Shown here: piece by piece, positions 1-64,000 of the stretch
Position numbering within the stretch: position 1 is the stretch's first letter
How the letters are laid out: each line of letters begins with the position of its first letter
Origin: Candidatus Obscuribacteraceae bacterium
GTDB lineage: Bacteria > Cyanobacteriota > Vampirovibrionia > Obscuribacterales > Obscuribacteraceae
DNA: 64,000 bases
Reading direction: 5' to 3'
Assembly: GCA_044226015.1 (NCBI GenBank)
Contig: JBGAHS010000004.1
Location: 320,001-384,000 of the forward strand
Position numbers and translations under genes: made by a program
The notes under the pieces: generated by a model
Database searches by the model: none
Told to the model about the DNA's origin: nothing
Seen by the model: the letters and a program-made list of their open reading frames with translations, nothing else

Positions 1-1
1 G

Positions 2-112
2 CGTGATAATTCAGCTCTGCCGCAAGAAAATTTTGATCCTAAAAGTGCAGAAGCTAATAATTCTTCGATTGTCAAGATGTCGGTTCTACCGTTCAACTCA
101 TCTCCGGTCTGA
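2..112 (+). CDS. possible 3' end of a gene truncated by the window edge
   Basis: Frame is open from base 2 (RDNSALPQENFDPK...SSPV) to TGA at 110-112 and is followed by an AT-rich spacer; no homology evidence. Confidence 0.35.
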   Translation, partial: RDNSALPQENFDPKSAEANNSSIVKMSVLPFNSSPV

Positions 113-276
113 TATAAACCGAAACAGACGATAGTAGAAATTTCTTAGATATATTTCTGCTTTCTTTTAGCTATGTGTCGCAAGCCTTTTGGGCAAACGA
201 CTCGATACGTGACATCCTGACTACCTTGCCGTATATGGTAAAGTGGTAGCATCCGCCTGCCTTAAGGAGACAGCAG

Positions 277-690
277 ATGTCCTCGCGGTTTTTACCAATT
301 TTGATAAGTTCTCTTGCACTTGTACTTCCACTAAGTGCGTCCGCTGCTACCAAATCTGGTGCTTCTAAGACTCAAGCAGCAAAGAGTAAATCTAAAACAT
401 CGCACGCCGCTGATCGACGCACACGTCATATGTCGAGCCGCCTCGTGCCTCCACCGCCTGCTTACATGCCTTCTATTCTCCCTGAGTTGTATTATCGTGG
501 TCCTCTTGCTGAAGAGGAAGAAGAAGAAGCTGCTGATTCCGAGGCAGCTCCAGCTAAGCCAAAGAATCCCTATTCTAAGTATTTCTATTCAAGAGATAAT
601 GCCGTTCCAAAAGCCGTTAAAGCTAGAAGTGGTGTTACCACTTGGACCTCTGGGTCGAACGTGAGTGGCGTGACAACTTGGTCTCGGTAA
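277..690 (+). CDS. secreted hypothetical protein
   Basis: AAGGAG RBS; signal peptide ending ASA; Lys-rich then acidic low-complexity segments; C-terminal SGVTTW motif occurs twice. Confidence 0.8.
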   Translation: MSSRFLPILISSLALVLPLSASAATKSGASKTQAAKSKSKTSHAADRRTRHMSSRLVPPPPAYMPSILPELYYRGPLAEEEEEEAADSEAAPAKPKNPYSKYFYSRDNAVPKAVKARSGVTTWTSGSNVSGVTTWSR

Positions 691-860
691 GCCGTTAAAA
701 GCCTGTGTTCCTTCTACAAGTTCGCTTGAACTTGAAACTATCGCTGTGCTAAATTGCCCTTGCTTCCTTGTGGCACATAGCATTTCGCATATCTGATCTG
801 CATGCGTAATGCTCCGGGAAGCATTATTTCAAGGCTTGTTGAAGAGCACAGGAAATCTAC

Positions 861-3800
861 ATGGACGCAGCTGAGTTTAGAAGAAAAGTAATTCTTGCCC
901 GAATAGTCGCATTAGCAGTGGTGTTGCTGCTGATTGCAATAGCGATATTTTTTACCTGGTCGGGCAGTGAGTCTGGAATAGTTTCAAAGGCTGAGATCAC
1001 CTTGAAGTCCGACCATTCCGAGAAGAATATGCTTGAGTCATTAGACCATGCTGAAAAATTCTCGCGTGAGGGCAAGAAGGATTCAGCTCAACGAATCGAA
1101 GCTGCGGTCGACAAGTCGGTGATTGGTTCCACTGCAGACCCTCAAGGTGTGGCAAAGACATATCTTGAGTTAGCTCAAGAACTGAAGAAACGTGGCGATA
1201 ACAACTATGCTCAGATTTACGCTTTTAAGACGTTAAAGACGCTAGAAGATCTCTTTGCTAAGGAACGAGCCAGCAACAATGTTGGTAGCCTTGCTGTTAT
1301 GTTTGATACCGCTGATAGTGCCGCTGCCTTACTGGTGCAGCTGAACAAGCCACTGAACGCTGCTGAATTGAAGACTGCTTTGGCTGTGGCAAACGCAGAA
1401 GAGCACTATATTCTGCGTGACGCGAAGGACCATTTGCTAGATCTGTGTATCAGCTCTGCCGAGAAAACTTCGGCAGCTGCAAGTGACGAACTAGTGAAAT
1501 GTTATTTCAACAAGGACATCGAATTTGCTCGCCAGGGTCAACCTGAAGAACTAGAGAAAATGCTAGCGAAGGCAAAAGACCTTTGTTCTAAATTACAAGA
1601 CCCCAGTACAGTTCGCCCATCGCCAGAACCTTGCTTGTTGCAGCACTACATTAATATTGCTGCTGCAATCGAGAATAACAGTCTGCTTGCGTCCAAGTAC
1701 CTGGGCTATGCTGATGATTTGCTTGCTCGAATAGATGTGAGCAAGCTGGATGAAAACCAGAAGCTAGCTCTTACAGATTCCTTATCGCAAATGTCTCGGG
1801 CGTATTTGGTGATTGATGAAAAGTCGAAAGCTCTGAGTCTTGCTAAACAAGCTGCGACAATTCGTCCTCTGCAAGATGCTGCAAGTGCCTCGGCTGTGAA
1901 TCAACTTCTTGCAGTTTTTGTTGCGGAAAAACATTATCGAGAGGCAGAACCAGTTGCGGCAAAAGCATACAAGTTCTACAAGGCTAATACTGAAGATGCC
2001 GCCATTCAAGCAGCCCGCGGCGAGTTCATTATTCAGTACTTTCCCGCTCTGGTTGGTTTGCAAAAAACTAGCACTGCTATCAGCATACTTAACGACGAAA
2101 TCAAGCTGCAAAAGAAGCTGCTTCCTGCTTCAGTTTCGACTGTCGTAAATCTGCAATGCCGTCTGGCTGATTATTATGTGAGCAAGAATATGCTCAAAGC
2201 TGCGGCTGATTGTGCGCAGAAAATGGCTGATGCATCTAAGATGATGTCCGGCGACGAAAGGCTCAAGCTGAACTTGATGCTGATTGATTATGCCACCAAA
2301 ACCAAAACTCCGTCTTTGGCTGTTAATGCTAGCAAAGATGCAGTTTCATACATAAATAAGAATCGACGTTCAGCAGTGGGTCCTGATTTAATCGAGGGAC
2401 TCTGCTCGGCTCTTGATTCGATCAAGAAGAACGATTCTGACGATACATATACACAGGCAGTGGATTTGATTAAAACCGGCTTTGTCCAGCAGCTATCAGC
2501 TCCGAATTGTGACCCCGTGCTATTGGCAAAGGTGATTAATACGCTAGGCACCTCGGGTGAAGAAAAAGATGCAGATGCGCTTAGAACGCAAGCCAAAGAG
2601 AAGTTGCCTGCAGCCAAAGCCTCGACATTCCTTGCTCAGAGTATGGATTTTGTTGTGAACGGCGAACAAGACTCTGCGCAATACTCAGAGCCAAAAAATG
2701 CCATCAAGGTCTATATGGATATGGCAAAGAGCATGTCCGGCAAAGACGACGAGTCAGCGTTCAAGAATGCTTTTGAAGCGATAAAAATTGTACATGTTCT
2801 TGCTCAGAAGAATGCAGACCTACCCGAAGATTTGCTTGCCACTATGGATGATGCTTCTGCCATCATGATCACGTGTCGCAAACAGGTACCTGATGATGAT
2901 CAGCTCAAGGTATTAACTGAACTCTCAAGTCTTGAAGAAAATTACATTCGCAACAGTGGCAAAGGACGCATTCTTGATTTGACGCTGGTTTCTCACGCCA
3001 AAAGGCACACTCGCGCTACGGACAATCTGCTTTCGCTAATGCTTTTGCGTGACGAAATGCTGGCGAAGAAAGGTCAGGTTGCGGCTCTTGATGCTCAACT
3101 TAATCAGACGAGAGAAGCTATATCTGAGTTGCATCCTGATGGTGCTGCTTACGAAACCAATGTGAGTTTTGCCAAACATCTCGTCGATATTGCTGATCAA
3201 CTGACACAGCATAAGGAATCGTTTACTGCTAGAAAATTCTTGAACGCTGCAAGAAAGACACTTGATGATATTGCTTCAGAACAATCCAGTCGGCTTGCAG
3301 AGTACAATCAAGCAAAAGCAGCAGCAGCAAAAGCTGCTGCTACTCCGGGAGTCAGCCCTGATGCGAACAAGCCATTGCCTGCTGCTCCGCCACCGGTTGA
3401 TCGCATAAGATTAGGTGATTTGTGGAACCGTGTCTCGGTTTTGTATGCTCGTGCTGGCGACTCTCAGAGTGCGTTGGCATCGGCAAAGAAAGCTGTTGCT
3501 TTGCGTCCGATGCAGGATGCTTCAAGTGTGCGAATGACTTTGAACCTCGTGGATAGGCTCACTGAGGCTGGAGCATACGGAGAGTCAGAGCAACTTGCAG
3601 CCGACGCTTACAATTTTTGTAAAGCGAGAACTTCTCCTGATTATTTGCCCTTGCATATTTTTGCTGCTAAAAAGCTTTTACAAATAGAACGCCAATTGCA
3701 CCGAGATTCTAATGTTGATGCTCTTGCGAGATCAGAATTCACGATGTTGAAAGATCTTCCGGGGGCTCAACTTACTTCTGCCAACGATATGCTTGCTGAT

Positions 3801-4379
3801 CTTGCGGATTACTTTGTGGCGCACCAGGATGCTGCCTCTGCGGCTGTGTGCATTGCGAAAATTCAGGAGAGTCAAGCTGCATTGAAACCTGAGCAAAGGG
3901 CCGCCTGGGACAGGGCTGGTGGCTTGTCGCGCTTATTGGTGTTGTCGCTGAGAATTCGAAATCCTAAATTAGCGGCTGCAGAGGTCAATGAGTTGAGCAA
4001 CTCTCGCGTCGTAGACCGTGGAAATGCCGTAAACACACCGTTGAAATGGTGGCCAAATGCAATGGTGACATTCCGCCGTAGCGGAGAAGAGAAAGCCTAT
4101 AAGCAAGTACTCGGATTGCTTGGTGATAACTTCAAGCAGGAATTGAGCAAGCCTTCGCCGGATGCAGCCGCTCTGGGAGATCTACTTAGCGAGTTGAGTA
4201 GCATCGGTGAGACTGATGGTGCACAGAATTTGCGTTCACTTGCTCTGGCAAAACTCTCTGATGCCGACAAAGAAGTACTAAACACACATTGCAAGAATCT
4301 TCCAGCTGATGCTGCTGGCGCGAAAGATGATAATCGGACGCCAGATATGCCGGACGCAAGCACCAACACTGGACAGTAA
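861..4379 (+). CDS. membrane-anchored alpha-helical (TPR-like) protein with internal duplication
   Basis: 1172-aa ORF, N-terminal TM helix, Ala/Leu-rich helical repeats, two homologous halves. Confidence 0.85.
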   Translation: MDAAEFRRKVILARIVALAVVLLLIAIAIFFTWSGSESGIVSKAEITLKSDHSEKNMLESLDHAEKFSREGKKDSAQRIEAAVDKSVIGSTADPQGVAKTYLELAQELKKRGDNNYAQIYAFKTLKTLEDLFAKERASNNVGSLAVMFDTADSAAALLVQLNKPLNAAELKTALAVANAEEHYILRDAKDHLLDLCISSAEKTSAAASDELVKCYFNKDIEFARQGQPEELEKMLAKAKDLCSKLQDPSTVRPSPEPCLLQHYINIAAAIENNSLLASKYLGYADDLLARIDVSKLDENQKLALTDSLSQMSRAYLVIDEKSKALSLAKQAATIRPLQDAASASAVNQLLAVFVAEKHYREAEPVAAKAYKFYKANTEDAAIQAARGEFIIQYFPALVGLQKTSTAISILNDEIKLQKKLLPASVSTVVNLQCRLADYYVSKNMLKAAADCAQKMADASKMMSGDERLKLNLMLIDYATKTKTPSLAVNASKDAVSYINKNRRSAVGPDLIEGLCSALDSIKKNDSDDTYTQAVDLIKTGFVQQLSAPNCDPVLLAKVINTLGTSGEEKDADALRTQAKEKLPAAKASTFLAQSMDFVVNGEQDSAQYSEPKNAIKVYMDMAKSMSGKDDESAFKNAFEAIKIVHVLAQKNADLPEDLLATMDDASAIMITCRKQVPDDDQLKVLTELSSLEENYIRNSGKGRILDLTLVSHAKRHTRATDNLLSLMLLRDEMLAKKGQVAALDAQLNQTREAISELHPDGAAYETNVSFAKHLVDIADQLTQHKESFTARKFLNAARKTLDDIASEQSSRLAEYNQAKAAAAKAAATPGVSPDANKPLPAAPPPVDRIRLGDLWNRVSVLYARAGDSQSALASAKKAVALRPMQDASSVRMTLNLVDRLTEAGAYGESEQLAADAYNFCKARTSPDYLPLHIFAAKKLLQIERQLHRDSNVDALARSEFTMLKDLPGAQLTSANDMLADLADYFVAHQDAASAAVCIAKIQESQAALKPEQRAAWDRAGGLSRLLVLSLRIRNPKLAAAEVNELSNSRVVDRGNAVNTPLKWWPNAMVTFRRSGEEKAYKQVLGLLGDNFKQELSKPSPDAAALGDLLSELSSIGETDGAQNLRSLALAKLSDADKEVLNTHCKNLPADAAGAKDDNRTPDMPDASTNTGQ

Positions 4380-4534
4380 GCGTAGCTAATGTAAAAGTAG
4401 TGCAGCCAAAACAAGAATTGCGAAAATCACCAGCCCCAGCCAGTCAGCTCCCTTAAGCTTTTCAAACTTTACTGGAAAATGAGGTAGGCTCGTTTCGTGC
4501 TCGGTATGTTCATGTTTTTCGCTTTCAGACATAG

Positions 4535-4619
4535 GTACCTGGTGGCTTCGGAGTGCTGGTAGCGCGTATCCTGGCGGCTTCGGGAGCTGGACGCGCCGCT
4601 ATCCTGGCGGCTTTGGGGC
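4535..4619. repeat. REP-like palindromic cluster (3 degenerate units)
   Basis: GCCGCTATCCTGGCGGC at 4595-4611 plus two degenerate upstream units, between convergent genes. Confidence 0.7.
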
Positions 4620-4633
4620 AATATGTATAGCCT

Positions 4634-5668
4634 CTAGGGCTGCATGTGATGCTGTAGTTGCGACGCTCTCGCGCTGATTATTTGATGCAATTGAGCTATT
4701 TGCCCGCGTACAGCATTGATGGATTCCTCGCCTGCTTGTCCCTGAGATTGCTGTATCTGACGGCATGTCTCATCGATTTTTTGGAACAGCTGCAACGGAA
4801 AACGCGCGTTGTCGCCGTTCACTTGAAGCTGTCTGATTCGCTCAAGAACTTGTGCTCGCTCCTGGTATAAAGGTCCGTCAGAGAGCTGCAAATTCTCACC
4901 AAGGGCACCATTAGTAATACCGTCATTCTCACCGAATCTGGGAATTCTGTGATGATGTCGTGGTTGCGTCTCTAAATTAGCAGAATTTGTAGTACTAGTG
5001 GGGCTGCCATATGGCGCGAAAGCAGGGGCGACTGGCGGGAGACTCTCGTTGCCTGCGAAACTCTGATTTGATGTCGCCATGTATGGCAATCCTTTGTTCG
5101 AACTCGAAGAATTTGGATTGGTTTCACTAGCTATTGGACGAAAAACTTTGAACGACCCAGATTTTAAGTTGTGCATATCGATAGTCAGTGTTTGCACCGT
5201 GCGGTTTTGGGCAAAGTTCTGATGTAGAATTGTCACCCTTCCGTTATCATTGGTTTGAATTATTGCGGTGTGGTTGGGCCATCCGAGGTCAAACTCTGAC
5301 CAGCTTGTGGGAGACGATTCTTCAAAGTGGCAAGACTTGAATTGCATGATGTCGCCGGGCAACCAGGCTTCCTTTGACGAAAGTTCTTTTCCAAATACAT
5401 AATGGTCTGGGGGCTGTGCGCCTGCACTTTCCAGCGCCGCCGCAGCTAGTGTCCAGCACTCTCCATTACCGACTTGTTTGCCAAGGTTTTGCTGTGCGAA
5501 CTGCAGTACACTTGCGTTGAGCTGAGGCAGTTCGCCTTGTTGACCCACCTGCGCGAGTTCGTTGGACGATTGGTGTTTCTTTGCTTCGACCGTCGAAACA
5601 CAGAAGACCATAGAGGATAGAGCTAAAGTCAGCGACAGCACAAAAATTTGAGAACTCTTCTGTATCAT
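4634..5668 (-). CDS. secreted papain-fold (CHAP/NlpC-like) cysteine hydrolase domain protein with C-terminal helical domain
   Basis: Signal peptide; VGNGECWTLA Cys motif, PGDIMQF, HTAII His motif, ILHQN. Confidence 0.75.
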   Translation of the reverse strand: MIQKSSQIFVLSLTLALSSMVFCVSTVEAKKHQSSNELAQVGQQGELPQLNASVLQFAQQNLGKQVGNGECWTLAAAALESAGAQPPDHYVFGKELSSKEAWLPGDIMQFKSCHFEESSPTSWSEFDLGWPNHTAIIQTNDNGRVTILHQNFAQNRTVQTLTIDMHNLKSGSFKVFRPIASETNPNSSSSNKGLPYMATSNQSFAGNESLPPVAPAFAPYGSPTSTTNSANLETQPRHHHRIPRFGENDGITNGALGENLQLSDGPLYQERAQVLERIRQLQVNGDNARFPLQLFQKIDETCRQIQQSQGQAGEESINAVRGQIAQLHQIISARASQLQHHMQP

Positions 5669-5787
5669 TAATCAGAGCCATTCGTTAGTTACAGAATGAT
5701 TATAGACCGAGCTCATGAATTCTGCATGCGAAAGTTCGCTCTTCTGGATCGGTTTATGTGCTGGAAGTCTCCGGGGGCTTTATGAGA

Positions 5788-5878
5788 CTCAGAAGCCGCC
5801 AGGATGGCGGTGCTATCAGGTGTGCATCGCTCCAAGATGCCATCGCTCCAAGATGCCATCGCTCCCAAGATGCCATCG
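5788..5878. repeat. REP-like palindrome followed by 16-bp minisatellite
   Basis: CTCAGAAGCCGCCAGGATGGCGG, then CATCGCTCCAAGATGC x3 (5825-5873; third copy has one extra C). Confidence 0.75.
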
Positions 5879-5891
5879 GGCACTTGCTCTT

Positions 5892-6245
5892 TTACCCTCC
5901 GACGCCTTTCCGCGGTCCTGTGAAAATCAAGTTGATCACCGAGCTGCGGCGCTCAGTGTACGCTTTGCTGGTCTGTTTGATTGCATCCAGTAAATCCGGA
6001 TCTTCTGTGGAGTACACATACCCCCCATCTGTAAACTTTACGAGTCCATACTTAGAGTAGGTTCCGAGTGCAGCTTCGATGGCATCTTTCGAAATGTACA
6101 AAATGCCCGCTATTTCGCTGCTGTTGAGTGGTTTGCTGGCTGAAAGTAGCGCGAGTAACAGCTCTAGCTGCCAGACTGAGCGAATGTATCTACTTATAAA
6201 ATGTTGTACTTTACCTGTCACGGCAGTTTTATTATCCTCCACCAT
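5892..6245 (-). CDS. small winged-helix-like hypothetical protein
   Basis: 117 aa; HTH-like segment NSSEIAGILYISKDAIEAAL; ATG directly abuts the stop of the upstream gene. Confidence 0.7.
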   Translation of the reverse strand: MVEDNKTAVTGKVQHFISRYIRSVWQLELLLALLSASKPLNSSEIAGILYISKDAIEAALGTYSKYGLVKFTDGGYVYSTEDPDLLDAIKQTSKAYTERRSSVINLIFTGPRKGVGG

Positions 6246-7673
6246 TCACATCAATGCCTTTTCATCGCCTTCCAGTTGGACCTTTCTATGCCGTCCTGAA
6301 ATAAGCTGTATCCCTTCGTTTTTCGAACTCGTGAAAGTTTGCCACCATGCTGAAAGTTCATTTGCCTTGATAATAGATTTCATTGCTTCCATTCTCTTGG
6401 CTTTGTCACTTCTGCTTAGGTTCAGAGCAAGTTTGATTTGCTCAGCAAAACCTTCTGCATTTCCAGGTTCAACAGTTATTACATGCTCCTTTAACTGTTG
6501 CCAGATGCCCGCACCGGGTGACAGTATTAGTGCGCCATCGATGTTGCAACTGATATATTGCTTTGGTATCAAATTCAATCCATCTTTTATTGGCGAGACG
6601 ATCATTCCGATTGCGTTCTTGTACAGGAAGCAAAATTCAAGCGCAATCAGTGGTCTCTGAATCCAGACGATTGGATGCCAGTCATTGTTTCCCCACCGAG
6701 CGTTTATTTGTTTCACTTCAAACAAGCAACGATTCCAATATTGATCAAAAGCATCGAGTCCAATTCGGCTTGGCTGGCATACTTGAATGAAGCTAATTTG
6801 TCCGCGCGCATCCGGGTTATTTTCGAAATAGAGATCGATTGCTTTGATTCGTTCCAAAATTCCTTTCGTGTAATCTGAGCGATCAACCGATAGGAAGTAC
6901 GGAGTCGCAGTTGAATTGCTCAACTCAATGCCAGCACTGAGATAATTCGATTGCAGATTTGACTGTTCCCAGAACTCAACATCCAAGCCTACAGCCCGAG
7001 CGATTATCTGGCATGAGGTGTGCTGTTTTAGTGGAACTGTTTTTAGCCCAGACGATGATTTGACTGTTACGCGCAATTTGTCATAATCAACATCATACTG
7101 CTTCAAGTTTTTTTCGACGAAGCGCAAAAAGTTTATTGCATGTTCTTCGGTTTGAAATCCAAGCTTGTCGGCACCGAGCATGCCAGCCGCCAGCTCAGAA
7201 ATAACTGCGGTATGTTCTGCCGGCAGATTTTTGGTCCACGGTATGTGCCAAAACAGGCTTGTTCTCGTGCCTCTGTTTGCACTAAGAATTTGCGGTGTCA
7301 GGGCTAACTGATAATCTTGCGCGAAAAACTCCTGGGAGCCTTCAGGCGACACAGCCCTTATGACATTATGAGCGAAAGCCATGTTTAGATGCTCGAATTG
7401 TTTTCTATCGAGTTCGTTGTAAGTGGCATATTTTGGGAAGTCGTGCATTAAAGGCCAGATGAAGTTATTGCAAAAGCGATAGTGTCCATCGACGATGCTC
7501 GACGAAATGCGGCAAAAATATTTTGCCCGTTGATTCCGGGTTTTGTATGCTAAACCCATATTGCTTAGATACCACCAGCGGTCTACAGGGCTGCAATAGC
7601 GCTGAACTACTCGCGCAAGTGCAGACGAAATACTGCCGGAGTCTCCGGGTCCTCGATATGATAAAAGCTCCAC
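6246..7673 (-). CDS. otsA: trehalose-6-phosphate synthase-like glycosyltransferase (GT20)
   Basis: Motifs IWPLMH, QDYQL, FWHIPW, GFQT, VDRSDYTKG, DGLNL; AGAGGA RBS before GTG. Confidence 0.75.
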   Translation of the reverse strand: MELLSYRGPGDSGSISSALARVVQRYCSPVDRWWYLSNMGLAYKTRNQRAKYFCRISSSIVDGHYRFCNNFIWPLMHDFPKYATYNELDRKQFEHLNMAFAHNVIRAVSPEGSQEFFAQDYQLALTPQILSANRGTRTSLFWHIPWTKNLPAEHTAVISELAAGMLGADKLGFQTEEHAINFLRFVEKNLKQYDVDYDKLRVTVKSSSGLKTVPLKQHTSCQIIARAVGLDVEFWEQSNLQSNYLSAGIELSNSTATPYFLSVDRSDYTKGILERIKAIDLYFENNPDARGQISFIQVCQPSRIGLDAFDQYWNRCLFEVKQINARWGNNDWHPIVWIQRPLIALEFCFLYKNAIGMIVSPIKDGLNLIPKQYISCNIDGALILSPGAGIWQQLKEHVITVEPGNAEGFAEQIKLALNLSRSDKAKRMEAMKSIIKANELSAWWQTFTSSKNEGIQLISGRHRKVQLEGDEKALM

Positions 7674-7805
7674 CGTTTTTCCTCTGATAACAAATCTGTA
7701 TCGATTTCCACAAACTCAGTCTAGCGTTTCACCATTTCATGAAGATTTCACTAGATGAACTCGCCGAAAAGCGCGGTATGATAGCCTTAGAGAGGATGTT
7801 GCTAT

Positions 7806-8480
7806 ATGAAAATCTTGCTTGCCGAAGACGATAGATTTTTAGCCGAAGGCTTGTCTATGATTCTCCGCGATAATGGTTATGCGGTGGATATTGCGCCTAC
7901 AGGTCCAGAAGCGGACCTTGCCCTGTCGGTTAGCGACTATGACTTGCTGATTTTAGATCTTGGTCTTCCCAAAATGGATGGCTTAGAGGTAATGCGAAGG
8001 GCAAGAGGACGTGCCTGTGCAATGCCGATTCTCATTCTTACGGCAAGAGATCGGCTTGAAGACCGTGTTGCCGGTTTAGATCTAGGAGCGAATGATTACA
8101 TCACCAAGCCTTTTGAATTGCCGGAATTAGAAGCGAGAATTCGAGCACTTTTGCGGAAAGATTTGTGGTCAAATCGAACGCAGGTTCGCTTTTCAAATCT
8201 TGAGTTCAACACCGTTACGCGTGTTGCAAAAGTAGCTGGGCAAAGCATTGAATTGTCAGCGCGAGAACTCGCCGTTTTGGAGTGCCTGCTGCAGCGAATT
8301 GGTCGGCTCGTCAATAAAGATCAGTTGGTTGCTTCTCTTTCCAGCTGGGAGGAAGATCTCTCACATAATGCACTGGGCATCACTGTGCACAGGTTGCGAA
8401 AAAAACTGGAACAATACGGCATAACTGTGCGAGCAATTCGTGGTCTCGGTTACAGACTGGAAACATTGACTGCTGAATGA
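7806..8480 (+). CDS. OmpR-family response regulator (TctD/QseB-like)
   Basis: Receiver motifs AEDD, LDLGLP, GANDYITKPF; winged-helix C-terminus RGLGY. Confidence 0.92.
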   Translation: MKILLAEDDRFLAEGLSMILRDNGYAVDIAPTGPEADLALSVSDYDLLILDLGLPKMDGLEVMRRARGRACAMPILILTARDRLEDRVAGLDLGANDYITKPFELPELEARIRALLRKDLWSNRTQVRFSNLEFNTVTRVAKVAGQSIELSARELAVLECLLQRIGRLVNKDQLVASLSSWEEDLSHNALGITVHRLRKKLEQYGITVRAIRGLGYRLETLTAE

Positions 8481-8499
8481 CTTATTACAAGGATAGGCG

Positions 8500-9876
8500 A
8501 TGAAGAGAATTGCTCATAACTCGATTCGCGGTCATCTGCTCAAGTGGCTATTGCTGCCGCTTTGCACAATCTGGATCATAACAACTATAGTGGGATATTT
8601 TCTGACCGTGAGTTTTGCAAATGCTTTTCATGATCATCACATGCTGAACTCGGCAGATTCGGTTATCGCCAGAATCAAAACCGTAGACAATCATGTTTCA
8701 ATCGACTTGCCACCAGCAGCGCAGGCCATTCTTCGATATAACCATCTTGATAAATTTTACTATCAGGTCATCAAGAAAGACGGTACCAGGCTATCGGGTG
8801 ATGCGGTAATTCCTGGACCATATCCACATCTTGATGCCAAAGGACCTGTTTTTCGTGACTCGCAGATGAACGGTGAGGACGTGAGGATTTTGAGGCAGCG
8901 AGTCGTGGTGCGAGGCTTCGATGAACCGGTATTCGTTCAAGTGGCAGAGACTTTAAATGGACGTCGTGACCTCATTGCAAGAATAATGATTAGCATTATC
9001 GCACCTCAAATTTTGTTGATTTTTCTTGGCGCTATTGCTGTATCAATGGGCATTTCTAGAGGCTTGCTTCCGCTCAAAACTCTTGAGATGGAACTTGCGC
9101 GCCGCACCCAATTCGATTTGACTGAGGTGTCTGATGTAAACGCACCACTGGAGGTGCTTCCACTGGTCAACGAAATCAATGCTCTTTTACACAGATTGCG
9201 TATGGATATTGAGTTTCAAAAGCGATTTGTTGCAAATGCTGCTCATCAGTTTCGCACGCCACTTGCCGCGTTGAAAACATACATCTATGCTGCTAAGCGT
9301 TTGCCTTCCGATAAGCATATGAATGAAGTGTTGGATAGGATTGACTCAGGGACAAACCGTATGACGCATCTTGCCAATAAACTCCTGGTGCTGGCGAAAG
9401 CTGAACCGAATAATACAGAGACTGAGCATACCGAAGTTGATATGAACTTCATCGCCTCAGAAGTTACTGCTGAACTGGTCAGTGAGGCTGTGCAAAAGAA
9501 TATTGATCTTTCATTCTCTGGTTCGGATATGCCAGCTCTGATATCAGGCAATCCACTGAATTTGACTGAACTTACTAGCAATCTTATCGAGAATGCGATT
9601 CTTTATACTCCTGATGGTGGCAAGATAACTGTCGCCGTTTTGAATTCTGGAAAGGTTTCTCTTGAAGTTTCCGACAATGGTCCGGGAATTCCAGAAGAAG
9701 AGCGTGAACGTGTCTTCGAGAGGTTTTACCGCATTCTCGGCACTGAGGCTCCTGGCAGTGGATTAGGACTCGCGATCGTCAAAGAAATCGCTTCTGCTCA
9801 TGAAGCGGAGGTAGTCATAGATAGCGCACCAAGTGGAAGTGGAACAAGAGTCACTGTTTCGTTCCCACTCCTCTAA
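8500..9876 (+). CDS. sensor histidine kinase (TctE/QseC-like)
   Basis: Two TM segments; H-box ANAAHQFRTPL; N box NLIENA; G boxes DNGPG and GSGLGL. Confidence 0.92.
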   Translation: MKRIAHNSIRGHLLKWLLLPLCTIWIITTIVGYFLTVSFANAFHDHHMLNSADSVIARIKTVDNHVSIDLPPAAQAILRYNHLDKFYYQVIKKDGTRLSGDAVIPGPYPHLDAKGPVFRDSQMNGEDVRILRQRVVVRGFDEPVFVQVAETLNGRRDLIARIMISIIAPQILLIFLGAIAVSMGISRGLLPLKTLEMELARRTQFDLTEVSDVNAPLEVLPLVNEINALLHRLRMDIEFQKRFVANAAHQFRTPLAALKTYIYAAKRLPSDKHMNEVLDRIDSGTNRMTHLANKLLVLAKAEPNNTETEHTEVDMNFIASEVTAELVSEAVQKNIDLSFSGSDMPALISGNPLNLTELTSNLIENAILYTPDGGKITVAVLNSGKVSLEVSDNGPGIPEEERERVFERFYRILGTEAPGSGLGLAIVKEIASAHEAEVVIDSAPSGSGTRVTVSFPLL

Positions 9877-10105
9877 ATGGTTCATTAGCGATATTTATGC
9901 TGATCGGAACTCCGGAAAGAACTCAGTGCAAGGAATACTGGAACGGATAACGTAGCGGCAATGCAGAACTCAGCGGTAATGCATAACGCAACTGCTCATG
10001 CCGAGGTCAGGGAAATGAACTACGACTTACAAAATCATTCTCCAGTAGACTAGAAACTGCAAGCTTGTTTTGCTACATTGAACGGACTTTTACTGCGGAG
10101 AGTTT

Positions 10106-10468
10106 ATGAGAAATATTAGCAGCGTACTCTTGAGCGCAATTTGTTTAATTGCGTCGATTTCACCTGCATCAGCTGACAATTTCGAAGCGTTTTATAGTAA
10201 GTTCAAATCGGCTGTCATAAAGCAAGATAAAGAAACCGTAGCTAATATGACTAAGTTGCCGTTTGACTACGATTCCGGCAAGTTGAATCGGGCAAAGTTT
10301 ATCGCGAAATTTTCACAGATTTTTCCGTCTTCGGTGCGCGGCAGTTTCGCTCGCGAGAAACCGATTAAAGACCAGTCAACGTATGAAGTTTTCTCCGGTG
10401 AATCGATTTACTGTTTTGAGTTAGTGAACGGTCATTACATGTTCACTGATATCGGGGTTAATGACTGA
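10106..10468 (+). CDS. secreted hypothetical protein
   Basis: GGAG RBS, signal peptide ending ASA, 120 aa. Confidence 0.75.
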   Translation: MRNISSVLLSAICLIASISPASADNFEAFYSKFKSAVIKQDKETVANMTKLPFDYDSGKLNRAKFIAKFSQIFPSSVRGSFAREKPIKDQSTYEVFSGESIYCFELVNGHYMFTDIGVND

Positions 10469-10472
10469 TTCG

Positions 10473-10940
10473 CTACTTCTTTGCGCTAGCTGATAGATTC
10501 GCTAAATCAAGATTTAGTGCTGTCGTTTTTCCTGCTGTCACCAATACTGGTGCCATCCAGAACTCACACTGCGAGTCAGTCTTTCTTCTTGCATAGATAG
10601 AGTAAAAACCCGGACTCAGATTGCTGAATTCATAGTTTCCCTCGCCATCAGATCTCGATGATTGAATCTTCTCGGATTGAATCTCGCTATCAAGCTTATC
10701 TATGGCTTCGGAGAGTTTATTGAAGTCCGATTCGCCTTTTGCCTGGGTTGCAGTTTCTCTTGAGGAAGCAGCTTCGGGGCAGAGGCTTAGCTCAGCATTG
10801 TCGATGGGGATTAATTTCAATGCTTCGTCTCGAAGATGAACCTGTCCTTTGATCGATCCGCTTGAATGCTGAACGCAAGAGCTGAGGATTGAACTCAAGA
10901 AAAAAACTACGCCCAGGCTAACTATTTTTCGCATCTGCAT
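10473..10940 (-). CDS. putative lipoprotein with carboxypeptidase-regulatory-like (Ig-like) domain
   Basis: Lipobox-like LSSC; SDGEGNYEFSNLSPGFYSIYA motif; start is more likely ATG 10940 or 10934 than TTG 10991. Confidence 0.7.
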   Translation of the reverse strand: MQMRKIVSLGVVFFLSSILSSCVQHSSGSIKGQVHLRDEALKLIPIDNAELSLCPEAASSRETATQAKGESDFNKLSEAIDKLDSEIQSEKIQSSRSDGEGNYEFSNLSPGFYSIYARRKTDSQCEFWMAPVLVTAGKTTALNLDLANLSASAKK

Positions 10941-11234
10941 CAAGGTGACTCTCTCCCAAACAAGCCTATTGTCCTTACACTTGTCCTGCAAAAATCAAAA
11001 AATTAGGAAGCCATAATTTACTGTAGACTGCACTCTTCCGCAGCTTCGAACTGTTGGTGTTGCTGTTGGACATGGGATGAGAATGATTTCGTGAAGATTT
11101 CATGCACGCCAAGAAATGCATACGTAGCGTTACGCTCGACTCAATATATACCGCTGTCTACAATGCCGTTAACAAAAATCACACGGATAAGCTTTTTACA
11201 GCTTCGGTATGGGTTGAACCAAGCCAGAAGAGCT

Positions 11235-11909
11235 TTATTCAGCCATCCAGAAAAAGACTATGGTCATTCGTTTGTCATTCATTTCAGCGCCAAAATAGTT
11301 TGTTGCAGAGTGGATCATTTCCGCCTTGTAAATTACCACTCGGTTGAACAGATTCTCAATCGCGATGTCCTCTTTCCACGCCTCGATTGGCAAATGCCTG
11401 ATGCCGAGAGCTTCGGCCAGGTTGGCGTTCGGAGCTGGGCAATAATTGCCTCCAAGTTTGCCATCAGGAAAACGAAATCTATAGAAAGAGGTGCCACCAT
11501 CTCTAGGGGCATCTGGTGTGAGGTATACAATTCCCGCATAACGGGCTAATAAATTTGAATCAGAATGTGGGCGCGGACCAGACTCATCTTTGCCCACGAG
11601 TTGCACATAGTTATGAGATAGGGAATCAACTCCGTCGAGTGTTTGCTGCCAGAGCCGCTTGGCTCCAGTTTTTTTCTTTACCCATTCCTCTAGCTTTTCC
11701 AATTCGTCTGGAAGCAAACCATTTGGACAACGCATTCCTGGCCAGTTTTCCTGGCGATATGGAGCACCTAAAACCCAATCTGTCCTTGATAAGCAACGCT
11801 CGCGAATCTCTTCCGCGTTATCAAACATGTGGTCTTTGAGGAAATAGTCGCGACTTAGTTTTGGTTTGCGATATGGAATATTGTTGATCTTAAGCATGTT
11901 CTGCTCCAA
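11235..11909 (-). CDS. 2OG-Fe(II) oxygenase-like protein (DUF6445-like)
   Basis: HxD motif PHSD, YAGIVYL, GGTSFY, distal His MIHSA, terminal R-x-T (RMT); start may be ATG 11897. Confidence 0.75.
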   Translation of the reverse strand: MEQNMLKINNIPYRKPKLSRDYFLKDHMFDNAEEIRERCLSRTDWVLGAPYRQENWPGMRCPNGLLPDELEKLEEWVKKKTGAKRLWQQTLDGVDSLSHNYVQLVGKDESGPRPHSDSNLLARYAGIVYLTPDAPRDGGTSFYRFRFPDGKLGGNYCPAPNANLAEALGIRHLPIEAWKEDIAIENLFNRVVIYKAEMIHSATNYFGAEMNDKRMTIVFFWMAE

Positions 11910-12118
11910 ACTCTCTGGACACTCGGCTGGCGAGCAGATTTTGAACTTGCTGATCTATTCAGCTAGAAGCCAGTGTAACGCAGCTTATACTCGAATTCAT
12001 CAGTGATTTAAAACACAAGCTGATCACATTGTTCGAAGACTCAGATGGAAGCTGGCTCTCCGAATTGAATGTGATCTTTAGTGTTTTGCGCTTTGTTATG
12101 AGATGCGTAACGGATCGA

Positions 12119-12257
12119 GGGCGCCGCCATCCTGGTGCCATCTGTGGATCTTCGAAGCCGGCTGGAAAACGTCGCTCCCAGGCGATTAGGAGGTGCAAGG
12201 ATATTGTGCTGGTGGCTCCCAGGATCTTTGAAGCCGGCAGTAAGCCGGCGCTCCCAG
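12119..12257. repeat. REP-like palindromic cluster downstream of thiolase
   Basis: GCGCCGCCATCCTGG at 12121; GAAGCCGGCtggaaaacgtCGCTCCCA and GAAGCCGGCagtaaGCCGGCGCTCCCA units. Confidence 0.7.
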
Positions 12258-12275
12258 CTAGCGCTCATCGGGGGG

Positions 12276-13454
12276 TCAGACCGTTTCCAATACCATGGCG
12301 ATGCCCATTCCGCCGCCGATGCAGAGGCTTACAAGTCCATACTTCGCCTTGCGACGTTGCATTTCTAGAGAGATACTCAAGAGGAGGCGTCCGCCTGTTG
12401 CGCCAAATGGGTGCCCTATCGCTATAGCGCCACCGTTTACGTTGACCTTAGCTCTGTCTAAATGCAGTTCGCGTTCGCATGCTAGATATTGCACGGCAAA
12501 AGCTTCGTTTATTTCGATGAGGTCCATCTGTTCGAGTTTGAGACCAGCTTTTGCCAATGCCTTCGGAATCGCTGTAACAGGTCCAATGCCCATGATTGCA
12601 GGCTCAACGCCTGACACTGCCCACGATACTACGCGGGTGAGCGGCTTTTGCCCGATCTTCTCAGCATTTTTTGCAGTAGTCACGATAAGCGCAGCGCCAC
12701 CATCAACGATACCGCATGCGTTGCCTGGTGAAACAGTTCCACCCTTCTTGAAGGCAGCGGGAAGCTTTGCAAGAGATTCCAACGTTGTAGCCGGGCGTGG
12801 ATGCTCGTCTTTGTCGACTACGGTAACTTTGCCTTTTCTATCGACAATTTCGATGCCTACGATTTCTTCCGCGAGTTTACCTGCGTCAATTGCAGCCTTT
12901 GTTAGAGTCTGGCTGCGCAGCGCGAATTCATCTTGATCTTCGCGCGAAATCTTGTAGCGACTTTGAATTTCTTCAGCCGTTTCCCCCATAGATTTGTCGC
13001 AAATTGTGTCACGAACATCGATGCCATCCCACATTTCCATGTGACCCATGCGCGCGCCCCAGCGGACACCCCAACTTATATATGGTGTCATGGACAGTGC
13101 ATCGCAACCTGCCGCGACAATAGTTTCGGCTTCGCCACTGTGAATCAGCTGTGCCGCCTGAACCACCGCCTGCACTCCAGAACCGCACAGCTGATTGATG
13201 ATGAGGCCTGGCGTGTCTGTTTTCATTCCTGTATTGATTCCAATGTGGCGACCCATATAAATGGAATCTTTGCTGGTCTGCAAAACATTTCCTACGACAA
13301 CGTAATCAACAGTCTCAGGGTCAACCTTGCCTCGTTCCAGTGCGCCCCGGGTTGCGGCGGTGGCGAGTTCAGTTGCAGTTTTGTTCGCCAGGCTGCCGCC
13401 ATATGCGCCAAATGCGGTTCTTGCGCCGGAAAGAATAACGATTTCTTCTGCCAT
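12276..13454 (-). CDS. acetyl-CoA C-acyltransferase (thiolase)
   Basis: NQLCGSG, NEAFA, GHPFGATG, SLCIGGG catalytic motifs. Confidence 0.95.
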   Translation of the reverse strand: MAEEIVILSGARTAFGAYGGSLANKTATELATAATRGALERGKVDPETVDYVVVGNVLQTSKDSIYMGRHIGINTGMKTDTPGLIINQLCGSGVQAVVQAAQLIHSGEAETIVAAGCDALSMTPYISWGVRWGARMGHMEMWDGIDVRDTICDKSMGETAEEIQSRYKISREDQDEFALRSQTLTKAAIDAGKLAEEIVGIEIVDRKGKVTVVDKDEHPRPATTLESLAKLPAAFKKGGTVSPGNACGIVDGGAALIVTTAKNAEKIGQKPLTRVVSWAVSGVEPAIMGIGPVTAIPKALAKAGLKLEQMDLIEINEAFAVQYLACERELHLDRAKVNVNGGAIAIGHPFGATGGRLLLSISLEMQRRKAKYGLVSLCIGGGMGIAMVLETV

Positions 13455-13764
13455 AAATGACCAGGCTGCCTCCAGATTGCTGTTGAAAACTATACATAGA
13501 TTGGATCTGTCGCTGCCATTTTAGAAGAAGCGAATACAGCAATGTATAGAGATGGCTTAAGTTGTGACAGAGTCGACCAGTTTCTCGGACGCCCAAGACT
13601 TAGATAATGTTTAGAAAAAGGGCAAAAAGCTGAGAATTCTTAGCGGCAACTAGTGTTCGCGGATTCAAATCTAAAACAAGTAGAAATGCATAAAGTTATG
13701 TAGCTCTCTGGGGTTAGAATTGCCCTGTCCTTGTATATAGATTTGGATTAAAGGAGCATGAGCC

Positions 13765-14868
13765 TTGGCTAAAGTTGGAGTTCCGAAAGAGATTCTCGAC
13801 AACGAATATAGAGTTGCATTGACAATCGCTGGTTGTAATGCGCTTGTTTCAGAGGGTCACCAGGTTTTTATTGAAACCAATGCCGGTAACGGAAGCGGCA
13901 TCAGCGATGAAGAGTTCAAAGCAGCAGGTGCCACCATTTTGAAAGATGCTAACAGCGTCTTCGAAACGGCTGACATGATTATGAAAGTTAAAGAGCCACA
14001 GGCTTCGGAAGTTCCGCTCCTGAGAAAGGGTCAAATTCTTTTCACCTACCTGCACCTTGCAGCTCACCCGAAACTGGCGATGGACCTCGCTAAGACAGGC
14101 GCTACCTGCATCGCGTACGAAACCGTTCAATACGATAATGGTCAGCTTCCATTGTTGACCCCGATGAGCGAAATCGCTGGACGTTTGGCTACCCAAATTG
14201 GTGCCAGCTACCTCGAGCGTCCAATGGGCGGTCGTGGCGTTCTTCTCGGCGGCGTTCCTGGTGTTGAACCAGGCGAAGTTATCATCATCGGTGGCGGTGT
14301 TGTTGGAACCAACGCAGCGAAGATCGCTGTTGGTCTCGGCGCTCGCGTAACATTGTTCGATCGCTCACTAGAGCGTCTTCGTTACCTCGATGATATTTTC
14401 GATGGCAAGATTCGCACAGTGTTCTCAATCGGACACCATCTCGATAACTTGTTGCCTTCAGCTGACCTCGTAATCGGTGCCGTATTGCTTCCAGGTAAGC
14501 AAGCTCCTCGTGTGGTCACCAGAGACATGGTGAAGAAGATGAAGAAGGGCTCTGTCATTGTTGACGTATCAGTCGACCAGGGCGGATGTATCGAAACCAT
14601 CCACTCGACCACACACTCTGCTCCTATATATGAAGTAGACGGCGTTGTTCACTACGGTGTTGCTAACATTCCAGGTGCAGTACCGTGGACATCAACCAGA
14701 GCACTCACAAACGCAACTTTGCCATTCGCGCTCAAACTCGCGAAGTTCGGCTACCAGGCAGTGCTTGATGATCCAGCACTCAATCGCGGCGTCAACATCC
14801 ACGAAGGACAAATAGTTCATCCTGGCGTGCTTGAAGCTTGCAACCAACAGATGGCTGCCGCTAAGTAG
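13765..14868 (+). CDS. ald: alanine dehydrogenase
   Basis: GVPKE, KVKEP, FTYLHLA, PMSEIAG, GGGVVG, DQGG, NIPGAVP motifs; AAGGAG RBS before TTG. Confidence 0.96.
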
Positions 14869-14880
14869 GTCAAAAACCGC

Positions 14881-15660
14881 ATGAGCAAAAAAATCCGACT
14901 TGCGTGCTGGAACGTCAATGGAGTTCGTTCCATCGCAAAAAAAGGATTTTTTGAATGGATGCAAAAGTTCAATCCCGATTGCTTTTGCATCCAGGAAGCC
15001 AAAATACCAGATGATGTAATCCCGGAGGAAATTCGCAATCCTCCGGGATATTCTTCATATTTCAGCTGTGCGGAACGCAAGGGCTATAGCGGTGTAGCGA
15101 TTTACACGAAGAAGAAGCCCCTGAATGTGGTGCACGAAATGGGCATCAAGAAATTCGATTGCGAAGGGCGCTATGTGCGCTTAGATTTTGATGAGTTTTC
15201 GCTGCTGAGCATTTACTATCCGAATGGCAAAGCCAGCCCTGAAAGGCTCGCTTACAAGTTGGAATTTTACGAGGCATTCCTGAAGCACGCGCAGAAGTTG
15301 CGCAAAGAGGGACGCCGACTAGTAATTTGTGGTGACTTCAATACTGCGCATAAAGAGATTGACCTGGCCCGCCCCAAGGAAAACGTAGAAGTCTCAGGTT
15401 TTAGACCCGAAGAGCGAGCCTGGATGGATAAGTTCGTATCCAAAGGCTACGTGGATACTTTCCGGCATTTCCACGATGAGCCGCAATTTTACACCTGGTG
15501 GTCTTTGAGAACTGCGGCTAGACTAAGAAATGTGGGCTGGAGGATAGACTACTTTTTTGTGTCTGATGATTTGAGAGACAATTTGCACTCCGCTGCTATT
15601 CATTCAGATGTGATGGGCTCTGACCATTGCCCAATCAGCCTTGAGCTGAAATTCAAATGA
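14881..15660 (+). CDS. xth: exodeoxyribonuclease III / AP endonuclease
   Basis: WNVNG, QE, GDFN, WRIDY, SDHCP motifs. Confidence 0.95.
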   Translation: MSKKIRLACWNVNGVRSIAKKGFFEWMQKFNPDCFCIQEAKIPDDVIPEEIRNPPGYSSYFSCAERKGYSGVAIYTKKKPLNVVHEMGIKKFDCEGRYVRLDFDEFSLLSIYYPNGKASPERLAYKLEFYEAFLKHAQKLRKEGRRLVICGDFNTAHKEIDLARPKENVEVSGFRPEERAWMDKFVSKGYVDTFRHFHDEPQFYTWWSLRTAARLRNVGWRIDYFFVSDDLRDNLHSAAIHSDVMGSDHCPISLELKFK

Positions 15661-17627
15661 AGCTAAACCTCACACTGGCTCAGAAAGCTTTTGTGCTAGT
15701 GTGCGTGCCGCTGGTGTTTGAAATTGCATTCGTTGCTACATTGGCAAATCTTTTGCAGCAAGCTGAGCATGAGAGAGCGCAAGAGGCTCATGCTAAAGAC
15801 TTGCAGGCTCACGTCAGCACTATTCTTGGGTTGATCGTTAACGTTGGCGCAGGGGTGATCATTCAAGAATATGCTAAGTCCAAAAGGGTTCACGCGTTCA
15901 ATGTTGGGGTAATCGACAGAGCCAAAGACGAATTTGAGACGTTAAAGCGTATGGTTCGTGGCCGCCCTGATGAAGAGCAAGCAATTAAGCACATCGAAGC
16001 CATTCACGAGGAAATTCGTGAAACCATGAAGAAGGCTAAGCAAGACTCGAAAGACGACAATAAGCTTGGTATGGTGCAAGACTTCGCAAATTTGCGCTCT
16101 GAGATTACCCGCTTCAGCTCTGCCGTTGCTGAGTTGAGTGCACAACAGAAAGAAATTGAACGCAAGAAATCGCGTGCCCGAGTGCAAGCGCGCTCGCGAG
16201 TTACGTCAATATTGTTTATCGGTTTATTTTTCAATATCACTCTTGCGGTGGGACTGGCTCTCTATTTCAATAGAGGTACCGCTCGACGAATGATCATTCT
16301 GATGGATAACACGCGCAGATTAGCGACAAGGATGCCGTTGAATCCTCCGATTGAAGGTGCCGATGAAATCGCGCACATGGACAAGACCTTTAGAGAAATG
16401 GCAGATGCGTTAGAGATTGCAGCTCAAAAAGAAAGAGCGGTAATCGAAAATGCAAAGGACATTATTTGCACCATCGACCAGCAATTCGTGTTCATTAATG
16501 TTAACCCGGCGTCCGTGTCCGTTTGGGGATATCCGACCGGTGAGCTAATCGGTAAGAGTGTGGATCTTTTGCTTTCGGAAGAACAGCAAATAAAATTCCG
16601 CGAGGAAATGGAAAAAATTCGTGGAAGCGAAAAATCAGTCCCATTTGAAGGCGCAATAACAAGAAAGGATGAGTCAGAGATTGAGATGCTCTGGTCGGTT
16701 CACTGGTCGAAGAAGGAAGAAAGCTTCTTTTGTGTGGTTCACGACATTACTGAGCGCAAGCAAATCGAACGCATGAAACGCGAGTTCGTGGCGATGGTAA
16801 GCCATGATTTGCGTACACCGCTTACTTCTATACAAGGTTTTCTTTCACTGCTTGAGGCTGGTGCCTACGGTGAAGTAAATGACTCCGGGAAGCACAGTTT
16901 GACCATTGCGGACAATAGCATCAGCAGACTAATTAAGTTGATCAATGATTTGCTTGATGTTGAGCGCATCGAATCTGGCAAGCTTGAGCTGAATGTTCAG
17001 ACCGTTTTGCTTTCGGAAATCTTTGAGCAGTCTCTGAATTCAGTGCAGAACTTCGCGCTTGACCATGGCGTGAAATTGGTTTCTCTAATTGGGGGGAAGG
17101 CTGAGCTAAGTGCTGTTGCCGCTTTTGCAGCACCTGGGGATGCCGCCGTTAGCGATGATGCTGCGGCTCAAATCGATAATGCTGCTGCCTCTGCCGTCGT
17201 CGCAGCAGCTATCGAATCTTCCACCGAGATTGACGACGCCGATGATTACGCCGATGATGATGATGACGTTCTCCTCAAGGTCGATGGCGATAGAATTATT
17301 CAGGTTGTAATCAACCTGCTCTCAAATGCCGTCAAGTTCTCCCCTAAAGACTCCACCGTAACACTTTCTGGGTGCGAGCTTGAGAATCGGTTTGTGGAAA
17401 TTAAAATTGCAGACGAGGGGCGAGGAATTCCCGCGGAATTTGTCGATAGTGTCTTTGAGAGGTTTAAGCAGGTCAAGAAAACCGATGCGAAAAACAAGAA
17501 AGGTACTGGGCTCGGATTGGCTATATGCAAAGCAATTGTCGAGAAGCACGGGGGGCAAATTGGCGTCACCAGTGTCGAAGGAAAAGGCAGTACTTTTTGG
17601 TTTCGCATCCCGAAAGAGTTATCATAG
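15657..17627 (+). CDS. membrane HAMP-PAS sensor histidine kinase
   Basis: Two TMs, HAMP, PAS, SHDLRTPL, NLLSNAVKF, GTGLGL; ATGA overlap with the xth stop. Confidence 0.92.
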   Translation: MKLNLTLAQKAFVLVCVPLVFEIAFVATLANLLQQAEHERAQEAHAKDLQAHVSTILGLIVNVGAGVIIQEYAKSKRVHAFNVGVIDRAKDEFETLKRMVRGRPDEEQAIKHIEAIHEEIRETMKKAKQDSKDDNKLGMVQDFANLRSEITRFSSAVAELSAQQKEIERKKSRARVQARSRVTSILFIGLFFNITLAVGLALYFNRGTARRMIILMDNTRRLATRMPLNPPIEGADEIAHMDKTFREMADALEIAAQKERAVIENAKDIICTIDQQFVFINVNPASVSVWGYPTGELIGKSVDLLLSEEQQIKFREEMEKIRGSEKSVPFEGAITRKDESEIEMLWSVHWSKKEESFFCVVHDITERKQIERMKREFVAMVSHDLRTPLTSIQGFLSLLEAGAYGEVNDSGKHSLTIADNSISRLIKLINDLLDVERIESGKLELNVQTVLLSEIFEQSLNSVQNFALDHGVKLVSLIGGKAELSAVAAFAAPGDAAVSDDAAAQIDNAAASAVVAAAIESSTEIDDADDYADDDDDVLLKVDGDRIIQVVINLLSNAVKFSPKDSTVTLSGCELENRFVEIKIADEGRGIPAEFVDSVFERFKQVKKTDAKNKKGTGLGLAICKAIVEKHGGQIGVTSVEGKGSTFWFRIPKELS

Positions 17628-17694
17628 TGGTCTACAATTGCCCTTTAATTGCTAAGAGGGACTTGTCGGGGCTGACTGGTTTGGAGTTTGGTGA

Positions 17695-18372
17695 ATGCCG
17701 AAAATCCTGGTGATAGAAGACGATTCGGGACTCAACCGCATGATTCGAGAGTGGTTGGTTTTCGAGCGAAATGATGTCGATTATGCCGAAAATGGTCGCG
17801 AAGGTCTTGAAAAGCTGCAGTGCTATGAGTACGACTGCGTCATTCTCGACTGGGAATTGCCCGAGATGAATGGAATCGAGGTTCTGCAGAAGTTTAGATC
17901 TCAAGGTAAGCCCACTCCTGTTTTGATGCTTACCGGGAAATCAACCATCGGTGACAAAGAACAAGGTTTTGATTCTGGGGCTGACGATTATCTGGTCAAG
18001 CCGTTTCATATGAAGGAACTATCTGCGAGACTTCGAGCGCTGATGAGACGAACACAAATAAATGTTAGCCAGGTGGTCGAAGCAAAGGGAATCCGTCTAG
18101 ATTCGGGCAGTTTTCGTGTCAAGCGCGGAGAAGAGGACATTCAGCTTTTGCCGAAGGAGTTTGCACTTCTAGAATTTTTGATGCGGCATGCTGACCAGGT
18201 TTTCTCGGCTGAGACGCTATTGAATCGGGTCTGGTCGTCAGATTCTGATGCCACCATCGATGCTATCACCACTTGCATCAAGAGAATACGTAAAAAGTTG
18301 GACAAAGAAGGGCAACCTTCAGTAATCAAAACAGTTCATGGCGTTGGATATAAATTTGACCCAACGAAATAA
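17695..18372 (+). CDS. OmpR-family response regulator
   Basis: IEDD, LDWELP, GADDYLVKPF, HGVGY. Confidence 0.93.
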   Translation: MPKILVIEDDSGLNRMIREWLVFERNDVDYAENGREGLEKLQCYEYDCVILDWELPEMNGIEVLQKFRSQGKPTPVLMLTGKSTIGDKEQGFDSGADDYLVKPFHMKELSARLRALMRRTQINVSQVVEAKGIRLDSGSFRVKRGEEDIQLLPKEFALLEFLMRHADQVFSAETLLNRVWSSDSDATIDAITTCIKRIRKKLDKEGQPSVIKTVHGVGYKFDPTK

Positions 18373-18389
18373 GTTCAAGACAGGCAAGG

Positions 18390-19973
18390 ATGCAAGAGGC
18401 GGAAAAAACATCAGCGCGAGATAAAGAAATTGAGTTACTGCGTGCAGAACTCGAGAAAGAACGCGCGTTGAGAGCTGCTGCAGAGCTTCAGCTAAAAGAT
18501 GAGAGAAAGCGCTTTGATGACATTCTTGACGCCCTGCCAGCTTTCATCTTCATCAAAGACGACAAGAATAACGTAATCTATATCAACCAGATGGCAGCCG
18601 AGGGGCGTGGATTAGAGCGCGCCGAGATGGAAGGAAAATCATGCTACGAGCTTTATCCCGACGATGGCTCGAAGTACTTTGAGGACGATCAGGAGGTGCT
18701 TCTAACTGGTGCTCCGAAGACGGGCATCATTGAGCAAATTCTGAGCCGTTCTGGTGAAAAGCGCTGGGTGAGTACATCTAAGATGCCCTGGCAAGATAGC
18801 CAATCTGGGCGACGCGGAGTTCTTGTTGTTGCATTTGATATTACCGATATTGTACGCCAGCAAGACCAGCGTGAGTCTTTAATGGCTGCCGTAGCCAAAG
18901 CACTGGAACTCAGTGAAGAGAGATATTACCTTGCTATTCGCGGCTCTAATGATGGTGTGTGGGATTGGAATCTTCGCACTAATGAAGTTTTTTATTCACC
19001 TCGCTACAAGGAATCGCTTGGTTATAGAGATGACGAGTTTCCAAATGTCTTTGACTCATTCCGAAATAACTTGCATCCTGATGACTCAGCGTTAGTAATG
19101 GAACGTGTTCGTGCGCACCTCGAGGACAAGGTTCCTTACGAAGCTGAATTCCGAATGCGGCACAAAAATGGAGAATGGAACTGGTTTTCGGCTCGTGGGC
19201 AAGCCATTTGGGATAAGGATGGTGTGCCTTATCGAATGGCTGGTAGCCAGCGTGACATCACAGATAGGAAGCAAGTCGAGCAAAACGTCAATGAGTTCTT
19301 CTCGACAGTGTCGCACGAATTGCGGACGCCACTATCGGCGGTGAAGGGATCGTTGCGGCTCATTGAAGGCGGTCTTGCAGGGCAAATTTCTAACGAGTCT
19401 CGTGAGTTGCTCGACATAGCACTCTCAAGCTGTGAGCGCTTGATTCGTCTGGTTAACGACATTCTTGATTTGCGAAAAATCGAAGCCGGAAAATTGGAGC
19501 TGCAGATTAATAAAGAATGTGCTGGTGACTTGATTGATAAAGTGCTTTCAGAGCTGCTCTCTTATGCGGATGCTCATGGTGTGACACTTTCGAAAAGCTG
19601 TGCAGATAATCTGATGCTCGAAGTAGATCATGATCGTGTCGTGCAGGTTTTGACGAACCTGGTCGGTAACGCAATTAAGTTTTCCGGCAGTGGTGCGCAG
19701 GTAATGGTTCGGGTTGAGCAGCTTCGTCCCGAGTCAATTCGTTTTGCAGTCATAGACTCTGGTCCTGGCATTCCTGAAGACCAGCATCACTTGCTTTTCA
19801 TGAAATTCAAGCAACTTGATGCTTCCGATTCTCGCCGTCAAGATGGTACAGGGCTAGGCCTTGCGATTTGCAAAGCTATAACGCTGCAACACCACGGCTC
19901 TATTGGAGTGAATAGCCGCCAGGGGGAAGGCTGTGAATTCTGGTTTGAACTGCCAGTGAAGTTCAGCAAATAA
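18390..19973 (+). CDS. cytoplasmic PAS-PAS histidine kinase
   Basis: No TM; two PAS domains (DGVWDWN...LHPDD); SHELRTPL; GTGLGL. Confidence 0.92.
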   Translation: MQEAEKTSARDKEIELLRAELEKERALRAAAELQLKDERKRFDDILDALPAFIFIKDDKNNVIYINQMAAEGRGLERAEMEGKSCYELYPDDGSKYFEDDQEVLLTGAPKTGIIEQILSRSGEKRWVSTSKMPWQDSQSGRRGVLVVAFDITDIVRQQDQRESLMAAVAKALELSEERYYLAIRGSNDGVWDWNLRTNEVFYSPRYKESLGYRDDEFPNVFDSFRNNLHPDDSALVMERVRAHLEDKVPYEAEFRMRHKNGEWNWFSARGQAIWDKDGVPYRMAGSQRDITDRKQVEQNVNEFFSTVSHELRTPLSAVKGSLRLIEGGLAGQISNESRELLDIALSSCERLIRLVNDILDLRKIEAGKLELQINKECAGDLIDKVLSELLSYADAHGVTLSKSCADNLMLEVDHDRVVQVLTNLVGNAIKFSGSGAQVMVRVEQLRPESIRFAVIDSGPGIPEDQHHLLFMKFKQLDASDSRRQDGTGLGLAICKAITLQHHGSIGVNSRQGEGCEFWFELPVKFSK

Positions 19974-19995
19974 CTGAACTTCGTTTTGTGAAGAG

Positions 19996-21621
19996 CTATT
20001 CTGCTTTGTCTTCAATCGCTTGTGCGCGTTTTTCAATTTCCTGGGCTTCTTTGTTGCGCTTTTGTTCTCGCAGCATTGTCGCGTAGTTTCGTAAGCTGGC
20101 GTCAAGCCGCACGTCGTTTGGTCCGTAGAGCTTTTCTCTCAGCGCGATTACTTCTTTGTACAACGACTCTGCTTGCTCGTATTTCTTCTCTTCTCGGTAA
20201 ATGCGTGCGAGATTTTGCATGCTCGTCGCAACGTCAGATTGGCTCGCAAATGGTGAGGCTTTTCTGCAATCGAGACACCTTTGCAAATACTCAGCCGCTT
20301 CCTTACGCTTTCCTTCTTCCTTGTACAAAAGACCTAGATCATTGAGCGTGCTCATTGTGTCAGGTGCCGCTTCGCCAAGTGATTTTGTTCGTATGTCTAG
20401 AACTCGCTTCATCAATGTTTCGGCTTCGGCGAATTTGCCTTGCACACGCTGTAGCTCACCCAAATTGTATAAATAGTTAGCAAGTTCCGGAGCATTTGGA
20501 CCCGATTGTTTCTCTACAATCGAAACTGCTTTTCTCAGCAATGTATTTGCTTCCGCAAATTTTTCCTGTTGAATCAAAACGAATCCCATGCTGTTCATCA
20601 CATCAGCTGATGCTGAGCTGTCTGCGCCGTACACCTTTGTCCTTATTGCAAGGGCTTGCTTGTATAGCGGAAGCGCTTGCTCGAAATCGCCTTGCTCTCG
20701 CAGGCACATTGCTAAATTCATCAGCGCTGTAGCTGTGTTTTTGCTTTCTGATCCGCTATTTTCTTTGCTGAGTGCCAGAGCTTTTCTCAGCAACGGTTCC
20801 GCTTTCTCGAATTTGCTTTCTTCTCTATATAGCCTTGCCAGGTTTGTTAGTGAAGCGGTTAAATCTGTTTTCTGAAGACCTGGAAGACCTTCTCGAATGC
20901 GCAGAGCGCGTCGGTATAACTCTTCGGCTTGTGATTGCTTTTCCTGCGAACGCAAACATGTTGCTAAATTATTGCAAGCAATTGCAAGCTCATTGCTCTT
21001 TTCGCCTTTGGCTTTTTCTGTTATCGCTAGTGATTTGCGTAGTAACTGTTCTGCTTCCGTGAATTGTCCTGTGGAGCTTTGAAGCGCAGCAATATCATTG
21101 AGAATGCCAGCTGCTTGCATTGAGTCGGCTCCGAATGATTTGTTTACCAGGCTCTCTTCATCACGGTACAGCAATAGGCAATCATCGAAGCGCTTTTGTT
21201 TTTTGTATAGGCTCGATAGGTTTTTGTAAACAGTCAAATCTGGCTTCACTTCATCTGCTTTTAGTTCGATCGCTTTTTTGTACTCTGTCTCGGCTTCTGC
21301 AAGCTTTCCCTCTGCCTCAAAAACGAGCGCAATACTGTTTTCTATGCGGCTCTTTCGAATGTCTCCTTTGGAGAATTCAGCTGAAATCTTTTTTGCTTCC
21401 AGAAATGATTTTTCTGCTGCCGCGAAGTCACGCTTTTTGTAAGCGGCTGTTCCTGCATCTTCCAAAGTGCCGAACTGTACCCCAGCTTGAGCTGTGACTG
21501 GATGGTTGCTTGATAAGCACGCAACCCAAATTATGAAAGCGCCCTGCTTCCAAATCTTGTTTTTTAAGCTACTCCAGTTAAAACGCAAAATTACTCCATT
21601 GGAATCGCAAGAGTAGTTCAT
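19996..21621 (-). CDS. tetratricopeptide repeat protein (kinesin-light-chain-like 42-aa repeats), probably secreted
   Basis: Regular xNLAxLYxxQGK...AExLYxxALxI repeats; signal-like N-terminus; start uncertain. Confidence 0.9.
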   Translation of the reverse strand: MNYSCDSNGVILRFNWSSLKNKIWKQGAFIIWVACLSSNHPVTAQAGVQFGTLEDAGTAAYKKRDFAAAEKSFLEAKKISAEFSKGDIRKSRIENSIALVFEAEGKLAEAETEYKKAIELKADEVKPDLTVYKNLSSLYKKQKRFDDCLLLYRDEESLVNKSFGADSMQAAGILNDIAALQSSTGQFTEAEQLLRKSLAITEKAKGEKSNELAIACNNLATCLRSQEKQSQAEELYRRALRIREGLPGLQKTDLTASLTNLARLYREESKFEKAEPLLRKALALSKENSGSESKNTATALMNLAMCLREQGDFEQALPLYKQALAIRTKVYGADSSASADVMNSMGFVLIQQEKFAEANTLLRKAVSIVEKQSGPNAPELANYLYNLGELQRVQGKFAEAETLMKRVLDIRTKSLGEAAPDTMSTLNDLGLLYKEEGKRKEAAEYLQRCLDCRKASPFASQSDVATSMQNLARIYREEKKYEQAESLYKEVIALREKLYGPNDVRLDASLRNYATMLREQKRNKEAQEIEKRAQAIEDKAE

Positions 21622-21689
21622 TTCGAACAGATTTCGCCAATGCGAAAGAGCCTTAGAATTCTAGCAGTTTCGTCACTGCAATGAAGGCA

Positions 21690-22298
21690 TCAGGTCTTCG
21701 ATGTGACTTCCAGCACATTTTGCGCCGTCACTCTAAATGTCTTGGTATCGGCAGCGCCAGCTCTATTTTTGCCCTGGATTTCGAGAAGCCAAGCATTTGC
21801 ACCATTACGCAATAATCTGGCACCATCAAACTCTGAAAGCTGGCATTCAGTGAACGTAAGAAAGTTCAAATTGTCCCTTGTAATCAATAAAGTTAAAGAG
21901 CTGGGTTTGCTACCTGAGGGGGCGAACACCATGATCTGTCGAATGTTTGGAGCTCGACCATATGTTCGGTGCCAGGCAAGCTTCTTGCGAAAGTTTATCG
22001 CAAAAGTTTCCCCATTATCACTGTATAGAGCTTCCTGTTTTTTTCCGGGGAACTTGACGCTGCCGAATTCTTGCTTGTGCATCGGCTGTATTATTCCCAG
22101 TGATTTAAGCAAGAGATCGCACCCTGGCTGACCCTGCAGCGCCTTGAAGAGCATTTGTTCGAAGCCTGTCGAATGAGCGATCACGCTTTCAATATAATTT
22201 TGTTTTTCTGGTGCTGCGCATTTGCCCTCAAGACTCAAGGTTGAGAATGTCAGTAATAACACTAGTAGCAAAATTTGCTTAAACTGCTTAGTATTCAT
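21690..22298 (-). CDS. secreted hypothetical protein
   Basis: 202-aa ORF with N-terminal signal peptide. Confidence 0.7.
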   Translation of the reverse strand: MNTKQFKQILLLVLLLTFSTLSLEGKCAAPEKQNYIESVIAHSTGFEQMLFKALQGQPGCDLLLKSLGIIQPMHKQEFGSVKFPGKKQEALYSDNGETFAINFRKKLAWHRTYGRAPNIRQIMVFAPSGSKPSSLTLLITRDNLNFLTFTECQLSEFDGARLLRNGANAWLLEIQGKNRAGAADTKTFRVTAQNVLEVTSKT

Positions 22299-22448
22299 GA
22301 GCTATGCCTGCGCCGATTCGACTATTTTAGACTATTTCTTACTCAAGCGATCATGACTGCGTGGTGACCTCGGTCATCTTTACAGTAAATGTTTCAGCGA
22401 ATACGATAAATGTTGACGACGTGGCTGACAATTCAAAGGAGTTCGCTT

Positions 22449-23420
22449 GTGACCGAATCACAGGTTATCGCTGAGCTTTCCAATTTGACCAAGTTTTATT
22501 CAAACGGAAAGATTAAAGCACTTGATGATGTGAGTTTGCAGATTTATCAGGGCGAAATATTTGGGTTGATCGGTCCTAACGGTGCTGGCAAAACCACGAT
22601 GATTGGTTGTTTGCTTGGTCTGTTGAGACCTGACTCTGGAATTGTTTCTGTTAACGGCAGGTCGCCAGAGTTTCATTCTGTGCACGCGATGCTTGGTTAT
22701 ATGCCTGAGCGTCCGGATTTTGAACACTGGATGACGGGAAGGCAATTCCTTGATTATCATCACGAGCTTGCAAGGAAAGACCCGCACACGAGGAAGGCTG
22801 ATGTGGCTGAGGCTCTTGAGTTTGTAGAACTCAAACCTGACTCGTGGGACAGGAGACTGAAAACATATTCGCGGGGCATGCTGCAACGCTTGAACCTTGC
22901 GCAGATGAGCCTCGGGAAGGGTCAGCTTCTTTTGATGGATGAACCGACCTTAGGGCTTGACCCGACGGGGGTCGCGGTGGTGCGCAAATTCATCAACAGA
23001 GCGCGCGAGCAGAAAATTACTGCCATCATCAATTCTCATCAGCTTGATGAAATAGAACGGTTGTGCGATCGCGTTGCGTTTATTCGCAACGGCAAAATCG
23101 CTGCTATCGAAAAGTTGAAAGAAGAAGAGTTCTGCGACTATGTAATTTGTTTGCGCCTGAGTCCGCATGAAATGAATGGAACAGGCGAGACGAAGCTGCG
23201 AGAAATTGGTGAGTCCTCGCAGTCTATTCTGAATGAGTACAAAGAGAGGCACGCCAAGTTTGTTGTGAAAGATGGAAAACATGCCGGGCTTTTGATTAAA
23301 GACCTTGTGAGTGCGGGAATCTTCGTAGAGGAGGCGGTTCCCGAACGAAGTAGGTTAGAGCAATTGTTCCTCGGGGGTGGCAATTCGCGTAATGAGCAAA
23401 CTGAATCTTCGGAGAAATAA
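22449..23420 (+). CDS. ABC transporter ATP-binding protein (ABC-2 exporter type)
   Basis: Walker A GPNGAGKTT, signature YSRGM, Walker B LLMDEP, SH switch; AAGGAG before GTG 22449. Confidence 0.93.
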   Translation: MTESQVIAELSNLTKFYSNGKIKALDDVSLQIYQGEIFGLIGPNGAGKTTMIGCLLGLLRPDSGIVSVNGRSPEFHSVHAMLGYMPERPDFEHWMTGRQFLDYHHELARKDPHTRKADVAEALEFVELKPDSWDRRLKTYSRGMLQRLNLAQMSLGKGQLLLMDEPTLGLDPTGVAVVRKFINRAREQKITAIINSHQLDEIERLCDRVAFIRNGKIAAIEKLKEEEFCDYVICLRLSPHEMNGTGETKLREIGESSQSILNEYKERHAKFVVKDGKHAGLLIKDLVSAGIFVEEAVPERSRLEQLFLGGGNSRNEQTESSEK

Positions 23421-23422
23421 TC

Positions 23423-24226
23423 GTGTGGTTCAATAAAGCCGTATTCAAATTCACAGTAATGTCTGCCTGCCTGGACCACATGAAGCTGGCTTATGTAGCC
23501 CTTCTGGGGTTCGTGGTGCCCATTGGAATGAAACTAGCAGCGCTCTATCATGGCTCTGCCGATTCGCAAACATTCGAGATGCTTACAGGAAAAGTTGGCG
23601 TTTCGTTTATTCTTATGGTTCTCTGTCTTGGTTTAGCCGGGAACTCTACGACTCAATCAGGGCGCGGTGGAGAGTACTTGCCGCTTTTATTTTCCCGACC
23701 AGTAAGCCGCTGCGAGTATGTTTTCACTAAATGGGTCACCATCACCTTAATTGGTGGCACCCTCGCCGCATTTCAAAATGTCTTAATTGTGGCGTGCGGA
23801 CTTTTCTTTGGTGAGCAAACTTCTTCTACAGGGCTCACCAGCATGCTGATCGAACGATTTTTAGATGCTGGTATCATCTCTGCCGGAATGTTATGGTCAA
23901 TGTTGAATAAGCATCCAGTGTTCCAGATTATTTCTATTTGCGCATTCTATGTTTGGATGATGGGTCAGACAGTTCCACCAGTGAGTGTTGCTGGTCCGCA
24001 AGCCGAGGGCGTTGATCAATTGGCGCTTGAGGCGACCAAAATTATGCTCGACAGCTCGGGCTACATTGGAGATTTGATTTTGCCTGGCATAAACGTTTAC
24101 GATATGTTGCACTCACATATGTTCTCCATTTTGCCTGCCATAGCTTATTTTTCGACCTTGTCCATCTATATTACCGGTGCCATAATCTCTACAAACAAGC
24201 GGGAGTTTTTCTATGGAACCACATAA
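23423..24226 (+). CDS. ABC-2 type permease
   Basis: Multiple TMs; LLFSRPVSR...KW motif; 2 bp after the ATPase gene. Confidence 0.8.
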   Translation: MWFNKAVFKFTVMSACLDHMKLAYVALLGFVVPIGMKLAALYHGSADSQTFEMLTGKVGVSFILMVLCLGLAGNSTTQSGRGGEYLPLLFSRPVSRCEYVFTKWVTITLIGGTLAAFQNVLIVACGLFFGEQTSSTGLTSMLIERFLDAGIISAGMLWSMLNKHPVFQIISICAFYVWMMGQTVPPVSVAGPQAEGVDQLALEATKIMLDSSGYIGDLILPGINVYDMLHSHMFSILPAIAYFSTLSIYITGAIISTNKREFFYGTT

Positions 24227-24776
24227 AGACTTCAAGCTGACGAGTACTCCGCGAATTTTGCTCACTATAACGGCACTACTGCTGGTGGCACGTGTTGGGC
24301 TAACTATCGTTGATTTCATGCATCCCTCTCAGCCAGGTCGCGCTGTCACATGGATAGACTCCAATAGTTACAAGGCTGACCCAGCCGAGCCGCGTAAGCT
24401 CAAGCTTTATGAGTTCTACGCCGGTTGGTGCAGTCCATGTCTGCGTCTGGAACATGATGTTATGACAAACAGCGAAATTCGAGAAGCTATCGAAAAGAAT
24501 TTTGTGCCAATCAGAGTTGTTGATCGGCAGCGTGAAGATGGACACAATTCCAAAGAAATCACTGCTTTGCAAAAACGCTATCGTGTATTTGCATTTCCAA
24601 CGCTAGTGGCTGTAGGTGAGGATGGCGAGCCGATTGCATTGTTAGTTGGAAACTCTTCTTCGCTTGGAGTTTATAGATTCGTTTCCAGGGTGATTAGCGA
24701 TCAGCGTTCAATGCAAAAACGAACTGCGCAAACAATTGCACCACTGCGCGAATTGAAGCACTCGCTAATTAAATAG
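24213..24776 (+). CDS. membrane-anchored thioredoxin-family protein
   Basis: N-terminal TM, WCSPC, FPT cis-Pro loop; overlaps the permease stop. Confidence 0.85.
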   Translation: MEPHKDFKLTSTPRILLTITALLLVARVGLTIVDFMHPSQPGRAVTWIDSNSYKADPAEPRKLKLYEFYAGWCSPCLRLEHDVMTNSEIREAIEKNFVPIRVVDRQREDGHNSKEITALQKRYRVFAFPTLVAVGEDGEPIALLVGNSSSLGVYRFVSRVISDQRSMQKRTAQTIAPLRELKHSLIK

Positions 24777-24863
24777 CTCTTCCGATGTATAAATACAGGC
24801 GCGTAGAAGCGCGAGTATAGAAAGAATTTTCGCGAGTATAGGACGAATCTTCGCGTTGGTATG

Positions 24864-24894
24864 CTCAGAAGCCGCCATCCTGGCGGCGCTCCCC
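24864..24894. repeat. REP-like palindrome
   Basis: CTCAGAAGCCGCCATCCTGGCGGCGCTCCCC with a perfect 7-bp stem. Confidence 0.75.
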
Positions 24895-24978
24895 TGTGGA
24901 GACTGAGTGCCGTGCCGTCAATGCGTATCTAGTGAAAGAATCAAAGGACCCGTGTGTCACAGCGTGGCAACGGAAAAT

Positions 24979-25012
24979 CAAAAGACCCGCGCTGCAGGGC
25001 ACGGGTCTTTTG
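24979..25012. terminator. probable bidirectional intrinsic terminator
   Basis: CAAAAGACCCG...CGGGTCTTTTG inverted repeat with T-runs on both strands, between convergent trx-like gene and nrdB. Confidence 0.75.
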
Positions 25013-25120
25013 TGTTCGGTTCGGTTCGAAAAAGAGGAAAAACTTTTGGAGAGCCGAGAAACGTGCGGTTAAATTCGTGCAGTGAATCTATGCACGTTTC
25101 TCGGAAATGACGGATTAAAC

Positions 25121-26419
25121 TTAATCCCAGCTGAGAGCGCCACCGGTTTGGTATTCAATGACTCGTGTCTCAAAGAAATTCTTTTCTTTCTTGAGGTCGA
25201 GCATTTCACTCATCCATGGGAAGGGGTTCTTAGCACCAGCAAATTGCTCTGGCAAACCGATTTGACGGCAGCGGCGATTTGCAATGAAGTTCAAGTATTC
25301 TTTGAACATTGAGCAGTTGAGTCCGAGAACTCCGCGTGGCATTGTATCTTCTGCGTACTTGTATTCCAACGCTACACCTTGATTGATCAAGTTGAGAATT
25401 TCTTGCTGGAATTCAGAAGTCCAGAGATGTGGGTTTTCATTCTTGATCTGGTTGATTACGTCGATACCAAAGTTGAGGTGCATCGACTCGTCGCGCAGGA
25501 TGTACTGGAATTGTTCTGAAGCACCAGTCATTTTGTTCTGGCGTCCGAAGCTGAGCATTTGAACGAATCCTACATAGAAGAAGATGCCTTCCATGATGAT
25601 GTAGTATCCGATCAAGTTACGAAGCAAGCGCTGGTCAGATGTGAATGAACCTGTTTGGAAATTTGGATCAGCAAGTTCAGAAGTGAACTGAAGCTGGAAC
25701 GCATCTTTCTCGTGAATAGATGGAATTTCGCGATACATGTTGAAGATTTCGCCTTCATCAAGACCGAGACTCTCAACAACATATTGATATGCGTGTGTGT
25801 GGATCGCTTCTTCAAATGCCTGACGCAACAAGTATTGGCGGCACTCAGGATTTGTGATGTGTCTGTAGATAGCCAGAACGAGGTTGTTTGCAACCAGAGA
25901 GTCTGCGGTGACGAAGAACCCCAAATTGCGCTTGATGATTTTGCGCTCGTCATCTGAAAGACCGTTTGGATCTTTCCAGAGAGCGATGTCACGGCTCATG
26001 CTGATTTCTTGTGGCATCCAGTGGTTTGCGCAAGCATCAAGATATTTCTGCCAGGCCCATTCATATTTGAAAGGCACTAACTGATTGACGTCAGCGCGGC
26101 AGTTGATGATTTTCTTGTCGTCAACACGAACTCTTGCTGCATTGAATGTTATTTCTTCCAGACCGGTTGCTCCGGCTGCTGGCGTGGGCATGGCTTTACC
26201 TCCTGCGGTCATATTGACGGAGGGAGTTGTCGGAGCAAAACTGAGCGTATTTATTGATTGCGTTTCTGCTTGGTTTGGCTGAGCTGCAGCCTGTGCTGTA
26301 CCTGGAGCCGCTGGATTTGGCGCCGCAGCTGCTGACGGTGTAACTGGAACATAGGTCGGTGCTGCATTTTCGCCAGTTGTTTTAGCCGGCTTTACAGGAA
26401 TATTGTCGAAATTAAGCAT
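25121..26419 (-). CDS. nrdB: ribonucleotide reductase class Ia beta subunit
   Basis: [21 protein letters not shown] (radical Tyr present), MEGIFFY, RDESMH, NFFE. Confidence 0.96.
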
Positions 26420-26505
26420 GGTGTCTCCACTCCCTTACCATACAATTGTACGTATACCGCGTGAACTTTGCAAACTGAATTAAGCTTTGAATATCGGTCT
26501 GAGGC

Positions 26506-26534
26506 GGGGAGCCCTCCCCCATAGAGGGCTCCCC
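26506..26534. other. GC-rich intercistronic hairpin just after the nrdA stop
   Basis: GGGGAGCCCTC / GAGGGCTCCCC perfect 11-bp stem; no U-tract on the minus strand. Confidence 0.65.
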
Positions 26535-26541
26535 CAAACCC

Positions 26542-29358
26542 CTACTGACAGGCTTCGCAGTCAGGGTCTGTTATTGAACAGGCCTTCGGCATTGCTGCCG
26601 CTGCGAGATTTGTCAGGTGTTGTTCAACTTTTACTGCGTTGAGAGCGCCAGTGTGAATCGTCGACTTTTCTGCCGATGTAGCTCCACGGGTTCTCAAATA
26701 GTAGGTTGTCTTCAATCCGCGAATCCACGCTAGCTTGTAGGTTTCGTCAAGCTTTTTGCCGCTAGGTTCAGCAAGATATAGGTTGAGGCTTTGCGCCTGG
26801 TCGATCCATTTCTGGCGACGAGCACCTGCTTCGATCAACCATTTCGGATCGATTTCGAATGCGGTTGCGTACAGTTCTTTGATGTCGGCTGGAATTCTTT
26901 CAATTGGAAGAAGAGAGCCATCGAAGTACTTCAGGTCATGAACCATTACTTCATCCCAGAGACCCAGTCTCTTCAGATCTTCTACAAGGTAGGAGTTGAG
27001 TACTGTGAAATCGCCGGAGAGGTTAGATTTTACGTACAGGTTTTGGAATGTAGGTTCGATAGATGGGCTGACACCGATGATATTAGATATGGTGGCAGTT
27101 GGAGCAATTGCCAGAACGTTAGAGTTACGCATTCCCCATTGTGCGATGTGCTCACGAACTGGTGACCAATCGAGGCGCTCAGTACGATCGAGCTGGAGGA
27201 ATTCACCTCTGTATTGAGCCAGTTGTCCGAGGCTATCGATTGGAAGAATGCCCTTATCCCACAGTGAGCCTTTGTATGTGTGGTAGGTGCCTCTTTCTTT
27301 TGCCAGTTCACTGCTTGCTAGAAGAGCGAAATAGCTGATTGCTTCCATTGCTGCGTCAGCGAATTCCACAGCTTCCATCGAAGCGTAAGGTACGCGCATG
27401 ACTTGAAGAGCGTCCTGGAATCCCATGAAACCCAGTCCGATTGGGCGATGTTTCAGATTGGAATTTCTTGCTTTAGCGACACTGTAGTAGTTGATGTCGA
27501 TAACGTTATCGAGCATTCTGACTGCAGTCTTGCAGGTGCGAGCCAACTTCGCGAGGTCCAGACCCTTTTCACCAATGTGGTTAACGAGATTGATAGAACC
27601 AAGGTTGCATACAGCTGTTTCTTTGCTGGAAGTGTTCAGTGTGATTTCTGTGCAGAGGTTCGAGCTATGAACAGTGCCGATGTGTTGCTGAGGGCTGCGA
27701 ACGTTGCAGGGATCTTTGAATGTGATCCATGGGTGACCAGTTTCGAACAACATGGAAAGCATTTTGCGCCAGAGTTGGAGAGCAGGCAGTCTCTTGAACA
27801 ATTTGATCTGTCCGTTGTCTGCGAGTCTTTCATACTTCTCGTATGCTTCTTTGAATGCTGGTCCGTGGAGGTCATGCAAATCTGAAACTTCTTCAGGTGA
27901 GAACAATGTCCATTGTTCGTCTCTCATCACACGTTCCATGAACAAATCTGGAATCCAGTTGGCCGTATTCATGTCGTGTGTACGACGGCGGTCATCACCG
28001 GTGTTTTTGCGGAGTTCAAGGAATTCTTCGATGTCGAGGTGCCATGACTCGAGGTAAGCACATACTGCACCTTTGCGTTTTCCACCCTGGTTGACAGCGA
28101 CTGCTGTGTCATTGACTACTTTGAGGAATGGAACAACACCCTGGCTCTTTCCGTTTGTGCCATGTATGTGAGCACCAAGCGCACGAATTGGAGTCCAGTC
28201 ATTTCCGAGACCGCCACTGAACTTCGAGAGAAGTGCATTTTCTTTCAAGCCGTCGTAGATGCCTTCAAGGTCATCTGAAACTGTTGTGAGGAAGCAAGAA
28301 GAAAGTTGTGGACGATGTGTTCCGGAATTGAACAATGTTGGTGTGGACGAAATGAAGTCGAAGGAAGAGAGCAATTCATAGAATTCAATTGCACGGCGTT
28401 CACGCTCAACTTCATTGAGTGAGAGCCCCATTGCTATTCTCATCCAGAAAGCTTGTGTCAGCTCGAAGCGACGACCATCTGTATGAAGCAGATATCTATC
28501 GTATAGTGTTTGCAGTCCGAGATATTGGAATTGCAAATCGCGTTCTGGTTTCAACGCAGCACCGAGTTCAACTAGATTGAATTGCGACAGTTTCGGATCG
28601 ATCAATCCAGCTTCAACGCCTCTTCTAACGTAGTCAGCGAAGTAGTCGCCGTAACGCTCAGTCATTTGTGTATGTGTAACAGCTTCACCCATAACTTCTC
28701 TGCGGATATGATCGAGAAGCAGTCTGGCAGTTACATATGAGTACGCTGGGTCGCGTTCAATTAATGTACGTGCTGCGAGAATAGCTGAACGATATACATC
28801 ATCTTCTGGGACGGTGTCATAAAGGTTTGAAATTGTTGATTCATAGATTGCTTGAACAGAAACCGCGTCGCCGAGATTTGAGCAAGCTTCTTCGATTACT
28901 GTGCGAAGACGAACATAATCGATTGGTGTAACAGTGCCGTTTGGCAGTGTCATTGTCAGTTCTTGTGTAGGAGCACCCATCCCGCTTTCGGCTACCTGCT
29001 TAGCGCGTTCTTGCGAGCGTTGTTCTCTATACAACACATATCTTCTAGCTACCTCGTGCTCACCTGAGCGCATGAGGGCAAGTTCAACCTGGTCTTGAAT
29101 GTGTTCAATATGAATTGGAACACCTTCAGTTTGTCTACGGGTGAGAGCTTCGACTACCTGCTCTGTGAGCTGGGCGACGATTTCTCTCATACGTGAACTT
29201 GTTGCACACAACTCACCTTCCGCTGCAAGGAAGGCTTTTGTTAGCGCGACTGAAATCTTGGAAGATTCAAATGGCGCTACTGTACCGTCTCTTCTCAGAA
29301 CCTTGTGGGCGCTTTGAAGGACTGGTGTCTCAGCTGAGCTAATTGAAGACTGAGTCAT
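26542..29358 (-). CDS. nrdA: ribonucleotide reductase class Ia alpha subunit with tandem ATP-cones
   Basis: [32 protein letters not shown]-terminal CEACQ; AGGAG RBS before ATG 29358. Confidence 0.96.
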
Positions 29359-29793
29359 ATTTTCTCCTGCACTTAAACCGAACCGCTTAATTAAGGACGC
29401 TAAAACCATTTCAAGAGTTCAAAATGAACCCTTAATACGGCTGGCGCCTTTTGTATCTTGTTTGTATATCTATTTGGTGGGATAAACGATTTGTTTTTCT
29501 CACCCGAAGATTAGCTGAACCTCTCTTTCCTTCAATTCCCTGCCTTAGGCACGCGGACATTGCCAGATATCTCTGGTGCAGCTCCTCTTCAAAAAATTTC
29601 GATGCAAAAAAAATACCATTGGCGATTTACGCGTGCTAGTGATCCTCATGTGTGCGGAATGTATATATGTCGCTGTAAAAGCTGATGGCTACACCGTTAC
29701 GAAATCAGAATACAAAGATAAAATCGGACCTTAAACCTGCATGAAAAGTGCTTGGTTTGGTGAGATCCGGGTAATGAAGCGTGTTTGATATAT

Positions 29794-29809
29794 GCACCAT
29801 ATCTGGTAC
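29794..29809. promoter_or_regulatory. candidate NrdR box
   Basis: GCACCATATCTGGTAC, an imperfect 16-bp palindrome resembling acaCwAtATaTwGtg, upstream of nrdA. Confidence 0.5.
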
Positions 29810-29943
29810 TTAGTGGATCGTGATCTAAGAGCATGCATTAGGTCTTCAAGCCCAAAATAAGCCGATCTTCGAATATTTATCAGACTTCATTTTGCGCTGC
29901 TGAGATCTGAGCGTCCTATAAGAATTTGTCGAATAAAAGTCGA

Positions 29944-29980
29944 CACTCTGAAACACGCATTCTGAGCGGGTTTCAGAGTG
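29944..29980. terminator. hairpin downstream of cobB (possible terminator)
   Basis: CACTCTGAAAC / GTTTCAGAGTG 11-bp inverted repeat with inner CGC/GCG pairing. Confidence 0.45.
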
Positions 29981-30084
29981 AGTTAAACGGCGCTTCAATT
30001 GCGTATATCAAATCGAAATAGATCAGCAACTTGAATGTGAGCGCATGTTCACCTGCTTCCTCTTATATGCGCGCAAATTTCAAT

Positions 30085-30837
30085 TCAATTTGAATTCTTG
30101 AATACTTTCAGTATCTCTGGAAGAGCCGCTCCTGATGCGGCTCTTATAACGATACTCGCTTTTCTACTTAGTGGAGTCTCATCTGGGTTGATTTCAACTA
30201 TTGGAATTTTGTTGTGCAGAGCAAGTGCAGGTAGTGATGCTGCCGGTTGCACTAAAGATGAGGTTCCTACAACGAAAAGGATCGACGTTGCACAGATTTC
30301 TTTTTGTGCGCGATCAAGTTCTTCCATTGGTAATGCTTCATGAAACCAAACGACTGCTGGTCGTATGTATGAGCCGCAATGGCATTTTGGCGGCTCTTTC
30401 AAGCCCATTGGAATCTCATTTGCATTGCATGGATGTCTTTGATCAAAACAAAAGAATTCGCTTATGTTACCGTGCAGCTCCAACACATCAGTCGAGCCAG
30501 CCCGCTTGTGGAGCCCATCTACGTTTTGTGTAACGACAAGCACTTTATCGATAAGCTTTTCGAATTCCGCAATCGTGTAATGCCCAGGGTTGGGATTAGA
30601 TTCATTCAACTTGTGCCGACGCTCGTCATACCATTGCCAGACCAGCTTTGGATTTCGTTTGAAAGCCGTTGGTGTAGCCAATTCCTCAGGGTCATAATTG
30701 GCCCACAAACCAGTTTGAGCATCTCTAAATGTTGGAATTCCACTTTCTTTGGAAACGCCGGCACCTGTAAAAAACACCACATGCTTAGCAGATTTCAACA
30801 ATTTTGCTGCTTCGATAATTTTGCTGGTGTCTGACAT
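30085..30837 (-). CDS. cobB: NAD-dependent protein deacylase (sirtuin)
   Basis: GAGVSKESGIPTFR, WQWYDERR (Y-x-x-R of class III), TQNVDGLH, ELHG, GTS. Confidence 0.93.
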   Translation of the reverse strand: MSDTSKIIEAAKLLKSAKHVVFFTGAGVSKESGIPTFRDAQTGLWANYDPEELATPTAFKRNPKLVWQWYDERRHKLNESNPNPGHYTIAEFEKLIDKVLVVTQNVDGLHKRAGSTDVLELHGNISEFFCFDQRHPCNANEIPMGLKEPPKCHCGSYIRPAVVWFHEALPMEELDRAQKEICATSILFVVGTSSLVQPAASLPALALHNKIPIVEINPDETPLSRKASIVIRAASGAALPEILKVFKNSN

Positions 30838-30849
30838 GCTCTGCCTCGT

Positions 30850-31386
30850 TTATGTCGATAACTCTTCTTTCAAAATGGCAAACTGAAGCGTATCTCTCCA
30901 TTCACCGCGAATTTTACAGTCTTTAATGAAATGCCCTTCCTGTCTCATTCCTATCTTTCGTAGTACACCTGCAGAACCGAGATTATTTGCGTCACAGGTA
31001 GCCGTCATTCGATGCAATTTCAAATTAGCGAATGCATATTCCATTACTGCTCGAGCTGCTTCTGAGGCATAACCCTGTCGCCAGTATTGGCGGTTAAAGC
31101 AATAGCCCATCTCGGCTTGCTCCTGGTTCTCATGAATGCGAAGACCACAAGCTCCAATCAACTGCTGATCGGCCTTGAGTGTGATCGCAAACTCATAGAT
31201 TTTGCGGGGTTTTTCTTTTTGACAATGCAGAGTGCCATCTAGAAACGAGACGGTTTCATCAGACGTGTTTGGTCCCCATTCAAGATATTTCACAACCTCA
31301 GGGTCGGCAGCATACAAATGAACTGCCTTCCAATCTGATTTCACGAATTCTCTAAGTATCAGTCTTTCTGTTTCAATTAATGGCAT
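30850..31386 (-). CDS. RimJ/RimL-family GNAT acetyltransferase
   Basis: IETERLILR, EMGY, YWRQGYASEA, NLGSAGVLRKIGMRQEG. Confidence 0.9.
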   Translation of the reverse strand: MPLIETERLILREFVKSDWKAVHLYAADPEVVKYLEWGPNTSDETVSFLDGTLHCQKEKPRKIYEFAITLKADQQLIGACGLRIHENQEQAEMGYCFNRQYWRQGYASEAARAVMEYAFANLKLHRMTATCDANNLGSAGVLRKIGMRQEGHFIKDCKIRGEWRDTLQFAILKEELST

Positions 31387-31546
31387 TTGCTAATTTTACA
31401 CCGCCAGAATAGTCTAAAAGAGACAGCCGCTCTTGCCAAGAGTCGGGCGTTCACCATCACTAAGATAAGGCTAAAAACGGCGCTTTTGTATACCTACAGA
31501 TGTACGATCGTCAAACAAATACACTGATGACCAGGAGGTCCTCTTC

Positions 31547-31957
31547 ATGACTCAGGTTCTTGTCTCTAATTCTGCAGATCAGGGAATGAAGCACGAAATC
31601 AATGCTGGCACGCATAAGATGATTTCTGACGCCGGAAAGGACATCGGTGGTGAAGAGTCAGGACCAAACCCTCATGAGCTTCTGTTGGCTTCGCTCGGCG
31701 CCTGCACTTCAATGACCTTAAAAGTTTTCGCTCAGAGAAGAGGCTGGAAGCTTGATGAAGTGCATGTCAAGCTTGATGAGGAAATGGTGGAAGATCCAAA
31801 CACTCCCGGAAAGAAAATCGCCAAAATCACCCGGGATATTCAAGTTCGGGGCGACCTTACAAAAGAGCAACTCGACACTCTCAAGTCGATAGCCGACAAA
31901 TGCCCTATCCACAAAATCTTGACTGAGTCTAAGCAAATAGTGACATCGTTGAACTAA
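31547..31957 (+). CDS. OsmC-family protein
   Basis: GPNPHELLLASLGACT and ADKCPIH; AGGAGG RBS. Confidence 0.9.
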   Translation: MTQVLVSNSADQGMKHEINAGTHKMISDAGKDIGGEESGPNPHELLLASLGACTSMTLKVFAQRRGWKLDEVHVKLDEEMVEDPNTPGKKIAKITRDIQVRGDLTKEQLDTLKSIADKCPIHKILTESKQIVTSLN

Positions 31958-31963
31958 GCGATA

Positions 31964-32854
31964 ATGTCGCGTTTTGATTTGAGCCTGATTGAAGCTGGGC
32001 TCAGTACCTATTTAGTTGCTAAATCTGGGCAAAACGAAATTTGGGACGAGATTGTCTCTACCAATGATCGCGCGATTGAACTTGCCTTGAATGGTGCAGA
32101 GGAAGGGACGCTGGTTCTTGCTCGAAAGCAGACTGCTGGAAGAGGACGACAAGGGCGTACCTGGGTTTCGCCTCGCGATGCCGGCATCTTTATGAGCTTT
32201 ATTTTTCGCCCAAAACTGGAAGCACAAATGCTTCCGCTTTTCAGTTTTGTTGCTGCAGTTGCAGCAGCGACTGCAATTGAAAATGTTACTGGAACCAAGA
32301 TAGGATTGAAATGGGTCAATGACCTCGTATATGGTGGCAAGAAGTTGGGTGGTATTCTCGCTGAGATGCCAGGTTCTCAACGCTCTGTGGCCCGACCATC
32401 GAGTGCAGAGGCTAATGAAGCCAGCTTGCGTGACGGAGCCCAAAGCCCCCATTGGTTATTGCCACCAGCTTTAATTCTTGGAATGGGAATGAATCTTTCT
32501 CTTGAAGGCATAGAATTGCCTGCGGAATTGCAGGGCAAAGTTGAGTCGCTCGATAATATCTGTGGTGGCAAAGTTGATGCAAATCAAATTGTTGCTGAAC
32601 TCTGTAATTCTCTTGAAGAGCAATACAATCATTTGCGGCATAGCACACCAGAATTGGTAATCGACGAGTGGAAGAAATACTCGCATACACTGGGCAAGAG
32701 AATTCGGGCAAGTGTAGGAAATGAAGAACTCGAAGGCACCGCTAGTGATATCACCCCATCAGGAGCACTTGTGCTGACGCAAGATGATGGTTCTGTGCGT
32801 ATACTGCATGCTGGCGAGATAAGCATCAGGATGCAGGACGGCACGTACAGTTGA
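31964..32854 (+). CDS. birA: biotin--[acetyl-CoA-carboxylase] ligase (no N-terminal HTH)
   Basis: STN, QTAGRGRQGRTW, KWVND, KLGGIL, C-terminal GALVL...AGEI. Confidence 0.93.
   Translation: MSRFDLSLIEAGLSTYLVAKSGQNEIWDEIVSTNDRAIELALNGAEEGTLVLARKQTAGRGRQGRTWVSPRDAGIFMSFIFRPKLEAQMLPLFSFVAAVAAATAIENVTGTKIGLKWVNDLVYGGKKLGGILAEMPGSQRSVARPSSAEANEASLRDGAQSPHWLLPPALILGMGMNLSLEGIELPAELQGKVESLDNICGGKVDANQIVAELCNSLEEQYNHLRHSTPELVIDEWKKYSHTLGKRIRASVGNEELEGTASDITPSGALVLTQDDGSVRILHAGEISIRMQDGTYS
32589..32854 (+). repeat. direct repeat A copy 1 (birA 3' end)
   Basis: Matches 34383-34648 at offset 1794; 7 substitutions counted by eye plus a different stop codon. Confidence 0.95.
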
Positions 32855-32952
32855 CGAGTCTCCAGTCTGATCCTTTTTAGATTACGTCGAATTCTTTCGT
32901 CGCTTCTTGCATCTAGAGAACCAAGTTCTAATAACAACCTTCCGAGAAGTGC

Positions 32953-33861
32953 TTAGGTTTGGCTCGCATCCGATGCTGATTCAGGAATTGAATGGTGTGT
33001 GTGCTCGAAGATTCCGAGTTTCTTAAACAGTAGGTATCCAATAAAGGCAGTAGAACAGAAGCCAAAGAATTCAAATTTTGCATCCGAATGAAGTATGGTG
33101 AAAACAGAGTTTGTCTCTAGAGTTCCTCCCTTATAGTTCACTACAGATGCTGTGAATACGTTCTGTGCAACGTGGCAACCTATTGATAGTTCCAGGCTTC
33201 TAGATTCAATTGTGATGAAGGTAAGAAAGAAGCCGATGCTGAAATAGGTTAAGAAGCCAAAGATAAGATCAGCGGAAATTTCCGGGTTCGCCATATGGGG
33301 CAAACCAAATAGAATTCCAATCAATGAAGAAAGAAGTATTGCATTCTTGCTGAAACGAGACAGCGCTTGCAGAATATATCCCCTAAAAAACAATTCCTCA
33401 GAACCTGCCTGCAAAAAAGTTAAAGGAACTATCAGCGGAAGTTGAGCAAGAATTTCTGGTTTAAAAGAAAATGCATACTCTGACGGTCGAAGCAGATAAC
33501 CGATAAGTTGAGCTACCCCATTTAGCATAAACCAGCATAAGGCGCCTATTCCCATTACTTTCCAGTTTATTATGGCAGACGGCGTAATTAGCGTCTTGCA
33601 TTTTCTACCGTGCAAAAATGCAGTACTCATAAACACAGAAATAGTTAGTGGCGAGAACGAGGCACAACTTGCAACGTATTCTCGAAACTCGTTTTTTGGG
33701 AACTTTGATGGGTAGATAATTGCTGGACAAATAAGAAATGCGAGTATGGAACCCAGAACAATCCAGCAAAACAAAATGATCGGAAGCGCGACAGCATAGC
33801 GCCACGCCGCCTGCTTTCCGGTGCTCGAAATGTCTAGAAATTCGTTTGTAGAGTTTGTCAT
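32953..33861 (-). CDS. CPBP/Abi (CAAX protease family) intramembrane metalloprotease
   Basis: SEELFFRG, FGLPH, HVAQN motifs; multiple TMs; visibly AT-richer than flanking genes. Confidence 0.9.
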   Translation of the reverse strand: MTNSTNEFLDISSTGKQAAWRYAVALPIILFCWIVLGSILAFLICPAIIYPSKFPKNEFREYVASCASFSPLTISVFMSTAFLHGRKCKTLITPSAIINWKVMGIGALCWFMLNGVAQLIGYLLRPSEYAFSFKPEILAQLPLIVPLTFLQAGSEELFFRGYILQALSRFSKNAILLSSLIGILFGLPHMANPEISADLIFGFLTYFSIGFFLTFITIESRSLELSIGCHVAQNVFTASVVNYKGGTLETNSVFTILHSDAKFEFFGFCSTAFIGYLLFKKLGIFEHTHHSIPESASDASQT

Positions 33862-34110
33862 CGTCTAGCCCGTATATGTGATAGCAGATTGAAGAGAATA
33901 GATATGCAAAATCGCAAGCATGCTTATCTTACAAGATCGAGATCGAGTGTTTTGGTGCGCTCTTCTATAAAATTGCCACAAGGAGGAAAGCTCACCGTTG
34001 TTGGGGGCTAATGGTTTGTCATTAGCAATTGCATTCTCAAATGCTCTTGCCGCTGGTGGTCAGGTTAATCTGATGGAATCTGAATTCATGTTCTCCCAAT
34101 GCTTTTCATT

Positions 34111-34385
34111 CAAGCTTAATGTCTGAAAAGCATCGGTGCGTAACGAAAAAAAGAATGATTAAGGCTCGCTTATGATTAGCGGCTGTTATCAAGATCGTCT
34201 GTGTTATCCTCACATTCAAGTGTAAGAGCCAATCAGTCGGGAGCTCCAGCTTGAACGGAGTAAAAGAATGTTTCCCCTCTTTGATGACAACGACGATGGT
34301 TCGTCGTGGCATTGCTACTAATTTTTTGATTCTTTTGAATCTGATTTCCTTTGTGTTGCAAGCGATCGATCCATCTTGGACGTTG
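34111..34385 (+). pseudogene. repeat B copy 1: upstream region plus frameshifted 5' fragment of the rhomboid gene
   Basis: Aligns with 44251-44527; ATG at 34268; 2-bp deletion (TCGTGGC vs TCGTGTGGC) gives MFPLFDDNDDGSSWHCY*; truncated at 34385. Confidence 0.9.
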
Positions 34386-34648
34386 TTGCGGAACTCTGTA
34401 ATTCTCTTGAAGAGCAATACAATCATTTGCGGCATGGCACACCAGAATTGGTAATTGACGAGTGGAAGGAATACTCGCATACACTGGGCAAGAGAATTCG
34501 GGCAAGTGTAGGAAATGAAGAACTCGAAGGCAACGCGAGTGATATCACCTCATCAGGAGCACTTGTGCTGACGCAAGATGATGGTTCTGTGCGTATACTG
34601 CATGCTGGCGAGATAAGCATCAGGATGCAGGACGGCACGTACAGTTAG
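34383..34648 (+). pseudogene. repeat A copy 2: 3' fragment of birA
   Basis: Encodes VAELCNSLEEQ...QDGTYS, nearly identical to the BirA C-terminus, with no catalytic N-terminal part. Confidence 0.93.
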
Positions 34649-34845
34649 TAATTCTGCACGCTAATAACCACCAGCTAAACTGAATGAAATCGCCTCGCTG
34701 GAATGCTAAACAAGCAGGTCAACTAACAGTTGCGCTAAAGGCTACAGATAAAACCGTTGCGAACGTCAAAAAAAAGATGCTTTACTACCTGTAAATGTGC
34801 GAAAATAGATATAGACGTTAATGCTATTGCCTACAGATTGAAGCA

Positions 34846-37800
34846 ATGCGCAAATTTCATTTCGCATCACTATCTCTGCTCTCCTTTTTGAGCCTTTACT
34901 TCGGGCTGTATACAGCTGCACGAGCTGAAACTCCTTCTCCTCTCGATCGGACTGGCTTTCGACCGGGAGCGCAGGCTCCTCAAGCTGGTTCTAATTTGTA
35001 TCTTGGCGAACGCGCCATTCGGGTAGTAGATTTCAGCAAATCTCCGGTATTGGATATCAGAGGTAACCTTAATGTAAGTCGTGGCGCAATCCTCTACGCG
35101 GTTTCAACGAATCCGGCAATCGACACCGCAATAATCAGAGCCTACAGCATTTTCAACAGTGGATTGATTACTACTGTTCTTCCTCAAGGCGGAATTTCAG
35201 GATACTCAAATGCAATTCCGGGGCTAAATCTTTCTCTCATAGCGACTCACAAGTTGATTAATTCAGGACAAATCAGCAGTGCGGGAAACCTCAACCTTTG
35301 CGCTGGAGAATTGCTTAGCAATGGAAACAATTCCATTGTGCAAGCAATAAATAACCTGAATGTTTTCACTCCCGTTTTAGTCAATGCTGGAACAATGAGT
35401 GCGCAAAATTCCAACGTCACCATCAATAGTGCTTCATTGCTTTCGGCGACACTGAATAATTTGCCAAATTCTGCGGAACTAACCAACACCCTCAGCAATA
35501 GTTCGTTGAGCAACATATCGACGCAAATAACTAACAGCGGCTCGATACTAGCAGCTGCCGGAAACATCGATATCTCAGCAATAGCTGGCTCCGCACTAGC
35601 AATCGATAACAACCGTGGACTTATTAAATCCACCGGCGGCGACATTTCATTAGACGGCTCGTACGGCAAGAATGTTAGTTTGTTCGGTGGTACTATGCAA
35701 GGGGAAGCAGTCGCTGCCACTGCACCTGGTGCAAAGGTTGATCTCCATGCAGAAAGAATTGATGGAGCTGTTACTATCACTGGAGCCGTTGCCGCCGCAT
35801 CTGCTGAGCATGGCGACCTCAACATAGCTCAACTAAAACTTAGTGACGATCCTATCTTTGCGCTACGAGGGGGCGGCACTCTCACCATACAGGGGTTCTC
35901 CGCCGCATCTGCTAGTGACTTTGTGGCTTTGTCAGAGGGCGATATTGTCCTCTCTGGGACTGTCAATACCTCTGGTGGTTCGATAACTGCTGTGGCTGGG
36001 CACCTCTTCAAGGGTGAAAATGGTGACCCCTGTACGCACTGTTCCGGGAAATATTCAATACTAGGGTCGTCACCCAGTGGCGGTACCCTGACAATCAAAA
36101 CTGTGAATCTCGAGGCAGGTTCTAACAGCGTAACGCTTCAGGCAGATAAGCTCTACGTCGATTTCATACCAGGACCTGCTGCAAATGTCTATTCCCGGAT
36201 TCATGGAGGAAAAATCGTCATCAATGCGGATTCGATTGGTTTTGATAGCGTTCATCTCACTGTTTCTGCCGACGGTGCCACGGGGGGCACTGTTGATATT
36301 TCCACAACAAACACTCTAGCCATCGGAAATCGAATGGAGATTCATGCTGACGGAAGCAGTGGATCTGGCGGAAGAATCAGTATTAACTCAACTGCTGACA
36401 TTCTCTTGGTATCGCCGCAAGCGCTGACGGTAGACGCTTATGGTAGTGGCACTGGCGGTACTATTTCGTTAAGCAGCACCGATAGTATAGCCTTGTCTTC
36501 TTTAGCAATTAAGGCTGGTAACAACGGAGACGGAGGTAAGATAATCCTTTCTGGAGCAGATGTAGGCGCATTTGGCCATGCTGATTTGTCGGTAAACGGA
36601 AGTGGTGCTGGTTCTGGTGGGCAGATTTCGCTTCATGCAAAAGGTTCAGTGTTACTAGGTTCGAGTGAAGACCTGCAACTAGACTCACTTTCACTCTCGG
36701 CCACAGGCGGCTCCGCCAATTCATCTGCCGGTGACGGAGGTTCAATTCAAGTTAGCGCATTTGGTCTTGTCGTAGATCCTAACTCTTTGAATGTAAAAGC
36801 TCTGGGAAATCAGGGAAAAGGCGGCACGATAGACTTGTCGTCATCGTTTCGAGACCTCACTCTAAATGGCTCGATTGAAGCAAATGGACCTACGGGTGGT
36901 GGTAGCATAAAAATAAACACCGAAACACTCAAGCTTCCAACAGATCGCTCCGTATCGCTTACAGCATGCTCACTTGCAAGCGGGACCGGAGGCTCTATAT
37001 CCGTTACGAGCAGCATGAGCACGCAATATCTTTTGCTAGGACACGATAACGGTAATTTGAACATCAATACTGACGGATACAATGACGGAGGAACTGTTGC
37101 TGTCTCCGTTGCAAACTTGTCGATTGGAAGCGGCGGAATCTCAAGCCAGGGGCTTAATGGTGGAAGTGTTGATCTCAAAAGCGATGTAATTACGATAGGT
37201 TCAAACTCTATCAACTGCTCCGGATCGTCAGGTGTGGGTGGGCACATCACGATTAAGAGTAAGGATTTAACACTTGTCGATTCCAGTCTTGATGCTAGTG
37301 CATACAATGGCGGAATTATCGAAATAAGTTCTGACAAAATTACTGCTTACGGCAAAAACCTGATCAATGTTTCTGGCACCTTGCTGAGTAAGGGCGGACT
37401 AGTCTCTATTCAAACAAGTGGTTCACTAGCTCTGGGTGACCAATCAGGTCAGATAGAGTTATCTTCAATTGGTGGAGGCAATCAAGTCGTCGTGGATGCG
37501 AAAGAGGATCTTTCTCTTTTTGAAAATGCGTTTGATATAAGTCAAAGCAACAATCCCTTTGGTGGTGCAAGTATTACACTGAGTGCTGGTAAGACGTTGT
37601 CTCTATTTGATGGTATCAATGTATCTGGAACAGCAAATGGAAATGGTGGCATCATCACTATTTCAGCTAGCACATTGGCTTTGGCACAAGACAAAAATAT
37701 TCATCTGTCGGCGAATGCAGCGGGAATTGGTTCAGGCGGAACAGTAAAAATCACTACGGGGAACCCCCTTTCTATTTCTAATGCAGCAGGCAACTTATCT

Positions 37801-40800
37801 CTGTCTGCAACCGGTGGCTCTGAATTAGCAGCTTCGGGAAACGGAGGCTCGATTCAAATTTCATCGAGTGGGCCATTAGATTTATCGGCAGAAGCTATTA
37901 GCGTTGCTCCTTTAGGTCTTTCTGGGACAGGAGGAAATTATGATTTTAAAACAAGCGCCGATTTCATTTTGCATGGCTCGTTGAGTGCCGATGCAGCCGC
38001 TAACGGAGGAAATGGCGGAGTCATCAATATTTTTGCGGCTAAATCTTTTATTGCTGATAATGGAAGTGCAATTACGGCTCGGGCGTTTGGCGGAAATGGT
38101 AATGGCGGGAAAATTTCAGCCACATTTTTTACACAAACAATTCAGGGGACCTGCTTAAGCGGATTGCAGGTTATTGCTGATGCTAGTGGAAATGGTGCTG
38201 GGGGACAGATTTCACTTAGCACTGCGAGAATTCTTGGCTCCCCTGTAGTAGGTGGCGATATTTTGCTCGGAGAATCTGCGGGCGAAATCTCTCTGAGTGC
38301 AAGATCTTCCGGTTTGTCCACCGGTGGTTGTATCACTGTTCTTGCTCAAAATAATATAACGGTTAATCAGAATGCTATCGCGCTAAATGGACTTTCTCCA
38401 AGCGGTGGCTCGGGAAGATTGATTTTAGTTTCTTCTTACAATAATTACGGGGCGAATTTTGCTGGAAAGCTAACAGTGAATGGAAGTATTAGCATACTAA
38501 ATTCTTCCGGACTTCCAGCAGGAGAGATTTATCTCTCTGCAGGACGAAATGGAATTAGAGATACCACATTCGGTATCACAATCAATAGCGATCTCCAAGC
38601 CGGCTTGATCAGCGTAGTAAATTGGGGGGATAAAAACTCAACGACTGTCGTCCGGGGTGGCGTGTCGTTAACCGGAAACACGGTTGCCATAGCCACTCCG
38701 AGCTTAATCGTAGACGGTGATGATACAGCGAAGATTTCCATTAATGCTCAAAATCTTGCAATCGCTGTGCAAACCCCTGGAGCATCAAATAAATTGGTAT
38801 TAGGGCTCGCAACGACACCCGGTACCGTTTCAATCTTGTTGCCCGACGGTATGCAACAAAACGATCCGAATTTTGTTCTTCGCGCAGGTGTTTTATATCT
38901 CGGATCCAATGGAGAGATTCCGATCACAACCATAGATGACAGTCTGTATGGCTCGACAACAGAAAATTATAAGGTTAGTGGAACTGGCAGTTTTGGTTCA
39001 GCCATTGCTCCGCTGAAAATCGACACTGTTAATTTGGAAGTACATTCGGGGGGCGATGCCTATCTAGAGAATAAGTCTCAAAGCGCAGCAGCGACTATTT
39101 ATGTGAGTGGTGAAGCTCAGGGAAATCTTGATTTGACCACAGACGTCCCGCTGTTTGTGGGAAGTCAACAGCCGATCATTGCCTCGAAATTGTTTATTAA
39201 TGCCGGTGTCCAGGCAATTCTCCAGCTAGTTATTACTGATTACCTAAGTATCAAAAGTACCGGCTACGCAACTGCCTTAGTAAAAAAGAACTCTGCGCCA
39301 TTCATCGAAATAGGCGATAGTAGCGGTGCGCCCCTGTTAGTCACTAGTGATGATGCAATTTACGTAAACGGTAACCTGTCGGGAAGCGAAATTGTAGTTA
39401 ATAGCAAGAGCAGTTTGATAGTCAATGGAAATGCAGAGGCAAAACCCTCCGGACTGCAAAACGGACTTGTGGCATTTACTGGCAAGCTAGGACTGGAATT
39501 GAACGGCTCTATCGTTTCTGAAAATACAGAATTATCTACCAACGGACTAGCGAAGATTTCAGGTGACAATAGCTCGAAATCCTTATTCGTAACAAGCAAA
39601 GACTGCATTCAGCTTCCAAGTTCAAAGATTAGCACCGATTTCTTAGCAGCTTATTGTGGGTCTGTCGACCTTCAATCAAGCGACAACAGTATTTCACGTT
39701 TGATGCTGCAGTCCGCTGGAACTGGAAAGTTAAGCAGTACTATTCCCATTGAGATAATTCTGGATAAAACTTTGGTTTTTAACCCAGATCTAAACAAGAT
39801 GAATAGTGTTGCCGGCGATTTTGTAGTGAATGCTCCAGGGCTCATCTTTTCGGGACCGCTTGAAGTCGGAGCAAACCTCATTCTCCAATCAAATGCTGTG
39901 AATCATAGTTTCAGCGTTGGTTTGAATGAAGCTGGTTCTCTGAATGCCGTTGGAGCAATTCTAATCAATCAAGAAACATTCGGTCCTGTTTCAATCGGAA
40001 CGTTAACACCTGGTGGCTTGCAATTTGGAGGCAGTCATCTTTTGTCTTTTGCTGCTGGTGCCGCTGTTACTCCAAGCGTGGTTTCGTCCTCTGGTCCCAT
40101 CAAGTACACTCACGATGCAGCCGGTCAAATCCTCACAAGTGGCGGTTCGCTCGTTTTCTCAGGAAAAACATCTTTTGCAAGCACCACCGCAATTCAATCT
40201 GTGTTCGGCGCAAGTGAAGTTGAAGCCGCATCGAGCGTCGATGTCACAGGTGACTTAACTGTAAGAGCAAATGCAATCATCAATCCAAACGGGTTTAAAG
40301 CAAGCGGAATAATATATTTCGACCTTCAACTTGGTCGAACTATTACAAATCCTAATGGCGACATAGTTTTGACAAGCAACATGCTGATCAATAGTGGAGG
40401 ATCAAGTTTAACTCTTCTTGCAGCCGGTAACATTGTCGCAAATGGCGTTCCATCGATAAATCTAAGCACGGCGAAGGGGCTTGGTGGACAGCTGAACATC
40501 TTTGCTGGTTCTGCATTTGAGCAGGACCCGTTAGATCAAAGCAAATATCTGGTCACTGGCGCTTCCACCATGGGCGGTGACATATCACTTTCTAAGGTTT
40601 CTATAAATACCAGTTCAACAAGCAAATTATTTACAGCTGTAGATGGTGGAGATGTAAACCTTATCGCAAACCCCGGTACAGCTGCCCACGGCACTATCAG
40701 CGTGGGTGAGATAAACACTAGCTCGGCTTACGGAACCGCTGGTAATGTCAACATTATCGGTGCTGGTGGTATCACAGTGAGTGGTAGCATAAACACGACG

Positions 40801-43800
40801 GGGGCAGCGTCAGGAGCCAATGTTCTCTTAGCCGGATCTAGTGCCAAATATCCTATCGAGTTGAGCCATAGTCGAACCATTCAGGAGCACAGCATCTTCA
40901 GCACAGGCAGTGTCACAAGTGGCTCAGCGATTTTTGTTAGCGGTGGTATAAGTACTGGTTCAAGCCAGGGAAATGGAGGAGATATTTCAATTTATGCTGC
41001 CACAAAGATTCAAACCGGTTCCCTCACTAGTTCATCTGTACGACATAGCGGCAATATTGTAATCGGCTGTAATGATGGTTCCATATTCACAGGGGAGGTA
41101 AACACTAGCGCTTTGCCCTCTTCAGATAGTGCAGTCGCTGGCGCTGGTGGCAACTTTAAATTGCTCACTGGCGGTTCAGCCAAGATAAACGGCAGTGTGA
41201 TAACAACTGGAGGCATCCCTCTAGCTGCTGCGCATGCAATTTTAGGTGATGGTGGCAAAATTGAAATTTATGGCAAGAAAATCGGCAACGTCGGGTATGG
41301 AAGCGTTGTCATTAAAGGATACCTGGATTCTTCGGGTGGTTCATGTTCTGATTGCCCACTCTCCACTGGTGGCGCAGCTGGTGGCATATTAATTGATGTA
41401 GGCTCAATTCAAGTTGCCGGTGTGAAAGCTAATAAGACGGGGCCAGCTAGCATAATTGCATCGGGTGGCAGTTCACTGGCGCATAGCGGTAGCAATGGAA
41501 ACGTTCTAATCTCAACCTATGGTACGCAAGAGCTTCCTTCAAACTTGAATCTAGGATCGTCTCTCCTAACTGAATTTGCTTTACCAGGTGCCGCTTTCAC
41601 TGTGGGCAACCCGACGCTGGTTAATGGGACACGCGGTATAATTATCAGCGGTAGTTCTGTAGTTAAGAACAACACACCAGGGACTGGAGGAATAACTGCC
41701 AATTTTATCAGTGCCGATTCAACTCCTGGCGGATTCAAGGTTGGAAGCGTTAGTATCGTTCCCTCTGGTGGCAAAGAATCGATAAATCTTGGTGGCAACC
41801 TCGTTAATATCACTCAAGGTTCTACAAGCAGAACCAAGGTGACAGCAGCTGAGGCTCTTGTTCTTTATTTGCTTGTCCGAGGAGAATCTCAGTCAATTGG
41901 TCTGAATGGCAAAGGACAATTGACCGAATCCAATCCAGCAGGGGCAAGCAGTAATGTTGTAATTCATTCTGCTGATATTCCCCCTGCAATAACAGCTCTG
42001 AATCTTAAACCAATCGATTCTCAAAAGGGAATTGACTTTACTATTAACGGCGACTACCCGACTCTTACCCTGACTGGTACTGCCAGTAATATCAATGGCA
42101 ATCTCCTCTTCAACACCGGTGGAACCGTCGCCAGTGTTTTTTCAAGCATGCCACTGCGCGTAGCGGCTGCTGGCTCGATAACAAGCGATGCTGATTTATC
42201 TATTTCATCGACCGTAAGCAAAGGTGCTCTCTCGATTGTAAACAACGGAACTATTTCTGCCAAAAACATAATTCCAATCGCAGCATCTGCCGGAATTAGC
42301 ATTGAAAATAATTCTGGTGGTTCTTTAATCGCGAATTCAATTTTGATTCCCACGTCTTTTCTCCCAAACCGCATCACGGTTAACAGCCGCGGTGTATTTC
42401 AAAACGCGAAGCTAGTCTTCGACAATTCGACTTTTCCCCTGTCAATTACAGGGGGTAATTCTGCGAATTTAACCGGTGCGGGGAATTCCCCTTTGACGAT
42501 TAGGTTAGGCGTTAAGGGCGATGTCTCTTTAGCGGGAAATTTAGCTAGTTCTAGCTCGATAGACATTTCTGCAACAACCATCAATTCGCAGCCGACAAAT
42601 TTGACTGTGGAGAATGGTGCACAGATTAGTTCTCCAAAGCAAGTTTTGATTTCTGCCACAGGCAGTTTGAATATCAAAACTAATGCCACCATCAAGAGCG
42701 GAACCGACTTGAAACTCTCCGGACTCGGCATTTCTATTTTCCCCTCCGGAACTTTAGAAGCTGTGACAGGGCTGGCAATCGACGCAAAAGGAGGACCTTT
42801 AGATTTCGCGGGATCAGTCTCTAGCTCTCGTGGTGTCGTTAGTCTAAGTTCGTCTGCAGCAGTCTCGCTTGATGGAAAATTGGTCGCTGGAACGACCAAT
42901 GGAAACCTTCCATTTCAGCCCTTGCTCAACAAACTGGCAGCCTCTTCCATAAAAATTGTTGGCGCTTCCGTCGATCTAGGAACGCGGCAGAATACAGAAA
43001 TCACTGCATCCGGTGGGGATGTAAATATTGTTGCCAAAAGCGGTGATCTGATACTTGGGTCGGCAAGCGGCAAGAATTCAATGCAAGCATACGGCGGCAA
43101 TGTGATTCTGTTGGCTAAGGGGAATATCCTTGGTGCGTCGGGTAATGTGATCAAGGCTAGTTCGCAAGGTGGCAGCTCTGCCATTGGTGGTGGCATAGAG
43201 TTAGGAGCTGGTGTGACTAACAGCTCTATTTGGACGGCTAATTCACAGAAATCGGGAACTGTAAAAGGAGTTTTTGCAAGTGATTATGACCTGCGAAATC
43301 CAACCAGTGGCGCCAATACTAGTGGCGTTGTTTTGTCCACTTCCAATGGTAGTCCGGCGACAACAGCAAATATCAATCTAAGCAGCTCAGGTTCCCAGCA
43401 AGCAATTCTAGAGCTTCAAGGCGGAAAGCAAGTCTTTCACGCAACTGGGAGTGCTAACAAAATCAATCTGGATGGAGGCTCTTTCTCCGTAACTTCGTTA
43501 AAGCCAGTTTGTCTTAGATCAGAATCGGATATTCGTCTTCGCAATTTAGTCAGTGAGAATAATTTGAATGAAATGAAGGCTAGAACAATAGCGCATTTAA
43601 TAACAGAGGGAAGCGATGAGATTCTCGCATTGCAGGCTGAGGATGAACAAAATCATTTGAAAGCAGCACAATCAGAAATTGTGCTTCACAACGCCAATGT
43701 ATTTATACGACCGGTGGTGAAAACGATGCTTATATCTAAGTTTGGAACTATTGAATGCAGAAAAGGGGCGCAGCTTTACCTCGTTTGTGACGAAAGTAGC

Positions 43801-44178
43801 CTCCGAATAGTTAATTGCGGTAACTCCAAAGATGTGTGGATGCAGATTGGTGCCATGCGACTGCTCCTAGAGACAGGGCAGGAACTCATGGTGTCAAAGG
43901 CGTCAGAGCCATTGCTGTTTAACGACAGCATCGCACGTCGCAATCACCAGTCATTTGTACTGAGCGACTCTAACTTGCAAGGCACCGTATGTGATGCTTC
44001 CTTAGTTAGCATCCTGAGCAACGTCAAGCTTTTGAGCGTGTTGCGTCATCCTCGCAACAAAATTGAGCGAGAGTTATCAGCACGCCTCTGCAAAAATGCT
44101 ATGGCTCTTCAAACGGTCACAGGAAGGCGCGGAGCTTATCAGATAATGGGTACGACTAAGCCTCGCGTCAAAGCCTGA
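34846..44178 (+). CDS. giant secreted filamentous-haemagglutinin-like beta-helical repeat protein
   Basis: 3110 aa; signal peptide; G/S/T/N-rich repeats (GxGGxIxL); compositionally distinct C-terminal region of about 220 aa. Confidence 0.85.
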   Translation: MRKFHFASLSLLSFLSLYFGLYTAARAETPSPLDRTGFRPGAQAPQAGSNLYLGERAIRVVDFSKSPVLDIRGNLNVSRGAILYAVSTNPAIDTAIIRAYSIFNSGLITTVLPQGGISGYSNAIPGLNLSLIATHKLINSGQISSAGNLNLCAGELLSNGNNSIVQAINNLNVFTPVLVNAGTMSAQNSNVTINSASLLSATLNNLPNSAELTNTLSNSSLSNISTQITNSGSILAAAGNIDISAIAGSALAIDNNRGLIKSTGGDISLDGSYGKNVSLFGGTMQGEAVAATAPGAKVDLHAERIDGAVTITGAVAAASAEHGDLNIAQLKLSDDPIFALRGGGTLTIQGFSAASASDFVALSEGDIVLSGTVNTSGGSITAVAGHLFKGENGDPCTHCSGKYSILGSSPSGGTLTIKTVNLEAGSNSVTLQADKLYVDFIPGPAANVYSRIHGGKIVINADSIGFDSVHLTVSADGATGGTVDISTTNTLAIGNRMEIHADGSSGSGGRISINSTADILLVSPQALTVDAYGSGTGGTISLSSTDSIALSSLAIKAGNNGDGGKIILSGADVGAFGHADLSVNGSGAGSGGQISLHAKGSVLLGSSEDLQLDSLSLSATGGSANSSAGDGGSIQVSAFGLVVDPNSLNVKALGNQGKGGTIDLSSSFRDLTLNGSIEANGPTGGGSIKINTETLKLPTDRSVSLTACSLASGTGGSISVTSSMSTQYLLLGHDNGNLNINTDGYNDGGTVAVSVANLSIGSGGISSQGLNGGSVDLKSDVITIGSNSINCSGSSGVGGHITIKSKDLTLVDSSLDASAYNGGIIEISSDKITAYGKNLINVSGTLLSKGGLVSIQTSGSLALGDQSGQIELSSIGGGNQVVVDAKEDLSLFENAFDISQSNNPFGGASITLSAGKTLSLFDGINVSGTANGNGGIITISASTLALAQDKNIHLSANAAGIGSGGTVKITTGNPLSISNAAGNLSLSATGGSELAASGNGGSIQISSSGPLDLSAEAISVAPLGLSGTGGNYDFKTSADFILHGSLSADAAANGGNGGVINIFAAKSFIADNGSAITARAFGGNGNGGKISATFFTQTIQGTCLSGLQVIADASGNGAGGQISLSTARILGSPVVGGDILLGESAGEISLSARSSGLSTGGCITVLAQNNITVNQNAIALNGLSPSGGSGRLILVSSYNNYGANFAGKLTVNGSISILNSSGLPAGEIYLSAGRNGIRDTTFGITINSDLQAGLISVVNWGDKNSTTVVRGGVSLTGNTVAIATPSLIVDGDDTAKISINAQNLAIAVQTPGASNKLVLGLATTPGTVSILLPDGMQQNDPNFVLRAGVLYLGSNGEIPITTIDDSLYGSTTENYKVSGTGSFGSAIAPLKIDTVNLEVHSGGDAYLENKSQSAAATIYVSGEAQGNLDLTTDVPLFVGSQQPIIASKLFINAGVQAILQLVITDYLSIKSTGYATALVKKNSAPFIEIGDSSGAPLLVTSDDAIYVNGNLSGSEIVVNSKSSLIVNGNAEAKPSGLQNGLVAFTGKLGLELNGSIVSENTELSTNGLAKISGDNSSKSLFVTSKDCIQLPSSKISTDFLAAYCGSVDLQSSDNSISRLMLQSAGTGKLSSTIPIEIILDKTLVFNPDLNKMNSVAGDFVVNAPGLIFSGPLEVGANLILQSNAVNHSFSVGLNEAGSLNAVGAILINQETFGPVSIGTLTPGGLQFGGSHLLSFAAGAAVTPSVVSSSGPIKYTHDAAGQILTSGGSLVFSGKTSFASTTAIQSVFGASEVEAASSVDVTGDLTVRANAIINPNGFKASGIIYFDLQLGRTITNPNGDIVLTSNMLINSGGSSLTLLAAGNIVANGVPSINLSTAKGLGGQLNIFAGSAFEQDPLDQSKYLVTGASTMGGDISLSKVSINTSSTSKLFTAVDGGDVNLIANPGTAAHGTISVGEINTSSAYGTAGNVNIIGAGGITVSGSINTTGAASGANVLLAGSSAKYPIELSHSRTIQEHSIFSTGSVTSGSAIFVSGGISTGSSQGNGGDISIYAATKIQTGSLTSSSVRHSGNIVIGCNDGSIFTGEVNTSALPSSDSAVAGAGGNFKLLTGGSAKINGSVITTGGIPLAAAHAILGDGGKIEIYGKKIGNVGYGSVVIKGYLDSSGGSCSDCPLSTGGAAGGILIDVGSIQVAGVKANKTGPASIIASGGSSLAHSGSNGNVLISTYGTQELPSNLNLGSSLLTEFALPGAAFTVGNPTLVNGTRGIIISGSSVVKNNTPGTGGITANFISADSTPGGFKVGSVSIVPSGGKESINLGGNLVNITQGSTSRTKVTAAEALVLYLLVRGESQSIGLNGKGQLTESNPAGASSNVVIHSADIPPAITALNLKPIDSQKGIDFTINGDYPTLTLTGTASNINGNLLFNTGGTVASVFSSMPLRVAAAGSITSDADLSISSTVSKGALSIVNNGTISAKNIIPIAASAGISIENNSGGSLIANSILIPTSFLPNRITVNSRGVFQNAKLVFDNSTFPLSITGGNSANLTGAGNSPLTIRLGVKGDVSLAGNLASSSSIDISATTINSQPTNLTVENGAQISSPKQVLISATGSLNIKTNATIKSGTDLKLSGLGISIFPSGTLEAVTGLAIDAKGGPLDFAGSVSSSRGVVSLSSSAAVSLDGKLVAGTTNGNLPFQPLLNKLAASSIKIVGASVDLGTRQNTEITASGGDVNIVAKSGDLILGSASGKNSMQAYGGNVILLAKGNILGASGNVIKASSQGGSSAIGGGIELGAGVTNSSIWTANSQKSGTVKGVFASDYDLRNPTSGANTSGVVLSTSNGSPATTANINLSSSGSQQAILELQGGKQVFHATGSANKINLDGGSFSVTSLKPVCLRSESDIRLRNLVSENNLNEMKARTIAHLITEGSDEILALQAEDEQNHLKAAQSEIVLHNANVFIRPVVKTMLISKFGTIECRKGAQLYLVCDESSLRIVNCGNSKDVWMQIGAMRLLLETGQELMVSKASEPLLFNDSIARRNHQSFVLSDSNLQGTVCDASLVSILSNVKLLSVLRHPRNKIERELSARLCKNAMALQTVTGRRGAYQIMGTTKPRVKA

Positions 44179-44202
44179 GTGTTATGCAATGACCAGGGTA
44201 TT

Positions 44203-44230
44203 TCGTCGCTCAAGACTCGTCGCTCAAGAC
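44203..44230 (+). repeat. 14-bp perfect tandem duplication
   Basis: TCGTCGCTCAAGAC x2, between the giant gene stop and the start of repeat B copy 2. Confidence 0.85.
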
Positions 44231-44250
44231 TGTTTATCTGGGACGATCTT

Positions 44251-44527
44251 CAGCTTTAACGTCCGAAAACTACTGCTACGTAAGAGAAAGCGGGATGATT
44301 AAGCTGCGCTTATGATCGGGCGGCGTTGTCAAGATTGTCTGTAATATCTTCACATTCAAGCGTAAGAGCCAATCAGTCGGGTGCTCTAGCCTGAACGGAG
44401 TAAAAGAATGTTTCCCCTCTTTGATGACAACGACGATGGTTCGTCGTGTGGCATTGCTACTAATTTTTTGATTCTTTTGAATCTGATCTCCTTTGTGTTG
44501 CAAGCGATCGATCCATCTTGGACATTG
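44251..44527 (+). repeat. repeat B copy 2 (rhomboid upstream region and 5' end)
   Basis: Aligns with 34111-34385 at offset 10140 (10142 after the indel). Confidence 0.9.
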
Positions 44528-45040
44528 AATCTAATCTTCACTCCGTACCTGGTGTTGACGCATCAGCAAAGTGTGACTACGCTTCTTTCGCATTGCTTCC
44601 TGCACGCTGACATTGTCCACCTGGTGTCAAACCTCTGGTATTTGTTTGTTTTTGGAGATAATGTCGAAGATGAGATGGGTTCATTCAACTTCTTTGTCTT
44701 CTTTTTATGCTGCGGAGTTCTTTCTGGTTTGACAGAACTCATGCTCTTCGCTCATCATCCGCATCAGTCTTTTCTTGGTGCGTCAGGGGCTATCAGCGGT
44801 GTCATGGCGGCGTATATGGTGCTTCATCCAGGCAATCGAATTCGATGTTTCGTCGGACTTCCCTACTTCTTTCCGAAACTTCCTTCATGGATATTGATTG
44901 GTTTCTTCATAGCGATGAACTCCTTGAGTTACATGGCTGACCCGGGAATGAGTGAAGGCGTTTCATACGTCGGGCATATTGGAGGCTTTATTGCAGGGCT
45001 GGTTTTAGTTCGCTTTGCGGGTGTAAAACAGCGATATTAA
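44408..45040 (+). CDS. rhomboid intramembrane serine protease
   Basis: FLHA..HL..N, FGDNVED, GASG, GHIGG motifs; GGAG RBS. Confidence 0.93.
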   Translation: MFPLFDDNDDGSSCGIATNFLILLNLISFVLQAIDPSWTLNLIFTPYLVLTHQQSVTTLLSHCFLHADIVHLVSNLWYLFVFGDNVEDEMGSFNFFVFFLCCGVLSGLTELMLFAHHPHQSFLGASGAISGVMAAYMVLHPGNRIRCFVGLPYFFPKLPSWILIGFFIAMNSLSYMADPGMSEGVSYVGHIGGFIAGLVLVRFAGVKQRY

Positions 45041-45045
45041 ACCGA

Positions 45046-46899
45046 TTGATTTCGCTCTGTGTGTGGAAAATTAAGACGAGACAGGTGGTGCCGATTGCTG
45101 TGGAACGTCCGTTTCGAGAACAGGTAAAAACCGCTGAGCTTGTCTCTGATGAGTCCAGCGACGTAGCTGCTCATCGTTCTCTGCCTAAGTCTTGCCCCTG
45201 TTGTCAGCGTTATTTCTCCTCTGAAAGTCCTGAGACGGTTTGCCCAGAAGATTCTAGCTTGCTGGTTCCTTTGAGTTCTCCCTTAACTGGAACAACAATT
45301 GATGGGAAATACAGGGTCGAACATCTTCTGGCTAGTGGGGCATGGAGCGAGGTCTTTCTAGCAAGCCACGATGAACTCGACAAAAAAGTGGCGATTAAAG
45401 TTTTACACCTGAATTTGGTTTCCGAGCCAGCAAGAGTCAGGCGCTTCGAAGAGGAAGCGCGAAATGTGAGTCGTCTCCATGACCCAGGAATTGTGAGTGT
45501 TCACGATTTTGGACTCACTGCTGATGGGCGTCCTTACATGGTTATGGATTACATCGAGGGCGTAAGCCTCAGTGAAGCAACCAAGCAGCGGCTGCTAGAC
45601 CCGCTTACGGCAACTCATTTGTGTATTCAACTCGCAAGTGCTTTGCAGACGGCTCACGAGCACGGAATCATACACAGAGATGTAAAACCTGCAAACGTCA
45701 TGCTTTCTGAAAACGAGGGAAAGGAATCTTGTTTTATTCTTGATTTTGGCGTTGCAAAAACCATCATGGGCGAGCAAAAATCTGATGTGACCAGAACTGG
45801 TGAAGTGCTCGGTACGCCTGCCTATATGAGTCCTGAACAGTGTCGCAGCCAGGCACTTGATGCGCGTTCAGATATTTATTCTCTGGGCTGTGTTTTTTAC
45901 GAGATGCTCACCGGCGAGCGACTCGTAAAAGGCGACAATTCATTCGTTTGCATGAAGTGGCACATGGAAGGCATGCCCCCCGAAATCACAGGGGAACATC
46001 CAATTTTCTACAGCCTCTCATCTATTGTTTTGAAGATGCTGGAGAAAAAGCCAGAGCATAGATATCAAAGCATGAGTGCCCTTGTCGCTGACCTGCAGGA
46101 TGCTTTAAGTGGTGCGGTGATTGTTCCGCCCGCCAGAAAGATGAAGATTGATAAGCGCTATTTGTTGATGTTGATTTTGCCGATTCTTGCTTGTCTGTTT
46201 TTTCTAATTCCGCGCGGAAGCGGACCTGTTTTGGTTCCAGAGCACCCTCCAAACGCCATCGAACGAAATGCGCTAAAGAAGGTCGCCGAGAAAACTCTGG
46301 CTGACAAGTTGGAAAACGGCTTCAGAGATTACATTCAGCAGCCGCACTTCAAAGAGAAAAAGAAATATTTTGAAGATTTATTTGCCAGAAGAACTCCTCT
46401 TCCAAAAACGGATGTTCCGCAAGAAATGATGGTCAGTGTTTTAGAGCCGATAACTACGAAGCTTCCCGTTATTCTTGGCGATGTTGATGTTGACGTCACT
46501 TACACTCAAGGACCAGTCTCATTAGTTTTGCATTCCCCATATCCTGTTAAATGGAAAGTGCACGCAGCAAGTGGTGTTAATCTCGTGAGAGTGGTGTTGG
46601 AAGGAGACGCGAAAAGTACTGTTCAAGATTTGCCGAGCGATATCGAAGTGATGGATCACAGCGGAGCCGACGCGCGTATCGCTAATAGCCCTTTAGAAAA
46701 TGGTCTTGCGAATCAATCGTTTTTGAGAAAAACTGGTGGTGGGGCAATATCGCGTTTTGGTATGACTTGGACTACCTTTCAAGTAAAACGTCTGGGTGAA
46801 GATATGAAATTTGAGGTTGGTCCCGGTGACAAAGAGTGGCTTTCCGAGTATATTCTGCGGCTTATGAAAGAAGACGAGGTTCTGGGTCCAGCATTTTAA
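45046..46899 (+). CDS. Hanks-type Ser/Thr kinase with N-terminal Cys (Zn-ribbon-like) motif, TM and ectodomain
   Basis: CPCC..CPED, VAIK, HRDVKPAN, DFG, YMSPE, one TM; start codon uncertain. Confidence 0.92.
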   Translation: MISLCVWKIKTRQVVPIAVERPFREQVKTAELVSDESSDVAAHRSLPKSCPCCQRYFSSESPETVCPEDSSLLVPLSSPLTGTTIDGKYRVEHLLASGAWSEVFLASHDELDKKVAIKVLHLNLVSEPARVRRFEEEARNVSRLHDPGIVSVHDFGLTADGRPYMVMDYIEGVSLSEATKQRLLDPLTATHLCIQLASALQTAHEHGIIHRDVKPANVMLSENEGKESCFILDFGVAKTIMGEQKSDVTRTGEVLGTPAYMSPEQCRSQALDARSDIYSLGCVFYEMLTGERLVKGDNSFVCMKWHMEGMPPEITGEHPIFYSLSSIVLKMLEKKPEHRYQSMSALVADLQDALSGAVIVPPARKMKIDKRYLLMLILPILACLFFLIPRGSGPVLVPEHPPNAIERNALKKVAEKTLADKLENGFRDYIQQPHFKEKKKYFEDLFARRTPLPKTDVPQEMMVSVLEPITTKLPVILGDVDVDVTYTQGPVSLVLHSPYPVKWKVHAASGVNLVRVVLEGDAKSTVQDLPSDIEVMDHSGADARIANSPLENGLANQSFLRKTGGGAISRFGMTWTTFQVKRLGEDMKFEVGPGDKEWLSEYILRLMKEDEVLGPAF

Positions 46900-46955
46900 G
46901 CTTAGGGCACGTTGGCTTGCGGGAGTAGGTTTCCTTGTAGTGTAGGAGTATGTCG

Positions 46956-47023
46956 GGATCTCGATGTTGCAAGGAGCCTGGTAGTCCAAGGATTCCGATG
47001 TTGAAAGGAGTCTGATGGTCCAG
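46956..47023 (+). repeat. degenerate 34-bp tandem repeat
   Basis: GGATCTCGATGTTGCAAGGAGCCTGGTAGTCCAA / GGATTCCGATGTTGAAAGGAGTCTGATGGTCCAG. Confidence 0.7.
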
Positions 47024-47432
47024 GAGCTAGCATGGAGCCCGGTGGCGCTGGGGTCCTGGAGGATTGAGCGGATTAGGTGATCGTCGGGCACGTAATGCCT
47101 TGGGCCATCTATATTTACAGAGAATGCGTAGTCGAGGCAGAGTACATGTTTATGTATCGGGGTTGCGGAGGCACGCAGGAATTGGTGCAGTCCGACTGTC
47201 GGAATCAACAAGCATCTGTGTATTTTTGCACGTGTAAATCAGTCATACACATCGGCATAATCTTTAGTATATCGGTTAAGGATTTACTATCATGGTGTGG
47301 TTGAAGCTTGCTAATTCAAGAACTTATTTAGTTCGAACAAGTTCCGGACGAATAATTCGTATTTCGGGATTTCTCAAACTTATCTAGACTGACAATTTAG
47401 AGCAGCCAACAAAGACAAAATGTTCTCTGCTC

Positions 47433-49304
47433 TCAATTGTTCCATTTCATAGGGTTTTTCGCTAACAGTTTACCTGTTGAAAGCTCATAAACATAGACGG
47501 TGTAGTTCGTTGAACGAGCGTCTTCTGGCACAAAAATAATTGCCATTCCTTTACTAACAAAAAACTGATTGCCAGCCAGGGCTAAAGGCACCACTTTATC
47601 TAAGGGTATTGTGTCTATCTTTTGTCCGGCTGGCGTCAGTTCATAGATGCTAGTGCTGACGTCGTCTGGTTGTGCCAGTGCATACACCCGGTCTGTGTCA
47701 GCATCGTAGGAGATGCCTCTCAGTTCTCTATAAACATCGCTTCGCACTTTAGGTGGAGTAAATAGCATGGCCCAGTTTTGGTGCGAGCCATAAGCTGCGT
47801 GCGGGTTATACATGCTGAGGCAGTCATGGTCGCCTGGTCCGGCACCGAAAACAAAAAACTTCTGTCTTTTTGTGTCGTAGGCGATGCTCTCGATGCCATC
47901 AAGTTCAACTTCTCTTCGAGTCTTCAGAAATTCCGCTGCATTGGATCCGTCTTTCAAGCTGAACAGTTTGTCTTTCGTCGCGCAGTAAAAAGTGTTGAGT
48001 TCAGGCGCATAGGTGACGCTTACCGCTCCAGCTGGCAAAGGCATAACCCTACCGTGCGAAATTGGACCGAAGCCGTTGCTTTCCGCTAACATGGGGGTGC
48101 CGTCAGAGGCACCACCATTGGTGTGAAGGACGAGCCAAAATCTCAAATCTTTAAGTGTTCCAAATTGTGCCGTTGGCTGGGTTAGCTTATGAACTGTTAT
48201 CGGCTTGGGGACAAGGCTTTGCCAGTTAATTGCGAACAGCAGCAAAAGCAGTGCTGCGATAGCTCCTACAGTAGTAAGTTGCTTGTTCCAATTCTTGCGT
48301 GGCTTAGGTATGTGCAGCGGTATGCCCTGGCAAATTTTTTCAAGGTCTGAGCGCAGTTCAGCAACGGATGCATATCTTAAGTCTGCATCTTTATTGAGCA
48401 TTTTCTTCAGCACGAAATCCAGGTCTCTTGCTGCAGTTGTGGGAGATGTGTATGTGGGGACTTTCTTGCTGAGGTGCCAATCCATACAATCGAATGGGTT
48501 TTCTGCCTGCACCATCCGCTCGCCATTGAGCATTTCGTAAAACACACATCCAAGCGAGTAGATGTCTGAGCGTCCATCTACCTGCTGTCCCATACATTGT
48601 TCCGGGCTCATATAAGCTGGTGTTCCAAGCACTTCGCCCGTTCGCGTAACATCACTGCGCTGTTCGTCCACCATTGTTCTGGCAATGCCGAAGTCGACAA
48701 GTTTTGCAATCGTTTTCTGGCTGACGTTTTGCTCAAACATTATGTTGGCAGGCTTGATGTCGCGGTGAATAATATTTTGCTCGTGAGCCATTGTTAGCGC
48801 ATCACAAAGCTGTATCAGGTAGCCGCATGCTTCCTCTTCTTCCAGGCTAGATTTGCGCAACTTCTCTGTTAGTGACTCACCCTCCACATAATCCATAACC
48901 ATGTATGGGCGACCATTTTGAGTCAGTCCAAAATCGTGTACGCTGGCTATTGAACTATGTTTTAACTTTGTGACTGAGCGTGCCTCTTCCTGAAATCGCG
49001 CAACTTTATGCGGGTCTGATACCATAGTCAGATGCAAGACTTTTAGTGCGACGACTTTGTTCAAGCGCTTGTTGTGCGCTAGGAAAACCTCGCTGGAGGC
49101 TCCAGATCCTAGCAGCTTGATCACTTCATATCGTTCATCGATAGTCGTGTTGACCAGCGATTGCGAAACGGGTGCCAGCAACGATTTATCCATCGGACAG
49201 CAGTTTGATTCATAGTCTGCCGCGAAGTGAATGTTGCACTTCGGGCAAAGCTTTGCGAGTTTTATTTCTGCCTTTAACTCATCCGTGTTCATCTGATTCG
49301 TCAA
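47433..49304 (-). CDS. Hanks-type Ser/Thr kinase with N-terminal Cys motif, TM and beta-propeller-like ectodomain
   Basis: CPKC..CPMD, VALK, HRDIKPAN, DFG, YMSPE, TM; blade-like segments SVTYAP, SIAYDTKR, GISYDAD. Confidence 0.92.
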   Translation of the reverse strand: MTNQMNTDELKAEIKLAKLCPKCNIHFAADYESNCCPMDKSLLAPVSQSLVNTTIDERYEVIKLLGSGASSEVFLAHNKRLNKVVALKVLHLTMVSDPHKVARFQEEARSVTKLKHSSIASVHDFGLTQNGRPYMVMDYVEGESLTEKLRKSSLEEEEACGYLIQLCDALTMAHEQNIIHRDIKPANIMFEQNVSQKTIAKLVDFGIARTMVDEQRSDVTRTGEVLGTPAYMSPEQCMGQQVDGRSDIYSLGCVFYEMLNGERMVQAENPFDCMDWHLSKKVPTYTSPTTAARDLDFVLKKMLNKDADLRYASVAELRSDLEKICQGIPLHIPKPRKNWNKQLTTVGAIAALLLLLFAINWQSLVPKPITVHKLTQPTAQFGTLKDLRFWLVLHTNGGASDGTPMLAESNGFGPISHGRVMPLPAGAVSVTYAPELNTFYCATKDKLFSLKDGSNAAEFLKTRREVELDGIESIAYDTKRQKFFVFGAGPGDHDCLSMYNPHAAYGSHQNWAMLFTPPKVRSDVYRELRGISYDADTDRVYALAQPDDVSTSIYELTPAGQKIDTIPLDKVVPLALAGNQFFVSKGMAIIFVPEDARSTNYTVYVYELSTGKLLAKNPMKWNN

Positions 49305-49410
49305 CGATTTGTACTGGAGAAAGCATCAAGTTGTGTGTGAACCGCAAATCGGAATCGAGATTGCGCCCAATTGCTCTATACCCGTATGGACATTTTTATC
49401 ATTAGTTCTA

Positions 49411-51387
49411 TCATTGAGTCTTCTGCAAAAGCAATATTTCGCCGCTTCCCGCAGGCAGCCAGCGCTTGAAGGGAAAGGCTTTGAGGAGCTGATAGCCCTT
49501 AACTGGTGAAAGGGTTAGGGCGTAAGCATCTCCGTGCTTCATTGATGTGCTGAATACCAGACCTTTATCTTTATATCGGGGATCATATGAATACCAACCG
49601 TTGAACTCTAGTCCGCCATCAAGGTCTAGGGCTGAATGCTTCGGGTCTTGGAGGAAGTAGGAAACTGCCTGCCAGCGACTTCTGTTCCACTCAAGATAGT
49701 CATGCGTGGCTGCGATGGCGAAATAACTCAGCACCACAAGCAGTGGCACTCCTATCGCATAGCCTGGCATCCATTCTGGTTTGGCAGGTGCTTCCTTTGT
49801 CGTCGATACCACTTCACACTCGTTGGCGCTTGCAGCTGTCTCTGCCTCTTCGTGTTTCCCTGTCTCTTCGCGTTTCCCTGTCTCTTCGCGTTTCTCTTTG
49901 TCTTTCTCTTCGGTTTTGCTTATATCATTTGCTGGACCAATGGCATTAGCCGAAATTGCATAGCGCTGGATGCTCGAAGCAGAAACCATTAGAGGAATCA
50001 GGAGTAGGAATGGAAATAAGAGGTAGCGATCGAAAAATCCCCGGATGCAAATGATGAACATGTACAAAAACATTGTGTTCATGCAAACAGACAGCAGATT
50101 ATTGACTGGCGAGACATCAACCCAGTCTTGCTTTTTCAAGCGTCTGATGCCGTAACTGACTATCAAAGCCACAAGGTGGGCAGCGCCTACACAGCCAAGT
50201 ATCGTAATGGTCAACATCAACCATTTTGGCGCAGTCGGCCAGGCTGAAATGGCTTCGCTGCCTTCCAGCCCCAAGAGTAGAGGTCCTAATCCAAAGTTGT
50301 AGAAAATATTGTCTGCCAATGGCATTAGGGCACCCATGAACACCAGTCCAAGGCATAACAAAAGTCCTGATTCGACGCCGAGCCCAAGTGATAGCAAACG
50401 CTCTTTTCGGTTGAGTCGTGCAATGAAACCTGGCGCAGTTATTGGTATCAAAGGTAGTGCAAATATTCCAACATAGAGCAACGCTTTGATGATATTTCGA
50501 AAAGCTTCTCCTACGACAAAAACCGGACCCTTTGCGAATTGGGCAGCAAGATAAGCCTGTTCCATTCGGTAGGAATAGAGGCTTCCAGCTTCTTTGCCAA
50601 GCCAAAATTGAAAAATTGCGATTGCTATTACTGATACTGTCAGTGGTGCTAGCCCGACAACTATATTGCTAAGACCTGCTCGGGACCCTGCTCTAGCTTT
50701 GTTTTGACCAAGCTCGGTTTCCTGCTCTGGGAGCGTCTTTGCTGCACTGTTCATGCTGCTTTCATTGTGCTTGATTTGGCTTGAAATGTATGTTCCCGCA
50801 AAAGCAATCGCTAGAACCAGCCCTGTCTGGCGAAGTGTACATGCCGCAGTGGTGCTGACAATGGCGAAAAGCCACGCAGGAATAGTTGCTTTCTCTTCTT
50901 CCAGAAGTCTGGCATAGCTGAGCAGGCACAGCGTTGCCAGCGCAAGAAATGGCACATCTGTCATAAATGTAAGGGACAAATTGAAAAACAGAGGACTGCC
51001 GGCAACTGTTAGCGCAGACAGCAACGCTAATCGACGATTACCGCTGCAATGCAGGCTAAGCAGGTATGTTCCTGCTATGGCGATGAATGCAAGCACACAG
51101 GTCGAAAGGCGCAGGGTCTCAAAAGAGAAACCCGCAGGTGTACACAGCAAAGCGCCGCCAAAAATCTGCGGAATTGAAGCTGCCAGCGACCATTGCGTGA
51201 TTACAAGCTTGTGTTCTTCAAGCAGAGCTTTTACTGAACGGGCGTAATTCCAGTCATCATTTAATGGAAAGGCTCCTGATGGATTTGCGATCAGGACGTA
51301 GAGCAACCAAATCAAAGCAAGTAAGCCGAGAATCTTTCCTTGCTTGAGTAATACTTGCTTAAAGTCTGTGCCTGCTTTAGAAATCAA
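49411..51387 (-). CDS. GT-C fold (ArnT/GT39-like) membrane glycosyltransferase
   Basis: FPLNDDWNY first-loop acidic motif, FMTDVP, RQ, DRY; many TMs. Confidence 0.8.
   Translation of the reverse strand: MISKAGTDFKQVLLKQGKILGLLALIWLLYVLIANPSGAFPLNDDWNYARSVKALLEEHKLVITQWSLAASIPQIFGGALLCTPAGFSFETLRLSTCVLAFIAIAGTYLLSLHCSGNRRLALLSALTVAGSPLFFNLSLTFMTDVPFLALATLCLLSYARLLEEEKATIPAWLFAIVSTTAACTLRQTGLVLAIAFAGTYISSQIKHNESSMNSAAKTLPEQETELGQNKARAGSRAGLSNIVVGLAPLTVSVIAIAIFQFWLGKEAGSLYSYRMEQAYLAAQFAKGPVFVVGEAFRNIIKALLYVGIFALPLIPITAPGFIARLNRKERLLSLGLGVESGLLLCLGLVFMGALMPLADNIFYNFGLGPLLLGLEGSEAISAWPTAPKWLMLTITILGCVGAAHLVALIVSYGIRRLKKQDWVDVSPVNNLLSVCMNTMFLYMFIICIRGFFDRYLLFPFLLLIPLMVSASSIQRYAISANAIGPANDISKTEEKDKEKREETGKREETGKHEEAETAASANECEVVSTTKEAPAKPEWMPGYAIGVPLLVVLSYFAIAATHDYLEWNRSRWQAVSYFLQDPKHSALDLDGGLEFNGWYSYDPRYKDKGLVFSTSMKHGDAYALTLSPVKGYQLLKAFPFKRWLPAGSGEILLLQKTQ
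49846..49899 (-). repeat. 18-bp in-frame tandem repeat (x3)
   Basis: CTCTTCG(T/C)GTTTCCCTGT units encoding KREETGKREETGKHEE. Confidence 0.85.
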
Positions 51388-51931
51388 TGATTGAGAAAAC
51401 TTCTACGCCCTCGGGCATCTTCTTGCGACCATCGAGGAAGCCGAGTTCAACCACGAAGCCAATGCAGGTTACATCTGCTCCTACTTTATTCAAAAGCTTG
51501 TATGCCGCCTGTGCTGTTCCACCGGTGGCTAGCAAATCATCTATCAAAATGACGCTGTCGCCCTTCGAAACGCAGTCTTCGTGCACTTCCAATGTGTCGG
51601 TGCCGTACTCTAATTGGTAAGATTCGCTCACCACTCGTGCCGGCAACTTGCCTGGCTTGCGCACCGGAATGAAGCCAACATTGAGTTTGTGGGCGATGGC
51701 TGGTCCAAGGATGAACCCACGGGCTTCAATACCCGCAATATATTGCGGTTTCATCGTCGAAAAATAATCAGCAAAAACATCGATGACATAACCGAACGCG
51801 TCTTTGTCACGAAGCAATGTGGTCAGGTCTTTGAATACGATTCCTGGCTTCGGGAAATCTGGAATGTCCCGAATTTTGCTCTTTAGCCAATTAGCCTTTT
51901 CTGAACTGACCGGATGTAGGGCTTCTGTCAT
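51377..51931 (-). CDS. apt: adenine phosphoribosyltransferase
   Basis: IPDFPKPGI, EARGF, RKPGKLP, LEYG, DDLLATGGT; likely start ATG 51931 (MTEALH), overlapping the recJ end by 41 bp. Confidence 0.95.
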   Translation of the reverse strand: MTEALHPVSSEKANWLKSKIRDIPDFPKPGIVFKDLTTLLRDKDAFGYVIDVFADYFSTMKPQYIAGIEARGFILGPAIAHKLNVGFIPVRKPGKLPARVVSESYQLEYGTDTLEVHEDCVSKGDSVILIDDLLATGGTAQAAYKLLNKVGADVTCIGFVVELGFLDGRKKMPEGVEVFSIIDF

Positions 51932-54900
51932 TGTAGTTTGCCTTTGGATAGATGTCGTGTTGCGGACCTTCTTGATTTGCCCCGGCACTTTCGGTGGAAA
52001 TGCGAATCGCATTTGGGACAAGCTCAGATTGTATCTCGTCAAGGGGCGCTTCGGCGCACCAGTTTCTAAATTCCGTAATCTCTTGCAGCGTATTTGCAAG
52101 CTGACGGTACTCAAGAAGGTTTTCCCAGCCGCCACCGGGTGCCCCAGAAATATCGAGGAAAATGACGGAATCTTCTGCGTACCAGTCAATAACGTCTGCT
52201 TTCTTCAGGAGCGTGAGCCCGAGTGCCAGGGACATCTTCGAAGTTGCCAGTCCGGCGCACAATTTATCTGACTGGGCCTGACCATCTCTCTGATTTACTG
52301 CAAAGCGGACCATAGCCAGCAATCGTTTTAAGAAGGAAGAGGCGTTGTACTGCTCGGCAGCGCCAGCCCCGCACAAATAAATGTTTGAAGCCTGGCTTTT
52401 GCCAATGATATTGCGGAATGCTTGCAGAGTTGGTGGGTACTGCCATACGACTAGATGCGGCGCCGAACTCAGCATGGTTCTATCTACCAGGCTGTGTCCT
52501 TCCAGTTTGCACGCCTCGGCGTAAATCTGTACTTGCGAGCCTAATTTTCTTGCTGCTGTTTCAGCAACAGTGGCTGGTGAAGTATGTTGTCTGAGGTCTT
52601 TCCAGCTGACCTGAATATTTACAGGTTGAGGTGTAATTACTGGGAAACTGTCTCTGACTACACCTGTATCTACTAGGGGTTCTGATTTGGCGGCTTTTTG
52701 CTTCAAGTAACTCTTTGGATAGAGTTCTTGTTCACTGATGCCTCCGCTCATAATTCCAGCTGAGAAATCATCGTCGTAAGTGAGAGAGTCGTCGAGAATG
52801 CTCTCTAGCTCGTTGACGCTTTCTGCCGTTATTCGCGTTCTTTCCGGACGCATGTCAATGCTAGAGCCGTCATTCAATTGTGTATCAGTAGAAACTAGTT
52901 GATCAACCACCACCGTTGAAGCCGTGTCGCCGTCATAATTGGTTTCAAGGTGAATGACTCGTTCAGTTGTTTTTCCGTCTGCATCAAGTTCATCTTCAAT
53001 TTCGCTCTGTGAAACTGAGTTTCCTGACCCAGGCGATTTCGTTTTTTCTGCTGGTGATGCTGCAACTACCGGTAATTCAAATGTACTTCCAGACTTTCTG
53101 CTGATGAAATCAGGCAATGTTGCTGTGCCGCCTTGAGAATTTTCTTGGGCTGACGCAGCAATCTCTCTGGTTGATGCTTCTTGTGATGCAGTTGACGCAT
53201 TCGATGTTGTTGAAGGACTGCTTAAAGCGTTTGTTTTGCTTGCAGCTGCGGGAGTACTGTTTGCTGCTTCTGCCACCAAGGGCGGTGTGAAGTCCAGTAT
53301 CTCTGGTTCTTCTTCTTCGACAAGTTCGCCACTTCGGCGCCAATCACATAATACGAGTTGAAGCCGCTCTGTCTTGTTGAACACGTTTACATCGGGGTTG
53401 AAAGCAAGATCGATTTCTTCTCCGTCAGCCGGAATTTCTCCACTGCGCCAGTAAACACACTCAAATTGAGTGGCATGATCTGCAGAGCGAAGCACAAGCC
53501 GATGATGTTTACCTTCCTTGCCCAACGGTCTTGTATTCAAAACTGTAAGAGACTGCATTGCCAGCACTGGCTTCTTATTCCACATGCCGAATGGTCCCAA
53601 TTTTCGAAGCGTTTTAGCCAGGGATAAATCAACGTCTTCTGTTTCCACATGCAAATCTATGTCGAGAACCGGACGCTTGCTTTGACCATTAAGTGCTCTG
53701 GTGCAAGTGTCAACCAGGGCACGGCACAATGCATCTGCATTTGTGGCTTCTGCGCTGAAGCCAGCTGCCATCTGGTGCCCACCCCATTTTGTCATGAGAT
53801 GTTCGTTGGCTTTGAGAATTTGATAAAGGTCGATTCCCGGAACTCCACGCGCGGAGCCCTTTAACTTTCCTTCTTCTTTTTCTAGCTCTGCAACGAAGAC
53901 AGGGCAGTGATATTTTTCGACAAGTCGTGATGCGACTATGCCAACAACTCCATGATGCCAACCTTCGGAATAAAGAGCGAGAGCCGCATCTTTTCCGTTT
54001 GCGAGTGCCTGTTTTGCCTTTTGATCGGCTTCAAAGAAAATCTGCTCACACAGTTCTTGCCTTCTAGCATTTTCATGTTCGAGCTGTTGAGCCAGCTCTT
54101 GAGCTTTTTGTTCGTCTTCAACAGTCATCAGCTCAACAGCCAAACCGGCATCTGCCAAACGCCCGACTGCGTTGATTCGTGGCGCCAGTCCGAATCCGAC
54201 GATGTCTGTACCATCGGTTTTCACTGTGTTCTCAAGCAATGCCTGGATGCCGGCGCGCTCAGATTTCACCAGAGCAGGAAGACCTATCTGAACAAGATAG
54301 CGATTTTCTTTTATGAGCGGAACCATATCTGCAATCATTCCCATCGTTAGAAAATCAAGGAGTTTTGGAATCTCCTCTTCCATTTGATTATCTACAAACA
54401 GTGCCTCTGCTAGCTTGTAGGCTACTCCGACACCGGGAAGATGGAATAGGGGATGGTCTTCCTCGAACTGTTTTGGGTGCAATATTGCAACGGCTGGAGG
54501 CAGCAAGTCTGGCATCGAATGGTGATCTGCGATGATCGTTTCTACGCCCAGTGATTTAGCGAGATTGATTTCGGCAAAGTTGGAAATTCCGCAATCGCAA
54601 GTGATGATGAGTTTTGTTCTATGCTTGCTTGCCAGAATGCTTACGGCTTTCAGATTGAGCCCATATCCCTCATTTGCTCTGTTAGGAATATAGAAATCAA
54701 CGTTTGCACCGAGTTTTCTCAGGGCTGTTAGCATGACGGATGTTGCTGTAACTCCATCTACGTCGTAGTCACCATATACGGTGATTTTTTCTTTTGTTGA
54801 AATTGCCTGTGTGATTCTGACGATTGCTTTGCCCATGTCAGCAAATGCCATCGGGCTTGTCGGCGTGTATTTTGATGGGTCAAGAAACGCCCCAGCGGTC

Positions 54901-55031
54901 TCCTCTGTGATGCCGCGTTGTAGCATGAGCTGAGCCAGGACCTCTGAGCCCTCAACTAGCTTTAAGAGCCCTTCTGAAGCTTGCAAAATCTCGGGAAACT
55001 TCCAGATTTTTTTCTTGACAGCGTTTGCCAT
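51891..55031 (-). CDS. recJ: single-stranded-DNA exonuclease RecJ with long insertion and C-terminal extension
   Basis: GDYDVDG, DCG, DHH, PRINAVGRL, GSAR, GGH.MAAG, LGPFG; recJ-apt gene order. Confidence 0.95.
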   Translation of the reverse strand: MANAVKKKIWKFPEILQASEGLLKLVEGSEVLAQLMLQRGITEETAGAFLDPSKYTPTSPMAFADMGKAIVRITQAISTKEKITVYGDYDVDGVTATSVMLTALRKLGANVDFYIPNRANEGYGLNLKAVSILASKHRTKLIITCDCGISNFAEINLAKSLGVETIIADHHSMPDLLPPAVAILHPKQFEEDHPLFHLPGVGVAYKLAEALFVDNQMEEEIPKLLDFLTMGMIADMVPLIKENRYLVQIGLPALVKSERAGIQALLENTVKTDGTDIVGFGLAPRINAVGRLADAGLAVELMTVEDEQKAQELAQQLEHENARRQELCEQIFFEADQKAKQALANGKDAALALYSEGWHHGVVGIVASRLVEKYHCPVFVAELEKEEGKLKGSARGVPGIDLYQILKANEHLMTKWGGHQMAAGFSAEATNADALCRALVDTCTRALNGQSKRPVLDIDLHVETEDVDLSLAKTLRKLGPFGMWNKKPVLAMQSLTVLNTRPLGKEGKHHRLVLRSADHATQFECVYWRSGEIPADGEEIDLAFNPDVNVFNKTERLQLVLCDWRRSGELVEEEEPEILDFTPPLVAEAANSTPAAASKTNALSSPSTTSNASTASQEASTREIAASAQENSQGGTATLPDFISRKSGSTFELPVVAASPAEKTKSPGSGNSVSQSEIEDELDADGKTTERVIHLETNYDGDTASTVVVDQLVSTDTQLNDGSSIDMRPERTRITAESVNELESILDDSLTYDDDFSAGIMSGGISEQELYPKSYLKQKAAKSEPLVDTGVVRDSFPVITPQPVNIQVSWKDLRQHTSPATVAETAARKLGSQVQIYAEACKLEGHSLVDRTMLSSAPHLVVWQYPPTLQAFRNIIGKSQASNIYLCGAGAAEQYNASSFLKRLLAMVRFAVNQRDGQAQSDKLCAGLATSKMSLALGLTLLKKADVIDWYAEDSVIFLDISGAPGGGWENLLEYRQLANTLQEITEFRNWCAEAPLDEIQSELVPNAIRISTESAGANQEGPQHDIYPKANYNDRSPTSGQFRKG

Positions 55032-55706
55032 TTTTTACACCCAATCCTGATTTTCGTGACCCAGCAGATCTGATGTATATAAAAATCGCCAATGCTGCAT
55101 ATAGAATCGCGCCACCAGTCGTGATACCGTCGACAAATTAGAACCACAGTTATTCTGCAGCTAGAATACTCGTTTTTCGTATCAAGCTCAACAAAATGAG
55201 AGCTTGCAAAGGCTTACGATTCGGCGTTCTTCGGAGGTCAAACGACATGTGCTTTGCTTATAAAAAGGCGAGTTTTTATTTCGAGTAGATCCCTTACAGA
55301 TATAGAGACGTTTGAATCAAGCCAAGAGTTCAAAAGAAAGTTCAGGATCTATTCTTTTAATCTAAACAAAGTTTCCTTCAGAAATATATGCGATGCCGCC
55401 TCTTAGAGATCTTCTCGGAGTGCCATCGCATTTAAATTTGACCACTGGGTGCCAGTTTTAGCGGTCATCAGAATTTCTGGGACACTCCGAGCAGTAGCCT
55501 GTACTCTGAGCCACCGACAGAGATTGAACTCTGGGCTCAAGCTTTTGGCGTGTCCGTTATGTCACGAGTTTACTTTGTGCAACTCTAGCGAACCTAAAAA
55601 TCAGGGATTTGAGGCTTTTCAAGAGAGCCGGGATTCCCGTTTTTGTCGCAGTTCCACGATTTGGAGTAAAATGGGCTTTCCATATATAGATTCAGAGGAG
55701 AGCACC

Positions 55707-57419
55707 GTGAGTTCGTCTGCGCCTGCACCTACAAAGTCTTCCGATTTCATTAGAGACATCATCAACGATGACCTTGAAGCAAAGCGTCATTCGAAGGTAA
55801 TTACGCGCTTTCCGCCAGAGCCTAATGGCTTTTTGCACATCGGTCACGCTAAGTCGATTTGCCTCAATTTCGGGCTTGCACTTGAATATCGTGAGAAGAT
55901 GCCTGACAGCGGAACACGTTGCCATTTACGCTTTGATGACACCGACCCGGTAAAAGAAGACACTTTGTTCGAGGAAGGCATCAAAGAAGACGTGCGCTGG
56001 TTGGGGTTCAACTGGGACGGGTTCTATCATGCCAGTGATTATTTTGAAAAGATGTTTGAATACGCGCAACATCTCATCAAGGAAGGCAAAGCTTATGTTT
56101 GCAGCTTGAAGGATGAAGAGATCAAAGCTTATCGAGGAAACGTCACAACTCCTGGTAAGCCGAGTCCCTATCGTGATCGCAGTGTCGAAGAAAATCTTGA
56201 CCTGTTTAATCGCATGCGTGCAGGTGAATTCAAAGATGGCGAGCATGTGCTTCGCGCGAAAATTGATATGGTCAATGCAAATATGAAGATGCGAGATCCG
56301 CTTCTTTACCGCATTCGGCACACCAAACACCACATGACGGGTGACAAATGGTGTATTTACCCGATGTACGATTATGCTCATCCTATCTCTGATGCAATCG
56401 AGGGAATCACGCACAGTATCTGCACTCTAGAGTTCGAGAATAATCGCGAGCTTTATGATTGGATGATTGATAATTTGATCGATTACGCAAAGTTTCCGAG
56501 CCGACCTCATCAATATGAATTTGCGAAACTCTCATTGAACTGGACAGTTATGAGCAAGCGCCGCTTGCTGGAACTTGTTGAAGGGAAGCACGTGAGTGGT
56601 TGGGACGACCCACGATTGCCTACCATCGCGGGAATGCGTCGCCGCGGTTTCACTCCGGAAGGCATTCGCAATTTCTGTGCAAGTGTCGGTGTAGCCAAGG
56701 CAAACAGCGTTGTCGATATGGCTCAGCTCGAATTCTTTATTCGTGATGACTTAAACCACAAGGCACCACGTGTGATGGCAGTTCTAAAGCCTCTTAAGAT
56801 GGTCATAGAAAACTATCCTGATACAGACGAGGAGTTAGATGCCTCGTACTGGCCGCACGATGTTCCAAAAGAGGGAACACGAAAAGTGCCATTCAGTAAG
56901 GAAATCTACATTGAACAAGACGATTTCATGCTCGACCCACCGAAGGATTATTACCGACTTGGACCTGGTAAGGAAGTTCGTTTGCGATACGCATATTGCG
57001 TGACCTGCACTGATGTGATTAAGGATGCAGATGGCAATGTGACTGAGATTCGTTGTACCTATGACCCGAAGACGCTTGGTGCAAATCCGGAAGGACGCAA
57101 GGTCAAAGGCACGATTCACTGGGTTAGTGCGAAGCATGCTATCAATGCTGAACTGCGCTTGTACGATCGAATTTTGGCAGTTGAGTCGCCACCGACAGGC
57201 AAAGACACAGAGTTTCTCAATGCAATAAATCCAAATGCTCTTCAGACCTTGAAAAATTGCAAGCTCGAACCAAGTTTGGCTTCGGTAAAGCCCGGCGAGC
57301 ATTTTCAATTTGAACGCCAAGGATATTTTGTTGCTGATATAAAGGATTGCAAACCTGAGTCTCTGGTCTTCAATCGAGTTGTTACTCTCAAAGACAGCTA
57401 CAATAAAGCGAAGAAGTAG
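55707..57419 (+). CDS. glnS: glutamine--tRNA ligase
   Basis: [58 protein letters not shown] before GTG 55707. Confidence 0.95.
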
Positions 57420-57448
57420 TTTGAACGACCTTCACCATGGCCTATGAG

Positions 57449-58672
57449 CTAGTGGGAAATCGTCGAGAGGCTGTCTGAAACTTCAATTGCTTCAGCACTC
57501 AGGTATGTGCCTGGTCTGCGCTTGCTGTGTACTGGCTCGAGAGAATAGCTTGTTTCAGCTATGTAATCTGATGGTTCCTGGTGATAGAGTGCAAGTAGTG
57601 TGTTTACATCGCGTTCATTCAGTTTGGCTTCGTGGTCAGAACAGCCCTTCTCCGAGCAGCTGGTTTCGTGCATCAAATCTGGTTTGCTGCTGCTATGTCC
57701 GATGATGCCGAGGCAGTGTCCGATTTGATGAAGTGCAGATAGCTGTACGCGATTTGCTTGTTCAGCTGCGGACAAGTTTGCAGCCGGGGCTGCGATCTGC
57801 ATTGATGCGTGCGTGATGCAAGCTGCTCCTAAAGTGAGGCGGCTTCCGCCATTTTGTCCTTTGCTCTTCGCCGAAGAATCGAGTGCGATGGAGTTGGAAT
57901 TGCGTTCGTCGCTTTCGGCGCCGGCATTGCTGCTCAGGGCGCAGTCGATGTCAGCCATGCGAGGGTCATTGACGAAAACAAAGCTGACAAAACCTTTCGA
58001 GCTTTGTTGCCATTGCCAGAAGGCGCGACCCAGTTGTTCTTTGACGCCAGGTTGGGCAGCAGATTCATCAATAAAGACTCGTAGCGGCATTGCGGAAGAC
58101 TGCCAGCGTGACTTATCTTTGTCAGCGGTCTGTGATAAATAATTGGTGCCTGGTTCAAACCTTTGTTTGGCCAGAAAAGATTTCTTGTGGTGTTCAGCTT
58201 CTTCGACCTGGCAGCTCACCTGTTCACGGAAGCAGCCTCGCGGAAATGCCTTGAGATAGTCTTGACCCGAAGAGATCGCTTCGAAAGGCTTGTAAGCTCG
58301 GAAGTAGATTGAAGTTAAAGTGGCGCGTGCCTCTTCGTCGTTTCTGTTCAAGCGAATTGCTGCCTGGCAGTACTTGATTGCGTCATCCCATTTGCCGATA
58401 TCCATCAAGTTTTGCGCGATAACCATGAGTGGCTTGCTCCAGTTGGGGCAAAGCTTCGCGGCTTCGGTCGCGTGCTCGATAGCGCCATTCTTGTTACCTG
58501 ACTTGGTCATTTTCTGCGCAATCGCCATCTGTTTCATCGCTTGTTCGGCGGTGGGAGAGATTGCAGCGCTCGATGAGTTGGCGTCCATGTCTTGTGCCAT
58601 GACAGCACAGTTCAGCGAAGCCAAAAGAAGAGCGGAATTCAGTATTCGGGCGAATACGCGGTTTGAAAACAT
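57449..58672 (-). CDS. secreted TPR + matrixin (M10)-like domain protein with catalytic Glu replaced
   Basis: Signal peptide, TPRs, RW...MPLRVFI, HQIGHCLGIIGHS, Met-turn DLM, LNERDVNTL. Confidence 0.85.
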   Translation of the reverse strand: MFSNRVFARILNSALLLASLNCAVMAQDMDANSSSAAISPTAEQAMKQMAIAQKMTKSGNKNGAIEHATEAAKLCPNWSKPLMVIAQNLMDIGKWDDAIKYCQAAIRLNRNDEEARATLTSIYFRAYKPFEAISSGQDYLKAFPRGCFREQVSCQVEEAEHHKKSFLAKQRFEPGTNYLSQTADKDKSRWQSSAMPLRVFIDESAAQPGVKEQLGRAFWQWQQSSKGFVSFVFVNDPRMADIDCALSSNAGAESDERNSNSIALDSSAKSKGQNGGSRLTLGAACITHASMQIAAPAANLSAAEQANRVQLSALHQIGHCLGIIGHSSSKPDLMHETSCSEKGCSDHEAKLNERDVNTLLALYHQEPSDYIAETSYSLEPVHSKRRPGTYLSAEAIEVSDSLSTISH

Positions 58673-59036
58673 AACGACTGATCCTCTGCACGGAAAAAAG
58701 AATCTGCGTTCGAACTATTTAGTAAGTTCATTCATAATATGCCCAACTCCGTAACAAATTCGTGAAATTTTCAGGTCAAACCCAAGATCTTTTATGAAAT
58801 TTCCTTATCAGTCCTCGTTTTACGCGTTTTCGCGTATACCGATTTGTGGATTTTGTCAGGCTGGGAAAGCATTTCAAAATAGTGGACTCATCTAAATCTG
58901 AGGGGCGGCAAATTGGCATTTTGGGGTTGAAAAAGGCGCCGGATTATTCATTTCGATTTGTGCTCTTGAGGCGAAGCCAAGGGTTTTAGAACATGCGAAG
59001 TCGTGGAAAACTGGTGTTAACTATTGGGGGAATACC

Positions 59037-59651
59037 ATGTCTGCATTGATCAAGAAATCCGCTGTAATCCTTCTATCGCTGGCGTTTTCAGCTATTCCGG
59101 CTTTCGCCGATTCAGATGCGGCTGATAAACTCGACCAGCAAGTGAAGTCTGATGCAGCCGCGCTGAGCGACGAGCAGAAGCAGCTAGCTGATTACCAGGC
59201 ACAAGCCAAATGGTACGAAGATTTCGCTCAAAAGCGCCTTCAACACGCTGATGTTGAGCGAAAAGAAGTTGAATCGCGATTAAAGGTTGTTGAGGCAAAA
59301 TTGGCTCAGCACCCAGATAAAAACCCGAAAAGTCCAGCTAATGTTGAACTTGCAGCACTTAAGGGCTGGTTGGCAGACGAAGCCTCTAAGCGAAACCAGA
59401 TAGAGTCAACCAGAGCTAAATGGAAAGCGGCAGTTGAAGCTGAGCAAGCCAAAATTTCGCAAACAAAATACCAGAAAGATGTTGATACTGCTTCTTTGAA
59501 CTACCAGAAAGAGCAGGATAAGGAAAAGGATACAAGAGCCGCAGAGAATCCAAAGCCTGCGCCGCCAGAGGTGAAGCAGAACACGATTTTGCTGCCTGGA
59601 TACGAAACAGAGCAGGGTACAGTGCCGTCGCTTTTGGGTCCCCAACGCTAG
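59037..59651 (+). CDS. secreted coiled-coil protein
   Basis: Signal peptide ending AFA; heptad-rich charged sequence. Confidence 0.8.
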   Translation: MSALIKKSAVILLSLAFSAIPAFADSDAADKLDQQVKSDAAALSDEQKQLADYQAQAKWYEDFAQKRLQHADVERKEVESRLKVVEAKLAQHPDKNPKSPANVELAALKGWLADEASKRNQIESTRAKWKAAVEAEQAKISQTKYQKDVDTASLNYQKEQDKEKDTRAAENPKPAPPEVKQNTILLPGYETEQGTVPSLLGPQR

Positions 59652-59674
59652 TTATATCTGTTGTATAGCTTTTG

Positions 59675-59703
59675 GAAAACTCCGGTCACAAGCCGGAGTT
59701 TTC
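59675..59703 (+). terminator. intrinsic terminator
   Basis: GAAAACTCCGG / CCGGAGTTTTC stem starting 24 bp after the stop. Confidence 0.75.
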
Positions 59704-59807
59704 GCTTATGTCCATATAACGTCGAGATGAAGGATAGATCGTAAGATCTTTATAGAACTCGCTAGATGCTGGTTCTTATTAGGTCTACCCGACTCTGAGA
59801 GATACGA

Positions 59808-61967
59808 ATGAATACAAAAAGATGCGTTCAAGCTGCTGTTGCCGGTTTCCTTGCTGCTGCTACTGCACCGACCTTAATTCTAGAGTCTCTGGCTCAAGGA
59901 ACTACGGCTGGAAGCGGTGCGCCGCCTCAGGCACCTTCGTTTTTGAAGCAGGCTGGTCAAAAAATATTTGAAAATGCTCAGAAGAAAGTTTTGCATGGTT
60001 TGAACGAAAAATTGCAGACTCCACAAGGTCAAGCCGCCACGCCTCCGAATGGTATGCCACCTCTTGCGCCAGGCACTGCCGGCGGTGCTTCCGTTAGCCC
60101 CAGTGCAGCTGGCACCGCAGTTCCAGGTACGGCTGCCCCAGGTACATTGCAGGTTACAGCTCCAGGTACACTGCCAGGTCCAGCTCCAGCGGCAGTTCAG
60201 GGAACCTCTCCGGGCACAGCGACGACGGCTCCAGTTGCACCCGTGGGAGCTGGCAGCACCGTCACAACGACTGCTCCGGCTCGACAGCTAGCTCCATGCA
60301 GATCTTGGGTAGACCCTTCGGACAGGCCAATCGCTTGTTTGCTCTGTATTCATGGTTTGGGACTTCAAAGTAATTCTTACGAGTTTTTTGCTAAGGAGAC
60401 TTCTAAGAAGGGGCTTGCTGTCTACGCAATTGATGTGCGTGGATTTGGCACATGGATGAAATCTAACGGAAAAGGCAAAGTCAATTTTGATGATTGTTTG
60501 GCGGACATTAAGCAAACTCTGGAGTCCATCAAGTCTGCGAACCCAGGAGTTCCTGTGTACATACTCGGAGAATCCATGGGCGGGGCTATCGCACTGCGCG
60601 CTGCTTCCATGTATCCCGAGCTAATAGATGGTTTGATCTCTTCTGTTCCTGCTGGTGAGAGGTTTCAGCAAGAGAAAACGAGCGCTAAGGTGTTCTTGAA
60701 TTTGCTGTCTGGAATGAATCTCGCAGATGTGGGTGGTGACATAGTAAATCAAGCTACGAAGAATGCTAAGTTGGCCACCCAATGGAAGGATGATCCACTG
60801 GCGCGATTGAATTTGTCGCCACAGGAATTGATTCAGTTTCAGGATTTTATGAACTTCAATCATGAGGCTGCGAAGAAGGTTTCGCAAATGCCGGTACTCT
60901 TTGTCCAGGGCATTGGCGATCAGCTTGTTAAGCCGGAGGGCACCTGGCAATTGTTCAACTCAATTGCTTCGAAGGACAAATCATTCTTTGCCATGCCTGG
61001 GGAGCATTTGATTTTTGAGGAGGCCCAGACTCAGGATGCTGGACCTCGTGACCAGAACTTTCGAGTTATCTCCGCTTGGCTTACAAACAAGGTTGGCAGA
61101 AAACGGCGCTATTCCAATCAAACTGCTGGTACCAATGGCGGTGACAACTTCGGTTACGGTGGTGGTATTGGATACGGCGGCAACGGCGGTGGATACGGCG
61201 GCAATGGTGGCGGATACGGCGGCAATGGCGGTGGATATGGCGGCAATGGCGGTGGATATGGCGGCAATGGTGGCGGATACGGCGGCAACGGTGGTGGATA
61301 TGGCGGCAATGGTGGAGGATACGGCGGCAACGGTGGAGGATACGGCGGCAACCTCCTAAGTTTTCAGGGACTTGAAGGTCCGACTCGAATGATTGATTCG
61401 GGAAGATTCAGTGACGCTATTGCAGAGTTGGAGAAAATCAAGTCTCAACGCCCAGGAGACCCTCAAGTTCTAATGTTGCTTGGTAAGGCCTATTCAATGT
61501 CTGGAGATAGATTTCAGGCTGCGAGCTATTTCCGCTCAGCTATGCGATTGAATCGAGGCGGTGGTGACAGAGCTAAAGCGTTTAATTCCTATATGCTGGG
61601 GCTTGAGCCTTCTACTGGCAATGGTGGAAACAATGCGATGAGAGGTGGCTATGGGGCTAGTAGCGGACCTGTTGCATTCGGGCAAAAAGGCACCGTGTAC
61701 GCGTTTTATGCTAACTGGGCTGACCAATGCAAAAACATAAACGACCAGTTGAGGCAATTGACCGCTGCTTACGGTCAACGCATAAATGTTACTCCGGTGA
61801 ACATTGAAGATCGGGCATCTGATTCGTTAGTTGATAAATACAATATTGGCCCAATCCCAACGGTGGTTTTTGTCGATGGCAGCGGGCAAGTTAGCTCCAC
61901 AATCATCGGAGAATCAAGCCTTGCGAATTACGAAAAAGCTGTGAAAAATATCTTGAATATACGATAG
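59808..61967 (+). CDS. secreted alpha/beta hydrolase (lysophospholipase-like) fused to Gly-rich repeat, TPR and thioredoxin-like domain
   Basis: IHGLG, DVRGFG, GESMGG, GDQLV, GEHL; (YGGNGGG)x8; TPR; FYANWADQC...IPT. Confidence 0.88.
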   Translation: MNTKRCVQAAVAGFLAAATAPTLILESLAQGTTAGSGAPPQAPSFLKQAGQKIFENAQKKVLHGLNEKLQTPQGQAATPPNGMPPLAPGTAGGASVSPSAAGTAVPGTAAPGTLQVTAPGTLPGPAPAAVQGTSPGTATTAPVAPVGAGSTVTTTAPARQLAPCRSWVDPSDRPIACLLCIHGLGLQSNSYEFFAKETSKKGLAVYAIDVRGFGTWMKSNGKGKVNFDDCLADIKQTLESIKSANPGVPVYILGESMGGAIALRAASMYPELIDGLISSVPAGERFQQEKTSAKVFLNLLSGMNLADVGGDIVNQATKNAKLATQWKDDPLARLNLSPQELIQFQDFMNFNHEAAKKVSQMPVLFVQGIGDQLVKPEGTWQLFNSIASKDKSFFAMPGEHLIFEEAQTQDAGPRDQNFRVISAWLTNKVGRKRRYSNQTAGTNGGDNFGYGGGIGYGGNGGGYGGNGGGYGGNGGGYGGNGGGYGGNGGGYGGNGGGYGGNGGGYGGNGGGYGGNLLSFQGLEGPTRMIDSGRFSDAIAELEKIKSQRPGDPQVLMLLGKAYSMSGDRFQAASYFRSAMRLNRGGGDRAKAFNSYMLGLEPSTGNGGNNAMRGGYGASSGPVAFGQKGTVYAFYANWADQCKNINDQLRQLTAAYGQRINVTPVNIEDRASDSLVDKYNIGPIPTVVFVDGSGQVSSTIIGESSLANYEKAVKNILNIR
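61173..61352 (+). repeat. 21-bp in-frame tandem repeat, 8 full units plus a partial unit
   Basis: TA(C/T)GGCGGCAA(C/T)GGnGGnGGA encoding YGGNGGG; variation only at synonymous sites. Confidence 0.95.
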
Positions 61968-61984
61968 CTATCTCTCAAGCGTGG

Positions 61985-62024
61985 CAAAAGGTGTTGGTAT
62001 CGCGCGAGATACCAACACCTTTTG
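61985..62024 (+). terminator. intrinsic terminator
   Basis: Perfect 17-bp stem CAAAAGGTGTTGGTATC / GATACCAACACCTTTTG followed by ATTTTG. Confidence 0.85.
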
Positions 62025-62064
62025 ATTTTGCTTCGAATTCTCTTCCTTTTGTTATAATCGAAAT

Positions 62065-62646
62065 ATGTTTACTGACAAAATTCCTCGCAAGAAATCTGAG
62101 CAGGAAGAGTATTCTCGCAGCGATGAACTGCGCACAATTCAGCTTCCAGAAATTGAGCCGGTAAGGTCGCTGGCTCAATGTATAGAACTGGGACTTAGGG
62201 ATGAGGAGAAGAAGTCTGTCGAAAAAGCAGCGAATGGAATTGCGCGCGAATTTTGTTCATGTTTCGACATTCCTCTTTCTCCTGTAAGGGTGCTTGGCGT
62301 GCGTCCCCGAAAGGTGACTGAAACCTCAGTTTGGGAAACCTTTGGTGACTACGACACCGAGACTTTGAAGATTCGTTTGTGGATGCGTACCGCTGTCTTA
62401 CAAAAAACATCAGCCTATGGCACATTGCTGAGTACGCTCTGCCATGAGCTTTGCCACCACCTGGACTGCGCCTACTTAAATTTGCCAAACACTTTCCATA
62501 CACGTGGATTTTATGCCAGAGCTGGGCTTCTGTATCATCATATAAAGAACACCCCAATTCGAGAGTTGGTTTGGACCCGGCACTCCAATGGAACATACAG
62601 TATCAACTGGCCTGCAACTATGCGTGGTGCGCCGGGAAAACGATGA
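62065..62646 (+). CDS. small zincin-like metalloprotease (SprT/WLM-like)
   Basis: TLCHELCHHL plus downstream FHTRGF; no signal peptide. Confidence 0.7.
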   Translation: MFTDKIPRKKSEQEEYSRSDELRTIQLPEIEPVRSLAQCIELGLRDEEKKSVEKAANGIAREFCSCFDIPLSPVRVLGVRPRKVTETSVWETFGDYDTETLKIRLWMRTAVLQKTSAYGTLLSTLCHELCHHLDCAYLNLPNTFHTRGFYARAGLLYHHIKNTPIRELVWTRHSNGTYSINWPATMRGAPGKR

Positions 62647-62768
62647 TCGGGAGCATGAGGAGCCAAAACCACAGGCAGCAAAACAAAAGATGCCAAAACA
62701 AAAGGAGAAGAGCAACGCTGGCTCTTCTCCTTCTGGATGTATTTATTGTTCTGCGCTAGCAGAGTCAA

Positions 62769-63986
62769 TTATAGGCAAGCAGGGTCAACCGGTTCTTCGT
62801 ACTTGACGCCTTCTAGCCCAAACCCGAACAACTTCAAGAATTGTTCTTTATAGACGTTGAAGTGGCTGATTTCGTTCAGGTTTTCTGTTGTGACTTTGCC
62901 CCACAATTCACTAACAGCTTTTTGAATCTTCGGCTCCATCTCAAGGTCGTCGATTCTAATTCTTCCAGCTTCGTCTAGCTTGGGTGTGTTGCCGTTATAC
63001 AGTTGCGATGCAAACAGTCGGTAAATTTGTTCGATACAGCCTTCCAGCGTGCTTTGTTCTTTCAACACTTTGAAGAGAAGTGAAATGTAGAGTGGTACTA
63101 CCGGAATGGCTGAGCTTGCCTGAGTTACAACAGCTTGATTCACGGAAACATAAGCTTTACCGCTGAGCTTGCTGAGCATGGAATTGATTTTCTCAGTTGC
63201 TTTCTCCAGGTCTTGCTTGGCTCTACCGATGGTGCCATCCTTGTACACGGGCCAGGTAACTTCGGGTCCGATGTATGAGTATGCAACCGTCTTCACTCCA
63301 TCAGCCAGAACACCCGCTTTCTGAAGCTTTTCCATCCACATAATCCAGTCTTCTCCACCCATTACGGTGACTGTTTCATTGATGTCGTGCTCATTGGCTG
63401 GATCTATCGAAACGTCTTTAACAATGCCCTTATCGGTGTCGAGTGTTTTCGCTGTGAATGTTTGTCCGATAGGTTTCAATACTGAGTTGTGAACTGATTT
63501 GCTATCAGGGTGCGTTCTTCTTGGTGATGCAAGACTGTAAATTACGCAGTCGATTTTTCCAAGATCTTTCTTGATGAGTTCGATTGTCTGCTCTTTCAGT
63601 TCGTTGGAAAATGCATCTCCGTTGAGGTTCTCAGCATAGAGCCCTGCTTCTTTTGCAGCTTTTGTGAATGCTGAGGTGTTGTACCAGCCAGCGCTTGCGG
63701 GTTTTCCACCTTCACTGGGTTTTTCGAAGAACACCCCGATGGTGTCAGCCTGTCCTGCAAACGCGCTGACTATACGAGATGCCAATCCATAGCCAGTTGA
63801 TGACCCGATTACGAGGACCTTTTTCGGAGCTTCCTTTATAGAGCCTTGCTTCTTGACATAGTCTATTTGCTCCAGCACATTTTTTTGGCAGCCAAGAGGA
63901 TGTGCCGTTACGCAGATGAATCCTCTCACACGGGGGTTGATCGGCTTAAGTTCCGAAGTTGACATCTTTACCTCTGTAGTACTCAT
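62769..63986 (-). CDS. fabV: enoyl-ACP / trans-2-enoyl-CoA reductase
   Basis: HPLGC, GSSTGYGLASR, GDAFS, YSLASP, VMGGEDW, YSYIG, GTIGRAK, FGF. Confidence 0.95.
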   Translation of the reverse strand: MSTTEVKMSTSELKPINPRVRGFICVTAHPLGCQKNVLEQIDYVKKQGSIKEAPKKVLVIGSSTGYGLASRIVSAFAGQADTIGVFFEKPSEGGKPASAGWYNTSAFTKAAKEAGLYAENLNGDAFSNELKEQTIELIKKDLGKIDCVIYSLASPRRTHPDSKSVHNSVLKPIGQTFTAKTLDTDKGIVKDVSIDPANEHDINETVTVMGGEDWIMWMEKLQKAGVLADGVKTVAYSYIGPEVTWPVYKDGTIGRAKQDLEKATEKINSMLSKLSGKAYVSVNQAVVTQASSAIPVVPLYISLLFKVLKEQSTLEGCIEQIYRLFASQLYNGNTPKLDEAGRIRIDDLEMEPKIQKAVSELWGKVTTENLNEISHFNVYKEQFLKLFGFGLEGVKYEEPVDPACL

Positions 63987-64000
63987 GCTTACCTCTGCAG

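Follow-up and report, generated by a model that had tools for sequence, protein, structure and literature searches.

How did a locus in an uncultured sludge bacterium come to hold, between one intact birA and one intact rhomboid gene, two different cargos together with a stranded piece of each of these genes? Many bacterial hotspots of variable gene content lack an integrase, and the usual double-crossover model covers exchange of their cargo, not growth. The locus lies in a 64,000-nucleotide stretch of DNA, here called the window, of an 8.19-Mb genome from a metagenome sample. The gene order of the preliminary description (birA, CAAX protease, rhomboid 5' fragment, birA 3' fragment, 3110-aa open reading frame, rhomboid) was recovered. 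The features are as follows.

31964..32854, forward strand: birA, intact biotin-protein ligase gene (BPL_LplA_LipB PF03099 and BPL_C PF02237; TIGR00121 over cut-off)
32589..32852, forward strand: repeat A, copy 1 (A1), the last 88 birA codons, ending with the first base of the stop codon; 97.3% identical to A2 over 264 bp
32953..33861, reverse strand: cargo 1, CAAX/Rce1-like membrane protease of 302 aa (PF02517, E 2e-16)
34111..34385, forward strand: repeat B, copy 1 (B1), rhomboid upstream region and first 40 codons, frameshifted; 87% identical to B2
34383..34385, forward strand: junction J, TTG with which the rhomboid fragment ends and the birA fragment begins (3-bp microhomology, read from the sequence)
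34383..34648, forward strand: repeat A, copy 2 (A2), stranded birA 3' end in open frame with its own stop TAG TAA; four non-synonymous and three synonymous changes against A1
34846..44178, forward strand: cargo 2, Ser/Gly-rich protein of 3110 aa with a signal-peptide-like start; no Pfam or NCBIfam match
44251..44527, forward strand: repeat B, copy 2 (B2), covering the 5' part of the intact rhomboid gene and the region upstream of it (alignment to B1)
44408..45040, forward strand: intact rhomboid protease gene, 210 aa (PF01694, E 3.5e-29)
45046..51387, strand not assigned: additional cargo in the wider slot, a convergent pair of Ser/Thr kinases and a PMT_2-type membrane glycosyltransferase (Pfam)
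51377..55031, reverse strand: apt and recJ, convergent with birA (TIGR01090 and TIGR00644 over cut-off)

Repeat A is the 3' end of birA. As first described, its copies differ by seven substitutions at a spacing of 1794 bp (alignment of 32589-32852 with 34383-34646). The claim that similarity stops exactly at the birA stop codon held for the approximate position but not for the exactness: the two copies share only the first base of the stop, which reads TGA in copy 1 and TAG TAA in copy 2, and the final two bases of the range first assigned to the repeat differ. Repeat B indeed flanks a unit of about 10.14 kb; 34116-34385 and 44256-44527 were 87.2% identical over 273 columns, and weaker homology reached back to about 34111/44251. 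Its divergence is graded: differences are numerous to the left of 34155, 20 columns differ from 44295 onward, and right of 34252 there are just two substitutions and a 2-bp deletion. The deletion, in B1 at 34305/34306, causes a frameshift with a stop after 17 codons; the two substitutions in the rhomboid fragment of B1 are both synonymous. Blocks of 54, 40, and 35 bp identical between B1 and B2 lie right of the left edge of B. The two repeats interleave around one junction, J, and an overlap of three shared bases is expected in about 5 of 100 random joins. Both repeats are two-copy in the genome (BLAST E 2e-125 and 2e-89), matches that by sequence statistics are far beyond chance. Nine boundary 20-mers were checked, of which seven were unique and two had two further matches at three mismatches. 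An exact 26-mer of A had no match in viral contigs, and an exact 27-mer of B had none in genome contigs, in collections that may lack near records.

Sequencing runs were compared as assembled contigs. In X1, the likely source run and perhaps the source of the assembly, depths were 11.1 and 11.7 in the flanks, 10.7 in the CAAX cargo, and 11.8 and 11.3 in the giant gene, placing both cargos at flank depth, while the collapsed repeats were deeper (19.8 and 17.5). An X1 contig (34352-34420) bridges J at depth 14 with 31 letters on the left and 35 on the right, and a piece from run X2 (34306-34420) also bridges it with no differences; the junction at 34385 is thus spanned by read-derived contigs of two runs. 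Since each cargo stands at flank depth, the repeats are deeper, and a contig bridges J, the locus is a real tandem and not a two-strain chimera. Short-read contigs break at both repeats, and the whole array cannot be phased from them. Run X2 has a depth of 4-6, is broken into 25-29 pieces, and contains other strain alleles (54 differences in 39918-41537). In one X2 contig, the end of the giant gene is followed by B2 and then by J (44447 back to 34306), a circle-type joint. This joint may be a graph artefact: the run is shallow and fragmented, and the joint passes through an identical block of 40 bp, which exceeds the assembly word. The X1 depths gave no sign of marked loss or amplification. 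The remaining metagenome runs were less informative: X3 had a depth of 1-4 and no cover beyond about 38,400 and was left out; X5 yielded short low-depth pieces only, near-identical to CAAX 33408-34104 and to the 5' part of the giant gene, none of which crosses J; and X6 held only diverged pieces of a sister lineage about 82-84% alike, including two contigs whose lengths would suit a birA-giant-rhomboid adjacency, with no contig joining them.

A short form of the locus was found in run X4, from another study, where birA, the CAAX protease, and rhomboid occupy one 11,160-bp contig. This contig follows the window over 32557-34116, continues with 49 letters of its own, and resumes over 44295-47500, skipping 10,178 bp of the window. 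It differs from the window at no more than two positions in 32557-34116 and at 19 in the right part, 15 of which are listed in 46674-47263. From 44295 on, X4 follows B2, with at most four differences where B1 and B2 differ at 20 columns. The 49 letters at the joint occur in neither B copy and are explained by neither clean integration nor clean deletion. X4 and the window become near-identical in the interval from 32480 to about 32600, near where A begins. The window, X2, and X4 differ from one another in a patchy way (12 differences in 31985-32626, 2 in 32557-34116, and 15 in 46674-47263), counts that stand without a genome-wide baseline. An empty-site allele is therefore present for repeat B (X4); among the compared runs, none was found for repeat A, and a birA-giant-rhomboid allele occurred in no run or genome compared.

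The birA-rhomboid interval had been proposed as a variable slot. The region behind birA is variable, but the rhomboid gene is not a fixed anchor; this role belongs to birA on the left and to apt-recJ, the family-wide anchor on the right. apt is convergent with birA in 77 of 92 genomes, across which the birA-apt gap ranges from 5 bp to 24.5 kb and is below 300 bp in 32. Cataloguing the relatives showed that gene content is not constant and that unrelated cargos lie between birA and apt; in G007, kinases similar to those of the window stand directly behind birA. The slot is long-lived and, extending from birA to apt-recJ, wider than first stated. The rhomboid gene is a lineage-restricted anchor and itself an older, patchy cargo; its best relative (54%, in G004) lies on a contig different from the G004 birA contig. 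A search of metagenomes with the rhomboid protein (80 of 102 loci kept) returned none above 44% identity and hence no strain-level loci. The CAAX protease had a close homologue in 1 of 30 relatives, sited elsewhere than the slot; GC content in its region (32855-34110) was 41.9%. Trinucleotide composition marked neither cargo as foreign (both at the 86th percentile), promoter and terminator scans stayed at chance level, and HIP1-like words were not enriched (142 seen, 100 expected). A second birA end was found in the present genome only, 1 of 92 with a birA match. A direct-repeat search at 45 loci (43 around birA or apt; 38 relatives) yielded tandem arrays and one paralogue pair, with no gene-end scar. 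A second, older scar of the type gene, cargo, 3' fragment was observed elsewhere in the same genome, at another convergent slot. A 726-bp repeat on C11 was set aside, as by-eye reading of the ORF sequences placed it among Rhs-like cassettes.

The reported lack of an integrase was confirmed for the 64-kb window, where PF00589, PF00239, and PF00665 (rve) had no match; for transposases, the statement covers the tyrosine recombinase, resolvase, and rve profiles. No tRNA was found in the window. The genome has 19 tyrosine-recombinase matches, the nearest about 82 kb away (C7:270134), and four resolvase matches, none on the contig of the slot, which also has no rve match. Homologues of comEC, dprA, and comM/YifB are present in the genome; they do not show transformability, because competence homologues over cut-off were also found in 8 to 10 of 14 control genomes.

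The 3110-aa product of cargo 2 is likely secreted or surface-exposed. Residues 30-479 are predicted to form a parallel beta-helix (model pLDDT 88), and the best structural matches are TPS domains, namely the secretion domains of HMW1 (Z 18.6, rmsd 3.7, 266 aligned) and EtpA (Z 18.2, rmsd 3.1, 263 aligned), at 12-17% identity and with tailspikes and lyases near (Z 16-17). Like the TpsA adhesins HMW1, EtpA, HxuA, and FHA, the protein combines a predicted N-terminal parallel beta-helix and a signal-peptide-like start with very long Gly/Ser-rich repeats; unlike them, it has no Pfam haemagglutinin match and no TpsB neighbour. PF03865 (TpsB) had no match in the genome, but the control matched nowhere either; the neighbour genes are not TpsB. 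Foldseek gave no match at E 0.001, and the atlas matches to a haemagglutinin repeat (0.88) and FecR (0.86) were both under the 0.9 level and serve as leads only. The single-sequence model of the C-terminal 444 aa was uninformative (pLDDT 32). A full-length relative (P0011) is 39% identical. At E 1e-25 the N-terminus of the giant protein is matched in 15 of 103 family genomes, in no case at the coordinates of the slot. The literature search gave nothing relevant on the lineage and its giant proteins.

From these results, the locus probably arose when two working alleles of the slot, birA-CAAX-rhomboid and a putative birA-giant-rhomboid, were fused in a single event through the recombination of the cell itself. 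Fusion of two alleles in tandem, as the preliminary description proposed, is supported by the short allele in X4; and since the two birA ends share the position of their stop codon, with unrelated DNA following each, and the substitutions in the rhomboid fragment are synonymous, both alleles appear to have been functional formerly. DNA from a strain about 2-3% apart would have entered the cell, probably by transformation; one illegitimate join would have linked rhomboid codon 40 to birA codon 209, and one homologous crossover in a shared flank would have completed the insertion. With one join and one crossover, cargo would be added, not exchanged, and the stranded gene pieces would be a by-product. 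Addition, also part of the original proposal, agrees with this reading. Plain homology-facilitated illegitimate recombination (HFIR) of a linear giant-gene fragment into the CAAX allele predicts that the short allele resembles the left B copy, whereas X4 matches the right copy from 44295 on; by this route an extra step would be needed. The slightly simpler order, given about even chances, has the 10.14-kb unit as the later arrival; closed at J, as a circle or in a tandem-duplicated piece, it would have crossed over at the left edge of B. The poor match there, compared with the identical blocks to its right, argues against a crossover at this point. The opposite order, with the 1.8-kb CAAX unit as the later arrival and a subsequent loss of the giant gene in the X4 lineage, is tentative, well short of even chances. 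Recombination at either repeat pair would restore one parental allele and leave birA intact.

The best placed alternative, though an unlikely one, is a local tandem duplication at the TTG microhomology followed by a double-crossover swap of the cargo of one copy. J is shaped like the joint of a tandem duplication, small duplications without flanking repeats are described for pneumococcus in the available part of PMC3784515, and both the non-synonymous changes in A2 (4 of 7) and the frameshift in B1 are what decay would yield. However, if the CAAX unit was copied, B1 should represent the short allele, yet X4 follows B2; if the giant unit was copied, B1 and B2 should be equal beside J, yet they differ three bases away (34382/44524) and heavily in 34155-34251. 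A second allele would still be needed as donor. Also doubtful is an extension of the fusion reading in which slots without an integrase would grow by taking up entire rival alleles and the fused array would be a parking state for two cargos, resolved by RecA to either parent, with the excised 10-kb circle re-entering other strains at the rhomboid promoter. If so, the X2 joint would be the circle and X4 the cured form, and a giant surface protein would be gained, amplified, and lost in sludge populations without a mobile element.

The suggestion of a recombinase-free switch fared less well. A reversible switch, in which RecA would excise, amplify, and re-insert the 10.14-kb giant unit, or else the CAAX unit, at a rate high enough for the cell surface to vary within a population, is improbable. 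The short allele exists, the X2 contig is what a circle or an amplified array would give, and the cargo has an adhesin-like predicted fold; but the X2 joint is possibly an artefact, X1 depths are flat across both units, and X4, with its 49 letters, is not a clean excision product. In addition, the repeats have diverged, 91 of 92 genomes have no such repeat, and excision alone is one-way. The repeats allow one-way loss of cargo, and a programmed or reversible switch is not supported.

Intact gene, cargo, and stranded 3' end is also the layout of an integrative element. A site-specific element in the birA 3' end, with the gene restored and the integrase since lost or acting in trans, would fit this layout, and the genome has its 19 tyrosine-recombinase matches; nevertheless, it is very improbable. 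The nearest such match is far off, the repeats are 264-275 bp long with an abrupt microhomology edge, no reused att core appeared among the nine boundary 20-mers, the 26-mer of A was absent from viral contigs, the second birA end is confined to 1 of 92 genomes, and repeat B would be unexplained. Least probable of all is an assembly chimera of co-occurring strains, or a giant unit that exists as a separate circle alongside a chromosome with the CAAX cargo only. In favour, the DNA comes from a metagenome, other strain alleles occur in X2, and short-read contigs do not span the repeats; but a chimera predicts cargo depths that sum to flank depth where each equals it (10.7 and 11.3-11.8 against 11.1 and 11.7), the repeats are deeper, J is bridged in X1 and X2, and no replication gene is seen in either unit.

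No paper describing a tandem fusion of two alleles of one slot with retention of both flanking pieces turned up in the literature search, which left most subscription papers outside. Several known systems share parts of the fusion reading. In the available text on recombination hotspots (2017, PMC5635113) and on minimal mobile elements (definition quoted in PMC3787668), variable cargo lies between conserved genes, and hotspot cargo is replaced by double crossover. The present locus resembles both in its variable cargo between birA and apt-recJ without an integrase or transposase match, but these models describe replacement, whereas here cargo was added and gene ends were stranded. In HFIR, as far as the accessible part of PMC3240628 describes it, one end is homologous and the other illegitimate with 3-10 bp of microhomology, and no dedicated recombinase takes part; circularisation of linear DNA followed by single-crossover integration is also reported there for E. 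coli. The TTG at the illegitimate joint and the lack of a dedicated recombinase agree with it. In the cases that this text covers, insertion is usually accompanied by a deletion of similar size, while here the flanks are duplicated and the short allele has lost no more than 49 bp. The onset of X4 near-identity near A would suit a linear donor with one homologous anchor, and a circular or duplicated donor fits equally. Transformation-made merodiploids and tandem duplications of Streptococcus pneumoniae (Johnston et al. 2013, PMC3784515) share partial diploidy, one novel junction, and instability by recombination between copies; in the portion available, their joints are mostly between IS repeats and the same genes are copied, in contrast to the microhomology and differing cargo found here.

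A close parallel is insertion with long target duplication (ILTD; Furuta, Abe and Kobayashi 2010, PMC2853133), defined in the available text for restriction-modification genes, with an insert below 20 kb and a duplication above 30 bp, mostly in naturally competent species. The insert (10,178 bp in X4; the other unit being 1,794 bp) and the duplications (264 bp at 97.3% and 273 columns at 87.2%) fall within these sizes. The repeats are imperfect direct repeats of a few hundred bases, as in rows of Table 3 there (left-right repeats of 384/412 to 417/423), and span a start or stop site; an empty-site allele exists for B (X4, with 49 letters of its own), and neither a tRNA nor a match to the tyrosine recombinase, resolvase, or rve profiles lies in the window. 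Compared with the cases in that text, the cargos are a CAAX protease and a predicted giant beta-helical protein, not restriction-modification genes; two repeat pairs interleave at one junction; and the insert includes part of the other flanking gene, from which it follows that the donor would be an allele of the same slot. The locus works like ILTD but lies outside the class as published. It offers a snapshot of slot growth, in which two alleles meet at a single joint, both scars can still be read, and the short allele is known from another study. Its significance would be greater if the giant beta-helical gene proved to be excised and regained. The footprint was already known for restriction-modification genes, and the locus provides a usable test case of it in a little-studied lineage.

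The birA locus is well supported as the scar of an additive allele capture at an integrase-free slot, the interval from birA to apt-recJ. ORF and domain annotation bore out the gene order of the preliminary description: intact birA, CAAX/Rce1-like protease gene (CAAX, 32953-33861), rhomboid fragment, birA fragment, giant gene (34846-44178) and intact rhomboid gene. The source genome (G000) comprises 8.19 Mb in 13 contigs and contains exactly two copies of each of repeats A and B. Repeat A (32589-32852 vs. 34383-34646) links the 3' end of intact birA (A1) to the birA fragment (A2) and spans 264 bp with 7 substitutions (4 non-synonymous, 3 synonymous) at a spacing of 1794 bp. Its similarity, described earlier as ending exactly at the birA stop, does end at that codon, but after its first base (intact birA has TGA there, the fragment TAG TAA). 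Repeat B (34116-34385, B1, vs. 44256-44527, B2; the rhomboid upstream region and 5' end) is 87.2% identical over 273 columns and graded, with a poor match at the far left, 20 columns that differ from 44295 rightward, and in the right half just 2 substitutions and a 2-bp deletion (identical blocks of 54, 40, and 35 bp). Neither of the two substitutions in the coding part of B alters the encoded residue, and the deletion frameshifts the rhomboid fragment. At the junction J, the triplet TTG (34383-34385) is common to the end of the rhomboid fragment and the start of the birA fragment. Within 34322-34648, the deletion puts the rhomboid start in frame with the BirA C-terminal fragment, a fusion blocked by a stop at codon 18; a 90-aa ORF from TTG 34376 would encode a BPL_C domain alone.

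Six public metagenome runs, all in the form of contigs, contained part of 32000-41900; three of them (X1-X3) represent one sample, maybe the source of the assembly. In X1, the unique stretches had depths of 11.1 (upstream), 10.7 (CAAX), 11.8 and 11.3 (giant gene), and 11.7 (downstream), and the collapsed repeats 19.8 and 17.5 (8 of 10 X1 records), while a 69-bp contig of depth 14 crossed J with 31 and 35 letters on either side. The junction and depth check proposed in the preliminary description thus found J bridged and each cargo at flank depth; a two-strain chimera, which would give cargo depths summing to the flank depth and no J in the reads, is excluded. Contigs end at the repeats, and phasing of the complete array therefore depends on the assembly; an extrachromosomal circle that lacks a replication gene and yet stays at exactly one copy is unlikely. 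In X2, J was present with 0 differences beside other alleles (12 differences in 31985-32626 and 54 in 39918-41537), and this run may hold a second tandem strain or a mixture. The X2 giant-gene alleles diverge patchily within 39918-42725 (54 differences in 1620 bp, 17 in 1001 bp, and 1-4 in adjoining stretches), and the giant gene therefore seems to recombine among strains. Run X5 matched both cargos in short, nearly identical pieces of depth 2-6, and no piece crossed J.

A short allele was recovered from run X4 of another study, the strain of which is about 99% alike. One 11,160-bp contig consists of 32557-34116 (2 differences), 49 letters of its own, and 44295-47500 (19 differences, one gap). 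Because 15 of these 19 differences were listed in 46674-47263, no more than 4 are left for the stretch in which 20 columns distinguish B1 from B2; X4 thus carries birA-CAAX-rhomboid, its B region starting as B1 at the left end and continuing as B2. The birA-giant-rhomboid allele was not seen directly in runs X1-X6. The reading frames of the two birA ends terminate at the same codon, with unrelated DNA beyond, an outcome seldom expected had DNA inserted at random into a fragment already dead; together with the synonymous substitutions in B, these stops make it very likely that such an allele once existed. The 296-aa BirA (P0002) has a C-terminus of A1 type, and no full-length BirA with A2 residues was found in its two-member cluster. 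In run X6, the birA contig of a sister lineage about 84% alike extends 341 letters past 32387 and the giant-gene contig starts 255 letters before 34769; these lengths would fit birA-giant adjacency, and no contig among the 24 pieces listed of 72 joins the two.

The structure requires one illegitimate join of rhomboid codon 40 to birA codon 209 across 3 shared bases (about 5% by chance), completed by one homologous crossover between two alleles. It is about an even call that the 10.14-kb unit came last: as a circle or a tandem-duplicated piece whose ends meet at J, it would have recombined by a crossover at B's left edge with an allele carrying CAAX, so that B1 would be mostly donor DNA and X4, used as it stands, would resemble the recipient. 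An appreciable but lesser probability attaches to the 1.8-kb CAAX unit having come last, added to a giant-gene allele; A2 would in that case be the resident end that was displaced, and a later loss of the giant gene would have to be assumed for the X4 lineage. This order is favored by the near-identity of the window and X4 setting in just before A (last difference 32479) and by a second scar at the response regulator-lexA interval:

G000:C1:691505-698214 (L183:4506-11215), second scar, of the same build as the birA scar
C1:691505-692182, intact response regulator gene, followed by three cargo ORFs, one encoding a TPR protein

The fragment in this scar comprises 467 bp of the regulator 3' end (94.6%), carries a frameshift and a stop, ends 3 bases past the stop codon, and is adjoined by convergent lexA; the NFACT gene-lexA interval ranges from 36 bp to about 20 kb in relatives. 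Under either order, a crossover must have fallen at the left edge of B, where the match is poor, and neither accounts for the 49 letters of X4 (38 or 39 expected). Plain homology-facilitated illegitimate recombination (HFIR) of a linear giant-gene fragment, the mechanism originally proposed, predicts that X4 equals B1, whereas X4 follows B2, and duplication followed by replacement is in the same conflict with X4 unless it invokes a third allele. Genome self-comparison yielded nine two-copy local repeats of at least 100 bp at 85% or more, including A, B, and one other of the same build, the repeat of the second scar. A test for A-B-A-B order also matched tandem-repeat arrays and pairs on C3 and C6 (among the matches listed); those at G000:C6:245238-292021 and C3:1-6445 are interleaved repeats of 200-500 bp at 80-98%.

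The BirA C-terminus was matched in 92 of 104 family genomes, with apt convergent on the same contig in 77, on another contig in 9, in another arrangement in 4, and no apt match in 2. The birA-apt gap in the 77 genomes ranged from 5 bp to 24.5 kb (<300 bp in 32, 300-999 bp in 9, 1-5 kb in 27, and >5 kb in 9), that of G000 (18.5 kb) being the second largest; as kin among the genomes are not independent, these counts are descriptions and no test. The cargos are unrelated and include a spermidine-synthase-like protein, kinases, a universal stress protein, DltB-like and glycosyltransferase genes, PhoD, and polyketide synthase modules. The largest slot (24.5 kb, L163-L164, G114:C186:90535-115040) carries genes for polyketide synthase and glycosyltransferase and lacks a local repeat. 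A second birA end occurred in G000 only (1/92), and no similar scar was detected in 45 fetched loci. The proposed variable slot behind birA holds in that gene content varies in relatives, but not with rhomboid as a conserved anchor: one of 30 relatives (G004) had close homologues of rhomboid (54%) and CAAX (46%), on contigs other than that of its birA, the slot of which is nearly empty. The rhomboid gene is therefore cargo that has come to serve as an anchor locally, in this species. A convergent pair of Ser/Thr kinase genes (45046-49304), whose C-termini are unrelated, may have entered this slot long ago as cargo, since similar kinases sit immediately after birA in relative G007. RecJ (51891-55031, 1046 aa) has a conserved C-terminal region past the RecJ profile, with a linker of varying length in relatives.

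The reported lack of an integrase was confirmed by zero recombinase profile matches in the window; the tyrosine-recombinase (19), resolvase (4), and weak rve (2) matches of the genome all lie outside it, the nearest about 82 kb off. The window contained no tRNA, and the boundary 20-mers formed no repeated family. Homologues of comEC, dprA (two), and comM/YifB (one) are present in the genome and in most control genomes. An Rhs-like C-terminal cassette array at G000:C11:1244000-1271000 (L184, L185) is broken by three tyrosine-recombinase genes.

Judging from the repeats, an A-A crossover would give birA-giant-rhomboid and a B-B crossover birA-CAAX-rhomboid, with birA intact in both; either would be a loss, and return would take outside DNA. 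The suggested recombinase-free switch is thus permitted by the sequence as deletion with intact birA, but a programmed switch is unproven, the loss being one-way and the X1 depths varying by no more than about 10%. In X2, a single contig leads from 43351-44447 back into 34306-34420, the joint expected of a circle or amplification. This joint passes through the 40-bp identical block, and X2 has a depth of 4-6 and is broken into 25-29 records; the joint may be a graph artefact.

The 3110-aa giant protein (14% Ser, 13% Gly, hydrophobic start) had no Pfam, NCBIfam, or PHROGs match and is one of a family of very long proteins found throughout the lineage. This family, which has no Pfam name, has many paralogues in G000 (22 tblastn segments) and open frames of >15,000 aa in G084 (C8, C13). 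The predicted model of residues 30-479 (pLDDT 88, 96-row alignment) matched EtpA (Z 19.2, rmsd 11.6, 359 aligned) and the secretion domains of HMW1 (Z 18.6, rmsd 3.7, 266 aligned) and EtpA (Z 18.2, rmsd 3.1, 263 aligned), followed by autotransporters and tailspikes (Z 16-18); the designation adhesin-like is a fair structural guess.

No paper on two fused slot alleles keeping both flanking fragments was found in a search largely limited to open-access papers. The kind of event is already known. Integrase-free hotspots and minimal mobile elements fit the slot (PMC5635113, PMC3787668, PMC1797815), and merodiploids made by transformation provide an experimental parallel (PMC3784515). HFIR, which usually deletes, supplies a microhomology join as at J (PMC3240628). 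Insertion with long target duplication, known for restriction-modification genes and mostly in competent species (PMC2853133), has the same footprint as the birA locus: imperfect repeats a few hundred bases long that span start or stop sites, without a mobile element.
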